From: an uncultured Bacteroidales bacterium
GTDB taxonomy: Bacteria > Bacteroidota > Bacteroidia > Bacteroidales > JAUNSR01
Length of the DNA: 64,000 bases
Assembly: GCA_947074145.1 (NCBI GenBank)
Contig: CAMTOJ010000007.1
Span: 42,742 to 106,741, forward strand
Direction: 5' to 3'
Shown here one piece after another: positions 1 through 64,000 of this stretch. Both the position numbers and the translations under genes were made by a program. Each line of letters begins with the position of its first letter. Position 1 is the first letter of the stretch. The notes below the pieces were generated by a model, which did not search any database, was not told where the DNA came from, and was given only the letters and a program-made list of their open reading frames with translations.

Positions 1-1
1 T

Positions 2-1135
2 ATTGATTGTATTAATTTAACAAAGGAAAATTCTCTTGAAAAATATAAACAACAACTTTATTCACTTCAACTGAAAATCGAAAAAACAGAAGAAGATGCA
101 ATTCCTGAAAACATTTATAAACTTATCAGTGATGCCTTACTTCAAAGCCGTACAATTGATGAGAATGTTGAAGCATATGAAATGGCAATTGCAACTCTTG
201 AGGATATGATCTCTCTTGCCCAATATTCTCAAGAGATCAAGTTTTCATTCCTTGAATTAAAAAAATCTTGCGAATTAAATGCATTAAGAGCTACAGAATC
301 TGATGATTTGAATACATTAAAAACTGAAATATTAAGTTCTGACAACAATCTTTCTTCATCTTCCACACGCGAAGATCTTGATAATTCACTCCAATCATTG
401 CACAATGCCACCATTAAATATCTTTCGTCACAGGGTGCTATCCCGGTAACAGGGCAATTCCTTGATATGAGCATATTTATAAATAACCCGACATTCGACT
501 CAAATTGTTCAGGTTGGGCAAACTCTCCGACTTGGGGATACGGCGCAGCTGAATATTGGAATAAAAATTTCGATACTTATCAGAATATATCTGGTCTGAA
601 ACCGGGAGTTTATACTCTGCAAGTATCTGCGTTATACAGAACAGGTGAAAATGATAAAGGAGTTGCATACCAAAACAACACAGAAATTATACCGGCAATA
701 ATATATGCAAACAATGAAAATATACCGGTTAGTTCTATTTATTCTTATATATACGACGGTTCGATCGAAGAGATGGGTAATCTTGACCTAAAAAACGGAT
801 ATATAAATAGTATGTATGCTGCAAATAAAAGTTTTGAAAAAGGACATTATCATAACTCTCTCGATGTTGAAGTTACAGAAGGAGATCTTAAAATAGGAAT
901 CTCCAATAGTGGTTCAAAATATGATTCATGGTGCTGTTTCGACAATTTCAAATTATTATATCGAGGAACTAATATTTCTTTAAATATCGAAGAAAATAGT
1001 GTTGACAACTCTTTAACAAATGTATATTCAATCTTAGGAATAACACTTAAACAAAACATATTGAAACAAGATGCCCTAAAACAACTTCCTCGTGGTATTT
1101 ATATCATTAATGGGGAAAAACACATTATTAAATAA
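2..1135 (+). CDS. Secreted protein, 5'-truncated by the window edge: coiled-coil-like N-region, CBM-like beta-sandwich domain, T9SS C-terminal sorting domain
   Basis: The frame of the 182..1135 ORF stays open back to nt 2 with no stop, so the gene starts upstream of the window. The C-terminal ~70 aa (NVYSILGITLKQ...LPRGIYIINGEKHIIK) fit the Por/T9SS CTD pattern. NPTFDSN..GW...WCCFDNFKLLY resembles CBM4/9-type folds. Confidence 0.7.
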   Translation: MDCINLTKENSLEKYKQQLYSLQLKIEKTEEDAIPENIYKLISDALLQSRTIDENVEAYEMAIATLEDMISLAQYSQEIKFSFLELKKSCELNALRATESDDLNTLKTEILSSDNNLSSSSTREDLDNSLQSLHNATIKYLSSQGAIPVTGQFLDMSIFINNPTFDSNCSGWANSPTWGYGAAEYWNKNFDTYQNISGLKPGVYTLQVSALYRTGENDKGVAYQNNTEIIPAIIYANNENIPVSSIYSYIYDGSIEEMGNLDLKNGYINSMYAANKSFEKGHYHNSLDVEVTEGDLKIGISNSGSKYDSWCCFDNFKLLYRGTNISLNIEENSVDNSLTNVYSILGITLKQNILKQDALKQLPRGIYIINGEKHIIK

Positions 1136-1213
1136 TTTAATTAGCCAAAATTCTCAAATACAAACATATAGTTGTATTAATTAGTCAGAAATAAAATTTC
1201 ACAAAAAACAAAT

Positions 1214-1248
1214 GCCGATAAGAAAGAATAAATTCTCTTCTTATCGAC
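1214..1248. terminator. Imperfect hairpin between convergent genes
   Basis: CGATAAGAAAGAA (1216-1228) pairs with TTCTCTTCTTATCG (1233-1246) with one bulge. A/T runs lie on both sides. Confidence 0.4.
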
Positions 1249-1306
1249 ATTTGATTTCTGACAGAACTATATTAAAAAATTATTTTCTTTATAATAGAAC
1301 CTAATA

Positions 1307-2011
1307 TTATAAGAACTCAACTTCTCCTGTATGAAGATTGAAGATTGCTCCCACTATCTTTATCTCACCCTCATGTTCCATGTGACTTAGTATTTCGCTC
1401 TCTTTTCTTACGCGATCAACCATTATTTCTACATTTTTACGAACAACATCATTTTCAAAACCTGCGCAATGAGCATCAGGATTCACTTTTAGACAACTGT
1501 CGATTGCCGGATAAATTTTTTGAAGCATCTGTGTCATATTTCCTGCCTGAACATATTCGCAAGCAGAGTGAACAGCACCACAGCTTTCATGACCAAGTAC
1601 AACCACTACTTTTGAACCTGAATGTTCACATGCATACTCCATACTTCCGAGAATATCTTCATTCACAATATTTCCCGCTACACGTGCAACAAAGATATCA
1701 CCTACACCTTTATCAAATATCAACTCTACCGGCACACGAGAATCTATACAAGAAAGAACAATGGCAAGAGGATGCTGACCGTCGTTAGCCGATTCTACAA
1801 GCTGTGCCATAGCATCACGATTACTTGTATGCTTTTGCATAAAGTTGCTATTTCCCAATTTCAATATCTCAACTACTTCATCCGGCGTTTTCGATTCTAC
1901 ATCTTCTGCATGTAAAACATGTGTTTCAGCATTTGTCTGATCAAGTTTAAAATTCTGTGCGCAGCTTGCCATACCTATTACGGCGATAACTGCAAAAACC
2001 AATTTTTTCAT
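1307..2011 (-). CDS. Beta-class carbonic anhydrase with lipoprotein-type signal peptide
   Basis: Zinc-ligand motifs SCIDSRV and GHESCGAV. N-terminus MKKLVFAVIAVIGMASC. Confidence 0.85.
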   Translation of the reverse strand: MKKLVFAVIAVIGMASCAQNFKLDQTNAETHVLHAEDVESKTPDEVVEILKLGNSNFMQKHTSNRDAMAQLVESANDGQHPLAIVLSCIDSRVPVELIFDKGVGDIFVARVAGNIVNEDILGSMEYACEHSGSKVVVVLGHESCGAVHSACEYVQAGNMTQMLQKIYPAIDSCLKVNPDAHCAGFENDVVRKNVEIMVDRVRKESEILSHMEHEGEIKIVGAIFNLHTGEVEFL

Positions 2012-2214
2012 TTATTTCTACTTAAATAAGCAATACGTTATTTTAAAATTGGCGCAAATGTATGTAAAAACTTCTCTCGTTATTCTCCAAAGGTCAACTT
2101 TTTTATGTCGTAAAACATATTTTTTATCTCGTAGAATATTTTAACGTAATACAATTCTTTGTGAACCTATAAAATTGTCACTTGTTTATACTATAAACAA
2201 TAGTTTTCAATATT

Positions 2215-3213
2215 ATGATACAGACTACCGATACAGTAATGATGGTGCGCCCTGTCAGATTCGAATACATTGACGATAAGGCATTAAATGACGCTTTTCA
2301 AAAAGACGGTTCTATTCGCTTTGCTCAAAAAGAAGAATTGGACGAGTTTGACAATTATGTCAGAATGCTTCGGGCCGAAGGTATAATTGTGATGGAGATA
2401 GAAGATGAAGCAAAACCTTTTACTCCTAAGTCAATATTTCCCGATTGTTGGTTTTCAGTTCACACGAAAATTGAAAGGGCAAATCAATATAAGATATTGA
2501 AAAACGATCTTATAAAATCTAGTCAATTCATTAATGATCTTCCCGATGCGGAAAAATATATTGTTATTTATCCTTTAAAATGTGTTGAGAAAAGAGAAGA
2601 GAAATATAAAACTCCTATCAAAATACTTAAAGAACATTATGACGGGAAATATTATGTGATTGATCTTTCCTCTTTCGAAAAAGAAGATAAGTTTTTGGAA
2701 GGAAACGACAGCCTTGTATTCGATAGAGATAATAAAGTGATATATGCCACAAATTCGGAAAAAACCAATGAAGAGGTACTCGAATATCTGGCTTCTTATC
2801 TCGATTATAAATATTTTCTTTTCGATGCAACAGATCAAAAAGGGGAGGTTATTTCTAAAACCAACAGTATACTAAGTATTGGAAAGAAATTTGCATTTCT
2901 TTGTCTTGAAGCAATAAAAGATACAAAACAAAAGAAGGCTATTACCACTTTACTTAAAGATTGCGGTAAAGAGATTATTGAGATTTCACCTGAACAAGTA
3001 GATAACTTTGCCGGAAACATTATAGAACTTCATACCATGAAAGATGGTATACGTCAACCTGTATATGTGATCTCGGCAAAAGCTAAAGCATCTCTTAAAC
3101 CTGAGCAGATTGAGTTGATATCCGATTATTCAATTATATTATCTCCAGAGATCTGCGGAATAGAAAAAAACTGCGGAGGTTCGGCAAGAGATATGTTAGG
3201 TGAAATATTCTGA
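2215..3213 (+). CDS. Pentein (amidinotransferase / arginine deiminase-related, CtlX-like) fold protein, possibly non-catalytic
   Basis: VMMVRPVRFEY, TPKSIFPDCWFSVH, LEGNDSLVFDR, FAGNIIEL and the C-terminal GGSARDMLGEIF follow the family layout as I recall it. The expected HTN His and RCM Cys positions read SKTN and RDM. Confidence 0.65.
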   Translation: MIQTTDTVMMVRPVRFEYIDDKALNDAFQKDGSIRFAQKEELDEFDNYVRMLRAEGIIVMEIEDEAKPFTPKSIFPDCWFSVHTKIERANQYKILKNDLIKSSQFINDLPDAEKYIVIYPLKCVEKREEKYKTPIKILKEHYDGKYYVIDLSSFEKEDKFLEGNDSLVFDRDNKVIYATNSEKTNEEVLEYLASYLDYKYFLFDATDQKGEVISKTNSILSIGKKFAFLCLEAIKDTKQKKAITTLLKDCGKEIIEISPEQVDNFAGNIIELHTMKDGIRQPVYVISAKAKASLKPEQIELISDYSIILSPEICGIEKNCGGSARDMLGEIF

Positions 3214-3256
3214 CTCCCCCGATAACCTTTGATTTGATTTAATATACTATTTTGAC

Positions 3257-3308
3257 AATCATAATCAGACAGATATAATTTCTGTTTGATTATGATTTCC
3301 TTTTTTAT
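3257..3308 (+). terminator. Rho-independent terminator after the pentein gene
   Basis: 16-bp stem AATCATAATCAGACAG (3257-3272) / CTGTTTGATTATGATT (3282-3297) with one G-U pair, followed by TCCTTTTTTATTT. Confidence 0.75.
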
Positions 3309-3360
3309 TTATATCCTTAGCATTACTTTTGCATTCGTGTTTTAAATTAAGGTAAGTGCT

Positions 3361-4818
3361 ATGAAAAGGTATACAATAAAAATAGAAGAAGGTGTCACAA
3401 GAAACCCTCTGGTTCGAATGAAAACTCCTGTAAACCTCTCTTTCGAGGCTGATCAACAGATTGCCATTATAGGTGAAAACGGTAGTGGTAAATCACTACT
3501 TGTTGATATTATTACAAATAAATCGCCTCTGCTTTCAGGCAAGATAAATTATGACTTCTTCCCCTCGCAAAGTACTTTGGCTTATGAAAACATAAAATAT
3601 ATATCATTTCGCGACTCTTACGGTGCCGCTGATGCAAATTACTATTATCAACAAAGATGGAACTCTCAGGATCAGGATGAAATTCCTCTTATCGGAGAGA
3701 TTCTTGAAGGTATAGGTAATGACCCCTATTTTAAAGAATCACTTTATAATATTCTTAATATAAATTCTCTTCTTGACAAAAAGATTATATCACTTTCAAG
3801 CGGTGAGTTGCGCCGATTTCAGCTTGTTAAAACCTTGCTTACAAATCCACGCGTACTTATTGTAGATAATCCGTACATAGGCCTTGACGTGAAAACTCGT
3901 GATCTATTGTCGTCTCTTTTCACAAAACTTATTGAATCATATACTATCCAGATTATAGTTGTGATTTCATCGCTCGACGATATATCCGACTTTGTAACTC
4001 ATGTTCTTAAAGTTGAAGATCTTTGTTGTAATGAAAAACTCTCTAAGCAGGAATATCTCGCTTCATTTTGTTGTGACGATAAAAAAGGGAAACTATCCGA
4101 AGATTTGAAAGGACAGATCATATCATTGCCATACACCAACCCCGCTCCCGAATCACAAGAGATAGTACGTCTTAATAGTGTATCTATAAAATATGGCAAT
4201 CGCACTATTCTTAAAAATCTTGACTGGCTTATAAGAAAAGGTGAAAAATGGGCTCTTGGCGGTGAAAACGGAGCTGGAAAATCAACTTTGCTTAGTTTGA
4301 TCTGTGCCGATAATCCTCAGTCGTATGCCTGCGACATATCTCTTTTTGGTAACAAAAGAGGAAGTGGGGAAAGCATTTGGAGCATTAAAAAACATATAGG
4401 TTATGTTTCGCCCGAGATGCATCGCTCCTATCTTCAAAATGTCCCAACTATAGATATCGTTGCAAGCGGATTGCACGACTCGATAGGTCTATATAAAAAA
4501 CCGGATCTCTCACAAAAGGATATCTGTCTTTTCTGGCTCAATGTGTTCGGTATCGCAAGATATGAAAACACCCCATTTCTTCAATTATCATCAGGTGAAC
4601 AGCGACTTGCTCTTCTTGCACGTGCTTTTGTGAAAGATCCGTCACTTCTTATTCTCGATGAACCGCTTCATGGTCTTGATACATATAATCGTCGTCTTGT
4701 GAAATCAGTGATCGAAACTTTTTGTCAACGAAGTGATAAAACAGTAATAATGGTTACTCACTATAAGGAAGAGATTCCGGGGGTAATTTCAGGATCATTA
4801 TTTTTGACTAAAAATTAG
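3361..4818 (+). CDS. Soluble tandem-ABC ATPase (ModF-like), no membrane domain
   Basis: Two Walker A motifs (GENGSGKS, GENGAGKST), two signature motifs (LSSGELRR, LSSGEQRL) and two Walker B motifs (LIVDNP, LILDEP). Confidence 0.8.
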   Translation: MKRYTIKIEEGVTRNPLVRMKTPVNLSFEADQQIAIIGENGSGKSLLVDIITNKSPLLSGKINYDFFPSQSTLAYENIKYISFRDSYGAADANYYYQQRWNSQDQDEIPLIGEILEGIGNDPYFKESLYNILNINSLLDKKIISLSSGELRRFQLVKTLLTNPRVLIVDNPYIGLDVKTRDLLSSLFTKLIESYTIQIIVVISSLDDISDFVTHVLKVEDLCCNEKLSKQEYLASFCCDDKKGKLSEDLKGQIISLPYTNPAPESQEIVRLNSVSIKYGNRTILKNLDWLIRKGEKWALGGENGAGKSTLLSLICADNPQSYACDISLFGNKRGSGESIWSIKKHIGYVSPEMHRSYLQNVPTIDIVASGLHDSIGLYKKPDLSQKDICLFWLNVFGIARYENTPFLQLSSGEQRLALLARAFVKDPSLLILDEPLHGLDTYNRRLVKSVIETFCQRSDKTVIMVTHYKEEIPGVISGSLFLTKN

Positions 4819-4823
4819 ATTTA

Positions 4824-4856
4824 AGTCCTATATATAATTTTTATATAGGACTATTT
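4824..4856 (+). terminator. Hairpin plus T-run directly after the ABC ATPase stop
   Basis: AGTCCTATATA (4824-4834) / TATATAGGACT (4842-4852), followed by ATTTT. Confidence 0.55.
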
Positions 4857-4861
4857 TACTT

Positions 4862-4928
4862 ACACCTTGCAAGGTGTCAATTAAAAACAAGCAAGGATTT
4901 ATATTACACCTTGCAAGGTGTAATATAA
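4862..4928. repeat. Palindromic intergenic element, locus A (two copies of ACACCTTGCAAGGTGT)
   Basis: Perfect 16-bp palindromes at 4862-4877 and 4906-4921. The second extends to a perfect 30-bp palindrome TTATATTACACCTTGCAAGGTGTAATATAA (4899-4928). The same composite unit recurs at 23628-23690 and 45150-45231. Confidence 0.9.
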
Positions 4929-5084
4929 AAAGTAGTAAGTTAATGCAAAAAGGCCCTTATTAAAATCAAATAAATTTTATAGAATTGAATAACTTTTGAT
5001 CAAAAAAGAGGTCTGTAAAGAGTTTGATAAATAATTAAAGTATTTTACTTTTAGAGTATTATTAAAATCCGGAAATCATCACTT

Positions 5085-5540
5085 ATGGAAGAAACAAACC
5101 AACCAAAAAAAGATTATTTTGAACCGAGCCATACGGCAGAACATATCCTAAATCAAACGATGATAAGAATGTTTGGCTGTGAACGTTCAAAAAATGCACA
5201 TATAGAACGGAAGAAAAGTAAGATTGACTATTTTATTACACCTCAACCTACAGAAGAGCAGCTTAAAGAGGTGGAGAGAAAGGTGAATGAAGTGATAAAA
5301 CAGAATCTTGATATAACGGAAGAGTTCGTTACAAAAGATAATGTTCCATCCGAAGTGGATCTTAGTAAACTGCCTGCTGATGCTTCTGATACATTGAGAA
5401 TCGTCAGAGTTGGAGACTATGATATTTGTGCCTGTATCGGAGCTCATGTTGACAATACCTCCGAAATTGGAGAATTTAAAATGCTTAACGCTGACTATGA
5501 GAATGGAAGGTTAAGGATGAGGTTTAAGATTGTACAATAG
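5085..5540 (+). CDS. Free-standing AlaX-type aminoacyl-tRNA editing domain (tRNA_SAD)
   Basis: Zinc motifs HTAEH (HxxxH) and CACIGAH (CxxxH) at the spacing typical of AlaRS/ThrRS second additional domains. 151 aa. Confidence 0.7.
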   Translation: MEETNQPKKDYFEPSHTAEHILNQTMIRMFGCERSKNAHIERKKSKIDYFITPQPTEEQLKEVERKVNEVIKQNLDITEEFVTKDNVPSEVDLSKLPADASDTLRIVRVGDYDICACIGAHVDNTSEIGEFKMLNADYENGRLRMRFKIVQ

Positions 5541-5624
5541 ATTCCCGAAATAAATCTTAATAATCTTCTATTATTAATATTTCAGTAAATAATTCTGATT
5601 ATTGATGCTTTGAATAAATTGTGT

Positions 5625-7694
5625 TTACAATTTATTCAAAGCATTATCAAGCCATTCAAAACGATTATTAATCCAGTCAATCAGATATTGTACCTCCTTT
5701 TCATAAGAATCAAAAACAACATAATTGGGCCAAACCGGAACACCAAGATATTTCCATACATTGTTATCTTCTTCTCTTGCCTTAGTAATGTACAAGGATT
5801 GGAAACGGATATATGAAGTTATAAAACTCTTATTGGCTTTCATCTTTTTGAATCTATCCTTAACCATTTCAACAAAAAGAGGATCCTGGAATAGTCGATT
5901 ATACCATGTTGCGTTTTTTATTAGGAAACCTTCATAAGATTCACCGGTGTTGTAATTACAGTTTCCAAAGGCAATATCAAAATCCCAGACAGGTCCCATT
6001 TTTAGTTTTTCTCCGGGAATGATGTTCATAAAACAACTTGCGAAAAAGGTGGCATCTACATTTTTTGCCAATTCATTTACAATATACCAGTCTACAAAAC
6101 TTTCAACATCTATATAATTGGCATATCCATTTTCAGGATCGGCAAAATCAGAACTATATAATATATTTTCAATATTATTTATATACTCTGATATCCAGTT
6201 ATAATTTTCAGTACCGGGTTCGACATCTGGTTCTTTAAATGTGAAATGAAGACGTTTGGTTGAGAAATATGGTTCATCAGCCTCTATTCTATTATAAGGG
6301 GTTATTTCAATTACATAACCTTTTTTACCTACATTGATTCTATCACCCGAAACCTTAAGATGCTCAGTAAGAGCATAAATACCTAAATATTCTCCATTAA
6401 AATAAAAATCGCAAAATTGCATACGTGGAGTATATTCAAGATTGGTAAGTGAGGCAATCTTAAAGGCAACATTATTTCTTAAGGATGTACGATCGGTATA
6501 ATTAGCAAGCAACGCCCAATCTTTATCGGCAGGCATATTGCCCATCATTTGTTTTTTATCAAGTTTAAGACGGTAGGGTTTCTTTGGCAAAGTCCATGTA
6601 CTGTTTCCTCTTCCTCTGACCCTCATCTCTCCTTCTGTGTTGGAAAAATGAGAAAACCCTTCCATATGGAAATAACCATTTATATACTCTTTCTTTTCTA
6701 TCACGGGAGTTCTGTTTTCTGTAACAATAGATAAAACAGGGATATTATTATTGTATGCTATGAAAACTTCATAATTAACCTCCTCTCCCTTATAATTTAC
6801 AACGGTAAAAATTGGTAAAGTTGAAAAATCGACAGCTTGTTCAAATACCTTATCATCATTTACATATATCTTTTCCCCTTTTTCATTAGTAAAATATAAT
6901 GTTTTACCTTCAAAATATATTTGAGGAATAAAACAAAAGTTATCAATGGAGTATGGTATAAATGCTTTTATATATTTTCTCTGTTGATCAATTTCACAAT
7001 GAATATCATTAACCAATTGATCAAAATTATCGTTTTTTGAAATAATAAAACTTTTTATAGAAGCAGCATATAATGATTTTGAATCCTGATATATTGTAAT
7101 TGTGTCTGATCTCCCTGCGTCTAAAGTATTAAAATAGATTTTGGCACTTCGAGATTCTGTTGTCTCATTTTCTTTACAAGAAAAAATAATTGAATTAAAT
7201 TCTATCGTTTTTTCATTTTTACTACTAATCCAATCCCCCTCAGCCTCTATTCTATAATCAAATTTAATATCATGAAAGGCAAAAAACTCTATTGAATCAC
7301 CAAAAGCCGAAACTGTATAATTTTTACATATCGACTCAAATAAGATGTTTTCAATACCAGATTGAGTCACATCTAAACTTTTGTATTTTCCTGCTTTATT
7401 ATATAGAGTAATAGTGGCTCGACGATCTTCAAGAACCTTATTTTGATCATAAGAGAAAGTTAATCTGTGATATTGATCCTGATAAGTATCTGTATGTTGA
7501 AGCCATATCGAATCACTATTTATATTTATAGTATAATCGATATTACTTTTTACATAAATGTTGATTTCTCCTGCTTTAGAGGCTAAATTGAGATCAGAAT
7601 GAAAGACTTCCAATATTTGTTCTGAATCATCCTGACAAGAAGGTAAAAAGATTATAAGGGATAAAAATAGTAAAATAAAAACCCGTTTATTCAT
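5625..7694 (-). CDS. CotH-family kinase-like lipoprotein with N-terminal BACON-like repeats
   Basis: MRVRGRGNSTWTLPKKPYRLKLDKK is the characteristic CotH entry motif. Signal LIIFLPSC. Two repeats of the ...VKSN..W... / ...DWIS... type precede it. Confidence 0.75.
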   Translation of the reverse strand: MNKRVFILLFLSLIIFLPSCQDDSEQILEVFHSDLNLASKAGEINIYVKSNIDYTININSDSIWLQHTDTYQDQYHRLTFSYDQNKVLEDRRATITLYNKAGKYKSLDVTQSGIENILFESICKNYTVSAFGDSIEFFAFHDIKFDYRIEAEGDWISSKNEKTIEFNSIIFSCKENETTESRSAKIYFNTLDAGRSDTITIYQDSKSLYAASIKSFIISKNDNFDQLVNDIHCEIDQQRKYIKAFIPYSIDNFCFIPQIYFEGKTLYFTNEKGEKIYVNDDKVFEQAVDFSTLPIFTVVNYKGEEVNYEVFIAYNNNIPVLSIVTENRTPVIEKKEYINGYFHMEGFSHFSNTEGEMRVRGRGNSTWTLPKKPYRLKLDKKQMMGNMPADKDWALLANYTDRTSLRNNVAFKIASLTNLEYTPRMQFCDFYFNGEYLGIYALTEHLKVSGDRINVGKKGYVIEITPYNRIEADEPYFSTKRLHFTFKEPDVEPGTENYNWISEYINNIENILYSSDFADPENGYANYIDVESFVDWYIVNELAKNVDATFFASCFMNIIPGEKLKMGPVWDFDIAFGNCNYNTGESYEGFLIKNATWYNRLFQDPLFVEMVKDRFKKMKANKSFITSYIRFQSLYITKAREEDNNVWKYLGVPVWPNYVVFDSYEKEVQYLIDWINNRFEWLDNALNKL

Positions 7695-7881
7695 AGTTAT
7701 AAGCCTGATAAATAATATAATTGTGAGGAATATTTATCAAAAATAATATCTATGAATTTTATTAAGAATACAAGAAAACAGGTGTTTGAGTTATTTAGTT
7801 TTTATTATTTTGAGGTATTAAATAAAGATTTAATGTGAAAAATTTATTGATTATTTGATTAATGATTATAAAAACCTATTA

Positions 7882-8778
7882 TTAAGGAACATAGCATGAT
7901 GCTCTACTTCCGTTAAAGGTTGCAAAATATCCAACTGCTCCACCTTTTATATTAGTTTGAATATTGGCAGCCGGACCACCGAACATAGGATTTTCACCTT
8001 CAAACTCTTTATTACATTGAGCAATGAATTCATAATAATGATTGCTAATTTCACTCATTTCAATCTCTACATAGTCACCGGAAGTTAGAAAAAAGTAGTT
8101 TTCGATTATTTCTTCTTCATACTGATCTATATCGGAGATGTTGGGGAAATTATAAAAACTAATATCTGAGATATATTGATTATCAAACATTTCGTCTGAT
8201 GTTATCAAATAATCACTAATCTTATCCCTTGCCATTAAACCATTCAGATAAAAACGGTACATATAAAAATTCTTTCCTTTAGGCTCCATTACATAAACAA
8301 GAGCATTATAATAATTTTTATTGAAAAAATTCATAGGCTCCAGTTTCATTGAATCTAACTCAATTTCTCCGTAAACATAAGATTGCGCAGTATACAATTC
8401 TTCTATTCCGTCCTCATTAAAATCGCATCTTACCTCTAAAGTATAATTCATATTTGCTTTAGCGAATTCAGGTTCTAATGTAGTATATATTCCGGCTTCT
8501 GTGTATTCGCAAAGTTTCCATTCAACTCCTTCGTCATCTCTTATTACAACGTTCGCTCCTGTTACCTTTTTATTGGGTTGATTATCAAAACATGGAGCAG
8601 ATGAAGACAATGTAATCTTTTGATACTCGTTATTAGTTGTAATCATACCATATATACAAAGTCGGGCCTCCGCATCATCTGTTTTAATATCAATAAGTGC
8701 TGTACATGATGTCATACAGATGATGATAAAAAATAAAATTAACGTGATATATTTATTATATGAAGATTTTTTATTCAT
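7882..8778 (-). CDS. DUF4249-like outer-membrane lipoprotein, partner of the upstream TonB receptor
   Basis: Lipobox ICMTSC. ~300 aa. It lies immediately downstream (19-nt gap) of a CarbopepD_reg-type TonB receptor, the usual DUF4249 context. Family assignment is from memory of that context. Confidence 0.5.
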   Translation of the reverse strand: MNKKSSYNKYITLILFFIIICMTSCTALIDIKTDDAEARLCIYGMITTNNEYQKITLSSSAPCFDNQPNKKVTGANVVIRDDEGVEWKLCEYTEAGIYTTLEPEFAKANMNYTLEVRCDFNEDGIEELYTAQSYVYGEIELDSMKLEPMNFFNKNYYNALVYVMEPKGKNFYMYRFYLNGLMARDKISDYLITSDEMFDNQYISDISFYNFPNISDIDQYEEEIIENYFFLTSGDYVEIEMSEISNHYYEFIAQCNKEFEGENPMFGGPAANIQTNIKGGAVGYFATFNGSRASCYVP

Positions 8779-8797
8779 TATAATTCATTGTTATGTT

Positions 8798-11143
8798 TTA
8801 AAACTTAAAATTATAAGTCACAGAAGGTAAAACGCCAAACAGATATACCATTTCGGCATAAGGCGTACCTCCCTCTTTTTGAATATAAGATATTGTCCAA
8901 GGATTTTTTTGTCCGTAAGCATTGAAAACAGAAAACACCCATTCACCTTTATATCTTTTTTCTGTATTTGGTTTAGGAGTATATGTATATGAGAGGTCAA
9001 GACGATGATAATCAGGACGTCTGTACTCATTGCGAGCAGAATATATAGGAAAATACTCTCCGTTTATTTCAAATCGCCCAACAGGATAAGTAGTCGGCAT
9101 CCCCGTTGCATAGACCCATGTAGCAGAGAACATATGCTTTGGTGATAATTCAAAATTTGCCGCAATATTGAAACAATGGGTTTTATCGAATGGAGCCAGA
9201 TATGTTTTTCCATTATTTATTTCGGCAATAGTTCTTTCTGATCTTGATATTGTATAATTTATAAATCCGTTTAATTTCCCACTGTTCTTTCGTAACATTA
9301 ATTCAAGACCATAGGCTTTTCCTTTTCCCGAACGAATTTCGCCATCAAGATATTTGTTTAACATCAATTCTGCATGATCGGCAAAGTCAATCACATTAGT
9401 CATTCTTTTATAATATATTTCTGCCGACGCTTCATACATATCATCATTGAAGTTTTGAAAATATCCTCCCGAAATCATATCTACTTTCTGAGGCTTAATA
9501 TTTTTACCGGCGGCAAACCATATATCCATTGGGGAACCGGCTGCAGAATTATTGGCAAGTTGAATAAACTGTTCGTTATGAACGATAGATCCTTTTATTG
9601 AGTTATTGTCGCTGAGTTGCCAGACAAAAGCAAGTCGTGGCTCCCAGGCATAATATGTATTATAAACATCACCTTTTTTATGTATTACAGAATCAGAAAC
9701 TTCATAATTATTGTCATAACTATACACAGTTCCCTTACCTACATTACTGAATGAGGTGAATCGCAATCCGTATTTTAGAGTGAATTTATCTGAAATGGTT
9801 TGCTCATTAGATATATATGCTGAATATTCAAATGATAAATTGTTTTCTATTTTATAATCATTAATTCCGGGTTGACAAACAAGTCCGGGACGAAATTTAT
9901 GAAAGGTTGACGATGCTCCATAGGAGATATTCCACAGAGAAGAAATATTGTTTGTAAAATCAGCTTTCAAATTATAATCACTAATGGATGCTTCCCAACT
10001 CATTTCGTAATTTTGCATTCCTGAATATATTCCATAACTATAATCTGAATATGAAGCGGTTATTGAGGAGTAGAAATCAGCAGAGAAATTATGAGAATAG
10101 ATTGCAGATAGAGCTGTATTCTTATAATTAAACTCCTGAGTATCTGCGCCAAACATATCTTTCCCCATATATGCACTAAGTTCAAGACGATCTTTAGAGG
10201 TAAATCGATGAGTTATCTTTGCGTTAAGATCATAAAAATAAAGAGAATTGTCTTTATAGTCTTCAGTCATTTTAAGAAACAAATCGGCATAACTTCGACG
10301 CCCACCCAATAGTATGGATGTCTTCTCTCCCAATGGAGATTCGATAGTTAGACGACTCGAAATAAGACCAATACCTCCTGTTGCTGAAAAACGTTTAGGC
10401 ATATTGTTTTTGGTTCTTATATCAAGTAAGGATGCAAGACGGCCTCCATATTTAACAGGAATATCGCCTTTGTAAAGATCGATACCGTTTATTATATCGT
10501 TATTAAATACAGAGAAAATTCCTAAAAGGTGTGATGCATTATAGATTGTTGAATTATCAAAAAGGATAAGATTCTGATCGGGAGCACTACCCCTTACACT
10601 AAATCCGGATCCGCCATCGGAAGTTGATTGAACACCGGGTAAAAGTTGTATTGCTTTTATTACATCCACCTCTCCCATCATAGCCGGAATACGTTTAATC
10701 TCAAGACTGCTTAAGCGCTCAGTACCAACTATAGGTGCTGTAATATTATCTCTTGAAGCAGTTGATGTAACTACAACTTCTGAGAGTTCTATATTTCCTT
10801 TTAACAAAAAGTCTTTCTTAAGATTTTTGTTTAATAATATATTCCCTTTTAAGTTCTCATAACCAACATAGGAGACGATGAAATTATATTCACCTGATTC
10901 GACCGATAATTGATATTCCCCTTTATGATTAGAGGTTGTACCTTTTGAAATCTCTTCCAGATAAATAGTTGCACCTTCAAGTGATTCTCCCGTTTGAGAA
11001 TCAATTATTTTACCCGATAATATAATCTCTTTTACTTGTGAATATAATTTTTGTGATGAAAATACAGATAATGCAACCAATATATACGACAATACAACCT
11101 TTCCCACTTTAAATAATTTTATATTATGATTCAAAAATAACAC
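8798..11143 (-). CDS. TonB-dependent receptor with N-terminal carboxypeptidase-regulatory-like domain
   Basis: GKIIDSQTGESLEGATIYLEE...TSNHKGEYQL (CarbopepD_reg), then a plug (IKRIPAMMGEVDVIKAIQLLPGV) and a C-terminal barrel ending YNFKF. The ORF opens with GTG (11143) or TTG (11134). There is no in-frame ATG near the signal peptide. Confidence 0.85.
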   Translation of the reverse strand: MLFLNHNIKLFKVGKVVLSYILVALSVFSSQKLYSQVKEIILSGKIIDSQTGESLEGATIYLEEISKGTTSNHKGEYQLSVESGEYNFIVSYVGYENLKGNILLNKNLKKDFLLKGNIELSEVVVTSTASRDNITAPIVGTERLSSLEIKRIPAMMGEVDVIKAIQLLPGVQSTSDGGSGFSVRGSAPDQNLILFDNSTIYNASHLLGIFSVFNNDIINGIDLYKGDIPVKYGGRLASLLDIRTKNNMPKRFSATGGIGLISSRLTIESPLGEKTSILLGGRRSYADLFLKMTEDYKDNSLYFYDLNAKITHRFTSKDRLELSAYMGKDMFGADTQEFNYKNTALSAIYSHNFSADFYSSITASYSDYSYGIYSGMQNYEMSWEASISDYNLKADFTNNISSLWNISYGASSTFHKFRPGLVCQPGINDYKIENNLSFEYSAYISNEQTISDKFTLKYGLRFTSFSNVGKGTVYSYDNNYEVSDSVIHKKGDVYNTYYAWEPRLAFVWQLSDNNSIKGSIVHNEQFIQLANNSAAGSPMDIWFAAGKNIKPQKVDMISGGYFQNFNDDMYEASAEIYYKRMTNVIDFADHAELMLNKYLDGEIRSGKGKAYGLELMLRKNSGKLNGFINYTISRSERTIAEINNGKTYLAPFDKTHCFNIAANFELSPKHMFSATWVYATGMPTTYPVGRFEINGEYFPIYSARNEYRRPDYHRLDLSYTYTPKPNTEKRYKGEWVFSVFNAYGQKNPWTISYIQKEGGTPYAEMVYLFGVLPSVTYNFKF

Positions 11144-11271
11144 AAATATCTAATTAAGAATGTGTTTTTTTAACATTGGATAAAACTATTAATAAAAATT
11201 TCGTATTAATACAATTTATGAACCGATAGAATAACTATTTGTTTTTTAATAAACCATTTATTGTAAACGAT

Positions 11272-12039
11272 ATGTTAGTTATTATTCCTCCAACTACTAC
11301 AATGGATATGTCGCGCATCGAAACAGAGTTCGTAGCAACAAAACCGGAATTCCAAAAACAAGCAGAATATGTAATAGAAAATTTTTCTCAATATTCTATC
11401 GAAGGCCTTATGCGTTTATTTGATATTAGCGAAAAACTTGCAAAAAAGGCTTATGACGAATATCAAGACTTTTTCTCATCCGAATATGCTAAGCCTGCCA
11501 TATATGCCTATACGGGGTCGGTTTATAAATCTCTTAATCCTCATAGTTTTCAGATTGATGATTTTAATTTCGCCCAATCTATTGTGAGAATAGTCTCATC
11601 AGTATATGGATTACTACGACCTCTTGATGCGATAAAAGCTTATAGATCAACTTTTTTTTTAAAGAAAAAAGATCTTCCTGAACAGGATCTTGTTAGTTTT
11701 TGGCATGATAAGATAAATGATTCTTTAAAATCTGATGCTTTCAGAGATAACAGACAGATACTTTTTTTATGCGTACATGATATGCTTAAAATTATAGATC
11801 AGGAGGAGCTTGAAAAAGATAATCGGTTTGTGGTCGTAACCTTTAAGGATATGAAAGATGGAGAATGGAAAGTGATAAGAGAGTTTGAGAAACCCGCTAT
11901 TGGAAATATGCTTTCTTGGATTATTAAGAATAAGATTGAACATATTGACGATATAACAAAATGGAATGAAGACGGATATAAATTCAATTTAAGTCTTTCA
12001 AAACGAGATGAATTCGTCTTTACAAGGGAGCATAAATGA
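11272..12039 (+). CDS. yaaA: YaaA / UPF0246 peroxide-stress protein
   Basis: MLVIIPPTTTMD start and YTGSVYKSLN match the YaaA family. The ATG at 11272 is preferred over the TTG-extended ORF at 11239. Confidence 0.8.
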   Translation: MLVIIPPTTTMDMSRIETEFVATKPEFQKQAEYVIENFSQYSIEGLMRLFDISEKLAKKAYDEYQDFFSSEYAKPAIYAYTGSVYKSLNPHSFQIDDFNFAQSIVRIVSSVYGLLRPLDAIKAYRSTFFLKKKDLPEQDLVSFWHDKINDSLKSDAFRDNRQILFLCVHDMLKIIDQEELEKDNRFVVVTFKDMKDGEWKVIREFEKPAIGNMLSWIIKNKIEHIDDITKWNEDGYKFNLSLSKRDEFVFTREHK

Positions 12040-12128
12040 GAATAATTTTAATAAAAGATCAAGTATAATATTTGATTCTTCATTTTATTTAGAAATCATA
12101 TATGACAATAATTTGTAATTAAGCCTCT

Positions 12129-12593
12129 ATGAGAATACTTATCGTCACCAATGAAGATGTAGATACTGCCATGATAGCAAAGGGTTGGTTTTATAAATTC
12201 GAGCCCGATATTGATGTGCATATTTGTAATACTGAGAGTAATAAAACGGCATCTTCCTCAGCAATTAAATTAATGAAAGAGAACGGAATAGATATTTCTC
12301 TATATAAATGCGATGATCTTGATAAATCATTATCTGAAAATTGGGATTTCGTTATTTCTGTAGCCGGGGATGAGTTGTTGAGCAATTTATGCTTTTCGGG
12401 TAAAACCGTGAAAAGATACTCTGTTCAACTTCCCTATCCAGAAGAGGAAACGGGTGATAAGGCTCATAAAAAAGAGATATATGAACAGACTATTGACGAT
12501 GTTAGAGTTATGATGTTTGATTTCTATCTGAAAGAGATAAAAGAAAAAGATATTCTCGGTGCCGATAGTTGCGGTGCAGAGTGTGACTTATAA
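12129..12593 (+). CDS. LMW-PTP / ArsC-fold protein lacking the CX5R P-loop (probable pseudo-phosphatase)
   Basis: MRILIVTNEDVDTAMIAKG aligns with the (I/V)L(F/V)xCTGNSCRSQMAEG motif, but the Cys and Arg positions are Thr and Asp. FVISVAGDE resembles VVTLCGDA. Confidence 0.6.
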   Translation: MRILIVTNEDVDTAMIAKGWFYKFEPDIDVHICNTESNKTASSSAIKLMKENGIDISLYKCDDLDKSLSENWDFVISVAGDELLSNLCFSGKTVKRYSVQLPYPEEETGDKAHKKEIYEQTIDDVRVMMFDFYLKEIKEKDILGADSCGAECDL

Positions 12594-12603
12594 TATAATA
12601 ATT

Positions 12604-13290
12604 ATGGCTTTAGAGAATTATAAGAGTGACAGTTTCAAAACCAAGTCGGGTAAAATTCTTAATATAACATTTCTTCATCATGCATCATTGGTATTCGGTT
12701 ATGAAGAAAAATTCATTTATATAGATCCGGTCAGTGAGTATTTGGGTAATAATATCGATTTTAAATCATTTCCAAAAGCTGATTTTATAATTATCACTCA
12801 TGAACATTGGGATCATTTTAATCCCGAGACAATAGCAATGTTAAGAAAACCCGAAACTATAATAATTGCTAACCCTAATGTTTGCAAACTGCTCAATGAG
12901 GGAACCGTGATGAGAAATGGAGATACAATTACTCTTTTTTCGGGAATAATTCTTACGGCAGTTCCGGCTTATAATATCACAGAAGGGCATCTTGAATATC
13001 ATCCAAAGGGTAGAGATAATGGATATATTTTTGAATTCGATTCTCTTCGTATCTATGTAAGCGGTGACACCGAAAATATTCCTGAATTAAAAGAGATTAA
13101 GAATATTGATATAGCATTTCTTTCAGTAAATCAACCATATACAATGACCACGGATCAATGTATAAAGGCTGCTCTTACAATAAAACCGAAAATTCTTTAT
13201 CCTTATCATTATCACGAAACTAATGTTTCTGAAATTGTGGAAGGGCTTAAAAACTCAGGTATTGATGTGAGAATAAGGGATATGGGATAA
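12604..13290 (+). CDS. MBL-fold metallo-hydrolase
   Basis: IIITHEHWDHF (HxHxDH) and a later SGDTE. The ATG at 12604 avoids overlap with the preceding gene. Confidence 0.8.
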   Translation: MALENYKSDSFKTKSGKILNITFLHHASLVFGYEEKFIYIDPVSEYLGNNIDFKSFPKADFIIITHEHWDHFNPETIAMLRKPETIIIANPNVCKLLNEGTVMRNGDTITLFSGIILTAVPAYNITEGHLEYHPKGRDNGYIFEFDSLRIYVSGDTENIPELKEIKNIDIAFLSVNQPYTMTTDQCIKAALTIKPKILYPYHYHETNVSEIVEGLKNSGIDVRIRDMG

Positions 13291-13455
13291 TATTTGTATA
13301 TAAATAATATGTCTTATTACTATAAATATTACGAATATGATGCTTCTAATTATTTAATGAAAATAATAGATCCTTTTCTTAATCAATTAAATGTTGTTGA
13401 AACAAACAAATAATGATACTATAATCATTGTAAATTAAAAAACAGGATAAAAGCG

Positions 13456-14892
13456 ATGGAAGATAATGACTTCAGAAATGGTAATTCAAAAACCAATATT
13501 TTCGGATCTAATCGAATGTTACAACCGGCTCCTTGGGATATTATACCTGAAGAACCGACTAATCCGGATATAGCATATCAGATGGTGAAAGAGGAAACAT
13601 TTCCTCAAACTCAACCACGTTTAAATATGGCGACATTCGTTACAACATATATGGATGATTATGCCACAAAATTGATGAATGAAGCTATAAATATCAATTT
13701 TATTGATGAAACTGAGTATCCTCGTATTGCTTTGATGAGTGCAAAATGTATTAACATTATTGCTAATCTTTGGAATACTCCGGATAGTAATAAATGGAAA
13801 ACAGGAGCTTTGGGGATAGGATCAAGCGAGGCCTGTATGTTGGCAGGTGTGGCAGCCTGGTTAAGGTGGAAAAAGAAAAGAGAAGCACAGGGTAAACCTT
13901 TTGACAAACCAAACTTTGTGATATCGGCAAGTTATCAAGTTGTTTGGGAAAAATTTTCTCAACTTTGGCAGATAGAGATGAGACAAATTCCTCTTACAAT
14001 GGAAAAACCGACTCTTGATCCTCATGATGCTTTACAAAAATGTGATGAAAATACAATATTCATAGTTGGTATTATGGGGATTACCTGGACCGGAATGAAT
14101 GATGACATAGAGGCGCTTAATGATGCACTTGAAAAGTTCAATTCTAAAAATAATCTGGATATATCAATACATGTAGATGCCGCAACCGGAGGGTTTATTT
14201 ATCCTTTCCTATATCCTGAAAAGAAGTGGGATTTCCGTCTTAAATGGGTTACTTCTATCAATACTAGCGGACACAAATTCGGACTTGTTTATCCCGGACT
14301 TGGTTGGGTAATATGGAAAACCAAGGATCTGCTTCCTCCTGAAATGTCATTCACTGTTAATTATTTGGGTGGAGAGGTTACTCAAGTAGGACTTAATTAT
14401 TCTCGTCCTGCGGCTCAGATACTTGGGCAATATTATCAATTCATCAGACTGGGTTTTAACGGATATAAAAATATTCAGTTTAATTCTATGTCTATTGCAG
14501 GGTATATGCACGATGAAATAGGAAAAATGACTCAGTTTAAAAACTATTCTGCTGAAATAGTAAATCCTTTGTTCGTCTGGTATTTAGACCCTGAGTATGA
14601 TAAAACTGCAAAATGGACATTATTTGATTTACAAGATAAATTATCTCAAAAAGGATGGATGGTTCCGGCTTATACACTACCTGATAATATTGAAAATTTT
14701 ATTGTAATGCGCACTGTTGTGCGTCAAGGGTTTAGTCGCAATATGGCAGATATGCTTTTAGGAGATATAAAAACTGCAATTATTGATCTTGAAAAATTTC
14801 AATACCCTACTCAAACAAGAATAGATCATAATAATAAAATAAAAATAGCAACCAAAATCTTCAATCATAACGGAATAAGGAGGGACAAATAA
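13456..14892 (+). CDS. gadB: Glutamate decarboxylase (PLP-dependent, group II)
   Basis: NTSGHKFGLVYPGLGWVIWK contains the PLP-lysine motif. The length and N-terminal region are typical of bacterial GAD. Confidence 0.85.
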   Translation: MEDNDFRNGNSKTNIFGSNRMLQPAPWDIIPEEPTNPDIAYQMVKEETFPQTQPRLNMATFVTTYMDDYATKLMNEAININFIDETEYPRIALMSAKCINIIANLWNTPDSNKWKTGALGIGSSEACMLAGVAAWLRWKKKREAQGKPFDKPNFVISASYQVVWEKFSQLWQIEMRQIPLTMEKPTLDPHDALQKCDENTIFIVGIMGITWTGMNDDIEALNDALEKFNSKNNLDISIHVDAATGGFIYPFLYPEKKWDFRLKWVTSINTSGHKFGLVYPGLGWVIWKTKDLLPPEMSFTVNYLGGEVTQVGLNYSRPAAQILGQYYQFIRLGFNGYKNIQFNSMSIAGYMHDEIGKMTQFKNYSAEIVNPLFVWYLDPEYDKTAKWTLFDLQDKLSQKGWMVPAYTLPDNIENFIVMRTVVRQGFSRNMADMLLGDIKTAIIDLEKFQYPTQTRIDHNNKIKIATKIFNHNGIRRDK

Positions 14893-14931
14893 GTTTATCT
14901 CATTAAATAAGTTTTCTTTCATAATAAAATA

Positions 14932-14955
14932 AAAAGATAAAAAGATAAAAAGATA
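14932..14955. repeat. Short tandem repeat (AAAAGATA x3)
   Basis: aaaagataaaaagataaaaagata read directly from the sequence. Confidence 0.8.
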
Positions 14956-15080
14956 GGAATCTATTCAAAAAACTTAATAACCTTTTCAAAAAAACGGAAT
15001 AGGTTATTCTAAAACGCCAAGATTTTATTCAATAGTATAAGAGGTTATTCTAAAATAATAAGAGTTTAGTCTATAACATA

Positions 15081-15117
15081 AAGAGTAAAAAATAACCTAA
15101 AGAGTAAAAAATAACCG
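15081..15117. repeat. Tandem direct repeat AAAGAGTAAAAAATAACC x2 (19-bp period)
   Basis: Copies at 15081-15098 and 15100-15117. A second dispersed repeat, AGGTTATTCTAAAA, occurs at 15001-15014 and 15042-15055. Confidence 0.85.
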
Positions 15118-15157
15118 TCGCCTGAAAAATAAATATTTTCAGGCGACGGTTTGTTTA
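15115..15157. terminator. Strong bidirectional terminator between gadB and dps
   Basis: Perfect 15-bp stem ACCGTCGCCTGAAAA (15115-15129) / TTTTCAGGCGACGGT (15137-15151) with a 7-nt loop. A-rich upstream and TTGTTT downstream. Confidence 0.8.
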
Positions 15158-15243
15158 TGATAATCAATATTGACTTAATTCAGACTCAGTAATTTCAACG
15201 ATTTTTATTCGTCTGATTTTTATCTAATGTAAGATATCGACAC

Positions 15244-15726
15244 TTAGCTGATATGAGCTCTAATCATCCAAGCAGTTTTCCCCAATCTGTAAATCATATC
15301 TTGAAGGAAACTTATTGTACCTTCATCCATTACTTTCTGAGTTTCAAGAATTTTCAAATCTTCACGTATCTCACGAATAATAGTTTCATAATCATCAAGA
15401 AGAATAGCGAACATTGTTTTTGCATCAGGCAAAGTTTCACCTGCATTATAATCTTTTATTCTTGCATGTTCGATATATGAACGTAGTGACTGCAATGGAA
15501 CTCCGTCAAGAGCTCTGATACGTTCGGCAACATCATCTATATTATTGAATGTCTCAGTGTAGATTTTTTCAAGAAATGCATGATAAGAGCCAAAAGATGG
15601 ACCAACTACTGTCCAATGAAAACTCCATGATTTTGCAAGTAATACAAATTCATCTGAAAGAAGTTTATTTAATAATTCTATGCTAAGGTTCATAAGTTCC
15701 TTAGGTTCACCAATGTTAATAGACAT
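15244..15726 (-). CDS. dps: Dps-family DNA-protecting ferritin-like protein
   Basis: WSFHWTVVGPSFGSYHAFLEKIY...DDVAERIRALDG is the Dps ferroxidase-site pattern. 160 aa. Confidence 0.85.
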   Translation of the reverse strand: MSINIGEPKELMNLSIELLNKLLSDEFVLLAKSWSFHWTVVGPSFGSYHAFLEKIYTETFNNIDDVAERIRALDGVPLQSLRSYIEHARIKDYNAGETLPDAKTMFAILLDDYETIIREIREDLKILETQKVMDEGTISFLQDMIYRLGKTAWMIRAHIS

Positions 15727-15912
15727 AATCAGATAGTTTTAGTTATTAATCAAAGATTTCTGATATATATAGAAACCTCCTATGTTAAAACACTATCCGA
15801 AATCATAGGTTGAATATGATTATTCATTATTAACACGCGTGAATAAGATTATTTATATGGATACAATATGATAAAATAGAAATACAAGTTCCAACTTTAT
15901 ATAAAAGTAATG

Positions 15913-16284
15913 TTATTTTTCAGTCGGTCCGTCCCAATTCATTATACCGTTAGCCAGATTATATACTTTATAACCTTTATCTGAAAGAATTTTAGCAGCG
16001 ACTTTACTTCTTGCTCCACTTCTGCAATATACAGCCACGGCTCTTTCTTTATCAAGAGAATCTACTTTAACTGAAAAATTTTGATTTTTTACATCAATAT
16101 TTAAAGCACCCGGGATATGAGACTCTGAAAACTCTTCAGGAGTTCTAACATCAACCAACTGTACGTTTTTATCAGAAATAGTCTTTGCAAAATCCGCATT
16201 ATTCTGGGATATAAAATTTTCTCTTGAGCCAAAAAGAGATGAAAGAAAAGATACCATAATAATTATTATTAGAGTTAATTTCAT
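15913..16284 (-). CDS. Secreted single-domain rhodanese-like sulfurtransferase
   Basis: VDVRTPEEF, GHIPGALNID-like segment and active-site loop YCRSGARS. N-terminal signal peptide. Confidence 0.8.
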   Translation of the reverse strand: MKLTLIIIIMVSFLSSLFGSRENFISQNNADFAKTISDKNVQLVDVRTPEEFSESHIPGALNIDVKNQNFSVKVDSLDKERAVAVYCRSGARSKVAAKILSDKGYKVYNLANGIMNWDGPTEK

Positions 16285-16485
16285 AATTTGATTCTATTCA
16301 TTTTATAAGATTTTCATTTCTATCAAAGTGGCACAACTATATAGCTAAAAATAGAATCTTCAGGATTGTTATGATACCTTAATTAACGGTTTTAGGCCAA
16401 ATTTACCTAACAATAAACAGATTCCGCTTAATGGTTATTATGCCACAAATTCTGCTTTTGGCCGAAATTACATGCTATAAACTTA

Positions 16486-17106
16486 TTACCATTTATTAGT
16501 GTGAACATTCCCTTCCTTCCATTTATTTTTAGGTTTGTTTTCACTATCAGGATACCCTATTGGAATGAGTGCAACAGGAATAACATCTGCCGGAATTCCC
16601 AGTATTTGTTGTACAATTGAAACACGATCATTTAAAGGATAAAGACCTGTCCACACAGCACCCAATTCCATTGCATGAGCCGCAAGAAGAAGATTCTCAA
16701 TTGAAGCCGAAACATCCTGTATCCAATAATCTTTAGCATCACCTTTAAGAGTCTTATCCATCACACCGCAAGCCACGATAGCAAGAGGCGCTTTAGCGGT
16801 CATCTTTGCATAAGGGAGAGAATCGGCAAGTTGCAAAAGAATATCTTTTTGATCAACGACTACAAAAGCCCAAGGTTGTGTATTTACAGCCGTTGGTGCA
16901 GCCATTGCAGCTTTAAGAAGTTTCTCAACTTTATCTTTTTCGACCTCCTTGTCTGTATAAGATCTTACGCTTGTACGTGTCATTATATTTTCAAGAATAA
17001 CATTTTCTTTTTCTTCCCGACTCATACCGCACGATGAGATTGTTAACGTCATAACAGTCATGAATATTGACCAGATTGCAAATGAAAACTTTCTTAATAA
17101 ATTCAT
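16486..17106 (-). CDS. Nitroreductase-family protein with lipoprotein signal
   Basis: TRTSVRSYTDKEV...APTAVNTQPWAFVVV is typical of the nitroreductase fold. N-terminus ...LTISSCG. Confidence 0.8.
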   Translation of the reverse strand: MNLLRKFSFAIWSIFMTVMTLTISSCGMSREEKENVILENIMTRTSVRSYTDKEVEKDKVEKLLKAAMAAPTAVNTQPWAFVVVDQKDILLQLADSLPYAKMTAKAPLAIVACGVMDKTLKGDAKDYWIQDVSASIENLLLAAHAMELGAVWTGLYPLNDRVSIVQQILGIPADVIPVALIPIGYPDSENKPKNKWKEGNVHTNKW

Positions 17107-17293
17107 AATAATAATGTTTGTTTAATTTGTTTTGTTTAAAACTAAGATACGATTCATTATCATTAAATAAAATTTTAAACAATGAATATAGCTGTTTTTA
17201 AGAAGGTTTATATTATGATAATTTATAAGATATAAACTTTAGGCACGAATAGATGTTTTAATATTTAAATGCTAATAAATAAATATTAAAGCA

Positions 17294-18331
17294 ATGGATA
17301 CCGATACCACTACTGAAAATAAGACTCCTGACCACAAATCAAAATTAAGGCTTATCATAATGGTGATAATAATAGTTATTGCATTAGTTCTGGCTCTTAT
17401 ATGGTGGTTAAATTTTCGGAAATACATTTCTTCTGATGATGCCAATCTTGATTCATATCGTATCGATGTTGCCCCTCAGGTCACAGGACTAATCACTCAA
17501 CTTTATGTACATGAAGGAGATAGCGTAAAAAAAGGAGATACTCTTTTCACAATAGACAATAGAGCGATAACATCTCGATATAATGCCTCTGTGGCACAAT
17601 ATGAACAGATATTAGCACAAACTGATGTCTCAAAGCTATCTCTTAATGAAGCCCAAAAAGAGCTTGAACTTGCCATTGTAGCCGAAAAGCTTGTTAAGAT
17701 TAATTTCGACAGAGCAAAAGCTCAATATCAAGGCGATGCAATACCTCTTGAAGAGTATCAGACTCAGGAAGAGAATTGGAAAAGTGCAAAACTAAAGGTT
17801 GCTATTGCTCTCAACAGAATTGAATCGGCGAAAGCGTCGATACTCTCATCTCTTAAATCGGCAGAGGCGGCCAAGGCTGATATGGCAACAATTGCCACTG
17901 ATATGACTTATTACTATGTCGTAGCTCCGGCACCTGGTATCATCGGAAAACGTTGGTGTTTAGCTGGCGATATTGTAAATGCGGGGCAAAATGTATTTAC
18001 ATTAAATAAAGGAAAAGATATATGGGTATCAGTTTTTCTTGAGGAAACAAAATTCAAAAATATTTATTTAGGTCAAGAGGTAAAATTCACTCTTGATGCG
18101 TACGATAAATTGACTTTTACCGGAAAGATATATTATATAGGTGACAATGCAGCATCGGAATTTGCATTGGTTCCTCCAAATAATGCATCTGGAAACTATA
18201 CTAAAGTTACTCAACGAATAAAACTTAAAATATCAATAGATAAAATAGAAGGCAACGAGGCACAGAAAAAGAACTGTAAACTTGTTTCCGGGATGTCGGC
18301 AAACGTAAAAATATTAAAAGAAGACTTATGA
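17294..18331 (+). CDS. HlyD/EmrA-type membrane fusion protein
   Basis: N-terminal TM, long coiled-coil region and beta-barrel motifs (GDSVKKGDTLFTID; VAPAPGIIGKR). ATGA overlap with the next gene. Confidence 0.85.
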   Translation: MDTDTTTENKTPDHKSKLRLIIMVIIIVIALVLALIWWLNFRKYISSDDANLDSYRIDVAPQVTGLITQLYVHEGDSVKKGDTLFTIDNRAITSRYNASVAQYEQILAQTDVSKLSLNEAQKELELAIVAEKLVKINFDRAKAQYQGDAIPLEEYQTQEENWKSAKLKVAIALNRIESAKASILSSLKSAEAAKADMATIATDMTYYYVVAPAPGIIGKRWCLAGDIVNAGQNVFTLNKGKDIWVSVFLEETKFKNIYLGQEVKFTLDAYDKLTFTGKIYYIGDNAASEFALVPPNNASGNYTKVTQRIKLKISIDKIEGNEAQKKNCKLVSGMSANVKILKEDL

Positions 18332-19899
18332 CCCTGTCTGCAGTAATAGCAACTGAATCTCCGTTCTATAAGTGGATAGTTCTAATCAATGTAATGATAG
18401 CCACTTTTATGGCTATTCTCGATGCCACGGTTGTAAATACCGCCTTACCCGTTATTATGGGTACTCTTGGAGCATCGATGAATACTGCCGAATGGATTCT
18501 TACGGGTTATATGCTTTCAATGGCTACAGTGCTGGCAACAACAGGATGGCTGTCAAACAGATTCGGTTTCAAGGATATGTTTATCGTGGGACTTATCATC
18601 TTCACAGGAGGTTCGTTTATGTGTGGAAACTCCACATCAATCGGTGAATTAATATTCTGGAGAGTAATTGAGGGTATTGGGGGAGGTATTCTTATGCCTG
18701 TAGGTATGTCGATAGTAACCTCCACATTTCCACCAAAAGAAAGAAGCATGGCACTTGGACTTTGGTCTATAGCAACAGCCGCATCCGTATCGTTCGGACC
18801 AATGATAGGTGGATATTTAGTCGATAACCTTAACTGGAACTATATATTTTATATCAATGTTCCTATCGGAGCATTCTGTACACTTTTCACAATAATAGTA
18901 CAAAAAAGATATCGTCTCCAGAGTAATCTGCGCCTTGATATACCGGGACTTATCACCTCTTCCATATTTCTTCCGGTCTTTCTCTACGGCCTTTCGCGAG
19001 TAAACTCATCAACCAATGCCATGGGATGGAAAGATCCGATTGTTATGGGTTGTATGTGGCTTGCTACTCTCTCGTTTTTGTTGTTTATACTGATCGAACT
19101 AAGTTCTGATTATCCTCTTATAAATATCAGACTTTTCAAAAACAGGAATTTCGCATTTGCCAACATCGTTATTTTAGTATTTGCACTCGGTATGTTCGGG
19201 AGTACATTTCTTATTCCTCTTTATATGCAGGATACTCTCGGCTATTCGGCATTTCAAACAGGACTAATATTTCTGCCTGTAGGAATGATACAGGCATTTG
19301 TCTCCCCTGCCGCCAGTCGTGTAATTAAGTTTATAGATGCGCGACTTGTTATAATATTCGGACTTGTGCTGCTATCCGGAAGTTTTCTGATGAATTATAC
19401 TTTTTCTCTTCAGACGAGTCGAGAATTCATTTCTCACAGCATGATACTTCGAGGTGCCGGCATGGGTATACTCTATCCCCCCTTACTTGCCGTAGCAATA
19501 AGAGAGATAAATGCCATCAATTTAGCCCAAGCCTCAAGCATTGTCAATATAACCCGACAGGTGGGAGGAAGTATAGGTGTATCGTTTTTCACTTATACAC
19601 TTGCAGTCAGACGCACCTATCACAAACAAATATTCTCAGAATCAATCAATTATGTCGGCACCCAATATGATGAAAGTGTACGAAAACTATCTGAATTCTA
19701 TATAAGAGTAGGATCTGAAAATCATTCGGACGCAATCTCTAAAGGAAAAGGTTATATAACAGAATGGCTTGATACGCAAGCATATATAAGCGGACTTAAC
19801 GATGATTTTCTGCTCGGTGCAATAGTCACAATAATGGCAATAATTCCCGTTATATTTCTTAGTCTTAAGAAAAAAACAAATAATGCAAACAATCAATGA
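18328..19899 (+). CDS. DHA2-family (EmrB/QacA-like, 14-TM) MFS efflux pump
   Basis: LDATVVNTALP, WLSNRFGFK and FWRVIEGIGGG motifs. 523 aa, many TM segments. Confidence 0.85.
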   Translation: MTLSAVIATESPFYKWIVLINVMIATFMAILDATVVNTALPVIMGTLGASMNTAEWILTGYMLSMATVLATTGWLSNRFGFKDMFIVGLIIFTGGSFMCGNSTSIGELIFWRVIEGIGGGILMPVGMSIVTSTFPPKERSMALGLWSIATAASVSFGPMIGGYLVDNLNWNYIFYINVPIGAFCTLFTIIVQKRYRLQSNLRLDIPGLITSSIFLPVFLYGLSRVNSSTNAMGWKDPIVMGCMWLATLSFLLFILIELSSDYPLINIRLFKNRNFAFANIVILVFALGMFGSTFLIPLYMQDTLGYSAFQTGLIFLPVGMIQAFVSPAASRVIKFIDARLVIIFGLVLLSGSFLMNYTFSLQTSREFISHSMILRGAGMGILYPPLLAVAIREINAINLAQASSIVNITRQVGGSIGVSFFTYTLAVRRTYHKQIFSESINYVGTQYDESVRKLSEFYIRVGSENHSDAISKGKGYITEWLDTQAYISGLNDDFLLGAIVTIMAIIPVIFLSLKKKTNNANNQ

Positions 19900-19900
19900 T

Positions 19901-21229
19901 ATGAGAACCTATATAATGATATTATTTCTTTCAATGTTCCTCAGCTTGTCAATGGCTCAGGAGTATGCATCTTCTCTTACATTGAGAGAGGCGGTCGACA
20001 GAAGTGTGGCCACTTATCCTACCATTAAAAAAGCAATTGATGATATTGATATAGCAGAGATTAATAAGAAAATACAACAGGACGTTTATCTTCCATCGAT
20101 AGCCGGTTCTGCCTCATATTTGTGGCTCGATCCGATATCCAAACTTACTATGAACGGCCGTACAATAAGTATCCAATCACACAATAATGCATCATTCGGA
20201 GTGTCCATTTCGCAACTGATTTGGGATTTCGGAAAGTCTGCTCCCAAAATTGAAGCGGCAAAAATAAAACGCGAGCTCGCCATTCTTGAAAAAAATCAGC
20301 TCATTCAGAATCTTTCTCTTCAAACAATTGAAAGTTACCTGATGACAGCTTATGCAAAATACTCAATTAACGTCAAAGAAAGACAGCTTTCTGATTATGC
20401 TGTATTATTGAAAATGACAGAGATAAGAAGAAACACCGGCTCTGCCACTAATTTTGATTATCTAAATACCAATTCAGGATATAATGCTATAAAAACAGAA
20501 CTTATTACATTGAATACGGTGAAGGAGAAACAATATGTATCTCTTAGTCTGCTTACAGATACTTTGATAAACGACAACACAAATCTCTCTCTTTCTTTTG
20601 ATAATCCGAAGGAAAACCAAAATCTTGATGAACTGATAACATATGCCATGGACAACAGAATTGAGATGAATATTATCAGAAAACAATATGATCTGGCTGT
20701 TGAAGAGAGAAAAGCAGGCGACAGAATTCTCAACCCTACTTTAAGCGTAAGTGCATCAGCCGGAGCAAAAAACGGTTATGAACCAAGTATCGAAGATATA
20801 CGATTCAATTATTCGGCAGGAGCCACTCTCAATATCCCAATTTATGAAGGAAGTAAAAGAGCAAGACAACGCTCCTTGGGTAAACTTGATGTAAATAAAG
20901 CTCTAAATGCTATTGATATAGCAAAAAAAGAGATCACATCACAAGTTGCAGACAGCTATCTTTCTTTGATATCATCTTTTGCAAAAATTGAGCAACTTAA
21001 GATCCAGAAAGAGGTGTCAGATAAGGCTTACGAACAGGCAAAAGTAAATTATGAATCGGGAGCAATAACTAATCTTGAACTTCTCACCGCCTCAACTAAT
21101 GCGGTAAACAGCGAACTTTATCTTATTCAGGAACAGATCAGTCATCGTATATCATACTTCAAACTCATGATCGATATCGGTGTAAATATTGATACTATTA
21201 TTAATTCGGAGCATAACGATATATATTAG
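19901..21229 (+). CDS. TolC-family outer-membrane efflux channel
   Basis: Two OEP repeats with heptad-rich helices. Signal peptide MRTYIMILFLSMFLSLSMAQE. An in-frame ATG at 19883 is also possible. Confidence 0.8.
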   Translation: MRTYIMILFLSMFLSLSMAQEYASSLTLREAVDRSVATYPTIKKAIDDIDIAEINKKIQQDVYLPSIAGSASYLWLDPISKLTMNGRTISIQSHNNASFGVSISQLIWDFGKSAPKIEAAKIKRELAILEKNQLIQNLSLQTIESYLMTAYAKYSINVKERQLSDYAVLLKMTEIRRNTGSATNFDYLNTNSGYNAIKTELITLNTVKEKQYVSLSLLTDTLINDNTNLSLSFDNPKENQNLDELITYAMDNRIEMNIIRKQYDLAVEERKAGDRILNPTLSVSASAGAKNGYEPSIEDIRFNYSAGATLNIPIYEGSKRARQRSLGKLDVNKALNAIDIAKKEITSQVADSYLSLISSFAKIEQLKIQKEVSDKAYEQAKVNYESGAITNLELLTASTNAVNSELYLIQEQISHRISYFKLMIDIGVNIDTIINSEHNDIY

Positions 21230-21233
21230 AAAA

Positions 21234-21280
21234 AAGATCATCAAATCATGAATGTAATTCATAACTGATGATCTTATTTT
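21234..21280. terminator. Hairpin between TolC gene and convergent PNPOx-like gene
   Basis: AAGATCATCA (21234-21243) / TGATGATCTT (21266-21275), followed by ATTTTT. Contains a nested ATGAAT..ATTCAT pair. Confidence 0.6.
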
Positions 21281-21352
21281 TATATTATTCGTTTTTTCGG
21301 CTCAGAATAATAATTTTATTTTATTTATCATAGCCGTTAAAATTAACAACAC

Positions 21353-21751
21353 TTAAAGTTCAAAACTCTCAAACAAAGGTGGTGTAGGTTTCAAATCGTA
21401 ATAATCCACCTTCGACATCTTTACACTGAAATATGCCATTGCCGAATAGTCGGAATACAATCTTTGAAGTACTGGATTTGTATCAAAAATCTCCTTTGCT
21501 GTCTCTGTATCAACGTCAAAGAGTGCTTTTCCTTCGATTCTGACAGAAATATCTCCTGCCATTGAAAGAAGTTCAACATTCGGATTTATCTGAAGCTGAC
21601 GAAACACCTCTTTTTTCGGACTTGTTGCAAAATAAAGAATATTACCACTCTGTTTCATTATTTGAAACACTCGTATCTTAGGTTTGTCACCCTCTACGGT
21701 AGCGAATGCAAGATCTTTATGCTGTTTCAAAAAATCATATACTTTATCCAT
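21353..21751 (-). CDS. Pyridoxamine 5'-phosphate oxidase-like (general stress protein 26-type) flavin-binding protein
   Basis: 132 aa. MDKVYDFLKQHKDLAFATVEGDKPKIRVF fits the small PNPOx-like split-barrel family. Confidence 0.7.
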   Translation of the reverse strand: MDKVYDFLKQHKDLAFATVEGDKPKIRVFQIMKQSGNILYFATSPKKEVFRQLQINPNVELLSMAGDISVRIEGKALFDVDTETAKEIFDTNPVLQRLYSDYSAMAYFSVKMSKVDYYDLKPTPPLFESFEL

Positions 21752-21900
21752 ATCTATAATTGTTTTATATTAATAACTCATTATAGCTATAAAAGTATTA
21801 TTTTAAATTTAACTAACAGATAATATTCGTTAGTACAAATCACATTACATGGTAATTTTCATGTATTACATAAACCGATCAAAGAGATTATATTTGCAAT

Positions 21901-22335
21901 ATGAAAGAAGTGAAATTAACAATCAGCAATATAGAAAATTCAGACTCGGAGTGTAACATTCCCTTTATCGAATCGAAAATAGCAGCAGGCTTTCCATCTC
22001 CTTGTCAGGATTATATGGAAGGCTCCATTGATTTTAATAAAGAGCTTGTAAAACATCCTTCAGCAACATTTTGCGCTCGTGTTTCGGGCAACTCTATGAT
22101 TGACGAGGGTATTGACGATGGCGATATACTCGTTGTCGACAAATCGATAAAACCTTCTGACGGGAAAATAGTGGTTTCTTTTATCGATGGTGAATTCACA
22201 CTTAAACGACTTGCCATAAAAGCTGACGGCATTTGGCTTTGTCCGGCAAACAGTGATTATAATCCTATTAAAATAGAGGATGAAAATAACTTCCAGATCT
22301 GGGGAGTTGTGACTTATGTAATAAAGAAAAAGTGA
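21901..22335 (+). CDS. umuD: UmuD-like S24 self-cleaving SOS mutagenesis protein
   Basis: Cleavage-site region KIAAGFPSP, Ser nucleophile in VSGNSM and Lys in FTLKRL. It directly precedes umuC. Confidence 0.85.
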
Positions 22336-22345
22336 TCAAAATAAG

Positions 22346-23614
22346 ATGATAGCACTTGTCGACTGTAATAATTTTTTCTGTTCATGCGAAAGAGTGTTCA
22401 ATCCGACACTCGAGGGAAGAGCAGTTGTCGTGTTGAGCAACAACGACGGCTGTGTAATCGCGCGCTCCAATGAGGCAAAAGCACTGGGTATCCCAATGGG
22501 CGAGGCGGCATATAAATACAGACAATTGTTTAAAGACAAAGATGTGGCTGTCTTCTCATCCAACTATCGACTTTACGGCGATATGTCGCAGCGAGTGATG
22601 AATATTCTTTCTGGATTTACACCCGACATAGAGATATATTCGGTCGACGAGGCGTTTATGAATTTCGGTCAATTCTGTAATATCGATTATCGGGAGTTTG
22701 CATTACATATCAAAAAGACTGTAAAGCAGTGGACAGGTATGCCCGTGGGTATAGGTGTGGCTCCAACAAAAACACTTGCCAAGATTGCATCTCATTTAGC
22801 TAAAAAAAATCCGCAATATTCAGGCGTATGTGTTCTTTCAACACAAAGTGAGATTATTGATGCTCTTCATTCTATAAAAGTTGAAGATGTATGGGGAATC
22901 GGTCGTCGTTTATCCGGCATGCTTCACTCTTTTGGAATACATACGGCTCTCGATTTCTCTAAGTCTTCGGAAAGTTGGGTAAAACAAAGAATGACAATAA
23001 ACGGAGTCAGAACTCTCAAAGAACTTAACGGAGAAAAATGTTTTAATCTGGAAACCAAACAGGAAAGGAAAAAATCAATAGTTACAAGTCGTACTTTCGG
23101 TCAGTATATCACTGATTTCACACCTTTGTCGGAAGCAGTTTCCAACTATGCGTCCAAATGTGCGTATAAACTAAGAAAAGAAAAATCGTGTGCCCGCGAA
23201 CTCTCTGTTTTTGTCAGGACAAACCCTTTCAGACACGATATAACTCAATATCAGGAGAGTAAAACAATAGAGTTACCCGTGGCAACTAACTCTACAATTG
23301 AGATTATCAAATATGCCAATCAGGCTCTAAGAGAGATATATAAACCGGGAGTATTATATAATAAAGCTGGCGTTATGGTTCACAACATTGTGCCCGACAA
23401 TCAGATTCAGGGTGATCTGTTTGACACTATCGACCGTGAAAAACATAACAGTCTTATGAAAACTCTTGATGGGTGCAACGATTCTATCGGTAGAGAAAAA
23501 CTCAGGGTTCTTGCCCAAGGATTTTCTCGTCAGTGGCATCTTAAAAACGAACATCTCTCTCAATGTTTCTCCACAAGTATAAAAGAATCGATTATTGTGA
23601 ATTGCAAAAAATAG
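22346..23614 (+). CDS. umuC: Y-family translesion DNA polymerase V catalytic subunit
   Basis: [20 protein letters not shown]...[23 protein letters not shown] is the canonical UmuC N-terminus. Confidence 0.9.
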
Positions 23615-23627
23615 TATTCTATTTTTT

Positions 23628-23690
23628 CTACACCTTGCAAGGTGTAGGTTAAAACCATGCTTGGATTAATATTACACCAAGCAAGGTGTA
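23628..23690. repeat. Palindromic intergenic element, locus B
   Basis: CTACACCTTGCAAGGTGTAG (23628-23647, perfect 20-bp palindrome) and ACACCAAGCAAGGTGT (23674-23689). The spacer is co-linear with locus A. It sits between convergent umuC and the radical SAM gene. Confidence 0.9.
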
Positions 23691-23703
23691 AATAAAAAGT
23701 TTA

Positions 23704-24630
23704 CTAAGGGCAATAAAACTTGCCCTGCCAAGTATCCCTTTCAATAAGCCTTTTATTAATCTTGGCTGTGAACTCATGATTCTTAAGCCCCCAATCGGGA
23801 GCGATAAGAAGTTCTTTAGGCGATTGTGACACAAATCTCTCAATCACAATCTCCGGATTAAGAAGTTCGATAAAGTCGATTGCCATATCGATATATTCGT
23901 CAGCGCTAAAAAGATTAAAGATCTCAGGATTCTCGCGAAATTGACGAGCCATCTTTGTGTTTTTAATAAGCTGAAGCTGATGAAGTTTCAAAGTTGTGAT
24001 AGGAAGTTCAGAGAGTCTTGCGGCATGACTTTTTATCTCCTCAATGGTTTCGCCCGGCAACCCCAATATCATGTGAGCTCCGGTAATAATACCTCTTTCA
24101 GCTGTTTTTCTTATCATATCTGCCGAACATTGAAAATCATGACCGCGATTAATAAATTCAAGAGTTCGGTCAATAGTCGATTCCACCCCATACTCCACCA
24201 TTACGAATGTGCGTTTTGAAAGTTCGGTAAGGTAGTCGAGTAAAACATCAGGCATACAATCGGGACGAGTGCCGATAATAAGCCCTACGACATCCTGACA
24301 AGAAAGTGCCTCCTCATATTTAGCAATGATACTCTCCACATCACCATAGGTATTGGTGTATGCCTGAAAATATGCCAAATATTTCATTTGTGGGTATTTA
24401 CGGGAGAAAAACAGAATTCCCTTCTCTATTTGCTCTTTTACACTTTCACCGGTATGACAATAGTCGGGGCTGAAAGTCTGATTGTTGCAATAGGTGCAAC
24501 CTCCCACTCCTTTTGATCCGTCGCGATTGGGACAAGTAAAGCCGGCATTTACAGAGATTTTTTGTACTTTATATGGAAACAGGCTGTTGAAAAGCTCTTT
24601 TAAATCTTTATATCTTTTATCAGAATTCAT
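23704..24630 (-). CDS. TIGR01212-type (YhcC-like) radical SAM protein
   Basis: NAGFTCPNRDGSKGVGGCTYCNN matches the family cluster motif. Confidence 0.8.
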   Translation of the reverse strand: MNSDKRYKDLKELFNSLFPYKVQKISVNAGFTCPNRDGSKGVGGCTYCNNQTFSPDYCHTGESVKEQIEKGILFFSRKYPQMKYLAYFQAYTNTYGDVESIIAKYEEALSCQDVVGLIIGTRPDCMPDVLLDYLTELSKRTFVMVEYGVESTIDRTLEFINRGHDFQCSADMIRKTAERGIITGAHMILGLPGETIEEIKSHAARLSELPITTLKLHQLQLIKNTKMARQFRENPEIFNLFSADEYIDMAIDFIELLNPEIVIERFVSQSPKELLIAPDWGLKNHEFTAKINKRLIERDTWQGKFYCP

Positions 24631-24756
24631 CCTAAGAAATTAATTACAGTGTGAAGATAATAAGGATTTTCACGATAAGGAAAATAAACTTTTATCAGAA
24701 TATCTATAAATATAAAAATGACCTTTATAATAATTCAAAATTTACAATTCATTCAT

Positions 24757-24764
24757 TAACTTTG
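24757..24764 (+). promoter_or_regulatory. Candidate Bacteroidota -7 box (TAACTTTG) for phoH
   Basis: Matches TAnnTTTG, 27 nt upstream of the ATG at 24792. Confidence 0.4.
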
Positions 24765-24791
24765 CGCAAATAAAATCATTATACTATCTGA

Positions 24792-25841
24792 ATGATAGAA
24801 AGAATAATAATATTAGAAAATATTGATCCCGTAATCTTCTACGGTGTAAACAATAGCAACATCCAGCTTCTAAAATCTTTGTTTGCCAAACTAAGGTTCG
24901 TGGCGCGTGGCCACGTAATCAAAGTGATTGGAGAACCTGAACTTATCGACAGGTTTGAAGAAACGGTGCGCAAACTTGAAAAATATTGTGAAGAGTTCAA
25001 CCTGATGAATGAAGAGATTATTCTCGATATTGTTAAGGGTGATGAACCCAAAGAAGTGAAGCAAGACAATCTAATCATTCACGGTGTAAACGGTAAACCT
25101 ATTGTTGCTCGCACCGCCAATCAGAAAAAACTTGTTGAAGCTTTCAAGAAAAATGATCTTGTTTTCGCTCTTGGACCTGCCGGTTCGGGTAAGACTTATG
25201 TTGCGATAGCTCTCGCTGTTAAGGCATATAAAAACAAGGAGGTAAGAAAGATTATCCTTTCACGTCCTGCTGTAGAAGCGGGTGAAAAACTCGGCTTTCT
25301 TCCCGGTGAGATGAAAGACAAACTTGATCCATATTTGCAACCTCTTTACGATGCTCTTCAGGATATGATACCTGCGGCAAAACTGAAGGAATTAATGGAA
25401 AGCAATGTGATACAGATTGCGCCATTGGCTTATATGAGAGGTCGTACTTTAAGTGAGGCTGTAATAATACTCGACGAGGCACAAAATACCACAACTCACC
25501 AGATAAAGATGTTTCTTACTCGACTGGGGCTTGGCGGTAAAATGATAATAACAGGCGATATGACCCAGATCGACCTTCCTAACTCAGTAACATCGGGGCT
25601 TGTACAGGCAAGAAAGATACTTGATGGAGTAGCAGGAATAGGAACGATAGAGTTTGACAAAAAAGATATCGTACGTCATAAACTCGTACAAAGAATTGTT
25701 GAGGCTTACGACAAACATGATGACGAAGTCAGAAAAGCAAGGAAAGAGGCTTTTGCCGCAAATAATGAAAGTGAGAAAAATCTTGCTTCAGAGTCCGACG
25801 ATAAAGCTAAAAAAGCAAGAAAGACCAAATCGCCGGAATAA
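24792..25841 (+). CDS. phoH: PhoH-family ATPase (YbeZ-like) with charged C-terminal tail
   Basis: Walker A GPAGSGKTY, ILDEAQN and ITGDMTQIDLP. Confidence 0.85.
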   Translation: MIERIIILENIDPVIFYGVNNSNIQLLKSLFAKLRFVARGHVIKVIGEPELIDRFEETVRKLEKYCEEFNLMNEEIILDIVKGDEPKEVKQDNLIIHGVNGKPIVARTANQKKLVEAFKKNDLVFALGPAGSGKTYVAIALAVKAYKNKEVRKIILSRPAVEAGEKLGFLPGEMKDKLDPYLQPLYDALQDMIPAAKLKELMESNVIQIAPLAYMRGRTLSEAVIILDEAQNTTTHQIKMFLTRLGLGGKMIITGDMTQIDLPNSVTSGLVQARKILDGVAGIGTIEFDKKDIVRHKLVQRIVEAYDKHDDEVRKARKEAFAANNESEKNLASESDDKAKKARKTKSPE

Positions 25842-25883
25842 TAATTGAAAATCATCCATTTATTTAAATATATTAGTTAGAAA

Positions 25884-26837
25884 ATGAAAAATGCTTTGAC
25901 AAAAACGGATTTTAATTTTCCGGAGCAAAAAGGAGTTTATCACGGTAAGGTAAGAGATGTGTATTTCATCGGTGACGATTTGCTTGTTATGGTAGCAACA
26001 GATCGTATTTCCGCTTTTGACGTAGTGCTTCCTGAGGGTATCCCTTACAAAGGACAGGTGCTTAATCAGATCGCTGAAAAGTTTCTTGATGCAACAGCCG
26101 ATATTTTACCTAACTGGAAGATTGCTACTCCCGATCCGATGGTTACTCTTGGTGTTAAATGTGAGCCTTTCAAAGTAGAAATGGTTATCCGCGGATACCT
26201 GACTGGTCATGCATGGAGAGAGTATAAAGCAGGAAAGCGTATGATCTGTGGTGTGCCAATGCCCGATGGAATGGTTGAGAATCAGAAGTTTGAAACTCCT
26301 ATTATCACCCCTACAACTAAAGCTGATCAAGGACATGATGAAGATATCTCTAAAGAAGAGATAATTGCTCAGGGAATTGTTAGCCGTGAAGATTATGAAG
26401 CTCTTGAAAAATATACTCAGGCTCTATTCCAACGCGGACAGGAAATTGCAGCATCTAAAGGTCTTATTCTTGTAGACACTAAATATGAGTTCGGAAAAGC
26501 TAACGGAGAAATTATCCTTATGGATGAGATCCATACTCCTGATTCATCAAGATATTTCTATCTTGAGGGATATGAAGATCGTCTTGCAAAAGGTGAAGAT
26601 CAGAAACAGCTTTCGAAAGAGTTCGTTCGTCAGTGGTTGATAGCTAACGGATTCCAGGGAAAAGATGGACAAGAAGTACCTTTCATGTCTGAAGAGTATT
26701 GCAACTCTGTTTCTGAACGTTACATCGAACTTTATGAAAATATCGTTGGTGAGAAATTCGTAAAAGCTGACGTTAATGACGTTGCAAAACGTATTGAGGA
26801 AAACGTAAATAATTTCCTTAAAGAGTATAGAAAATAA
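25884..26837 (+). CDS. purC: SAICAR synthetase (long form)
   Basis: GKVRDVY..., [13 protein letters not shown] and [11 protein letters not shown]. Confidence 0.9.
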
Positions 26838-26860
26838 TCTATAAAACATATAAAATATCT

Positions 26861-26902
26861 CCTGCATTTCTGTCTTGCAGATAGAAATGCAGGTCTTTTT
26901 TT
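26861..26902 (+). terminator. Rho-independent terminator after purC
   Basis: CCTGCATTTCT (26861-26871) / AGAAATGCAGG (26883-26893), followed by TCTTTTTTT. Confidence 0.8.
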
Positions 26903-26912
26903 GTTTCTGAAA

Positions 26913-27656
26913 ATGAAAAAACGATATAATGCCGAAAAGGTAGTACCTTACAATGATAGTGAAGCGAAAACCAAACAGGTTAAAACAATGTTTGATTCAA
27001 TCGCTCATTCTTATGACAAACTCAATATAACTCTCTCTTTCGGGATAGATAGATTGTGGCGAAGGAAAGCTCTTGCTTCTTTGAAGAGGTTTGCTCCCAA
27101 GTCAATACTTGACGTTGCTACCGGAACGGGGGATCTTGCTATTCTTGCATACAAAAAATTGTCGCCCGACAAGATTACGGGAATTGATCTTTCTGAGGGT
27201 ATGCTGGAGATAGGAAGAGATAAGGTTAAGGCTGAGAATCTTCAGGATAAGATCACGTTGGAGTGTCAGGATTGTCTGAATCTTGATTTCGAGGATAACA
27301 CTTTTGATGCTATAACAGTAGGGTTCGGAGTGCGAAATTTTGAGAATATCAGTAAGGGTTATGATGAAATGTATCGTGTTTTAAAGCCGGGAGGCGTTTT
27401 GATGGTTCTTGAACTGTCTACTCCTGAGAAATTTCCAATGAATGTGCTTTACAATTTCTATTCATCAACAATAATTCCTACAATCGGGAAATTAGTATCA
27501 AACGATACAAAAGCTTACAGCTATCTTAATCAATCGATCAAAGCTGTACCACAAGGTGAAGAAATGGCTTCTATCTTTAAAAAATCGGGATTTAGAGAGG
27601 TTAGCTTTAAAAGATATACTTTCGGAATTTGTACAAATTATATGGGTATCAAATAA
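26913..27656 (+). CDS. ubiE: Demethylmenaquinone / ubiquinone C-methyltransferase
   Basis: FDSIAHSYDKLNITLSFGIDRLWRR and SAM motif LDVATGTGDLA. The ATG at 26913 is preferred over the TTG at 26901, which lies inside the purC terminator. Confidence 0.85.
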   Translation: MKKRYNAEKVVPYNDSEAKTKQVKTMFDSIAHSYDKLNITLSFGIDRLWRRKALASLKRFAPKSILDVATGTGDLAILAYKKLSPDKITGIDLSEGMLEIGRDKVKAENLQDKITLECQDCLNLDFEDNTFDAITVGFGVRNFENISKGYDEMYRVLKPGGVLMVLELSTPEKFPMNVLYNFYSSTIIPTIGKLVSNDTKAYSYLNQSIKAVPQGEEMASIFKKSGFREVSFKRYTFGICTNYMGIK

Positions 27657-27727
27657 CACCGACAACAATTCAAACACATTATTGGTTATTAATTATAATG
27701 ACCTGATATCTTTACCCGTATATTTAA

Positions 27728-28159
27728 ATGAAAAGAACCCAAATAAGACAACAGATTAACAAGGTAAAAAAGGATCGCCAATTAAGAGTTCAATTCCTGA
27801 AATTCATAGCTTTAGGAGTAATGAATACGGCAGTATCTTTGATTGTGATCTATGTTCTTATGAAAATAGGTCTTAATTACCGCCTTTCAAATTTTATAGG
27901 TTATATTGCCGGTCTTATCAATAGTTTTATATTCAATAAAGTATGGGTATTTAAAACTAAGAAAAATCTTATCAAAGAAGGACTTACATTTATCATCGTT
28001 TTTGCATTATGTTACGGCGTTCAATATTTGATGCTACTTTTAATGGTGGAAAGATATGATATTAATAAATATGTTTCTCAATTCCTTTCTATGGGAATAT
28101 ATACCTTCTTGAATTTTATTCTAAACAGAATTTTTACTTTCAAAAATAGAAATGAATAA
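27728..28159 (+). CDS. GtrA-family small membrane protein (polyprenyl-phosphate-sugar handling)
   Basis: 143 aa, 4 TM. FLKFIALGVMNTAVSLIVIY and C-terminal NRIFTFK are typical of GtrA. Confidence 0.75.
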   Translation: MKRTQIRQQINKVKKDRQLRVQFLKFIALGVMNTAVSLIVIYVLMKIGLNYRLSNFIGYIAGLINSFIFNKVWVFKTKKNLIKEGLTFIIVFALCYGVQYLMLLLMVERYDINKYVSQFLSMGIYTFLNFILNRIFTFKNRNE

Positions 28160-28280
28160 TTTTTAGCTTTTATTAAAGAAATCTTTTCTTTGTAAAAAAG
28201 AAATTTTCATTTGGATAATGTTATATCATTGAGTCTTTATGACGTATGATATATCAGCTGTTGAGAATTCATAGTTGATT

Positions 28281-29246
28281 ATGAATATCGACAGTTTAAT
28301 AATACAATACAACATGAAACTGAATATAATTATTCCTTGTTTCAACGAAGAAGAAGTACTTGAAGAATCTTATAAAAGATTCGTTACGGTGATGTCGAAG
28401 GTAAGTTATGATTATTCTATGATTTTTGTGAATGACGGAAGTCATGATAAAACACTGGATATTTTAAAAAAACTTGCCGAAAATGACAACAGAGTTTCCG
28501 TAATATCTTTTTCAAGGAATTTCGGTCATCAAAATGCGGTGAGTGCAGCCCTTCATCACACAGATGGCGATGCAGCTGTAATTATAGATGCCGATCTTCA
28601 AGACCCACCGGAAGAGATCCCAAAAATGGTTGAAAAATGGCAAACGACAGGTTGTAATATAGTTTATGCCGTAAGAGAATCAAGAAAAGGGGAATCATTT
28701 CTCAAATTAATGACGGCGAAATTATATTATCGTACACTTAATGCATTTTCCGAATATGCGTTTCCTGTAGATACCGGAGATTTTAGACTCGTTGATAGGG
28801 CTGTGATTGATACCTTTGCGCGTTTTCCTGAAAAACATAAATATTTGAGAGGTCTTTTCAGTTGGATGGGGTTTCATCAAGAGCCTCATTATTATAAAAG
28901 AGAGGAACGATTTGCCGGAAATACAAAATATTCATTAGCGAAGATGGTTCATCTGGCAGCTGTGGGAATATTCGGATTTTCAAAGAAGCCTCTTAAAATT
29001 GCCATTTCATTGGGGATATTATGTATTTTTTTCGCTATCATTCTTATTATATGGATGATATGTCTTAATATTTTCAGACCAGAACAGATAGTTCCGGGTT
29101 GGTCGTCTACAATATTCATAGTTCTTTTAATGGGGGGAATTCAGCTTTTCACAATTGGTATTCTCGGAGAATATATCGGAAATATTTTCGATGAAACAAA
29201 AAACCGACCTGAATATATCATAAAGGATAAGATAAACCTGAAATAG
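28281..29246 (+). CDS. GT2 polyprenyl-phosphate glycosyltransferase (GtrB/ArnC-like) with C-terminal TM pair
   Basis: IIIPCFNEEE, FVNDGSHDKT and DADLQDPPE (DxD), with two C-terminal TM helices. The start could also be the ATG at 28314. Confidence 0.85.
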   Translation: MNIDSLIIQYNMKLNIIIPCFNEEEVLEESYKRFVTVMSKVSYDYSMIFVNDGSHDKTLDILKKLAENDNRVSVISFSRNFGHQNAVSAALHHTDGDAAVIIDADLQDPPEEIPKMVEKWQTTGCNIVYAVRESRKGESFLKLMTAKLYYRTLNAFSEYAFPVDTGDFRLVDRAVIDTFARFPEKHKYLRGLFSWMGFHQEPHYYKREERFAGNTKYSLAKMVHLAAVGIFGFSKKPLKIAISLGILCIFFAIILIIWMICLNIFRPEQIVPGWSSTIFIVLLMGGIQLFTIGILGEYIGNIFDETKNRPEYIIKDKINLK

Positions 29247-29276
29247 ATATTTTGAAATATATAAAACGAATATAAA

Positions 29277-31058
29277 ATGGATAAAGAAACAAGAGGATTG
29301 CTTTTTCTTCTTTTTATAATTTTATGTGCAACTTTGCTGCCATTCATAGGGCTAATAGATTTTCACACAAAGGGAGAACCTCGTGAAGCGGTTGTAGCAC
29401 TATCGATGCTTGAAACAGGTAATTGGATTTTACCTTATAATTTCAGTACCGATATGGCTTATAAACCTCCTTTTTTTCATTGGATGGTAGCTTTAGCATC
29501 ACTTCCCTTTGGTGAGGTTACCGAATTTTCTTCACGCCTCCCCTCCACTGTGGCTTTTATTATAATGTCGATATTCTTTTTCCTTTTCTATGCAAAGCGA
29601 ATTGATACGATGAGAGCTTTTATAGCTACTCTTATTACTGCGACCACATTTGAGGTACATCGTGCAGCAATGAATGCAAGAGTTGATATGGTGCTTACTG
29701 CTTTGATTGTAATAGCGATAATTGAATTGTATAAATGGTATGATCATGGAATGAAGTGGATCCCTTTTTGGTCAATCATTTTCATGAGTTGTGCTACTCT
29801 TACCAAAGGTCCGGTTGGCTTTCTGTTACCTTGTGCAAGCATGGGACTGTTTCTTATATTCAACGGAAGAAACTTTTTTTACGCATTATGGAAAATGGCA
29901 TATCCGGCTGTTTTATCGTGTATATTTCCTCTAATTTGGTATATGCTTGCTTATCAACAAGGTGGTGAAGAGTTTTACAATTTGGTAATGGAGGAAAACT
30001 TTGGTCGCTTCTTTGGAAAAATGAGTTATGAATCACATGAAAATTCTGCTTTTTATAATGTTCTGACTTTGCTTACAGGATATCTACCATGGACTCTTCT
30101 TTTGATATTTTCTCTATTTACTTTACAATACAGAAGGGGTTGGAGAAATCTTGGTTTGGGAGTAAATACAAAGGCAATAAAAGTGTGGAGAGATATAAAA
30201 GAGTGGTTTGAAGAGATTGATCGTCCACGATTATATGCAGCTGTTACGGCATTCGTAATCTTTGTTTTTTATTGTATTCCTAAAAGTAAAAGATCTGTAT
30301 ATCTTTTACCGGTTTACCCTTTCCTTGCTATATATGTAGCCGATTTCCTTATCTGGATAGTAATGGACAGAGGACGTATCTATAAATTATTCAATTGGAT
30401 AATAGCTTCTCTGACTTTTATAATTATGGCTTTATGGGGTATTATAAAACTTGGATTACTTGAACCGGAAAGATATCTGTCAGGAAAAACAGCAGTAAAA
30501 CTTGCACGTTATACTCATGTCATAGAATCATCTGATTATACTATTATCGGCTTAGTGAGTATCGGAATTTGTCTTCTCTGTATAGCTTTATTTTTCAGAA
30601 ATGCTATTGATAAGAAAAGGATATATATAAGCTCCTCTTTTGCTCTGATTTTTGGTGTACAGTTTCTTCTTGACGGTATGATTCAACCAATAATACTTAA
30701 CAATAAATCGATAAAGAATTTCTCTTATGAAATAAATAAAGCAATTGGAGATCAACCTGTATATCAATATATATCAATAGATATGCTTAGATTTTATATC
30801 ACTAATTTTTATTTAGGGGATAAAATAAAGCTGTTTGAAGAGTATAATCCTGAATCAGGTTATCTTATGATAGGAGAAAAAGATTTTAGAGCATTCAATG
30901 ATCAATATGGAGATGGATATCTCTTTGAAGAAGTTATGAAATCACCTCATAATGAAACCGATGTTAGAGATTATATCTTATTATATAAATTCAACAAACA
31001 GAAAGATTCGCCTACTTCATCTTCAGAGATTGAGGAAAAGGAATCCACTTTACAGTAA
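29277..31058 (+). CDS. GT-C fold glycosyltransferase (ArnT / PMT_2-like, GT39/83-type)
   Basis: 593 aa, about 12 or more TM. N-terminal KGEPREAVVALSMLETGNW...YKPPFFHW is typical of ArnT/PMT-like enzymes. Confidence 0.75.
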   Translation: MDKETRGLLFLLFIILCATLLPFIGLIDFHTKGEPREAVVALSMLETGNWILPYNFSTDMAYKPPFFHWMVALASLPFGEVTEFSSRLPSTVAFIIMSIFFFLFYAKRIDTMRAFIATLITATTFEVHRAAMNARVDMVLTALIVIAIIELYKWYDHGMKWIPFWSIIFMSCATLTKGPVGFLLPCASMGLFLIFNGRNFFYALWKMAYPAVLSCIFPLIWYMLAYQQGGEEFYNLVMEENFGRFFGKMSYESHENSAFYNVLTLLTGYLPWTLLLIFSLFTLQYRRGWRNLGLGVNTKAIKVWRDIKEWFEEIDRPRLYAAVTAFVIFVFYCIPKSKRSVYLLPVYPFLAIYVADFLIWIVMDRGRIYKLFNWIIASLTFIIMALWGIIKLGLLEPERYLSGKTAVKLARYTHVIESSDYTIIGLVSIGICLLCIALFFRNAIDKKRIYISSSFALIFGVQFLLDGMIQPIILNNKSIKNFSYEINKAIGDQPVYQYISIDMLRFYITNFYLGDKIKLFEEYNPESGYLMIGEKDFRAFNDQYGDGYLFEEVMKSPHNETDVRDYILLYKFNKQKDSPTSSSEIEEKESTLQ

Positions 31059-31131
31059 TAACAATTTTCAAAACACATTAAAAACCCGATGAATAAAATC
31101 TATAATTCATCACTAAAAATTATGCCATAAT

Positions 31132-31833
31132 ATGAGAACTTTATTAACAGCTTTAATAAGTTGCCTGATGTTAATAGGATGTAATATCAAGCAACAAAAT
31201 AATGAAAATAAAGATTCCGAAAGAGCGGAAATATTATTTCACACAACGATGGGCGACTTTAAAATGGCTCTGTTTAATGAAACACCTTTGCATAGAGATG
31301 CTTATCTTCTTCTGACTAAATGTGGATATTTCGATTCTTTACTTTTTCATAGAGTTATAAATAATTTCGTTGTACAAGGGGGCGATCCTAATTCTAAGTT
31401 TGCTCGTGAAGGTGATTTTTTAGGAGAAGGTGAGGCTTTTAGAATTCCCGCCGAGATAAGATTTCCTCAGCTATATCATAAAAGAGGTATGGTGAATGCT
31501 GCTCGTATGGGTGATGATGAAAATCCAAAAAGAGAATCATGTGCTCTTCAATTTGCTATTATGACTTGCGGACCATTGAGTGAAGAAAGAATAAAAAAAG
31601 GACAACAAAGAATTCATGCCGGAACAGATTCTACAGTTAATCTTTCATCTGAAATGATTGAAACTTATAAAAATATCGGAGGTTCACCTCATCTTGATGC
31701 TCAATATACAATATTTGCAGAGATAGTTGAAGGTATGGATGTGGTTGATAAGATACAGAAAGTAAGTGTAGATGAAAATGATAGACCTATTACAGACGTT
31801 AGAATAATTAAGGCTTCGGTGGTAAAAGAATAG
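31132..31833 (+). CDS. Cyclophilin-type peptidyl-prolyl isomerase, lipoprotein
   Basis: FHRVINNFVVQGGDP. Signal ...LMLIGCN. Confidence 0.85.
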   Translation: MRTLLTALISCLMLIGCNIKQQNNENKDSERAEILFHTTMGDFKMALFNETPLHRDAYLLLTKCGYFDSLLFHRVINNFVVQGGDPNSKFAREGDFLGEGEAFRIPAEIRFPQLYHKRGMVNAARMGDDENPKRESCALQFAIMTCGPLSEERIKKGQQRIHAGTDSTVNLSSEMIETYKNIGGSPHLDAQYTIFAEIVEGMDVVDKIQKVSVDENDRPITDVRIIKASVVKE

Positions 31834-32006
31834 ATCCTTATATAAAATAAATAAGCTGATATTCCTTAAAATATAATTTGGGCTTATTGATGAAAATTTT
31901 GATTTTGTAGAAAGATTAAGCTGTAAAACCGAGAAAGAGGTCTTTTTTATTGCTTTTTGAAAGCATTTCCCATTAATACGATAATTTGTAAATATGATTA
32001 TTTGAT

Positions 32007-32207
32007 TTATTTATAATCAACAATTATTTGTTTATTATTTTCCAGTGATGTTGTTGTAGTATCTGAAGCTAGATTATTACAATCTGCTGTATTTATAAGC
32101 CTATTAGTTTCAGAATTGTTAGTTTCTACTTCAATATCGTTTTTAGAGCAACTTATAAGGATAATGAGAGAAGCAATAGTTATGAATGTATAAATATAAA
32201 ATTTCAT
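32007..32207 (-). CDS. Small hypothetical lipoprotein (66 aa)
   Basis: MKFYIYTFITIASLIILISC lipobox. No other support. Confidence 0.3.
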   Translation of the reverse strand: MKFYIYTFITIASLIILISCSKNDIEVETNNSETNRLINTADCNNLASDTTTTSLENNKQIIVDYK

Positions 32208-32459
32208 CTTATACTCTTTTAGTAATTAAATTTGAATGAGTTTATTATAAATTCAAACAGATATTTTTTCAAATAGTTTATTTCCTAATTATGCGTTTTT
32301 CTTAATTGGAATATTTTCAGCAATAATCACTACATAATAGAATGAAAAGATTAAATAATATCTAAAAAAATAGATATTAGTAACTTTTTAGATATATATT
32401 TTGGATAATATACGTATAATTAAGAACCTTATGTGAAAGAATTATACTATTTCCATCTA

Positions 32460-32891
32460 TTATGGTCTTTTCCAATATTGAGATCTACTGAAAGGCCCTA
32501 TCGAACCCTTTACTATAAGAATATTTGAATCTCTGGGGTCTATTTTCACAGAACAATTATAAGATTTACCATTTTGGGGATCTGTAATTGTGCCATCTTT
32601 ATATTCATTCCCCTTTTTAATCAGATTTTCAATTACATTCATTCCTATAACAGGCTTATCTTTCTTATCCCCTTTACATTTATCACAAATTACATCTTCA
32701 GGATTCTGATTTGCTAATATATTATATAGCTTAATCACTTTTCCATAATATTTTCCTTGTTGTTCATATATTTCAACCTCTGACTTCGGTTTTTTAGTCT
32801 CATCATCATAAGATACCCATTTTCCTAATATATCCTGAGCATTTGTAAAAAATGAAGATAAAATAAACATTATAAAAAAAATCTTTTTCAT
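32460..32891 (-). CDS. DUF2147-family secreted protein
   Basis: GKWVSYDDETKKPKSEVEIYEQQGKYYGKVI...TDPQNGKSYNCSVKID matches DUF2147. The ATG at 32891 gives signal peptide MKKIFFIMFILSSFFTNAQ; the longer ORF to 33023 is rejected. Confidence 0.75.
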   Translation of the reverse strand: MKKIFFIMFILSSFFTNAQDILGKWVSYDDETKKPKSEVEIYEQQGKYYGKVIKLYNILANQNPEDVICDKCKGDKKDKPVIGMNVIENLIKKGNEYKDGTITDPQNGKSYNCSVKIDPRDSNILIVKGSIGPFSRSQYWKRP

Positions 32892-33053
32892 AATAATATT
32901 TATTAGAATTATTAATAATAAATACTTTAGTTTTACATAAGATGTGAAAAGAAAGAGATCGAAATAAATAAAAAAACGATCTACTATATTGAGAGTTTCA
33001 CATATGAATTGAAAGAAAAACATCGAAATTAAAAATATAGTTCTGTTTCTTCT

Positions 33054-33803
33054 TTAAATTATATTGCATTTGAATCTTTTTAAAGAATCTTCTAATTCAT
33101 TCTTCTTATCCTCTTCAACAATAAGGTAATCAACATCTCCAATATTCCCTATCACATAATTTTCAGCTTTTCCAAGTTTATGATTATCTGCAATAACTAT
33201 AACCTTATTTGCTCTTTCAATCATAAGTCTCTTGATAAGCGATTCTTCTCTGTCAGGAGCGGTAAGTCCTGCATTTATATCCACACTACAGACTCCCAGA
33301 ATAAGAAGATCCGCAAGCACTGTTTGTAACCCTTGAAATACATTCATTCCGACCGTTACTTTGGAACTTCTAAACAATGTGCCTCCAAGAAAAATAAGAT
33401 CTATCTCGGGACGTTTCATCACTTCATTTGCAATAGGAAAACTATTAGTATATATCGTTAAAGATAAATTAGAAGGCAAAAGGCGCACCACTTCCAGATT
33501 TGAGGTTCCTCCATCAATAATAATTATATCATTGTTTTTTATCAATGGCAAAACTTTAGATGCAAGCTCTCTTTTCTTCTCCACCATTCTGTGCTCTCTA
33601 CTTTCAAAATCGAGAGGCAAATTCATTTTTGCTATCGCACCTCCATGAACTTTGATTAGTAAACCTTCCGATTCCATCTCTATCAAATCGCGTCTTAACG
33701 TGTCATCTGAGACATTTAACTCATTGCTTAAATCTGTAATATATATTCTTTGATTATCTCTGATTTTTTGGAATATAAAATCATGTCTTTGTTTTTTATT
33801 CAT
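33054..33803 (-). CDS. DeoR/GlpR-family transcriptional repressor
   Basis: N-terminal HTH (ITDLSNELNVSDDTLRRDLIEMESEGLLIKVHGGA) followed by a sugar-phosphate-binding DeoR C-domain. Confidence 0.85.
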   Translation of the reverse strand: MNKKQRHDFIFQKIRDNQRIYITDLSNELNVSDDTLRRDLIEMESEGLLIKVHGGAIAKMNLPLDFESREHRMVEKKRELASKVLPLIKNNDIIIIDGGTSNLEVVRLLPSNLSLTIYTNSFPIANEVMKRPEIDLIFLGGTLFRSSKVTVGMNVFQGLQTVLADLLILGVCSVDINAGLTAPDREESLIKRLMIERANKVIVIADNHKLGKAENYVIGNIGDVDYLIVEEDKKNELEDSLKRFKCNII

Positions 33804-33837
33804 ATTTGCGGTATTTTAACGCTATAATACCGCAAAT
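33804..33837. promoter_or_regulatory. Perfect 12-bp inverted repeat abutting the DeoR start codon (candidate operator)
   Basis: ATTTGCGGTATT (33804-33815) / AATACCGCAAAT (33826-33837) with a 10-bp spacer. Further half-sites are ATTGCGGTATTT (33868-33879) and ATGCGGTTTTAT (33889-33900). Confidence 0.55.
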
Positions 33838-33979
33838 ATAAGTAATTTAGAAAACAAAAAGGGATTAATTGCGGTATTTATCCAAGTTATGCGGTTTTAT
33901 TTTATTATCTAATATAAAAAATCAGAAAACTACGCAAACAAATGATTAGTTCGCAAACTCCGATTAAAATATAACAATA

Positions 33980-34495
33980 ATGAAAACAAAAATTTTAATA
34001 GATATGGATGGTGTATTGGCTGATGTTTATAAACCATTGATTATGGAAGAATACACAAAGAATAATAAAATAATTAATGAATCAGACTTAAATGGAATTG
34101 CTGAATATGATGCTTTCCCGAATCTGAGAAAAATAGTCACATCAAACAACTTTTTTAGAAATGCTCCTATAATGGATGGAAGTATTGAAGGACTTAAATA
34201 TCTAAATGAAAAATATGATGTACTTATTGTATCTTCTGCTACCGAATTTCCAAATTGCATTAATGATAAACAAAATTGGTTAGAAGAACATTTTCCTTTT
34301 ATAAGTTGGGAACAGATGATTTTTTGCGGTAAAAAAGAGAGCGTATGTGGAGATATTATGATTGATGATCATCCGAAAAACCTTGTTTATTTTAAAGGTA
34401 AAAAGATTATTTTTACTCAACCACATAATTATAATATCAATAATTCCGAATATATTCGTGTATTCTCATGGAAAGAGATACAAAATATATTATAA
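33980..34495 (+). CDS. HAD-superfamily 5'(3')-deoxyribonucleotidase
   Basis: ILIDMDGVLAD (DxDxV motif I), VSSAT and MIDDHPKN. 171 aa. Confidence 0.75.
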   Translation: MKTKILIDMDGVLADVYKPLIMEEYTKNNKIINESDLNGIAEYDAFPNLRKIVTSNNFFRNAPIMDGSIEGLKYLNEKYDVLIVSSATEFPNCINDKQNWLEEHFPFISWEQMIFCGKKESVCGDIMIDDHPKNLVYFKGKKIIFTQPHNYNINNSEYIRVFSWKEIQNIL

Positions 34496-34654
34496 TCGAA
34501 CTTAATGGTCCTTTATATTATTTTGAAATTAGAATTAATGAATGTATAATTATACGTTAATGCAGTTTATTAAAAAGGAGAATTTTTATTCACTACACTG
34601 AGAAGAGCTTATATCTATCTTTAAATATCAATCATAATAAATAAAACAATACAC

Positions 34655-35515
34655 ATGGAAAATTTTATCAAAACGGAGAAATTTTTTATTATATTTCTGA
34701 TAATTATGTCATTTGCTACTTCATGTAGTGATTCTTTATCAGATAAAACTATCGACACTACAATTCCCGGACCAAGCGGACGACTTTTTGTAACTCTTGA
34801 AATTCCCAAACTTAAGAAAAATGAAAAATGTCCAATGGTAATACTTATGCATGGTATTTTTTCAAATCGAAATACTGAATTAATGACGATGATTGCCAAT
34901 AAGTTGAAAGCGGAAGGTATAGCATCTATTCGTTTGGATTTTAATGGTCATGGTGAAAGTGATGGTGACTTCCAAAATATGACAGTCGCCAACGAAGTTG
35001 CGGATGCGAAAGCTGTATATGAGTATGCAAAGTCTTTAGATTGTGTAAGCTCAATATCTCTTTTAGGTCATTCTCAAGGTGGTGTTGTAGCAAGTTTACT
35101 TGCCGGAGAATTAGGAAATGAAAAGATTAAAAACGTTGTTTTGATGGCTCCTGCTGCCGTTCTTGAAGATCAGGCAAAAGAGGGAACTACATTAGGACAG
35201 AAATTCGATCCAAACGATATTCCTGAATACTTAGAGGTATTTGGACATAAAATAGGCAGAGAATATTTTAAAGTGGCTCAAAATCTTAATATATATGAGA
35301 ATGCGGCAAAATATAAAGGACAAGTTTATATTATTCATGGAATAAAGGATTTTGTCGTACCATATACTTACGCTGAAAAATATAATGATGTATATAATGA
35401 CAGTAAATTATCATTATTAGAAAATGAAGATCATTCTTTTGATAAAGAAAAAGAAAAAACAACAGATCTTGTTGCTAATTTCTTTGCTAATACACTTATA
35501 AAGAGTAATGAATAA
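34655..35515 (+). CDS. Alpha/beta-hydrolase (esterase-type) lipoprotein
   Basis: Lipobox FATSC, nucleophile elbow GHSQGG, and later D and H (ENEDHSF). Confidence 0.75.
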   Translation: MENFIKTEKFFIIFLIIMSFATSCSDSLSDKTIDTTIPGPSGRLFVTLEIPKLKKNEKCPMVILMHGIFSNRNTELMTMIANKLKAEGIASIRLDFNGHGESDGDFQNMTVANEVADAKAVYEYAKSLDCVSSISLLGHSQGGVVASLLAGELGNEKIKNVVLMAPAAVLEDQAKEGTTLGQKFDPNDIPEYLEVFGHKIGREYFKVAQNLNIYENAAKYKGQVYIIHGIKDFVVPYTYAEKYNDVYNDSKLSLLENEDHSFDKEKEKTTDLVANFFANTLIKSNE

Positions 35516-35590
35516 GAGATTAAAAAAAATAGATTAATAAGCTAAATTTACTTTTAAATAGAAAATAAGAGTGTTTTTTAATAAAAATCA

Positions 35591-35637
35591 AAAGAGATAG
35601 CCGGGCATAATACCTGGCTATCTCTTTTTGTTTTTTT
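35591..35637. terminator. Bidirectional terminator between the esterase gene and the convergent membrane-protein gene
   Basis: AAAGAGATAGCC (35591-35602) / GGCTATCTCTTT (35616-35627) plus inner GG/CC pairs, followed by TTGTTTTTTT. Confidence 0.8.
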
Positions 35638-35718
35638 ATAATAATCTCTTAAGATATTATCTTAATCTCTTTTTGATATTATATTATTATAATCTATAAT
35701 ACGTTTCCACTAAAAATC

Positions 35719-36231
35719 TCATCTTTTCAGAAGATATTTAATCACCAAATATCCTCCGAAAACTTGAAGCAACATACCCGGAATTCCTATTCTGAAATCC
35801 TGAATTGCTTTAAAAAAATCTCCTATTATTGCCCACTCAATAAGAGTTCCGAAAAGCTGATATGCAAGAACGACTAAAGCAAGGATAGGAAGAGATATCT
35901 TTTTAAAATACCCAGCGGCAAAGGCTGCCGATAACGCAAGAAAAACCGATTTAATCAATATTGCAGGAAGAACAGCCAAAGGGGGCATTCCGAAAAGCAG
36001 ATGATTTGCCAAAGGGGACAAAACAGCCGTTAAAAGTCCTGCTTTCCAACCATATTTATAAGCTGCAATAAGTGTAAAGAAATATATCGGAAGGAAAATA
36101 AATCCTCCCTGAGGGATAAGATGGCTAACTTGTGGAAGTACAATATTTCCAACCACGAACATCATAGCTATTATATATGTTCTTGCATCCCTGTAATCAA
36201 GCGAATAAAGTTTTAAAGCCTTAGTTTGCAT
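35719..36231 (-). CDS. Small polytopic inner-membrane protein (about 5-6 TM; ECF S-component-like or small permease-like), function unknown
   Basis: 170 aa, almost entirely hydrophobic helices (VVGNIVLPQV, FIFLPIYFFTLIAAY, LLTAVLSPL, LPAILIKSVFLALSAAFAAG, ILALVVLAYQLFG, MLLQVFGGYLVI). 19 nt downstream of the TonB receptor gene. Confidence 0.7.
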   Translation of the reverse strand: MQTKALKLYSLDYRDARTYIIAMMFVVGNIVLPQVSHLIPQGGFIFLPIYFFTLIAAYKYGWKAGLLTAVLSPLANHLLFGMPPLAVLPAILIKSVFLALSAAFAAGYFKKISLPILALVVLAYQLFGTLIEWAIIGDFFKAIQDFRIGIPGMLLQVFGGYLVIKYLLKR

Positions 36232-36250
36232 AAAGTTTTATTTGATTTGT

Positions 36251-38134
36251 TTAAAAATTCATATTAATTCCCCCCATAACCGTTGTTCCTGGCATTGGGA
36301 AACCTGTGTTTATTTCATATTTTTTGTTTAAAAGATTCTCCCCTTTTACATAGAGTTCTATCTTTTTAGTTGGTTTTACCTTCAGTATTGCATTCCATAA
36401 CAAGAAGTTTTCCTGTTCCACGGGACTTAAAGATGTATACAATCCATCAATATATTGTGCACCGGTTGAAACCCCAAACCATTTTGAATCATAATTTACT
36501 CCACAGTAAAACTTATGTTCAGGGGCTGCCAAAACAGGCGTTTCCATATGTAACCAACTATAATTAGTCAAAATACTAAATGCTGTCGAAAGTTGATAAG
36601 AAGCAGAAAGTTCCGCTCCCCAATTCTCAATATCACCGGTATTTACATTTAAAGGTCTTCCGTTTACAGGCATTACCCTAATTATATTATCACCCTTAAT
36701 ATAGAAAGCATTAACCGAATAAGAAAGCTTATTATCTAATAACCTTTGAGAAAAAGAAAATTCATAATTCCACAAAGACTCCGGCTTCAAATCCGGGTTT
36801 TGTGGTGGGAACATATACATCTCTCTAATTGTAGGGTTTCTAAACCCGCGACTTGCGATTATCTTGATCTCTGAAGTTTGCAATGGATATAAAGATACAC
36901 CGAATTGAGGTATCCAATGAGAACCACTGACAGAATGATGGTCAAAACGAACGCCTGCGTTAAGAGTAATAAAAGAAGCCAGATTCTGTCGAATATCAAT
37001 ATATCCTGCAATATTATCCTCTGTCTTATCAATTATATCGGTATTTGTACCATCATTAAAGGCATTCCATGCATGTCCTCCAAAATTCTGATAATCAAAA
37101 CCGAAAGTAATTCTATTGCCTGAGAAAAGATTAAAGCCCTGATACCAATTAATACCATACATCTTATCAGTTGAATTAAAGAGATAATCACGAGGAGATC
37201 CTCCCTCATTAAATCCGTCATCTATTTTATGACGTCCCCAATTATAAAATAACTTGATTGCTCCTGACGAAAGTTCATAATTATTTTCAATAGCTACAGA
37301 TGCCACTCCCCTTGTAATCTGAGAATCATTATCAAAAATCGGATTTATATCAGTTCCGGGATTTGATGCATTAAAATGAGTCAGACTAAGATCAGTGAAA
37401 ACATTCCAGTTTTCAGTTATATCATATCCCAATTTTGCATAACCTCCATATTGTTCAAAATCCATATTTTCACGATGTCCGTCACTTCTGTTATAAGAAC
37501 CTGTAATGACAGATGAAAATTTATTCTTTCTTACTCGGTTTGAAAACTCTGTAGTGAGAGTATTATATGATCCATATCCAACTTTCAGATTGGTGTTCAC
37601 TCCATCATTTTTCTGTTTTTTTGTCAGAATATTTATCACACCACCCATTGCATTAGAACCGTAAAGCATCGAAGATGGGCCCCTTACTATTTCCACTTTC
37701 TCAGCAATCATTGACTGATAAGCATCTGCGATAGAATGCCCCATTAATCCCATATATTGAGGATGACTATCAATAAGAATCAACATTCCAGTAGTTGGGG
37801 AACCGCCCACTCCTCTCATAGAGATACCTCCAGCTGCTCCGGTAGAAACACCATAACCCATTACTCCACGAGAAGTTGTAAAAAGGCCGGGTACAAGTTC
37901 TGTCAAAACCGGAAGTAAAGATTGTTCATATCGCTTCTCAATCTGATTATTATCGACTATAGAAACACTTAAAGGCAAATGTCTTAAATCCACCTCACTA
38001 CGCGCTCCGGTCACTACAACTTCAGAAATAAGTAAACTATCGCTTATGGCTGTATTTGCCATAAGCATTGAATTTTGAGCAATACCGGATATCAGTGTAA
38101 ATCCGAATATTGAGCCTATTAATATTTTATTCAT
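36251..38134 (-). CDS. BtuB-sized TonB-dependent receptor (plug plus 22-strand-barrel type, no N-terminal extension)
   Basis: ISEVVVTGAR, plug motifs (ISMRGVGG..., LILIDSHP, VEIVRGPSSMLYGSNAMGGVINILTK) and terminal GGINMNF. 627 aa. Confidence 0.85.
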   Translation of the reverse strand: MNKILIGSIFGFTLISGIAQNSMLMANTAISDSLLISEVVVTGARSEVDLRHLPLSVSIVDNNQIEKRYEQSLLPVLTELVPGLFTTSRGVMGYGVSTGAAGGISMRGVGGSPTTGMLILIDSHPQYMGLMGHSIADAYQSMIAEKVEIVRGPSSMLYGSNAMGGVINILTKKQKNDGVNTNLKVGYGSYNTLTTEFSNRVRKNKFSSVITGSYNRSDGHRENMDFEQYGGYAKLGYDITENWNVFTDLSLTHFNASNPGTDINPIFDNDSQITRGVASVAIENNYELSSGAIKLFYNWGRHKIDDGFNEGGSPRDYLFNSTDKMYGINWYQGFNLFSGNRITFGFDYQNFGGHAWNAFNDGTNTDIIDKTEDNIAGYIDIRQNLASFITLNAGVRFDHHSVSGSHWIPQFGVSLYPLQTSEIKIIASRGFRNPTIREMYMFPPQNPDLKPESLWNYEFSFSQRLLDNKLSYSVNAFYIKGDNIIRVMPVNGRPLNVNTGDIENWGAELSASYQLSTAFSILTNYSWLHMETPVLAAPEHKFYCGVNYDSKWFGVSTGAQYIDGLYTSLSPVEQENFLLWNAILKVKPTKKIELYVKGENLLNKKYEINTGFPMPGTTVMGGINMNF

Positions 38135-38194
38135 CTATTTTTTTGAAACACTTTAGTTTATCTCTCAATCAACTCTTAAAAGGAATATAACTGT

Positions 38195-38214
38195 CTCTGC
38201 CGTGTTAATACAAA
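38195..38214 (-). promoter_or_regulatory. Weak third copy of the TTTGTATACAA-N-CATCAGT motif, upstream of the TonB receptor
   Basis: The minus strand reads TTTGTATTAACACGGCAGAG, matching 13/20 positions of the copy at 43044-43063. It lies 61 nt upstream of the receptor ATG. Confidence 0.25.
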
Positions 38215-38260
38215 TTTCGAGTTCATCCTGTTAATCAACTTCTAAAAAAAATATATCCCT

Positions 38261-39670
38261 TTATAGTGTTTCTTGTTTAAGACTTTCCGCATAACGATCT
38301 ATTCTCATCAATTCCTTAGGAATCTTTATTGTTTGAGGACAATGATGACTACATTGATCACATCCGATACAATGATTTGCCTGCCTTAATTTCGGCACCG
38401 TACGGTCATAGCCCACAAGAAATGCTCTTCTTGATTTTTTATAATTCTCATCCTGACTACTTTGTGGGAAATTATCTTCTGACACACATTTATTATAATG
38501 GAGAAATATTGACGGAATATCTATACCATAAGGACAAGGCATACAATACTGACAAGCAGTACAAGCTACAAGAGGATATTCAATCATTAATTTTGCAGTT
38601 TCTTCAAGCAAATGATTTTCCTTCTCAGTAAGAGGTTCTAAAGGAGAATATGTCTTAAGATTATCCTGCAAATGTTCCATATATGTCATCCCACTAAGCA
38701 CGGTAAGAACACCCGGAAAAGACCCGGCATATCTAAAAGCCCATGACGCTATACTATTATCTCTTTTTTGTTGTTTAAGCCTTCCCATCAGATAATCGGG
38801 AAGTTTTGCAAGTCGCCCTCCTAAAAGAGGTTCCATTATAATTGAAGGAATACCTCTTTTTTGCAACTCCTCATACAAATATGAAGCATTCGTATTAGCC
38901 TTATTTATCTGTTTTGCATAATTCCAGTCTAAATAATTAAGCTGGATCTGCACAAAATCCCATTTTATTTCATCATGTCGTGAAAGCAGATAATCAAAAA
39001 CCTCAATATCACCATGATAAGAAAAACCAAGGTTACGTATTCTTCCTGCTTTCCTTTCCTCTATCAAAAAGTCTAGTATTCCATTATCAAGATAACGTCT
39101 ATGCAATGAATTCATTCCTCCCTGACCTATGGCATGAAGAAGCATATAATCGATATAATCTACCTGTAATTCTTTGAAAGAATCATAGTACATTTTCAAC
39201 GATGCCTCTCTACTCCATGTATCGGGAGAAAAATTAGACAGCTTTGTTGCTATATAATACTTATTTCTGGGATGACGTTTTAATGCAATACCTAACGATT
39301 TTTCAGATTCTCCGCGACAATACACAGGCGATGTATCAAAATAATTCACTCCATTCTCAAGAGCATGATCAGTTAAAGCATTAACAGCTTCCTGATCTAT
39401 AGTATTTGCATTCTCCCTTGCACTATTTCCAGCAATAGTAGGAAGGCGCATAAATCCAAACCCAAGCAATGAAACTCTATCTCCCGTACTCGGAGTCTGA
39501 CGGTAAGTCATTTCTCCCTTTTGAGATAATGACAATGTAGTTCCTCCTCTTTCTTCGTCTTTTGGTTTGAAACCCACAAGAGCTGCTGACGAAACAACTG
39601 CGCTGCCGCCTAAAAGTTTGATAAAATTTCTGCGACCTATATTATTTTTATTATTCTTATTTTCTGACAT
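38261..39670 (-). CDS. Tat-signal aldo/keto reductase fused to a C-terminal 2x[4Fe-4S] ferredoxin domain
   Basis: Twin-arginine leader MSENKNNKNNIGRRNFIKLLGGSAVVSSAALVG. AKR motif GVNYFDTSPVYCRGESEKSLG. C-terminal CTACQYCMPCP and CIGCDQCSHHCP. The ATG at 39670 is preferred; the 39763 extension overlaps the upstream gene. Confidence 0.85.
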   Translation of the reverse strand: MSENKNNKNNIGRRNFIKLLGGSAVVSSAALVGFKPKDEERGGTTLSLSQKGEMTYRQTPSTGDRVSLLGFGFMRLPTIAGNSARENANTIDQEAVNALTDHALENGVNYFDTSPVYCRGESEKSLGIALKRHPRNKYYIATKLSNFSPDTWSREASLKMYYDSFKELQVDYIDYMLLHAIGQGGMNSLHRRYLDNGILDFLIEERKAGRIRNLGFSYHGDIEVFDYLLSRHDEIKWDFVQIQLNYLDWNYAKQINKANTNASYLYEELQKRGIPSIIMEPLLGGRLAKLPDYLMGRLKQQKRDNSIASWAFRYAGSFPGVLTVLSGMTYMEHLQDNLKTYSPLEPLTEKENHLLEETAKLMIEYPLVACTACQYCMPCPYGIDIPSIFLHYNKCVSEDNFPQSSQDENYKKSRRAFLVGYDRTVPKLRQANHCIGCDQCSHHCPQTIKIPKELMRIDRYAESLKQETL

Positions 39671-39680
39671 AATCTTTCTT

Positions 39681-41198
39681 TTAAATAGTTCTGTGCATTG
39701 TGTGACCCTCAACGTAAATAGCACTGAATGGTCGTGCAGGACATAGATTCTCGCAAGCGCCACAGCCTATGCAACGTTCGGTATTAATTGTGGGAATCTT
39801 TTTAGAATCAAATCCGTCTTCATCCATTTCAATCATAACAATTGCTCCTACGGGACAATGTCGGGCACAATTTCCACAACTTACTCCATCTGTAAGAACG
39901 ACGCAATTCTTTTCTATCCATACCGCATGCCCTATTTGTGTAGATGATTTATCTTCTCTTGATACTGCGGTAATAGCACCTGCCGGACATACTTCGGAAC
40001 ATTTTGTACATTCAGGTCTGCAATATCCTCTTTCGTACGACATCTCCGGTTGCATAAAAGAAGTCAGGGCGGTAGATGGTCTCAACACATTATTCGGACA
40101 TGCCGAAACACAAAGCTGACATCCAGTACAACGACGAGTAAAATTTCTTAGATTTTGAGCACCTGCAGGCACTAACTGAGTCTGACGTTCCGGTATTTTT
40201 TTATCTTCTATGAATGCAAGTCCCCCGTCTACTTTCTTTCCTTGTGCTTTAATAGCAGAGGTAGCTAACAGTGTGCCCGCAATCGTAAGCATATTTCGTC
40301 TTGAGGAATCAATCTGGTCATTAGATACCATTGCTTTTTCAGGAACAGGTTGCTCTTTAACCGATTCTTCTTTAGGCTGTCCGAAAGAAGGAGTATATTT
40401 TATCGCCTCTTTTTTACATTTCCCTATACAATTATAGCAACTCACACATCTCGAATAATCAATTGTATGCGATTTTGCATCAATACATGAAGCCTTACAA
40501 TTTTTTGCACAAAGTCCACAACTATTACATTTTGAAGTATCAATACGATGTTTATAAATAGAGAACTGAGATAAAAAACCAAGAACTGTACCAACAGGAC
40601 ATATTGTATTACAATAAGTTCTACCTCCTCTCCATGCCAATACAACAATAGATATCAAAGTGATGACAGCTATTGAAAATGTTGATATTGATCTGATCCA
40701 AACCTCTTTTTCATAAAAAGCATAACTGTCCATTCTTTCAGCCAATGAAGCAAAGAAATTATTGACCAACTGATATAAAGGAGCTAAAAGATTTGAAACT
40801 ATTCTTCCAAAGGCACTATAAGGCTCCAAAAGAGCAACAAAGGATCCAAAGCCGGCTATAAAAGCAATAACAAACAATATTAAGACTCCATAACGTAACC
40901 ATGACATAGCCTTTGAAAAATAAAATCTGTTTTTCTTATTTCGTGATGCGACTTTTGAGATCAGATCCTGAAATAATCCAAGAGGGCATACCACAGAACA
41001 ATAAATTCGGCCCAATAAAAGAGTAATAAGAATTAATCCTGTTATTATTCCAAAGTTCAACGCCATTAATGCCGGAAAGAACTGAATCTTTGCCATCCAG
41101 CCAAACCAGGTGTGAATAGTTCCCGTAAAATCGAGAAACAATAAAGTAATCAGAGCCATAAACAAAACGGCGGAGATGGTTCTTATTCTTTTTAGCAT
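39681..41198 (-). CDS. Membrane polyferredoxin: NapH-like module (4 TM, two CxxxCP, two [4Fe-4S]) fused through an RR-containing TM to a NapG-like 4-cluster ferredoxin
   Basis: CSVVCPLG (aa 67-73) and CNTICPVG (196-202). CNSCGLCAKNC and CVSCYNCIGKC. Internal SSRRNMLTIAGTLLATSAIKA (aa 298-318). Then CTGCQLCVSACP, CRPECTKCSEVCP, CGNCARHCP and CIGCGACENLCP. Confidence 0.8.
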   Translation of the reverse strand: MLKRIRTISAVLFMALITLLFLDFTGTIHTWFGWMAKIQFFPALMALNFGIITGLILITLLLGRIYCSVVCPLGLFQDLISKVASRNKKNRFYFSKAMSWLRYGVLILFVIAFIAGFGSFVALLEPYSAFGRIVSNLLAPLYQLVNNFFASLAERMDSYAFYEKEVWIRSISTFSIAVITLISIVVLAWRGGRTYCNTICPVGTVLGFLSQFSIYKHRIDTSKCNSCGLCAKNCKASCIDAKSHTIDYSRCVSCYNCIGKCKKEAIKYTPSFGQPKEESVKEQPVPEKAMVSNDQIDSSRRNMLTIAGTLLATSAIKAQGKKVDGGLAFIEDKKIPERQTQLVPAGAQNLRNFTRRCTGCQLCVSACPNNVLRPSTALTSFMQPEMSYERGYCRPECTKCSEVCPAGAITAVSREDKSSTQIGHAVWIEKNCVVLTDGVSCGNCARHCPVGAIVMIEMDEDGFDSKKIPTINTERCIGCGACENLCPARPFSAIYVEGHTMHRTI

Positions 41199-41274
41199 AG
41201 TTAATCTATTAATGTGATTGTTAGTTATTTGATTTATGAGTAAATTATATCAATGTGTTATTTATATTTCTTCT

Positions 41275-41898
41275 TTATTTAATGTAGCCATGTTCTCTCA
41301 GCCATTTTTCCAGAGCAGAACGCGATGATGTAACTCTGTTCCTTGATATTGCCGGTATAGCAATAACTTTGGCATCTTTTTCAAGTTTAGTAATAGTTTC
41401 AACAGATTGAGAAAATCCACTTCCTCCATGTGTGCAAAATGATATTATAGTCTTACCACTGAAATCATAATCCTCAAAAAAGGAATATATCACCATTGGC
41501 ATATCATACCACCAATTGGGATAACCAACGAATATAACATCATACTGATTAAAATTTTCTATTTTATTTGCAATCTTGGGATAATTTTTATTTTCAGCTT
41601 CTTTTTTGGCATAATCGATAAGCTCCTTATGATTACCGGGATATTCAAAATTTGTTTTTATCTGAAAAAGTTCACCTCCTGTCAAACTTGCAATCTCCAT
41701 CGCTATATATTCTGTTGCTCCGTAAAGTTTTCCCTCTGCAATCACTCTGCTTGCACCACTTGAAGCATCAACTCCATCTGTTTCCGGAACAGTGAAATAG
41801 GATACTAAAACCTTATGTTTATTATTCTGTGCCAGAGATGGCAAAGAACATAAAATCAAAAAAAGTAAAATAGTCGTTGAAACAAATATCTTTTTCAT
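41275..41898 (-). CDS. Flavodoxin-like (Flavodoxin_4-type) protein with Sec signal peptide
   Basis: Signal MKKIFVSTTILLFLILCSLPSLAQ. VLVSYFT..., YDVIFVGYPNWWYDMP and FCTHGGSG are typical of the short flavodoxin-like family. Confidence 0.75.
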   Translation of the reverse strand: MKKIFVSTTILLFLILCSLPSLAQNNKHKVLVSYFTVPETDGVDASSGASRVIAEGKLYGATEYIAMEIASLTGGELFQIKTNFEYPGNHKELIDYAKKEAENKNYPKIANKIENFNQYDVIFVGYPNWWYDMPMVIYSFFEDYDFSGKTIISFCTHGGSGFSQSVETITKLEKDAKVIAIPAISRNRVTSSRSALEKWLREHGYIK

Positions 41899-41968
41899 AT
41901 CTATCTGATTTACAAAATTTATCCGATGTAAAAATATATATCAAAAATCAAGAAATCGAACACGAATT

Positions 41969-41987
41969 ACTGATGATTGTATACAAA
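41969..41987 (-). promoter_or_regulatory. Operator-like motif TTTGTATACAA-T-CATCAGT upstream of the flavodoxin operon (divergent from araC-type gene)
   Basis: The plus strand reads ACTGATGATTGTATACAAA. It contains the perfect 10-bp palindrome TTGTATACAA, lies 70 nt upstream of the flavodoxin ATG, and is embedded in a direct repeat AATTACTGAT (41965-41974, 41986-41995). Confidence 0.5.
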
Positions 41988-42125
41988 TTACTGATTAAAT
42001 CTATTTAATAGTTTCAACTAATACATATTACGGATTCTTTTATACTTATTACTTATTATAAATCAAGATTATATGACTACTCAAAACTATAATTATTTTT
42101 GTAAAAAACAAAAACATATTGTATC

Positions 42126-43025
42126 ATGAAGGATATTAAAAAATATACTACTATAGACGAATATAATAAATCTATGGGAGTGGAAACTCTCCACCCTCTT
42201 GTATCTATAATTGATTTTTCAAAAACTAATCATCAAGGGGAATTTCCGGCAGGACACTCTTTCGGTTATTATACTGTTTTTCTTAAAGATGTCAGATGCG
42301 GTGATATGAAATATGGAAGGAACTACTATGACTACCAAGAGGGAACACTTGTTTTTCTTGCCCCTGATCAAATTGTCAGAATTGAAAATAGGATGCCTCA
42401 TAAGCCAAAGGGATGGGCTCTTATGTTTCATGCCGATCTGATAAGAGGTACATCTCTTGCAAAGAGTATGAAAGACTTCAGCTTCTTCTCTTATGAGGTG
42501 TTTGAAGCATTACACTTATCAGAACAAGAGCGACAAATTGTGCTCGAATGTTTCGCAAATATAGCATCCGAATTAAAACATGATATAGATAAGCATTCCG
42601 CAAGATTAATTGTATCAAATATTGAGCTATTTCTAAATTATTGCATACGTTTCTACGATCGTCAATTCATTACAAGAGGACATGTTAATAGTGATATCTT
42701 AAGCAAATTTGAAAATATTCTAAATGAATATTTCCATTCCGATCAACCACAAAAAAACGGTTTGCCAACGGTCAAATATTGTGCCGACAAACTTAACATA
42801 TCAGCAAATTATCTCGGAGATCTCTTAAAAAAGGAAACAGGCAAAAGCGCTCAAGAACATGTTCAATTACGTCTTATTGAGATTGCAAAAGAAAAAATGT
42901 TTGAAAAAGACAAATCTATTAGTCAAGTGGCTTATGAGTTAGGATTTGAATACCCTCAATATTTCAGTCGACTTTTCAAAAAAAGGGTTGGTATGACACC
43001 TAACGAATACAGATCATTGAATTAA
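42126..43025 (+). CDS. AraC-family transcriptional regulator (cupin-like sensor plus 2x HTH)
   Basis: C-terminal SISQVAYELGFEYPQYFSRLFKKRVGMTPNEYR. The N-terminal ~150 aa form an AraC-binding-like domain. Confidence 0.85.
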   Translation: MKDIKKYTTIDEYNKSMGVETLHPLVSIIDFSKTNHQGEFPAGHSFGYYTVFLKDVRCGDMKYGRNYYDYQEGTLVFLAPDQIVRIENRMPHKPKGWALMFHADLIRGTSLAKSMKDFSFFSYEVFEALHLSEQERQIVLECFANIASELKHDIDKHSARLIVSNIELFLNYCIRFYDRQFITRGHVNSDILSKFENILNEYFHSDQPQKNGLPTVKYCADKLNISANYLGDLLKKETGKSAQEHVQLRLIEIAKEKMFEKDKSISQVAYELGFEYPQYFSRLFKKRVGMTPNEYRSLN

Positions 43026-43043
43026 AATTTTAGACTTCTGTGA

Positions 43044-43062
43044 TTTGTATACAAACATCAGT
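43044..43062 (+). promoter_or_regulatory. Operator-like motif TTTGTATACAA-A-CATCAGT upstream of the cupin gene
   Basis: Same 19-nt motif as 41969-41987 (18/19 identical), in the same orientation relative to the downstream gene, 52 nt from the ATG. It sits just upstream of the TACCTTTG -7 box. Confidence 0.5.
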
Positions 43063-43095
43063 AAAATGTTTAAAAACAAGTTGCATTTCAAGAGA

Positions 43096-43103
43096 TACCT
43101 TTG
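43096..43103 (+). promoter_or_regulatory. Candidate -7 box (TACCTTTG) for the cupin gene
   Basis: Matches TAnnTTTG, 11 nt upstream of the ATG at 43115. Confidence 0.4.
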
Positions 43104-43114
43104 CTTTAGATTAA

Positions 43115-43621
43115 ATGACAACTATCATGAAAAGAAAAATTGTTTCAACTATATGCTTTTTATCTCTTTTTTCCATAACAATATTAAATTCACAGAACAT
43201 GGATAATAAAGAAATCCCTAAAATCAGCGATTTTCCTGTAGGCAATAAACTGCCCGAAATCTATTCTCAATATTTTATAGGTCAGGCATATCTTGCCCCT
43301 CTTACTCATGATAAAGATCTTAACGTTCCGATATCAAATGTAACATTCGAACCGGGCTGCCGGAATAACTGGCATAGCCACACAGGTGGACAAACTCTTG
43401 TTGTAGTTGGTGGTCAGGGATGGTATCAGGAAAAAGGACAACCTGCTCGTTTTCTCAAACCCGGAGATGTTGTTGAAATAGAAAAAAATGTCGTACACTG
43501 GCACGGAGCAACCGCCGATAGTTGGTTTTCACATCTTGCCATTGAATGTAATCCTGAATATAACAAGAATACATGGCTTGAGCCTGTTACTGATGAAGAA
43601 TATTCACAACTCAAGAAATAA
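43115..43621 (+). CDS. Secreted cupin-domain protein
   Basis: Signal peptide MTTIMKRKIVSTICFLSLFSITILNSQ. Cupin metal motif NNWHSHTGGQTLVVVGG...VHWHGA. Confidence 0.8.
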   Translation: MTTIMKRKIVSTICFLSLFSITILNSQNMDNKEIPKISDFPVGNKLPEIYSQYFIGQAYLAPLTHDKDLNVPISNVTFEPGCRNNWHSHTGGQTLVVVGGQGWYQEKGQPARFLKPGDVVEIEKNVVHWHGATADSWFSHLAIECNPEYNKNTWLEPVTDEEYSQLKK

Positions 43622-43660
43622 AGAGATCTGATATCTCTTTTTAGTTTATTTCCTAACCAT

Positions 43661-43726
43661 ACGGTCCGATCATTCCATCACTAAATCACTTTCTTTTATA
43701 TACTATTTTTTCGGACCGTTTTTTTA
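43661..43726 (+). other. Long-loop GC-rich hairpin plus T6 tract in the tatA leader (terminator, attenuator or small RNA 3' end)
   Basis: ACGGTCCGA (43661-43669) / TCGGACCGT (43711-43719) with a 41-nt loop, followed by TTTTTT. It ends 20 nt before the tatA ATG. A weaker hairpin AAGAGAT/ATCTCTT at 43621-43639 follows the cupin stop. Confidence 0.45.
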
Positions 43727-43745
43727 AACATCAAAAAAACATATT

Positions 43746-43955
43746 ATGTCATCACTTTTTCTGTTTATGATGCCCGGTGGTCAAGAGATCATATTAATTC
43801 TTATCCTTGTTGTATTGCTTTTCGGAGGTAAGAAAATACCCGAATTGATGAAAGGTGTAGGTATAGGAATAAAAAGCTTTAAAGAGGGAATGAATGGAAT
43901 ATCGGAGAACGATAAACAGGATAATGAGAACAATAAATCTGCTTCCAAAAGATAG
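43746..43955 (+). CDS. tatA: Twin-arginine translocase subunit TatA/E
   Basis: [38 protein letters not shown] is the TatA TM plus amphipathic helix signature. 69 aa. No tatC in the window. Confidence 0.85.
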
Positions 43956-44047
43956 ACAATTCAACCTTTTTTTAATTTAATAGATCAGTAAAGATTGCAA
44001 CCTTTCCCAAATAGGTTTCATGAATTCAGATAATCTTGTTATGTAAA

Positions 44048-44094
44048 AAAAGCAGAGTAACATCACTTCACTGACGATTACTCTGCTTTTCTTT
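44048..44094. terminator. Bidirectional terminator between tatA and the TraB/GumN gene
   Basis: Perfect 13-bp stem AAAAGCAGAGTAA (44048-44060) / TTACTCTGCTTTT (44078-44090). Confidence 0.8.
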
Positions 44095-44147
44095 TATCAT
44101 CCTTAATATTAAAGATTAAGGTTCGATGTACACAAATGTAAATTATT

Positions 44148-45029
44148 CTATTTAAAAGATCTTATCCCTGTCAGAGTATATCCCTGTTTTTCCAAAAGAT
44201 CTATCATCCCCTCCTCTGCCGGAAGATGTGCTGCACCAACCACCAAAAGGATAGACTTGTGTGGAAGAATCGATTTTAATTGTTCAGCCCAATCTCTGTT
44301 TCTTTTAATTATAATTGACTCGACCTCCTCTTTGGTCATACCCGTATCATCGTCATCTTCATTCATTAACTCTTTTAATTTATCTATATCTTGCGACATA
44401 TAAGAAAGAGAAGATCTTTTGCTTATCTCAATATATTTCTCAGGATTTTCTACATACTTCATAAGATTTTCAATTTGCGCAGACAAAGACGTACCGAATA
44501 ATAGTTTGCATTGTTGTTCTAATGTCTCTAATCCTTTAACTTCAATATTTTTCTCTAAAGCAAGTTTTTGAAAATAAGTATCGAGCTGAAATTCTGAATC
44601 AAAATCAGGAAATACATCAAGAGATCTCTTTGCTTCGATAGTTGTAACAAGAACTACCGGTTTCAACATTTTGGCATTATTAATATCCATTCCAAGCTCA
44701 CACTTTATCAACTCCCCTACTTTTTTATATTGTTCGTTAGTCAATATCACATCAAGAAGAGAATCCTGTGGCAAAGTCATATACTTTTTAATAATATCTC
44801 CATGGTTTGTCAACTCCGTAAAAACTAACTCTGCATAAACACAATCGATATTTTTATAAATATCATATATTCCCGGAATACTATCCAAAATAGATTTTGG
44901 CGCGAAATGATGAGTCCCGAACATATAAGAAGGCTTACTCAACCCGTTACCCGAAATCTCCCACAACAGCTGAGCCCGAATATTAAAAAATATTACAAGC
45001 GAGAAAATTAGTATAATGATTCTCTTCAT
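44148..45029 (-). CDS. TraB/GumN-family protein, secreted
   Basis: LLWEISGNGLSKPSYMFGTHH and C-terminal VVGAAHL. Confidence 0.8.
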   Translation of the reverse strand: MKRIIILIFSLVIFFNIRAQLLWEISGNGLSKPSYMFGTHHFAPKSILDSIPGIYDIYKNIDCVYAELVFTELTNHGDIIKKYMTLPQDSLLDVILTNEQYKKVGELIKCELGMDINNAKMLKPVVLVTTIEAKRSLDVFPDFDSEFQLDTYFQKLALEKNIEVKGLETLEQQCKLLFGTSLSAQIENLMKYVENPEKYIEISKRSSLSYMSQDIDKLKELMNEDDDDTGMTKEEVESIIIKRNRDWAEQLKSILPHKSILLVVGAAHLPAEEGMIDLLEKQGYTLTGIRSFK

Positions 45030-45149
45030 TATATATCAATATTATAAGTACATGTCAAATGTAGCATATTTTATTTTCAGTTTGGGAATAAGAGAATGAA
45101 AGCTGATTTCTTATAAATACTTTTCAAAAAATATAAACACAAAAAGTTG

Positions 45150-45231
45150 ACACTTTGCAAAGGTTAATATATAACCTGGCAAGGTTTTATATCACACCTC
45201 GTCAGATTTTATATTACACCTTGCAAGGTGT
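45150..45231. repeat. Palindromic intergenic element, locus C (one perfect and three degenerate copies)
   Basis: ACACTTTGCAAAGGT (45150-45164), AACCTGGCAAGGTT (45173-45186), half-copy ACACCTC (45194-45200) and perfect ACACCTTGCAAGGTGT (45216-45231), the last preceded by ATTTTATATT as in loci A and B. Confidence 0.85.
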
Positions 45232-45469
45232 TAATCTTTTTGCTTGATATTCACTGAAATTAATTTACAGTTTGACAATCTAAAAAATGATCCAATTACA
45301 TATTAAAGCAATTAAATAAATATGATTACTGAATCTATTTTAAATACTACATCACTGTATTTTATTTTTTTATTGTCATCTGATCAAAAAACCTCTAAAA
45401 CACTTCAAAAGGCACTGCAAACAGAATAAATAAACATTTAATACCGCTATCAATAACATTTCAGAGACT

Positions 45470-45488
45470 CTGTTTACCTACTGTTTAC
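45470..45488 (+). promoter_or_regulatory. Direct repeat CTGTTTAC-N3-CTGTTTAC upstream of susC (candidate HTCS/AraC-type binding site)
   Basis: Copies at 45470-45477 and 45481-45488 (11-bp period), about 42 bp upstream of a TAACTTTG -7 box. Confidence 0.4.
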
Positions 45489-45529
45489 TCGTCTAAAACA
45501 ATTTTATATAGTTACCAAAATTGCAACCA

Positions 45530-45537
45530 TAACTTTG
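45530..45537 (+). promoter_or_regulatory. Candidate -7 box (TAACTTTG) for the susC operon
   Basis: Matches TAnnTTTG, 68 nt upstream of the ATG at 45606. Confidence 0.4.
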
Positions 45538-45605
45538 TAGTATTGAAAAATACAAACGCCGAAGAGCGCTTTTATGCTTTTATATTAACTTTTAAATAAC
45601 TTACC

Positions 45606-48600
45606 ATGAAAGAAAGATTTCTCTGTAAATGTACCGGTATGCATAAATATCGCACGACATGGATTATCTTTTTCCTGTTCGGAATTATTTTAAGCAGTTC
45701 TGCTAATGTGAATCAGGAAAAAACTGTGTCCGGAGTAATTATTTCGGCTCTCGATGATGAGCCGCTTATTGGCGTGTCAGTACTTGTAAAAGGTACTAAC
45801 ACCGGAACGATCACTGATTATGACGGTAAATACACAATTGCCGCATCAGGAGGTCAGACACTTGTATTCTCTTATATAGGATACAACACTCAGGAGATTG
45901 TAATCAACAATCGTCAAACAATCAATGTTTCCATGTATGAAGATCTTAAAATACTTGAAGAAGTTGTTGTAATAGGATTTGAAGTACAAAAGAAAAAACT
46001 TGTAACAGGGGCCACTGTTCAAATTAAAGGAGATGAAATTTTAAAAAGAAACACAACCAACCCACTTCAGGGGATGCAAGGTCAGACTCCCGGGGTAAAT
46101 ATCACATCTACAACCGGTCAGCCGGGTAAAGATATGAAGGTATCCATTCGTGGTTTAGGTACTGTAGGTAATTCACAACCATTATATCTTATAGATGGTG
46201 TGGGTGGAGATATTTCCACTGTTAATCCTGCTGATATCGAATCTATCGATATCCTTAAGGATGCTGCTTCTGCAGCTATCTATGGAGCACAAGCTGCGAA
46301 TGGTGTTGTACTTGTTACAACAAAAAAAGGAAAAGAGGGAAGAAGTCAGGTAATGTTTGATGCTTATTATGGTGTACAAAATGCTGCTCGTACGGTTGAT
46401 ATGCTAAACTCATCTGAATATATGATGATTATGGATGAACAAGCTTTGAACTCAGGTGAAAGCGCATATGATTGGAGCAGTTATAAAAGCATCAAAGATG
46501 CTGATGGCAATTATTATGACACAGACTGGGTTAATTCTTTGTTGAAAGATAATGCGGCAATTCAAAGCTACAATCTTGGAATAACAGGAGGTAATGCTAT
46601 GTCTAACTACTCTATCTCAGGAGGATATATGTCACAAGAAGGTATTGTGGGAGGTAAAGATGTTTCAAACTACGAACGTTATAATTTCCGTGTTAATTCA
46701 GAACATAAAGTTTATAAAGATCTTATTACCGTAGGTGAACATGTAAGTTTCGTTCATAAGAACTCTAAGAACATGGATGATGTAGGTAATGGACATAATG
46801 GAAATAGAATATATTCAGCATTAAATTCATCACCACTTGCTCCAATATATAGTGATAACGGAGCATACGGATCTCCTTACAACAGCACAGCCAGCTCTGA
46901 TTGGAATGGCGGTGACGGTAATCCTTACGGACAGATGATGACCTTATCACAATCTCAGAATAGAAATAACACTTTTGCCGGTGACGTTTATCTTCAAATT
47001 GAACCGATTAAAAATCTTAATATTAAGACTCTTTTTGCTCTATCGTACAGCTCATATGACTACAGAAAATATACTCCAAGATATGAGTTTGATTCATATT
47101 CAAACAAAGACAAAGATTATGCAGAACAGAGCATGGGTAACGGTTATACCACAACATGGCAAAATACGGCTACTTACAGATGGACCGTTGCAGACCATTC
47201 ATTCAATGCACTTTTGGGTATGGAATTATCTATGTCTGACGGTTCTGATGTAGGGGGAAAAAATGCAATGCTTACTAACGGTTTCGGAAGCTGGAATACC
47301 GCATATATCGACAATGGTACAGCTCAATCTAAAGATGCCGGTCTTAGTTTATTTGGTAAACCTTGGGATAGCTCAAGAAACTCTTCTCAATTCGGTCGTC
47401 TTGGATGGAACTGGAAAGAAAGATATATGATCAATGCAACTCTTCGCCATGACGGTTCTTCAAAATTTGCAGAAGGCAATCGTTGGGGATGGTTCCCTTC
47501 TGTATCAGGAGGTTGGACTTTGACAAACGAAGAATGGGCAAATAATTCTGAATCCGGATTAGATTTCCTTAAACTACGTGCAAGTTGGGGTCAGGTTGGT
47601 AACAACAATATTTCTAACTTCCAGTATATGGCACCTATCTCCTATCTTGGATACTATACTTTCGGAACTGTGACAGGTGCAACAAGTGAAGGTTATGTAC
47701 AAGGTGCTTACCCAAGCAGAATAGCTAATAAAAACATCAAATGGGAAACTTCAGAACAAACAAATATCGGTATAGATGCTCGTTTCCTTGACTCGCGATT
47801 AAATTTAGTTGCAGATTATTATATCAAAACAACAAAAGACTGGCTTGTTGAAGCTCCAATTCTTGCAACAACAGGTACAGGAGCTCCATTCATCAATGGT
47901 GGTAATGTTGAAAACTCAGGAGTTGAACTTGCACTTACGTGGTCTGACAGAATCGGTAAAGATTTCAACTATTCAATAAGCGTAAATGGAGCATATAATA
48001 AAAATGAGGTGAAAGATATCCCTAATGAAGACGGTATCATTCACGGCGAATCAGGTAAACTATATGATAACTCAGAAGAGTTTTACAGAGCTCAAAACGG
48101 TCATGCTATCGGTTATTTCTGGGGTTATAAAACAGCAGGTATTTTCCAGAACGAGCAGGAGATAAAAGACTGGGTTGCAGAAGGCAATGGTGTATTGCAA
48201 AATAATCCTCGTCCGGGTGATGTAAAATATGTAGATGTAGATAAAAATGGTCTAATAAATGAAGAAGACCGCGTTGACTTAGGTTGTGGTATTCCTAAAT
48301 ACACATTCGGTTTCTCTATAAATATGGATTGGAAAGGTTTTGATTTCTCAGTAACTGCTAATGGTGTGGCAGGAAATAAATTAGTTCAGTCATACAGACA
48401 AATAGCGGCTAAACAATCTAATTACACAACAGAAATACTTAATCGTTGGACTGGAGAAGGAACTTCAAACAAAATTCCAAGAGTAACAAACACAACAGAT
48501 AACTGGTTATTCTCTGATCTATATATCCACGATGGTGATTATTTGAGAATCAGCAATATCACTCTTGGTTATGATTTTGCGACTGCATTCAGAATTAAAA

Positions 48601-48773
48601 ACATTTCAAAAGCAAGAGTTTATGCACAAGTTCAGAATGCTTTCACATTTACCAAATATAACGGTATGGATCCTGAAATCGGAACAGGTTCTGAAAGTTG
48701 GGTATATGGTCTTGACCAAGGTTACTACCCTCGTGCCAGAACATTCTTGGTTGGTGTAAACCTTTATTTCTAA
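45606..48773 (+). CDS. susC: SusC/RagA-family TonB-linked outer-membrane transporter
   Basis: CarbopepD_reg N-domain (VSGVIISALDDEPLIGVSVLVKGTNTGTITDYDGKYTI), plug (IESIDILKDAASAAIYGAQAANGVVLVTTKKG) and ~1050 aa ending VGVNLYF. The start may be the ATG at 45639. Confidence 0.9.
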   Translation: MKERFLCKCTGMHKYRTTWIIFFLFGIILSSSANVNQEKTVSGVIISALDDEPLIGVSVLVKGTNTGTITDYDGKYTIAASGGQTLVFSYIGYNTQEIVINNRQTINVSMYEDLKILEEVVVIGFEVQKKKLVTGATVQIKGDEILKRNTTNPLQGMQGQTPGVNITSTTGQPGKDMKVSIRGLGTVGNSQPLYLIDGVGGDISTVNPADIESIDILKDAASAAIYGAQAANGVVLVTTKKGKEGRSQVMFDAYYGVQNAARTVDMLNSSEYMMIMDEQALNSGESAYDWSSYKSIKDADGNYYDTDWVNSLLKDNAAIQSYNLGITGGNAMSNYSISGGYMSQEGIVGGKDVSNYERYNFRVNSEHKVYKDLITVGEHVSFVHKNSKNMDDVGNGHNGNRIYSALNSSPLAPIYSDNGAYGSPYNSTASSDWNGGDGNPYGQMMTLSQSQNRNNTFAGDVYLQIEPIKNLNIKTLFALSYSSYDYRKYTPRYEFDSYSNKDKDYAEQSMGNGYTTTWQNTATYRWTVADHSFNALLGMELSMSDGSDVGGKNAMLTNGFGSWNTAYIDNGTAQSKDAGLSLFGKPWDSSRNSSQFGRLGWNWKERYMINATLRHDGSSKFAEGNRWGWFPSVSGGWTLTNEEWANNSESGLDFLKLRASWGQVGNNNISNFQYMAPISYLGYYTFGTVTGATSEGYVQGAYPSRIANKNIKWETSEQTNIGIDARFLDSRLNLVADYYIKTTKDWLVEAPILATTGTGAPFINGGNVENSGVELALTWSDRIGKDFNYSISVNGAYNKNEVKDIPNEDGIIHGESGKLYDNSEEFYRAQNGHAIGYFWGYKTAGIFQNEQEIKDWVAEGNGVLQNNPRPGDVKYVDVDKNGLINEEDRVDLGCGIPKYTFGFSINMDWKGFDFSVTANGVAGNKLVQSYRQIAAKQSNYTTEILNRWTGEGTSNKIPRVTNTTDNWLFSDLYIHDGDYLRISNITLGYDFATAFRIKNISKARVYAQVQNAFTFTKYNGMDPEIGTGSESWVYGLDQGYYPRARTFLVGVNLYF

Positions 48774-48796
48774 TCATAATCTTAATACTAATAAAT

Positions 48797-50464
48797 ATGA
48801 AAAAAATATATATCTACATTCTGGCTTCTATGTTCGTGGGAACGTCGCTTACATCTTGTGACGACTTCCTTGAAGTAGAGTCAAAGACAGAATCAAACAC
48901 CGGTAATTTCTATAAAAGTATAGATGATGCCGAATTGGCTCTTATCGGATGTTATAACGGATGGAAAAGAACAACATCCGATGACACATGGGGATTTTAT
49001 ATCGCTTCAGAACTTATGTCAGATGCCTGCTTCGCGGGTACCGGTGTGGGTGATGCTCCAAGCTTCTCAGTAATCGACCGTTTTGACATCAGCAGATATG
49101 CATCAGGTGTCGATATGCTTAAAACAGCATGGGAAGCATATTACAGATGCGTATATCGTTGTAATGAACTTATCAAATATGATGAATTAGGTCAAATTGA
49201 GTGGAACGGCAATGAAGATGCAAAAGGAAGAATAATGGGAGAATGTCGAATGTTAAGAGCATTATGCTACTTCGATATGATAAGACTTTGGGGAAATATT
49301 CCGCTTCTTACAGAACCAACAGAAGATAATATCCCTCAAAGCGATCCTCTTGAAGTGTATTCTTTGATATTTAATGATATTAAGTATGCTGCAACAAATA
49401 TTCCAACGGATGCTTATCCTAAAAAGAATGCTGCAACCAATGATGGTAGAATCACAAGTTATGCGGCAAAAGCATTGGCTGCAAGAGTATATCTATATCA
49501 AACAGGTTATCTTGGAAAGGAACCTACAGAGATAACTAAAGCTGAAGTTATCGGTTATCTTGATGATATTATGAAATCTGAAGAATACTCTTTACTTCCT
49601 GAATTTAAAGACCTTTGGTCTGCATCTTCAAGTATATCAATGCCTGACAGCTATGCATGGGATCCTGAAAAAACTACTTACAAAGAGATAAATGATGAAG
49701 TTATTCTTCAGATGAAATTCAACTATACTGATGAACGCTATTCAGGAGGTGACCTTGATGGTAACATGTGGGTTGTTATGTTAGGACTTAGAAAATTCTG
49801 GAGTTCCCCTTATGCTTACGGATGGGGATGCTGTACTGTAAATCCAAAACTATGGAACTCTTATGAGGCAGCAGACAAACGTCGTAATGCATCGATAATA
49901 GATATCGAAGGTGAAGGAATTGCTACTATGGACGGATTTACCGAATCATTGAAAGATCAAAGAGAGTATACAGGTTATATGGTTAAGAAATATGCTCCTA
50001 CTTGTTATTATGATGGTACATCATCTGTCCCTGAACAGGTTGTAACCTCGGCAGTACAGCAATTCCAATATAAACCATATGTTGTATTAAGATATGCAGA
50101 TGTTCTTTTAATGGCAGCAGAACTTGGTGGAACACCATCCAAAAGTGCTCAGGATTGTCTTGATGAAGTTCGTGCTCGTGCAGGAGTTTCGACAGGTATT
50201 GCTCCTTCTAAGGAAAACATTATTAAAGAAAGAATGTATGAATTTGCATTTGAGGGTATCCGTTATTGGGACCTTTTGCGTCAGGGAGTTGATTATGCAG
50301 CTGCTCAAATTGCAGAACCTGGAATTTCAGTATTAACCGGAGGACAGTCGGAAACAATAGAGATTTCAAAGGATAATATTATTAGTAAGAAAGGATTGAT
50401 GCAGATTCCTCAGACACAAATAAATCTGTCGTCTAATGTCCTTAAACAAAATCCGGGATGGTAA
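48797..50464 (+). CDS. susD: SusD/RagB-family glycan-binding lipoprotein
   Basis: Lipobox LTSCDDFLEV, ECRMLRALCYFDMIRLWGNIPL and C-terminal IPQTQINLSSNVLKQNPGW. Confidence 0.9.
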   Translation: MKKIYIYILASMFVGTSLTSCDDFLEVESKTESNTGNFYKSIDDAELALIGCYNGWKRTTSDDTWGFYIASELMSDACFAGTGVGDAPSFSVIDRFDISRYASGVDMLKTAWEAYYRCVYRCNELIKYDELGQIEWNGNEDAKGRIMGECRMLRALCYFDMIRLWGNIPLLTEPTEDNIPQSDPLEVYSLIFNDIKYAATNIPTDAYPKKNAATNDGRITSYAAKALAARVYLYQTGYLGKEPTEITKAEVIGYLDDIMKSEEYSLLPEFKDLWSASSSISMPDSYAWDPEKTTYKEINDEVILQMKFNYTDERYSGGDLDGNMWVVMLGLRKFWSSPYAYGWGCCTVNPKLWNSYEAADKRRNASIIDIEGEGIATMDGFTESLKDQREYTGYMVKKYAPTCYYDGTSSVPEQVVTSAVQQFQYKPYVVLRYADVLLMAAELGGTPSKSAQDCLDEVRARAGVSTGIAPSKENIIKERMYEFAFEGIRYWDLLRQGVDYAAAQIAEPGISVLTGGQSETIEISKDNIISKKGLMQIPQTQINLSSNVLKQNPGW

Positions 50465-50487
50465 TAACAATTAAAAATTTTAAGGCC

Positions 50488-52299
50488 ATGAGAAAAATAT
50501 TTTCAAACATATATGTTCCGTTAATCGGAATTTCAATGATACTTCCGGGGTGCTCTCCGGAGACATTTGAACAGCAAACACCCGATGTCTCATCAGATGA
50601 TCTTATTGAGGGAATTGCTTATACAATAACTCCGGATCCGTCTAATCCGAATCTTATTCACCTGGAGAGTAAAATGTCGTCCGACTATACTCCTTTATGG
50701 GAACATCCTATGGGAAGAAGTCAGGAAAAAAAGGTAACTCTTAAAATGGCTTTTGAAGGTCAATATCCCGTGAAATTCGGAGTAATAACACGAGGTGGGG
50801 CTGTTTATGGAGAACCTGCTACTTTCAATATCGATGCATTTCATGCAGCTTTCGTAACAGGTGATATGTGGGATATGCTTGCAGGTGGTGCAGGAAACTC
50901 AAAAACATGGGTTCCTGACAATGGTAATTATGGAAAAAAACAGGGCTTTTATTCATGTTTTGATCCTTCAGCGACCTATCTGGATATGGTGGATGATGAG
51001 AATAACGGTAAATGGTATGCTAAAGATAAGACTTGGTGGGAACCTTCTAATAGTGATGTCGGTATTTCAGAAGATGATCTTAAGTCTTTTATGACATTTT
51101 CTCTTGAGGGAAAAGCCGGTCTTACTACTCACCGTTTTACTAACGGAGAAGAGATTGTAAGTCAAGGATTATACAACATGAATACAGACGATCATACCAT
51201 CTCTGCAATTGATATAGATTTTATTTTCGGAGAGTGGGCAAATGGTAAGGCTGTAGATTTTAGAAATGGATTCCAAATCCTTGCTCTTACCGAAGATCAA
51301 CTTATGATTGCAAATTATCGTGATGAGGCTCTTTCCGGTGAAGGCAGATGTATCTATTGCTGGAATTTCGTTTCCAAAGAATACGCTGATAGTTATGTTC
51401 CTCCTGTAAAAGAGGATCCAACACCTACCCTTCCGGATGATTGGATGTCTGATGTTTCTCAGATTGTAACAAGCACTCTTACATGGAAGTTATCTGCTGA
51501 TTCTCCATTCGATTGGTGTAATCCTGACGGATCAAGAATAAATAATTATTCATCTTATGGTGATTATCCTGAACATTTGAAACCGATTGCAGCTTCTTCT
51601 GATGTTTCTCTTACATTCCGAAGCTCAACAGGCGAATATATATTATCTCTTCCTAACGGAAATGAGGTAGAGGGTGGTTATACAATGGGTAATGACGGAT
51701 TCTACACTTTTGACAATGCTCTTTCTTCTTATCTTATTGGCGGAAATGATGTATACTTCAAAGCCTCTGTCGATAATACACTAAGACTTTTGAGTTATGA
51801 GAAAACAGGTAATGCTGTTACTGAACTTTGGTTAGGAGTTCCTCAATATAATGCAGAAGGAAAAATATCTCAATATTTAGCTTATCATTTCGAAATATTA
51901 AGCGATGCTCCGGTTGAACAATTATTTGAAGCTAAATTGAATTATTTCAATATGGGTTGGAGTTTCTACGCAAGCGATCCTGTTTATATAAGTAAAGAGG
52001 GATTATATAGTTTCGAAATCAAAGGTTCTGACAATGACCCTCAGGGTGTATTCCTTGACGTTTATGAAATACTAAATGTACATCCTAATACATTTATTAG
52101 AATAGAGAATATTTCTGTTGACGGCAACAATTTAGAATTTGACGATGACAAAATTGATCGTGGAACAGGTGATGATCCGGGAACATCAAGAAGATATGTT
52201 CTCAATCCGTGGATGGAAGTTCCGGCATTTAGTGATCCTTCACAGTTTGCTTTTAATGAATCATTTATTGTTACTATATCAATTACTTTTAATGATTAA
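50488..52299 (+). CDS. PUL-encoded surface lipoprotein of unknown fold (candidate SGBP)
   Basis: Lipobox MILPGCSPE. It occupies the position directly after susD. No catalytic motifs recognised. The ATG at 50488 is preferred over the 50458 extension that overlaps susD. Confidence 0.6.
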   Translation: MRKIFSNIYVPLIGISMILPGCSPETFEQQTPDVSSDDLIEGIAYTITPDPSNPNLIHLESKMSSDYTPLWEHPMGRSQEKKVTLKMAFEGQYPVKFGVITRGGAVYGEPATFNIDAFHAAFVTGDMWDMLAGGAGNSKTWVPDNGNYGKKQGFYSCFDPSATYLDMVDDENNGKWYAKDKTWWEPSNSDVGISEDDLKSFMTFSLEGKAGLTTHRFTNGEEIVSQGLYNMNTDDHTISAIDIDFIFGEWANGKAVDFRNGFQILALTEDQLMIANYRDEALSGEGRCIYCWNFVSKEYADSYVPPVKEDPTPTLPDDWMSDVSQIVTSTLTWKLSADSPFDWCNPDGSRINNYSSYGDYPEHLKPIAASSDVSLTFRSSTGEYILSLPNGNEVEGGYTMGNDGFYTFDNALSSYLIGGNDVYFKASVDNTLRLLSYEKTGNAVTELWLGVPQYNAEGKISQYLAYHFEILSDAPVEQLFEAKLNYFNMGWSFYASDPVYISKEGLYSFEIKGSDNDPQGVFLDVYEILNVHPNTFIRIENISVDGNNLEFDDDKIDRGTGDDPGTSRRYVLNPWMEVPAFSDPSQFAFNESFIVTISITFND

Positions 52300-52384
52300 A
52301 CTATATTTTAACATAGATTTTTTACAATACCGGATCATTTTGATCCGGTATTGATTTAATACATTAATATAATATCATTAAGCC

Positions 52385-54163
52385 ATGAATAATAAATTGA
52401 AAGTTGGAATGAATATATTTACTATAATGTTGTTATTTAATATCTCATTATGGTCTTGCTCTGATGATGATAAAAAAAAGGTTGATGCGGTGGAATTTAA
52501 ACTAAGTAAAGAGTCTTTTAGTTTCGGCAAAAATGGAGGCGAAGAAATTTTATATGTTCAAACCAATGTCACACCTACTATCAGTTTTGATGCTGATTGG
52601 TGCACTATTAAAGAGGAAACTACTAATTCTGATAAAAACAGGAAATATACATTAACTGTTGCTCCTAACACTGAAACTTTTCAAAGAAGCATAGATATCA
52701 TATTTGCTATCAATGATAATCAAACGCAAAGACTAAATGTAAGTCAAGCCGCTTCTGAATATTTATTTATAGAAAATAAACTTTATTCATTAAATTCAGA
52801 AGAAAGTTACATAGATATTCAGATTAAATCAACTAAAGGCTATAGTATTGAGATAGCAAATGAAGCATGGGTAAAACATATTGAAACAAAAGCAATAGCA
52901 GATAGTACAGGATATGTATATACAGAAGTAACTAACAGCACAGAGCAATTTTTTATTGATGTAAATCAGATGCCTGAAGATAGAGCAACATCAATAACTT
53001 TCACATTAGGTGATTATTCCGAGATTGTAGAGATAATTCAAAGTGGTAAAGATAAACCGGCTCCCGATAAGACTGGTATGGAGAGTGATGCTATAGAATT
53101 AGCAAAAAAGATGTTTCTTGGATGGAACCTTGGTAATTCTCTTGAGGTCCCTAAAAGTGAGATAGGTTGGGGTAATCCAAAAACTACAAAATCAATGATC
53201 GATGCAGTTAAAGCAACAGGAATTAATGCTGTACGCATTCCGTGTGCATGGAATAGTTACCTTGAAGATCAAATAACATATAAGATTAAAGAATCATGGC
53301 TATCGAGAGTAAAAGAGGTTGTAAGCTATTGTGTTGATAATGATATGTATGCCATAATAAATATACATTGGGATGAAGAATGGCTTGAAAGAAATTGTAC
53401 TGTAGATAAACAGGATGAGGTAGCCAGAAAACAAAGTATATTATGGACTCAAATCGCAACTTATTTCCGCGATTTTGATGAGCATCTTCTATTTGCGGGG
53501 TGCAATGAACCTGATGTTACAAACAAAACAGGGATGGCTGTTCTTAAAGTTTATGAGCAAACTTTTATTGATGCCGTTCGTGGAACAGGAGGAAAAAATG
53601 CCTATAGAAATCTTATCATTCAAGGTCCATTGACAAATATCGATCATACTTACGATTTCATGGATATGGCGGTGGATGTTGTTCCTAATAGATTAATGAT
53701 GGAGGTTCACTATTATGATCCATGGCAGTTCGCTCTTAAAGAGGAAGATGGACCGCAGAGATGGGAGAAACTTCAATATTTCTGGGGAACAGAAAACCAA
53801 AAACATGCTGTAGGTGAATATTCTGAGCGTTGGAATGAATATGGTAATGAAGATTTCGTTATTACTCAATTTGCAAAAATGAAATCTCGTTATTCTGACA
53901 ATAATATTCCTGTTATCCTGGGTGAATTCGGGGCAACACATAGAAAGTTTGATGATCCTGTTCTACAAGCTCTTCATGATGAATCTATAGCATATTTCCA
54001 TAAATATGTAATTACTCAGGCCAAAAATCATGGATTGGTTCCATTCTTTTGGGACATGGGATATGATATGTCCATTTTTGAAAGAAAAAATAATATGAAA
54101 ACAAAGGACTTTTTACTAAATGCCATGATAGATGGTGCTAAAGAAGGAGTCTATCCGTTTTAA
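52385..54163 (+). CDS. GH5 endo-beta-glucanase (xyloglucanase-type context) lipoprotein with two N-terminal BACON-like domains
   Basis: Lipobox LWSCSDD. GWNLGNSLE, NIHWDEEW, acid/base in FAGCNEPD and nucleophile in ILGEFGA. Confidence 0.85.
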   Translation: MNNKLKVGMNIFTIMLLFNISLWSCSDDDKKKVDAVEFKLSKESFSFGKNGGEEILYVQTNVTPTISFDADWCTIKEETTNSDKNRKYTLTVAPNTETFQRSIDIIFAINDNQTQRLNVSQAASEYLFIENKLYSLNSEESYIDIQIKSTKGYSIEIANEAWVKHIETKAIADSTGYVYTEVTNSTEQFFIDVNQMPEDRATSITFTLGDYSEIVEIIQSGKDKPAPDKTGMESDAIELAKKMFLGWNLGNSLEVPKSEIGWGNPKTTKSMIDAVKATGINAVRIPCAWNSYLEDQITYKIKESWLSRVKEVVSYCVDNDMYAIINIHWDEEWLERNCTVDKQDEVARKQSILWTQIATYFRDFDEHLLFAGCNEPDVTNKTGMAVLKVYEQTFIDAVRGTGGKNAYRNLIIQGPLTNIDHTYDFMDMAVDVVPNRLMMEVHYYDPWQFALKEEDGPQRWEKLQYFWGTENQKHAVGEYSERWNEYGNEDFVITQFAKMKSRYSDNNIPVILGEFGATHRKFDDPVLQALHDESIAYFHKYVITQAKNHGLVPFFWDMGYDMSIFERKNNMKTKDFLLNAMIDGAKEGVYPF

Positions 54164-54184
54164 TAAGTATTGTGTGTTATCAGA

Positions 54185-54223
54185 GAAAGAGTTATTCAAA
54201 GAAATAACTCTTTCTTTTTTTTT
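54185..54223 (+). terminator. Rho-independent terminator after GH5
   Basis: GAAAGAGTTATT (54185-54196) / AATAACTCTTTC (54203-54214), followed by T9. Confidence 0.85.
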
Positions 54224-54301
54224 ATAATTTAAATGAATCAATATTTCATATTTTGAGAAAATATAACCGCTTCATTTTTGTATTTTTTCCATAAATTATC
54301 T

Positions 54302-54309
54302 TATGTTTG
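54302..54309 (+). promoter_or_regulatory. Candidate -7 box (TATGTTTG) for the HTCS gene
   Basis: Matches TAnnTTTG, 21 nt upstream of the ATG at 54331. Confidence 0.35.
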
Positions 54310-54330
54310 TTTAAACATGAGATTATTACC

Positions 54331-57300
54331 ATGACACACCTTAATTCTACTAAATCTGTATCTATTTTTATTATCCTATTCTTTATCTTTTCAACTTTAA
54401 GTGCTAATGAATATATGTTTAAGCATCTTGAAGTAAAAGATGGCCTATCAAACAATCAAATTAATCATATTTTCAAAGATAGTGAAGGCTATATGTGGTT
54501 TTCTACAGCCTCCGGACTTAATAGATATGATGGTAATCAAGTAAAGATATTTCGTAGTTATGATATAGAGAAAGGTCCCCTACCCGATAATTATGTTTAT
54601 GATGTCCAGGAAGACATTGCGAAGAATTTGTGGATACGTACGGAAGAGGGATATAGTGTTTATATTCCGGAAACTGAAAGTTTTGACAAAGATATTAGAG
54701 CGAGAATGTGGGATATTGGAATTGATGGTATTCCTAATCTTATTTATATAGACAATCATAAAAATATATGGTGTTATATGGGATATCATGGAGTATATTC
54801 TTATAATAATGAAACTAAATCCACATCGTTTATAAGCTTTAAAGATGAAAATATTGAGTTCGGTGAAATTATGAATATCTCCGAATGTGCAGATGGTGTT
54901 TTATTTATATTCAATTCCGGGATAGTGGTATGTATTGATATTATAAATAATAACAAAAAATGGATAATCAATGAGATCAACAAGGAGATAGGTAGTGATA
55001 AATTTGAATTTTTTGCTTCTTTTACTGATAAAGATGAAGATATCTGGATATATGGTCCTTTAGGTATTTGGATTTACGATTATAAGAACAAAGTATGGAA
55101 TAATAATCTTAAAAAATATATCCGAGAATATTCAAGTAATAAAATGATAAGAACTATAACTCAGGATATTGATGGGCTTATATGGATAGGTAAAGATCAG
55201 GATGGTATAGATATTATAAATAAAGAAAACGGACATATTGTTTCTTTAAACAATTGTCCCGATGATGAAAGAAGTCTTCAAAATAATACTATTTGTTCGA
55301 TATATGCTGATCGTGATAAAAGTATGTGGGTTGGTACATTCAAAAAAGGATTATCATATTACAATGAAAGTGCTTTCAAATTTGATATAAATCATATTGG
55401 AGACATCAATTGTTTTGAAGAGGATAAAAATGGAATAATCTGGCTCGGCACCAATGATGGAGGTTTAATAAAATGGAATTATAAGAGCAATAAAAAAGAG
55501 GTTTACACTTCATCTAACACAAAAAACTTAAATGCCAATGTGATTGTAAGTTTGTTAAAAACACACGATGGGAAACTATGGATTGGGACATTTTGGGGAG
55601 GACTTAGTTGTTATGATAATGGGAAATTTATCAATTATATGAATAAACCCGGTGATAAAAATTCTCTTGCCAATAATAATATTTGGGCTTTGACTGAAGA
55701 TAAAAAAGGAAATATCTGGATTGGGACGCTTGGCTGCGGAATTCAGAAGTTCAATCCTAAATCTGGGGAGTTCAAAACCTATAATATATCCACTCATGGA
55801 CTTCCTTCCGATCATGTATCATCTTTCTTTATTACAAAAGATAATAATATGCTTATAGGAACTTCTCGTGGTATAGCAATTATGGATCTTAAAACAGAAA
55901 AGATTACTAATATATCAGGTACAAAATCAGGTACGAAAAGTTTTTCTAACATGAGCATTAATCATGTAATAGAAGATAGTAGAGGTCTTATATGGATTGC
56001 AACCAGGGATCTTCTGAATATTTACAATCCAAAAAATGATGAATTAAAGATTATAAAACTCGAAGATGGATTGTCCAATCAATATGTTGCCGGAATAGTT
56101 GAAGATAATAATAAAAACATGTGGGTATCAACTGCTCGCGGAGTAACAAATATTATTGTAGAAACTGATGGTAAAAACAATTATAAATACCATTGTTTTC
56201 CTTATGATCATAAAGACGGACTTCTTAATTGTGAATTCAATCAACGCTCAATATTAAAGCTATCTTCAGGTGAAATCCTTATTGGTGGATTGTATGGTAT
56301 AAGTGGAGTTTCATCTGGCACATTCAGATACAATAAAACAGAACCTAATGTTATCTTCACCAATTTATCGCTTTTTAATGAAGAAGTTGTAATAGGTGAG
56401 AAATATGATAATAATATCATTCTCGAAAAGGCAATAAATCATACACAATCAATTACCCTTAAATTTCATCAAAACATATTTAGCATACAGTTCTCTTCAG
56501 ACAATTATGTATTGCCTGAAAAAATGAAATATAGTTATATGCTTGAAGGATTCCATAATGAATGGTTGACAACCAATATAGGTAAGGCAACCTTTACGAA
56601 TTTGGCACCCGGTAAATATAAACTAAAGGTAAAAGCAACAAATAATGACGGCTATTCAAGTTCTAAAATATCAACTTTAAATATCATAATAAGTCCTCCA
56701 TTTTGGCAGACCGGATATGCCTATTTTTTATATGCAGTATGTTTAATCCTGTTTTTATTTATCGCAAGATATATTATCTTAAGAATTGAAAGAAACAAGT
56801 ATAAAATAAAACAAATTGAGAATGAAGCTTTAAGAAATCAGGAATTAAATGATATGAAACTTCGTTTCTTTACAAATGTTAGTCATGACCTTAGAACACC
56901 ACTAACTCTTATTCTGACACCTCTTGATGCATTGATAAAAGAGCATAAAACTGATGATAATTTAAGTGATAAACTTAAGATGATTCAAAGAAATGGTATA
57001 AGACTTCTTAACCTTGTGAATCAACTTCTGGATTTCAGAAAAGGTGATGTAAACGGACATCAGCTCAATCTTTCAGATGGAGATATTATCGAATATATAA
57101 ATCTGATATGCAAATCATTTGGAGAACTATCGGAATCGAAGAATGTACATTTGACATTTTTTTCATCAATTCCCTCTCTTACAATATCTTTCGATGAAGA
57201 TAAAATAGGAAAAGTAATAATGAATCTTCTCTCCAATGCTTTCAAGTTTACACCGAAAGACGGAAGAGTGGATGTATCTGTTGAAGTAATAAAAAATTTG

Positions 57301-58380
57301 GAAAACGAAGTACTTGAAATCAAATTTTCTGATACAGGAATAGGTATTTCCGATAATGATAAAACTCATATATTCGATCGCTTCTATCAAGTGGATCATC
57401 CTCATAATTCGGGTAGTGGAATTGGCCTAAACATCGTTAAGGATTTTGTAAAACTTCACGAAGGGACAATCGAAGTTTATGACAATATCCCATCAGGTTC
57501 TCTTTTCATTATTCATCTACCTATAAGAAAACCTGTAGCAATCGAGAATTCTCATATTGAAGATAATAAATCAGAAATAATTGACGAGAACATATCTGAT
57601 TCAGATGTTGAAAGAAAGACGGCAACAAAAAAACCACAAGTTCTTATTGTTGACGATAATGATGATTTTCTTACATTCCTTTATGATAGTCTTAGTAAAA
57701 AATATGATGTTAAAATTGCAATAAACGGAAAAGAAGCATGGGAAATGATACCTGAATATATGCCGGATATCATAATCAGCGATGTTATGATGCCTGATAT
57801 GGATGGTAAAGAACTTTGCCGACTTGTTAAATCCAATGATAATACGGCTCATATTCCTTTGATTCTTCTCTCTGCAAGACATTCTGATGAATATAAACTT
57901 GAGGGACTTAAACTTGGTTGCGACGATTATATTACCAAACCTTTTAATCTTGATATTCTTAATTTAAAAATGCAAAAACTGATTAATCTTCATAATAAGC
58001 ATTACAGATCTAAAATTGATCCTTCTCCAAGTGAAATCAAGATTACTTCAATGGATGAGAAATTGATTGAAAGTGCGGTGAAATATGTAGAGAATAATAT
58101 TTCGAGAAGTGAACTTTCGGTTGAAGAGCTCAGTCAGGAACTTGGAATGAGTCGCGTGCATTTGTACAAGAAGCTTTTAGCTATAACCAATAAAACACCT
58201 ATCGAATTTATTCGAGTTATCAGATTGAAAAGAGCGGCTCAATTATTGCGTGAAAGTCAACAAAATGTATCAGAAATTGCATATCAGGTTGGGTTCAATA
58301 ATCCGAAGTATTTTAGTAAGTATTTCAGGGAAGAATTTGGTGAATTACCCTCTACATACCAAGAGAGACAGGGTAAATAA
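54331..58380 (+). CDS. Hybrid two-component system sensor/regulator (beta-propeller/Y_Y_Y sensor, HisKA, HATPase, REC, AraC HTH)
   Basis: Repeated propeller motifs (G.W.GT..GL), TM, H-box FFTNVSHDLRTPLT, GSGIGLNIV, REC LIVDDNDDF...ISDVMMPDMDG and HTH ...IAYQVGFNNPKYFSKYFREEFG. Confidence 0.9.
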   Translation: MTHLNSTKSVSIFIILFFIFSTLSANEYMFKHLEVKDGLSNNQINHIFKDSEGYMWFSTASGLNRYDGNQVKIFRSYDIEKGPLPDNYVYDVQEDIAKNLWIRTEEGYSVYIPETESFDKDIRARMWDIGIDGIPNLIYIDNHKNIWCYMGYHGVYSYNNETKSTSFISFKDENIEFGEIMNISECADGVLFIFNSGIVVCIDIINNNKKWIINEINKEIGSDKFEFFASFTDKDEDIWIYGPLGIWIYDYKNKVWNNNLKKYIREYSSNKMIRTITQDIDGLIWIGKDQDGIDIINKENGHIVSLNNCPDDERSLQNNTICSIYADRDKSMWVGTFKKGLSYYNESAFKFDINHIGDINCFEEDKNGIIWLGTNDGGLIKWNYKSNKKEVYTSSNTKNLNANVIVSLLKTHDGKLWIGTFWGGLSCYDNGKFINYMNKPGDKNSLANNNIWALTEDKKGNIWIGTLGCGIQKFNPKSGEFKTYNISTHGLPSDHVSSFFITKDNNMLIGTSRGIAIMDLKTEKITNISGTKSGTKSFSNMSINHVIEDSRGLIWIATRDLLNIYNPKNDELKIIKLEDGLSNQYVAGIVEDNNKNMWVSTARGVTNIIVETDGKNNYKYHCFPYDHKDGLLNCEFNQRSILKLSSGEILIGGLYGISGVSSGTFRYNKTEPNVIFTNLSLFNEEVVIGEKYDNNIILEKAINHTQSITLKFHQNIFSIQFSSDNYVLPEKMKYSYMLEGFHNEWLTTNIGKATFTNLAPGKYKLKVKATNNDGYSSSKISTLNIIISPPFWQTGYAYFLYAVCLILFLFIARYIILRIERNKYKIKQIENEALRNQELNDMKLRFFTNVSHDLRTPLTLILTPLDALIKEHKTDDNLSDKLKMIQRNGIRLLNLVNQLLDFRKGDVNGHQLNLSDGDIIEYINLICKSFGELSESKNVHLTFFSSIPSLTISFDEDKIGKVIMNLLSNAFKFTPKDGRVDVSVEVIKNLENEVLEIKFSDTGIGISDNDKTHIFDRFYQVDHPHNSGSGIGLNIVKDFVKLHEGTIEVYDNIPSGSLFIIHLPIRKPVAIENSHIEDNKSEIIDENISDSDVERKTATKKPQVLIVDDNDDFLTFLYDSLSKKYDVKIAINGKEAWEMIPEYMPDIIISDVMMPDMDGKELCRLVKSNDNTAHIPLILLSARHSDEYKLEGLKLGCDDYITKPFNLDILNLKMQKLINLHNKHYRSKIDPSPSEIKITSMDEKLIESAVKYVENNISRSELSVEELSQELGMSRVHLYKKLLAITNKTPIEFIRVIRLKRAAQLLRESQQNVSEIAYQVGFNNPKYFSKYFREEFGELPSTYQERQGK

Positions 58381-58429
58381 CAAAATGTACCCATTTATGA
58401 AACATATAATATAAACAAAAATCAAATAA

Positions 58430-58457
58430 GCCCTGTCAATACAACATTGATCAGGGC
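58430..58457 (+). terminator. Hairpin after the HTCS gene
   Basis: GCCCTGTCAAT / ATTGATCAGGGC with one bulge, followed by ATTATTATTTTT. Confidence 0.6.
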
Positions 58458-58462
58458 ATTAT

Positions 58463-58470
58463 TATTTTTG
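58463..58470 (+). promoter_or_regulatory. Candidate -7 box (TATTTTTG) for the GH31-GH2 operon
   Basis: Matches TAnnTTTG, 50 nt upstream of the ATG at 58521. Confidence 0.35.
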
Positions 58471-58520
58471 GTAATATAATTTTATCATCAGGAAATTAAA
58501 TCAATAATACGATAAAAATT

Positions 58521-61376
58521 ATGAGCGTGAAAAACACAATGTTTTGTTTAATAACAGGACTGACGATGATCTCTTGCCAAAGCAAGCCTTATGAAAAAAC
58601 TCACAATGGAATTATTGTTAACATAAAGGGTGATAAAAGCGGGGATGCTTCAAAAATAAGACTTCAGGTTTACGGAGATAAGCTTATCAGAGTATCTGCT
58701 ACTCCTGAGAAAAAATTTTCAAATAGAGAAAGTCTTATTATCTCGGGAACTCCCGGTAATTACGATTTCTCTGTACAAGAGACAGAACAAGATATTATTC
58801 TCTCTACTAAAAGTATTAAAGCAATAGTAGCAAAAAATACAGGAGAGGTAAAATTTACTGATCTTAATGATAAGATTATTTTATCTGAAAATACTGATGG
58901 TGGAAAAACATTCCAACCTATCACTGTTGATGGAACAAAACAGTATTCTGTAAGACAGGTTTTTAATTCCGACGATGATGAAGCATTCTTCGGTCTTGGA
59001 CAACATCAATCTGATGAGTTCAATTATAAAGGAAAAAATGAAGAACTCTTCCAGTACAATACAAAAGTTACTGTTCCGTTTATTGTTTCAAATAAAAACT
59101 ACGGAATACTTTGGGATAGTTATTCTTTATCGCGTTTTGGAGATCCGAGAGATTATTCTCAGCTTAATTCAAATTTTAAACTTTTCAACAAAGAGGGAAA
59201 AGAGGGAACTCTTACAGGAATATACACCAGTGCAGATGGAAAAAAAATAGTAAGAAATGAAGACTCCATCTATTATGAAAATCAAAAGTCAATTAAAAAT
59301 CTGCCTTCCCAATTCCCATTAATGGGATCAAATGTAATTTACGAAGGTGAGATTGAACCCCGAGAAAGCGGAAACTACAAATTCATTCTTTATTATGCAG
59401 GTTATGTAAAAGTCTTTATTGACAATAAAGAAGTTGTAGAGGAAAGATGGCGTACTGCATGGAATCCGAATAGTTATAAATTCAATTTAGATCTTGAACA
59501 AGGGAAACGCCTTCCTCTGAGAATTGAATGGATTCCGGATGGAAGCGAATCTTATTGTGGGTTGAGAGCTCTCTCTCCTATCACCCCAACAGAACAGAAT
59601 AAACAATCATGGTGGAGTGAAATGAATCCTGAAATAGATTATTATTTTATTGCCGGTTCAAACACAGACGATGTAATAAGCGGATATCGTTCACTTACAG
59701 GTAAATCTCAAATTATGCCTAAATGGGCCATGGGTTACTGGCAAAGTCGTGAAAAATATAATACTCAACAAGAGATAGTATCAGTTCTTAAAGAGTTCAG
59801 AGATAGAAAAATTCCTATTGATAATATCGTTCTTGACTGGAATTACTGGCCGGAAGATTCATGGGGTAGTCATAAATTTGATCACGAACGTTTTCCTAAC
59901 CCCAAAAAAATGGTTGAAGACATACATGATATGAATGCAAAAATAATGATCTCTGTATGGCCAAAATTCTATTGTACGACAGACAATTATAAGGCATTCG
60001 AACAAAACAACTGGATGTATCTTCAAGCTGTCAAAGACAGTATTCGTGACTGGGTAGGTCCGGGTTACGTTGGTTCTTTCTACGATGCATATTCAAAAGA
60101 AGCAAGACAAATGTTCTGGAATCAGATGCAGGAAAATCTTTATCCCCTTGGCATTGATGCATGGTGGATGGATGCAAGTGAGCCGAACGTACGCGATTGT
60201 ACTGATATTGAATATAGAAAAGCTCTTTGTGGTCCAACTGCTCTTGGTTCTTCTACTGAATATTTCAATGCTTACGCACTTGTTAATGCGGAAGCAATAT
60301 ATGACGGTCAAAGAAGTGTAGATCCCGACAAACGCGTATTTCTTCTTACACGTTCAGGTTTTGCAGGATTACAAAGATATTCAACAGCAACATGGAGTGG
60401 TGATATTGCTACAAGATGGGAAGATATGAAAGCTCAAATCTCGGCTGGATTAAACTTCGCTGTCAGCGGTATTCCTTATTGGACAATGGATATTGGTGGA
60501 TTCTGTGTTGAAAGTCGTTATGTGAAGGGACAGATTGAATATAATAATACAGGAAAAGAAAATTCAAATTACAAAGAATGGCGCGAATTAAATACTCGTT
60601 GGTATCAATTCGGTGCATTTGCTCCTCTTTTCCGTGCGCACGGTCAATATCCTTTCCGTGAAATATGGAACATAGCACCGGAAAATCATCCTGCATATAA
60701 ATCAGTTGTTTATTACACTAAATTAAGATACAGCATGCTGCCTTATATCTATTCTTTAGCAGGTATGACATATCTTGAAGATTATACTATTATGCGTCCA
60801 CTTATGATGGATTTTAATAACGATAAAGCATCGATGGAGATAGGCGATCAATTTATGTTTGGTCCATCATTAATGGTTTGTCCTGTTTATGAATATGGCG
60901 CAAGAAAACGTGATATTTATCTACCTGAAGGAAACACCTGGTATGATTTTTACACAGGTAAAACTTTACCTTGCGGAGCTCAAAATGTTAATGCCCCTTA
61001 TGAAAGAATACCGTTATATGTGAAATCCGGTTCTATCATTCCTTACGGTCCGGACATCCAATACAGCGACGAAAAACAGCCTGAAGAGATCAATCTCTTT
61101 GTTTACAAAGGAAATAACGGCTCATTTACTCTTTATGAAGATGAAGGTGTAAATTACAACTATGAAAAGGGTGAGTACGCAACAATCAAATTCGATTATG
61201 ATGAAGAAAACTCAACTCTTGTTATAGGTAAGAGAAAAGGAGAATTCCCGGGGATGTTAAAAAATCGCACATTCAACATTATTGTTGTAGATAAAAATAA
61301 ACCACAACCTTTTGATATGAAAGCAAAAGGCAAAAAGATAACTTATGATGGTCAATCTCAATTTGTCAAAATCTAA
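58521..61376 (+). CDS. GH31 alpha-xylosidase-type glycosidase lipoprotein with inserted PA14 domain
   Basis: Lipobox LTMISC. GH31 nucleophile region GIDAWWMDASEP. PA14-like insert at about aa 225-345 (nt 59193-59555: YEGEIEPRESGNYKFILYYAGYVKVFIDNKEV). Confidence 0.85.
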   Translation: MSVKNTMFCLITGLTMISCQSKPYEKTHNGIIVNIKGDKSGDASKIRLQVYGDKLIRVSATPEKKFSNRESLIISGTPGNYDFSVQETEQDIILSTKSIKAIVAKNTGEVKFTDLNDKIILSENTDGGKTFQPITVDGTKQYSVRQVFNSDDDEAFFGLGQHQSDEFNYKGKNEELFQYNTKVTVPFIVSNKNYGILWDSYSLSRFGDPRDYSQLNSNFKLFNKEGKEGTLTGIYTSADGKKIVRNEDSIYYENQKSIKNLPSQFPLMGSNVIYEGEIEPRESGNYKFILYYAGYVKVFIDNKEVVEERWRTAWNPNSYKFNLDLEQGKRLPLRIEWIPDGSESYCGLRALSPITPTEQNKQSWWSEMNPEIDYYFIAGSNTDDVISGYRSLTGKSQIMPKWAMGYWQSREKYNTQQEIVSVLKEFRDRKIPIDNIVLDWNYWPEDSWGSHKFDHERFPNPKKMVEDIHDMNAKIMISVWPKFYCTTDNYKAFEQNNWMYLQAVKDSIRDWVGPGYVGSFYDAYSKEARQMFWNQMQENLYPLGIDAWWMDASEPNVRDCTDIEYRKALCGPTALGSSTEYFNAYALVNAEAIYDGQRSVDPDKRVFLLTRSGFAGLQRYSTATWSGDIATRWEDMKAQISAGLNFAVSGIPYWTMDIGGFCVESRYVKGQIEYNNTGKENSNYKEWRELNTRWYQFGAFAPLFRAHGQYPFREIWNIAPENHPAYKSVVYYTKLRYSMLPYIYSLAGMTYLEDYTIMRPLMMDFNNDKASMEIGDQFMFGPSLMVCPVYEYGARKRDIYLPEGNTWYDFYTGKTLPCGAQNVNAPYERIPLYVKSGSIIPYGPDIQYSDEKQPEEINLFVYKGNNGSFTLYEDEGVNYNYEKGEYATIKFDYDEENSTLVIGKRKGEFPGMLKNRTFNIIVVDKNKPQPFDMKAKGKKITYDGQSQFVKI

Positions 61377-63882
61377 ATTTAAAGGAAAAACATTATTTTT
61401 CTTTTTGATAATATACTCATGTTGTTTTTTTTCATCCTGCACAGAAAGTAAGGGTAATGGTCGTATTACCAGTTCTTTCAATAAACAATGGAAATTTTCT
61501 CTTTCAGACGATCCTACGGCAAGTGATCCTGAATTTGATGATGATGATTGGCGTAGCCTTAATCTTCCACATGATTGGGCTATTGAAGGTGAATTTTCTG
61601 ACAAGCACCCCTCCGGTATTGGAGGGGGAGCCTTGCCGGGTGGAGTTGGCTGGTATAGGAAAAACTTTGATTATAAACTGGCAAATAAAGAAAATAAACT
61701 GTTTATCGACTTCGACGGTGTTTATATGAATTCCGAAGTTTTTATCAACGGAAAACTTCTTGGTAAACGCCCATACGGATATATATCTTTCAGGTATGAT
61801 CTTACTCCATATCTTAATGAGAATGGGAATAATCTGATAGCGGTAAGAGTTGACAACAAAGAGCAACCTAATTCTCGATGGTATTCTGGTTGTGGTATTT
61901 ATCGAAATGTTAAACTTACAGAAGTTTCTCCTATTCATGTTGATTTGTGGGGAATAAAGGTTACTACTCCTGAAGTATCTAAAGAGAGTGCAACAATATC
62001 TATAGAAACAACGATAAAAAATAATATCCAATCGGATTTTCCGATTATCGTTAAATCTGTTCTTTACGATAAAAAAGGGATAAAAGTTGGTGAATTTGAA
62101 TCTTTAGAGCAAATAAATACCAACAAAATTATAAGTTCTCACAACATAACTCTTTCAAATCCACATTTATGGTCTCCGGATGATCCATATCTATATACTC
62201 TTAAAACTATCGTTTATAACAACGGAATAGTTGTTGATAATATAGAAACTCCAACCGGAATACGCTCATTCCATTTCGACCACAAAGAAGGAATGATTCT
62301 TAACGGAAAGCCTACTAAAATAAACGGTGTTTGTATGCATCATGATTTAGGTTGTCTGGGTGCGGCTATCAATGTTCGTGCAATGGAACGTCAGCTTGAG
62401 ATTCTTAAAGAGATGGGATGCAACGGAATAAGAACTGCACATAATCCTCCTGCCCCTGAACTTCTGGATCTTTGCGACCAAATGGGATTCATAGTAATGG
62501 ATGAAACTTTTGATATGTGGAGTCGAAAAAAGACGAAACATGATTATTCCCGTTATTTCGCTGAATGGCATGAAAGAGATCTTACCGATCTTATTCTTCG
62601 CGATCGTAACCATCCTTCAATTTTCATGTGGAGTATAGGAAACGAGGTGCTTGAACAATGGCCAAATGCAAGTGCCGATAATCTTACTATAGAAGAAGCA
62701 AATCTTATCCTTAATCTTGGTCATGAACTTGATAGAAGTAATAAAGGAGAAATGAATGTAAATTCTATTTTATGTACCAAGCTTGCAAATATGGTAAAAG
62801 AGCTCGATCCAACTCGTCCGGTTACGGCAGGTTGCAACGAACCGGATCCTGATAATAATCTTTTCCGTTCCGGCTCGCTAGATATCATCGGATATAACTA
62901 TCAAGATAGTTGGTTTACAAAAGTTCCCGAAAACTTTCCCGGGAAACCGTTCATTGTAACAGAAAGTGTTTCTGCTCTTATGACTCGAGGATACTATCGC
63001 ATGCCAAGTGATATGGATTTTCTTTGGCCTGAAAGATGGGATAAAGATTTCTACGATGAGACTTTCTCGTGCTCTTCATATGACCATTGTCGCACTCCTT
63101 GGGGCAACCGTCATGAAGGAACAATGAGACATCTTAAAAATAATAAATTTATAAGCGGTCAATATGTTTGGACAGGTTTTGATTATATCGGAGAACCTAC
63201 CCCATTCGGATGGCCGGCCAGAAGTTCTTTCTTCGGAATAATCGATCTTGCCGGATTCCCTAAAGATGTATATTATATGTATCAAGCGGAGTGGAACAAT
63301 AAAGATGTTCTGCATCTTTTCCCTCACTGGAATTGGAAAGATGGACAAGATATTGATCTTTGGGCATATTATAATAATGCCGATGAAGTTGAACTGTTCG
63401 TTAACGGAGTTTCTCAAGGTGTAAAAAATAAGGGAATAGATGATTTCCATGTAATGTGGCGTGTGAAATATACACCCGGTACTATTAAAGCCGTATCACG
63501 CAAAAACGGAAAGAAAGTAAAAGAACATGAGATAAAAACCGCCGGTGAACCTCATCACATTCGTCTTTCTGCCGATCGAAATATGATTGATAAAGATGGC
63601 AAAGATCTTAGTTTCATAACAGTAAGTGTTCATGACAAGGATGGAAACATCTGTCCCAATGCCGATCATCTTATCAATTTTGATGTAAAAGGTGTTGCAT
63701 ATATAGCCGGCGTAGACAATGGAAATCCCACTTCTCTTGAATCTTTCAAAACACCTTTCAGAAAAGTATTCAACGGCAAAGCTCTTGTTGTACTTCAAAA
63801 CGATGGTACAAGAGGTACTGCGGTTCTAACTGCTTCTTCTGAGAAACTGGAGTCGGCAAAAATAAAAATCGAAGCTTTATAA
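61345..63882 (+). CDS. GH2 beta-galactosidase-type glycosidase lipoprotein
   Basis: WRSLNLPHDWAIEG and acid/base in FMWSIGNEV, with sugar-binding, Ig-like and TIM-barrel order. Lipobox FFSSC. ATGATG start overlaps the GH31 3' end by 32 nt. Confidence 0.85.
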   Translation: MMVNLNLSKSKFKGKTLFFFLIIYSCCFFSSCTESKGNGRITSSFNKQWKFSLSDDPTASDPEFDDDDWRSLNLPHDWAIEGEFSDKHPSGIGGGALPGGVGWYRKNFDYKLANKENKLFIDFDGVYMNSEVFINGKLLGKRPYGYISFRYDLTPYLNENGNNLIAVRVDNKEQPNSRWYSGCGIYRNVKLTEVSPIHVDLWGIKVTTPEVSKESATISIETTIKNNIQSDFPIIVKSVLYDKKGIKVGEFESLEQINTNKIISSHNITLSNPHLWSPDDPYLYTLKTIVYNNGIVVDNIETPTGIRSFHFDHKEGMILNGKPTKINGVCMHHDLGCLGAAINVRAMERQLEILKEMGCNGIRTAHNPPAPELLDLCDQMGFIVMDETFDMWSRKKTKHDYSRYFAEWHERDLTDLILRDRNHPSIFMWSIGNEVLEQWPNASADNLTIEEANLILNLGHELDRSNKGEMNVNSILCTKLANMVKELDPTRPVTAGCNEPDPDNNLFRSGSLDIIGYNYQDSWFTKVPENFPGKPFIVTESVSALMTRGYYRMPSDMDFLWPERWDKDFYDETFSCSSYDHCRTPWGNRHEGTMRHLKNNKFISGQYVWTGFDYIGEPTPFGWPARSSFFGIIDLAGFPKDVYYMYQAEWNNKDVLHLFPHWNWKDGQDIDLWAYYNNADEVELFVNGVSQGVKNKGIDDFHVMWRVKYTPGTIKAVSRKNGKKVKEHEIKTAGEPHHIRLSADRNMIDKDGKDLSFITVSVHDKDGNICPNADHLINFDVKGVAYIAGVDNGNPTSLESFKTPFRKVFNGKALVVLQNDGTRGTAVLTASSEKLESAKIKIEAL

Positions 63883-63894
63883 ACTATCTTAAAC

Positions 63895-64000
63895 ATGAAA
63901 AATAAACTGTTAATTGGCTCTGCGCTATTCTACTCTGTTTTCTCTTTGAATGCTCAGTTGCCGGTATATCTTGACAAAAAACTTTCCATCGATCTTCGTG
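63895..64000 (+). CDS. 3'-truncated secreted protein, probably a GH3 beta-glucosidase
   Basis: Open to the window end: MKNKLLIGSALFYSVFSLNAQLPVYLDKKLSIDLR. A signal peptide followed by PxYxD..LsI..R resembles BglX-type GH3 N-termini, and the PUL context supports it. Confidence 0.4.
   Translation, partial: MKNKLLIGSALFYSVFSLNAQLPVYLDKKLSIDLR

Follow-up and report, generated by a model that had tools for sequence, protein, structure and literature searches.

Organization and conservation of the locus

The window analyzed here is a 64-kb (64,000 nt) stretch of DNA, in which five minus-strand genes (35719..41898) code, in order, for a flavodoxin, a polyferredoxin, an aldo/keto reductase (AKR), a TonB receptor, and a small membrane protein (S170). 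Their intergenic gaps of 76, 10, 126, and 19 nt, like the ORF coordinates, match the five-gene layout proposed in the initial annotation. The relevant features are:

41275..41898, minus strand: flavodoxin-like gene, first of the operon (207 aa; Flavodoxin_4)
41749..41769, minus strand: ApbE flavinylation motif D44-A-S-S-G-A-S50 in the flavodoxin, an exact match to D-x-x-[S/T]-G-A-[S/T]
39681..41198, minus strand: membrane polyferredoxin, fusing NapH-like and NapG-like halves (505 aa; two copies of Fer4_5, PF12801, plus Fer4 families)
40230..40307, minus strand: internal twin-arginine signal SSRRNMLTIAGTLLATSAIKAQ, from residue 298 of the polyferredoxin
38261..39670, minus strand: AKR-FeS protein, with a C-terminal 2x[4Fe-4S]-type tail (469 aa; PF00248, Aldo_ket_red, 124 bits, plus Fer4_9)
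36251..38134, minus strand: TonB-dependent outer-membrane receptor (627 aa; plug and barrel)
35719..36231, minus strand: S170, a solitary membrane protein modeled with the ECF-type S-component fold (170 aa; AF2 and Foldseek)
35590..35628, no strand assigned: strong hairpin of 16 pairs with A and T runs on either side (terminator scan)
41960..42052, minus strand: four same-orientation repeats GTAATNNGTRT in the AraC/flavodoxin spacer (spacing 21, 40, and 21 bp)
42126..43025, plus strand: divergent AraC-family regulator (HTH_18/HTH_AraC)
43115..43621, plus strand: exported cupin (Cupin_2; N-terminal signal)
43746..43955, plus strand: lone tatA (TatA_B_E)

Gene-neighborhood comparison bears out the earlier suggestion of a conserved functional unit: the polyferredoxin-AKR-S170 neighborhood recurs across Bacteroidales families, and chance falls far short of accounting for the arrangement. 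We compared 47 species-representative loci, each with full flanks and from a different species; the polyferredoxin and AKR-FeS genes lie beside S170 in 41 (87%), a TonB receptor is encoded directly upstream of S170 in 25 (53%), and tatA/tatC occur in ~22%, with a tatA-tatC pair directly following S170 in at least 10 of the 47. The usual sixth partner is a cytoplasmic TM1506/DUF1893 protein, encoded beside S170 in most species (34/47, 72%) and absent from the window. We regard the cluster as genuine; it is conserved widely across gut-type Bacteroidales, with carriers in Bacteroides, Phocaeicola, Prevotella, Alistipes, Butyricimonas, Dysgonomonas, Muribaculaceae, and Odoribacter.

The constant element across all system variants is S170, which is found in at least 576 stretches of species-representative genomes and forms 885 clusters at 50% identity. 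Around it, TM1506 is replaced in some variant loci by a small purine-type phosphoribosyltransferase and the AKR in others by an exported DUF362 protein; L126 and L115 combine a DUF362 protein bearing a Tat signal with the polyferredoxin and the phosphoribosyltransferase, and L108, L092, and L136 encode a signal-less AKR-FeS paralog adjoining S170 and TM1506. Some loci carry a periplasmic and a cytoplasmic AKR together; S170 would then need to carry different species, or the two enzymes would do different steps. In L001-L004 and L018, the TonB receptor is accompanied by only TM1506 and S170, with no redox genes; these minimal clusters look like a plain outer- plus inner-membrane import pair. 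A riboswitch search of the window and of nine variant loci gave no hits.

Exported redox components

The best NCBIfam matches of the polyferredoxin are NapG (74 bits) and NapH (62-64 bits), both far under the cutoffs. Its NapH-like half spans the membrane with four TM segments and contains two CX3CP motifs close to the membrane as well as two ferredoxin motifs that are predicted to lie on the cytoplasmic side; four cluster motifs are found in the NapG-like half. Of 59 full-length homologs, 55 retain the RR motif of the internal twin-arginine signal at the same place; Tat translocation of the C-terminal NapG-like Fe-S domain is predicted from this signal. NapH-like proteins are modular carriers of electrons across the membrane, delivering them to extracytosolic reductases or taking them from oxidases (PMC8238504). 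The initial annotation took menaquinol as the electron source; a cytoplasmic donor, ferredoxin or flavodoxin, is equally possible, given the two predicted cytoplasm-facing motifs.

The longest AKR ORF would run from a GTG at 39763, overlapping the gene before it; the start that agrees with all homologs, an ATG at 39670, yields the 10-nt gap. From this start, the protein has a twin-arginine motif, GRRNFIK, at residue 12. Of 65 homologs, 61 have the Tat motif and 59 a lipobox Cys, which the AKRs of the window and of L006 lack. The tetrad D112/Y117/K143/H179 and eight Cys are invariant in 26 homologs, and the closest solved relatives are sugar dehydrogenases, e.g., L-galactose dehydrogenase (E=1e-16). 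The AKR-FeS protein is predicted to be the periplasmic catalytic subunit; the tatA-tatC pairs that follow S170 in other loci also speak for a periplasmic location.

The flavodoxin is matched by Pfam PF12682 (87 bits) and, above the cutoff of 172, by NCBIfam PRK06934 (201.7 bits), and a hydrophobic signal can be read at residues 1-24. A signal peptide is present in every polyferredoxin-adjacent flavodoxin across the loci; together with the Tat motif of the AKR homologs, this supports the initial proposal of export for the soluble redox components. The flavinylation motif, with its consensus from PMC12052999, sits in an insertion that separates strand 1 from helix 1, and a six-frame translation of the whole window contains no other match. 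Among 1021 ORFs of 80 loci there are seven matches, six of them in these flavodoxins and the remaining one in a classical NapH-like protein with FMN_bind. Hence, the flavodoxin appears to be of the ApbE-flavinylated type, a class of extracytosolic Flavodoxin_4 proteins already recognized (10.1101/2024.03.13.584918), with Ser50 as the predicted FMN-linked residue. The window ORFs scanned did not include an apbE. Across species, the flavodoxin is an optional accessory: 10 of the 47 full-flank loci (21%) have a homolog immediately ahead of the polyferredoxin gene.

Putative transport components

The Pfam ECF_trnsprt match of S170 is weak (20.6 bits vs a cutoff of 30.7), and PF12822 is matched in 19 of 24 of its distant relatives. 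In a Foldseek search of the PDB with the AF2 model of S170 (pLDDT 85.4), on which all our structure-based claims rest, each of the top 14 hits is an ECF S component (TM-score 0.48-0.65). An ECF S-component fold is thus well supported by the model, in keeping with the transporter role first suggested for this protein. For the TonB receptor, the best NCBIfam matches come from siderophore, B12, and heme families, all of them scoring far under cutoff, and give no specificity. A link of the system to a TonB receptor in Bacteroidetes has already been noted; the 'fusion' reported in that work (PMC3239186) is a read-through ORF, the receptor retaining its own start codon and signal peptide.

Regulation and flanking genes

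The AraC regulator is lineage-specific (~21% of loci), with orthologs at the same divergent position in L006 (87%), L013 (80%), and L027 (78%). Four of the five GTAATNNGTRT matches in the 64-kb window fall in the AraC/flavodoxin spacer; 1.2 matches are expected by chance, and no shuffle reached five. As these blocks are kept in L006 and L013 while the remaining spacer diverges, they are candidate half-sites of an AraC operator, and control by AraC, as first proposed, is plausible for this lineage. At the other end, the hairpin at 35590..35628 lies between the convergent S170 and alpha/beta-hydrolase genes and is likely a bidirectional terminator closing the operon. It also draws weak sRNA-model matches, consistent with the hairpin only.

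The AraC, cupin, and tatA genes lie on the plus strand as initially described, but membership in the system does not hold for the latter two. The cupin, which resembles (R)-mandelonitrile lyases at 129 bits (cutoff 140), is near S170 in just one of the 47 loci (2%) and is unmatched in L006, the closest relative; the lone tatA is unmatched even there, and the window has no tatC.

Functional inference

The most likely function of the system is to feed electrons from the membrane to an exported AKR-FeS protein, which processes a small molecule taken up by the TonB receptor and S170. We assign a probability of about 0.5 to its being a conserved Bacteroidales envelope system that imports a scarce small organic molecule and alters its redox state en route. 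The sequence of steps, and the direction in which electrons move, are inferred as follows. The TonB receptor would bring the compound into the periplasm, where the Tat-exported AKR, with its catalytic tetrad and two 4Fe-4S motifs, would act on it, most likely by reduction. Electrons would cross the inner membrane via the fused polyferredoxin, passing from the cytoplasm-side clusters of the 4-TM NapH-like half to the Tat-translocated periplasmic NapG-like half; in this organism they may also pass through the covalently flavinylated periplasmic flavodoxin, which could turn one-electron into two-electron transfer. S170 would then carry the product into the cytoplasm, where TM1506/DUF1893, or the variant purine-type phosphoribosyltransferase, may trap or convert it, a step not encoded in the window. 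The AraC-type regulator, acting on the four direct repeats, probably controls the operon here.

The alternation of TM1506 and phosphoribosyltransferase points towards an organic base-like substrate over a metal, and our guess at its class is a heterocyclic base or cofactor precursor. The earlier analogy to FtrD and iron uptake finds no support, the Ftr1 and P19 families being matched by none of the ten proteins scanned in or beside the cluster. Several aspects sit uneasily with the salvage reading. AKR chemistry normally proceeds by hydride transfer from NAD(P)H, and we know of no free NAD(P)H in the periplasm; menaquinol, at about -74 mV, is ill suited to reducing ordinary carbonyls. One-electron Fe-S clusters do not readily account for AKR chemistry, and the possible bridge, the flavodoxin, is present in just 21% of loci. 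Further, no ECF energizing module that would drive import recurs near S170. The loci with two AKRs, the lack of a riboswitch hit, and the lack of an apbE among the window ORFs scanned weigh on the same side.

It is conceivable, if unlikely, that the system instead serves energy metabolism, with the AKR-FeS protein as a periplasmic dehydrogenase or respiratory reductase coupled to the menaquinone pool by the polyferredoxin, and with the TonB receptor and S170 merely supplying or removing substrate or product. In other bacteria, NapH-like modules do work with respiratory reductases and with an alcohol oxidase (PMC8238504), the sugar-dehydrogenase affinity of the AKR would fit, and a UbiE/MenG-type methyltransferase encoded at 26901-27656 of the window suggests a quinone pool. 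However, the repeated tight linkage to a vitamin-transporter-type S component and to small nucleotide-binding proteins of the cytoplasm, TM1506 or the phosphoribosyltransferase, is typical of salvage rather than bulk respiration, the BtuB-sized receptor suggests a scarce substrate, and the signal-less AKR paralogs adjoining S170 cannot be periplasmic respiratory enzymes. The signal-less AKR-FeS and Tat-signal DUF362 proteins in the S170 neighborhoods of variant loci also speak for a link between the enzyme and the transported molecule.

We give still less credence to cofactor export, whereby S170 would move a cytosolic dinucleotide-type cofactor (flavin or NAD(P)-like) into the periplasm for the flavodoxin and AKR, TM1506 would perhaps hand it over, and the TonB receptor would separately feed the enzyme's real substrate. 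In its favor are EetB, an ECF-S-like exporter of FAD for extracytosolic flavinylation that co-localizes with NapH-like systems in some genomes (PMC9973259), and the TM1506 crystal with a NAD/ADP-ribose-like ligand (PMC3239186); the flavodoxin of the window would need FAD-derived FMN outside the cytoplasm, and down-gradient export without an ATPase would fit a solitary S component. Yet the S170 family matches PF12822 and not the EetB family PF07456 (1/24 members, E=0.16), and S170 persists in the ~79% of loci without the flavodoxin and even in those without any exported redox protein (TM1506, TonB receptor, and S170 only, or a cytoplasmic AKR only). Moreover, Tat substrates leave the cytoplasm with their cofactors already bound.

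Least probable is envelope detoxification, in which an AraC-flavodoxin-AKR-cupin stress module would reduce periplasmic reactive quinones or carbonyls and the TonB receptor and S170 would be neighbors by shared regulation only: reduction of quinones and aldehydes is common among AKRs and flavodoxin-fold proteins, and an exported cupin and AraC regulator do adjoin in the window, but the cupin accompanies the system in a single locus and AraC in only 21%, whereas the partner that never varies is S170, and the receptor gene lies inside the operon between the AKR and S170, 19 nt from the latter.

Comparison with known systems

Uptake by a TonB receptor followed by periplasmic reduction before inner-membrane import has precedent in the reduction of ferric siderophores by FoxB and FpvGHJK. 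These systems share the logic of outer-membrane gated uptake, a membrane-fed periplasmic redox step, and then import; their protein families are entirely different, and the window system shows no sign of a metal substrate.

S170 resembles the ECF S components (RibU, ThiT, FolT, PanT) and EetB in being a small helical membrane protein with the modeled S-component fold, and EetB is an example of such a protein working together with an extracytosolic redox system (PMC9973259). Unlike the ECF S components, no EcfT/EcfA module recurs near it, and the window protein falls under the PF12822 cutoff; it also lies outside the EetB family.

With the NapGH quinol dehydrogenase and NapH-like systems (Meheust et al., 2021; PMC8238504), the system shares a 4-TM CX3CP iron-sulfur membrane protein, the pairing of a Tat-type periplasmic polyferredoxin with an exported oxidoreductase, and a co-occurring flavinylated carrier. 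It differs from NapGH in that NapH and NapG form a single chain with an internal twin-arginine signal, score far under the family cutoffs, and operate without NapA/B/C, the client being the AKR-FeS protein. The putative flavin carrier, in contrast to that of the NapH-like systems, is a separate Flavodoxin_4 protein rather than an FMN_bind domain. This protein shares its Pfam family, signal peptide, and motif-bearing insertion after strand 1 with the ApbE-flavinylated Flavodoxin_4 proteins (Huang et al., 2024; 10.1101/2024.03.13.584918); those are mostly from Firmicutes and adjoin apbE, whereas here the host is a Bacteroidales, no apbE was found among the window ORFs scanned, and the neighbor is the NapH-NapG polyferredoxin.

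The initial annotation held the five-gene combination to be unfamiliar as a characterized system, and we found no functional study in the literature; however, the core association, a linkage of TM1506, AKR, and a 5TM protein, was mentioned in passing in 2011 (Iyer, Zhang, Rogozin, and Aravind; PMC3239186). That work devoted a few sentences of context analysis to it, gave no function, and took the Cys tail of the AKR for a zinc ribbon and the AKR itself for a Rossmann-fold protein. Its operons link an AKR-plus-metal-cluster protein with the same small polytopic membrane protein (S170), and, unlike the window, include TM1506. New relative to that account are the Tat export, the NapH-NapG polyferredoxin, the flavodoxin, the linkage to tatAC, and the predicted S-component fold.

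Organization of the operon and its control region

The cluster comprises five co-directional minus-strand genes, with the gaps of 76, 10, 126, and 19 nt reported in the initial annotation and reproduced by the ORF listing, and three genes on the divergent side:

Features of the cluster (window coordinates)
41898..41275, minus strand: flavodoxin-like protein, 207 aa; Flavodoxin_4 and NCBIfam PRK06934 over cutoff
41198..39681, minus strand: polyferredoxin (NapH-like half fused to a NapG-like half), 505 aa; two NapH-type Fer4_5 matches and many Fer4 matches
start ATG 39670, minus strand: AKR-FeS, an aldo/keto reductase with a Tat signal; Aldo_ket_red (124 bits), dicluster domain, and Cys-rich tail
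38134..36251, minus strand: TonB-dependent receptor, 627 aa; Plug and barrel
36231..35719, minus strand: S170, a 170-aa membrane protein; weak ECF_trnsprt match only
35590-35628: hairpin of 16 pairs, probably closing the operon against a convergent hydrolase gene
42126..43025, plus strand: AraC regulator, divergent from the operon
43115..43621, plus strand: exported cupin, divergent side, by AraC
43746..43955, plus strand: lone tatA, divergent side

HMM scans of the five proteins against Pfam and NCBIfam back each of their family assignments. The longest AKR-FeS ORF, which starts at a GTG at 39763, overlaps the gene before it; the start that lines up with the N-termini of all homologs is the ATG at 39670 (MSENKNNKNNIGRRNFIK...), and this one yields the 10-nt gap. 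No hairpin terminator was detected in the internal gaps of the operon. The 227-bp AraC-flavodoxin spacer contains four same-orientation copies of GTAATNNGTRT (41960-42052; spacing 21, 40, and 21 bp), which account for four of just five matches in the window, against 1.2 expected. The repeat blocks are conserved in two other species (L006, the locus of the closest relative, and L013), the remaining spacer having diverged. Direct repeats with two-turn spacing fit the operators of AraC-type regulators, and these repeats are likely candidate half-sites of such an operator. In 13 other loci a LytS-type kinase and a LytTR regulator lie upstream of the system, and others have no adjacent regulator.

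A sigma-70 promoter scan returned 42 matches against 37 expected and is uninformative; Bacteroidetes promoters are of another type. No Rfam family attains its gathering threshold anywhere in the window, and a riboswitch search with Rfam (the window, 35000-44500 at permissive settings, and nine variant loci) returned only terminator-like hairpins and one TPP element, which lies 4.4 kb off on the other strand in L091, unlinked to the system. The organism, an uncultured Bacteroidales bacterium of low GC (~33%), is found in a single metagenome set (SRR76101xx). The convergent alpha/beta-hydrolase gene (34655-35515) has an N-terminus with a lipobox-like ...ATSC, and L013 and L027 have a 56%-identical homolog directly 3' of S170 and co-directional with it; we found no evidence tying this gene to the system. 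Further along, a SusC-like protein (CarboxypepD_reg and Plug, 1055 aa) and a SusD-like protein (45606-50464) start a run of large plus-strand ORFs to ~63.9 kb, of which the first two were scanned; the run from 45606 is probably a polysaccharide-utilization locus and appears separate from the AKR-S170 cluster.

Conservation of the gene neighborhood

A search of a 5.8-billion-protein set recovered 7042 relatives of S170, an exhaustive profile search yielded 885 clusters at 50% identity, and scanning a single genome for each GTDB species located at least 576 S170 loci. We mapped the window proteins onto 80 of these and clustered all neighboring ORFs; partners were tallied for the 47 loci in which S170 has 6 kb or more of upstream and 3.5 kb or more of downstream sequence.

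Partners encoded near S170 (percentage of 47 loci)
Polyferredoxin and AKR-FeS: 87%
TM1506/DUF1893, a small cytoplasmic protein: 72% (34/47)
TonB receptor: 53%
tatA: 23%
tatC: 21%
AraC: 21%
Flavodoxin: 21%
Exported DUF362: 15%
Cupin: 2%

S170 is the hub of the system, whose core is the polyferredoxin, the AKR, and S170, with the receptor frequent and the flavodoxin occasional. The commonest gene order is polyferredoxin, AKR, TM1506, receptor, S170, and then tatA-tatC. Carriers include Bacteroides, Phocaeicola, Prevotella, Alistipes, Butyricimonas, Dysgonomonas, and Odoribacter, along with members of Muribaculaceae, Rikenellaceae, Tannerellaceae, and Marinilabiliaceae. The synteny across the 47 counted loci, on which the initial annotation had staked its grouping of these genes, indicates that these genes form one functional unit. 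The two genes that the annotation had placed with AraC, the cupin and the lone tatA, are indeed divergent and adjacent, but are local neighbors only. Aimed at the Firmicutes operons described by Iyer et al., a profile of distant representatives (search A3) and a metagenome scan (A4) brought up mostly Bacteroidota-like relatives, 43-77% identical to the S170 of the window, together with variants combining a phosphoribosyltransferase with DUF362 or featuring a cytoplasmic AKR.

Two smaller ORFs also occur in these neighborhoods. In Dysgonomonas sp. 216 (L005/L034:9835-9984), a 49-aa ORF that separates TM1506 from S170 matches just the C-terminus of the TonB receptor and appears to be a remnant of it, implying that the operon can lose its receptor. 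A ~210-aa signal-peptide/lipoprotein-like family without a Pfam match (L011:5631-6278, L073:1963-2586, and ~7 more loci), with the conserved stretch ...YPESTL[KR]D[IL]YK.FFQDR[FL]GPGH..., is found repeatedly with TM1506 on one side and the receptor or S170 on the other, chiefly among Alistipes and Rikenellaceae, and may represent an additional accessory component.

The aldo/keto reductase and its predicted export

The AKR domain scores 124.4 bits against PF00248 (cutoff 24), and both its catalytic tetrad (D112, Y117, K143, H179) and the eight Cys of its two ferredoxin-type motifs are invariant in 26 aligned homologs, cytoplasmic paralogs included; AKR-FeS is hence probably a working AKR with two clusters. 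The Tat signal and 2x[4Fe-4S] tail ascribed to it from the outset are both present, the former as GRRNFIK followed by LLGGSAVVSSAALVG (consensus (S/T)-R-R-x-F-L-K plus a hydrophobic stretch). RRxF[LI]K is kept in 61 and a lipobox Cys after the hydrophobic stretch in 59 of the 65 full-length homologs, making a Tat-exported lipoprotein the usual predicted form; the versions in the window and in its closest relative read ...VGFKPK with no Cys and are therefore probably soluble or signal-anchored. AKR active sites perform hydride transfer from NAD(P)H, and the periplasm has no free NAD(P)H. The usual nicotinamide-contacting Asn is apparently replaced in AKR-FeS (GFSYHG), by comparison with known AKR motifs. 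One may speculate that the one-electron clusters feed the AKR through a nicotinamide cofactor that is bound tightly in the folded protein and leaves the cell along with it, or else through a flavoprotein mediator.

Proposed electron delivery by the polyferredoxin and the flavodoxin

The fusion of NapH-like and NapG-like proteins noted earlier is borne out, as a single chain carries four TM helices, two membrane-proximal CX3CP motifs, and two 4Fe-4S motifs typical of NapH, and a twin-arginine signal with four 4Fe-4S motifs typical of NapG. Its scores against the NapG and NapH equivalogs are 74.4 bits (cutoff 269) and 62.3 bits (cutoff 234), and no napA, napB, or napC gene occurs in the cluster; the polyferredoxin would work like NapGH and is not Nap. 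NapH-like modules are generic extracytosolic electron conduits with mostly unassigned clients (PMC8238504). A respiratory or dehydrogenase role for the present module is one of the rival readings.

The first two clusters presumably face the cytoplasm, on the model of the E. coli NapH topology. The internal twin-arginine signal (window 40230-40307, residues 298-323) consists of SSRRNML and a hydrophobic stretch ending in KAQ, with the four further cluster motifs following; its RR motif is kept in 55 of 59 homologs. This arrangement suggests dual Sec/Tat insertion of the polyferredoxin, possibly with cleavage after KAQ. Some Rieske proteins are targeted by both Sec and Tat, and by analogy the NapG-like C-terminal domain would be carried out by Tat, a proposal made attractive by the frequent presence of tatA-tatC directly 3' of S170. 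The polyferredoxin would then provide a natural case of a polytopic Fe-S protein with a C-terminal half apparently Tat-inserted through an internal signal.

The flavodoxin combines a PF12682 domain and an export signal with an insertion after its first strand containing D44-A-S-S-G-A-S50, which conforms exactly to the ApbE motif D-x-x-[S/T]-G-A-[S/T], in which FMN is attached to the last residue (PMC12052999). A six-frame translation of the whole window contains the motif a single time. Among the 1021 ORFs of the 80 loci, seven carry it; six are these flavodoxins, and the seventh is a classical NapH-like protein combining FMN_bind with Fer4_5. We hence predict the protein to belong to the flavinylated extracytosolic Flavodoxin_4 class described in 2024, chiefly from Firmicutes (10.1101/2024.03.13.584918); no apbE was found among the 22 window ORFs scanned against Pfam. 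All flavodoxins encoded directly 5' of a polyferredoxin have an N-terminal signal peptide, and other loci place different exported flavoproteins in that position, such as a Flavodoxin_4 protein without the insertion or, in L063, a Tat-signal FMN_red protein, pointing to the flavoprotein as a recurrent, dispensable partner of the polyferredoxin. A RibD_C (pyrimidine-reductase-like) gene lies between the flavinylated flavodoxin and AKR-FeS in a single locus (L011:687-1412), a placement that may be a coincidence.

S170 and the outer membrane receptor

An AlphaFold (AF2) model of S170 from 45 homologs (pLDDT 85.4, pTM 0.81) retrieved ECF S components as all of its top 14 Foldseek matches in the PDB (TM-score 0.48-0.65), including 5edl, RibU, PanT, FolT, and ThiT. 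S170 is thus modeled as a small membrane protein of 5-6 helices with an S-component fold. At the sequence level, the window S170 scores 20.6 bits against PF12822 (cutoff 30.7), 19 of 24 distant relatives match that family at E<=1 (best 8e-8), and the NCBI product name of its homologs is 'ECF transporter S component'; NCBIfam returned no match, and a PDB sequence search nothing even at E<=10. No ECF-T or ECF-A family recurs among the clustered neighbors of the 80 loci, so that S170 looks like a solitary S component, keeping in mind that shared energizing modules can lie elsewhere in a genome. Under a rival reading, by analogy to EetB, an ECF-S-like FAD exporter (PMC9973259), S170 might instead export a cofactor. 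The EetB family matches, marginally, one of the 24 distant relatives. Ten of the same 24 weakly match the 5TM LytS sensor domain (best E=5e-4).

The receptor scores 115.9 bits against the TonB-B12 (cutoff 599.7), 134.2 bits against the siderophore (cutoff 223.5), and 112.3 bits against the heme (cutoff 316.9) families, and is classified as a generic TonB receptor only. The analogy to the FtrABCD iron-uptake system drawn in the initial annotation finds no support, as no Ftr1 permease, P19, or cupredoxin Pfam family is present among the cluster proteins. With metal-transport families absent and the cytoplasmic partners being of the nucleotide type, we set aside iron or another metal as the substrate; an iron-stimulon paper does not mention the cluster genes.

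Cytoplasmic partners in variant loci

TM1506 has a deaminase-like fold and was crystallized ADP-ribosylated with an NAD/ADP-ribose-like ligand (PMC3239186); the family has two orphan PDB entries, 1VK9 and 9E9A. TM1506 lacks a signal peptide, and in Thermotoga it adjoins ribosomal genes, an uninformative context; a word-indexed search with a 1VK9 fragment returned four proteins only. No homolog occurs in the 64-kb window (tblastn, best E=0.23), which shares this state with a minority of loci, namely L006, L013, L027, L079, and the B. cellulosilyticus group. TM1506 and the receptor form a continuous ORF in L035:7599-9989, L057:7576-9984, and L065:7698-9989, with the receptor's own Met and signal peptide in frame. 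As the receptor retains its start codon and signal peptide, the 'fusion' reported in 2011 is a read-through ORF, more likely the product of a lost stop codon or of translational coupling than of a genuine joining of domains.

The variants differ in what accompanies S170. L001-L004 and L018 link S170 to TM1506 and the receptor alone, a set that looks like a plain outer- and inner-membrane import pair with a cytoplasmic enzyme. In L108, L092, L136, and others, TM1506 and S170 adjoin a 371-aa AKR-FeS paralog without a signal peptide, and in L092, L029, and L083 the two forms of the AKR, periplasmic and cytoplasmic, coexist. In a further set (L126, L115, and several human-gut contigs), S170 is followed in order by a 133-135-aa phosphoribosyltransferase (nearest to xanthine and hypoxanthine-guanine phosphoribosyltransferases, well under their cutoffs), a receptor that may be missing, a DUF362 protein with a Tat signal, and a polyferredoxin sharing 43% identity with that of the window. 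Common to all variants are S170, an Fe-S redox enzyme, and a small cytoplasmic nucleotide-binding protein. DUF362 proteins exported by Sec or Tat signals are found by S170 and the polyferredoxin (L029:9016-9999, L126:8945-9874, L115:10882-11823), alongside or in place of AKR-FeS; we know of no function for this domain.

A reduce-and-import model

Best supported is a model of reduction and import. The TonB receptor would take up a scarce small molecule, and the exported AKR-FeS would alter its redox state with electrons that the polyferredoxin passes through the membrane, joined in the window organism by the flavinylated flavodoxin. S170 would then import the product, on which TM1506 or the phosphoribosyltransferase would act in the cytoplasm of most species, perhaps trapping it, much as cytoplasmic kinases trap the cargo of Pnu-type vitamin carriers. 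Our leading guess for the substrate, prompted by the phosphoribosyltransferase and the deaminase-fold protein, is a heterocyclic base or cofactor precursor. The electron donor could be menaquinol or, equally, a ferredoxin in the cytoplasm by way of the clusters on that side, and electrons might conceivably flow in the opposite direction. A UbiE/COQ5-type (UbiE/MenG) methyltransferase encoded at 26901-27656 (232 bits) suggests a quinone pool and fits menaquinone biosynthesis in this organism.

A more specific version, to which we give roughly one chance in five, is a hitherto unrecognized salvage pathway, common among gut Bacteroidales, for a micronutrient of the vitamin or base type. Here, the receptor would capture an oxidized or carbonyl-bearing heterocycle, the Tat-exported AKR-[4Fe-4S] protein, wired through the Sec/Tat dual-targeted NapH-NapG fusion, would reduce it in the periplasm, and the solitary S component would import the reduced form. 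TM1506/DUF1893 would be a new kind of ribosyl or ADP-ribosyl transferase trapping the product by ribosylation, interchangeable with the mini phosphoribosyltransferase, and the Tat system of many carrier species would serve mainly this pathway. Envelope detoxification is a further rival reading.

Bacteroidales dominate many animal guts and rely on scavenged cofactors, and the cluster, to which no function has been assigned, is carried by several hundred species-representative genomes or more, in many cases enclosing the cell's tatAC genes. Naming its substrate would define a new gut micronutrient or redox exchange, and would give a function to DUF1893/TM1506, with its two orphan crystal structures, to the Fe-S-tailed AKRs, and probably to the exported DUF362; a minor detoxification or respiratory module would be of modest interest.

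Relationship to known systems

The components all belong to known families, none being an NCBIfam equivalog of a characterized protein. A literature search on such combinations in Bacteroides (AKR, ECF, TonB, 4Fe-4S, polyferredoxin, DUF362, and Tat) found no functional study. It likewise yielded no published description of a Tat-exported AKR-FeS client, a NapH-NapG fusion with an internal Tat signal, tatAC genes embedded in the cluster, an S-component identity for the 5TM protein, a flavinylated flavodoxin partner in Bacteroidales, or the variants with a phosphoribosyltransferase and DUF362. The initial annotation knew of no characterized system with this five-gene combination. The TM1506-AKR-5TM link and the association with the receptor were noted in a few sentences in 2011, with no function given (Iyer et al., PMC3239186). 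Unlike that operon, the cluster in the window has no TM1506 gene. We regard the system as a periplasmic redox module of the NapH type that is joined to uptake through a TonB receptor and an S component.
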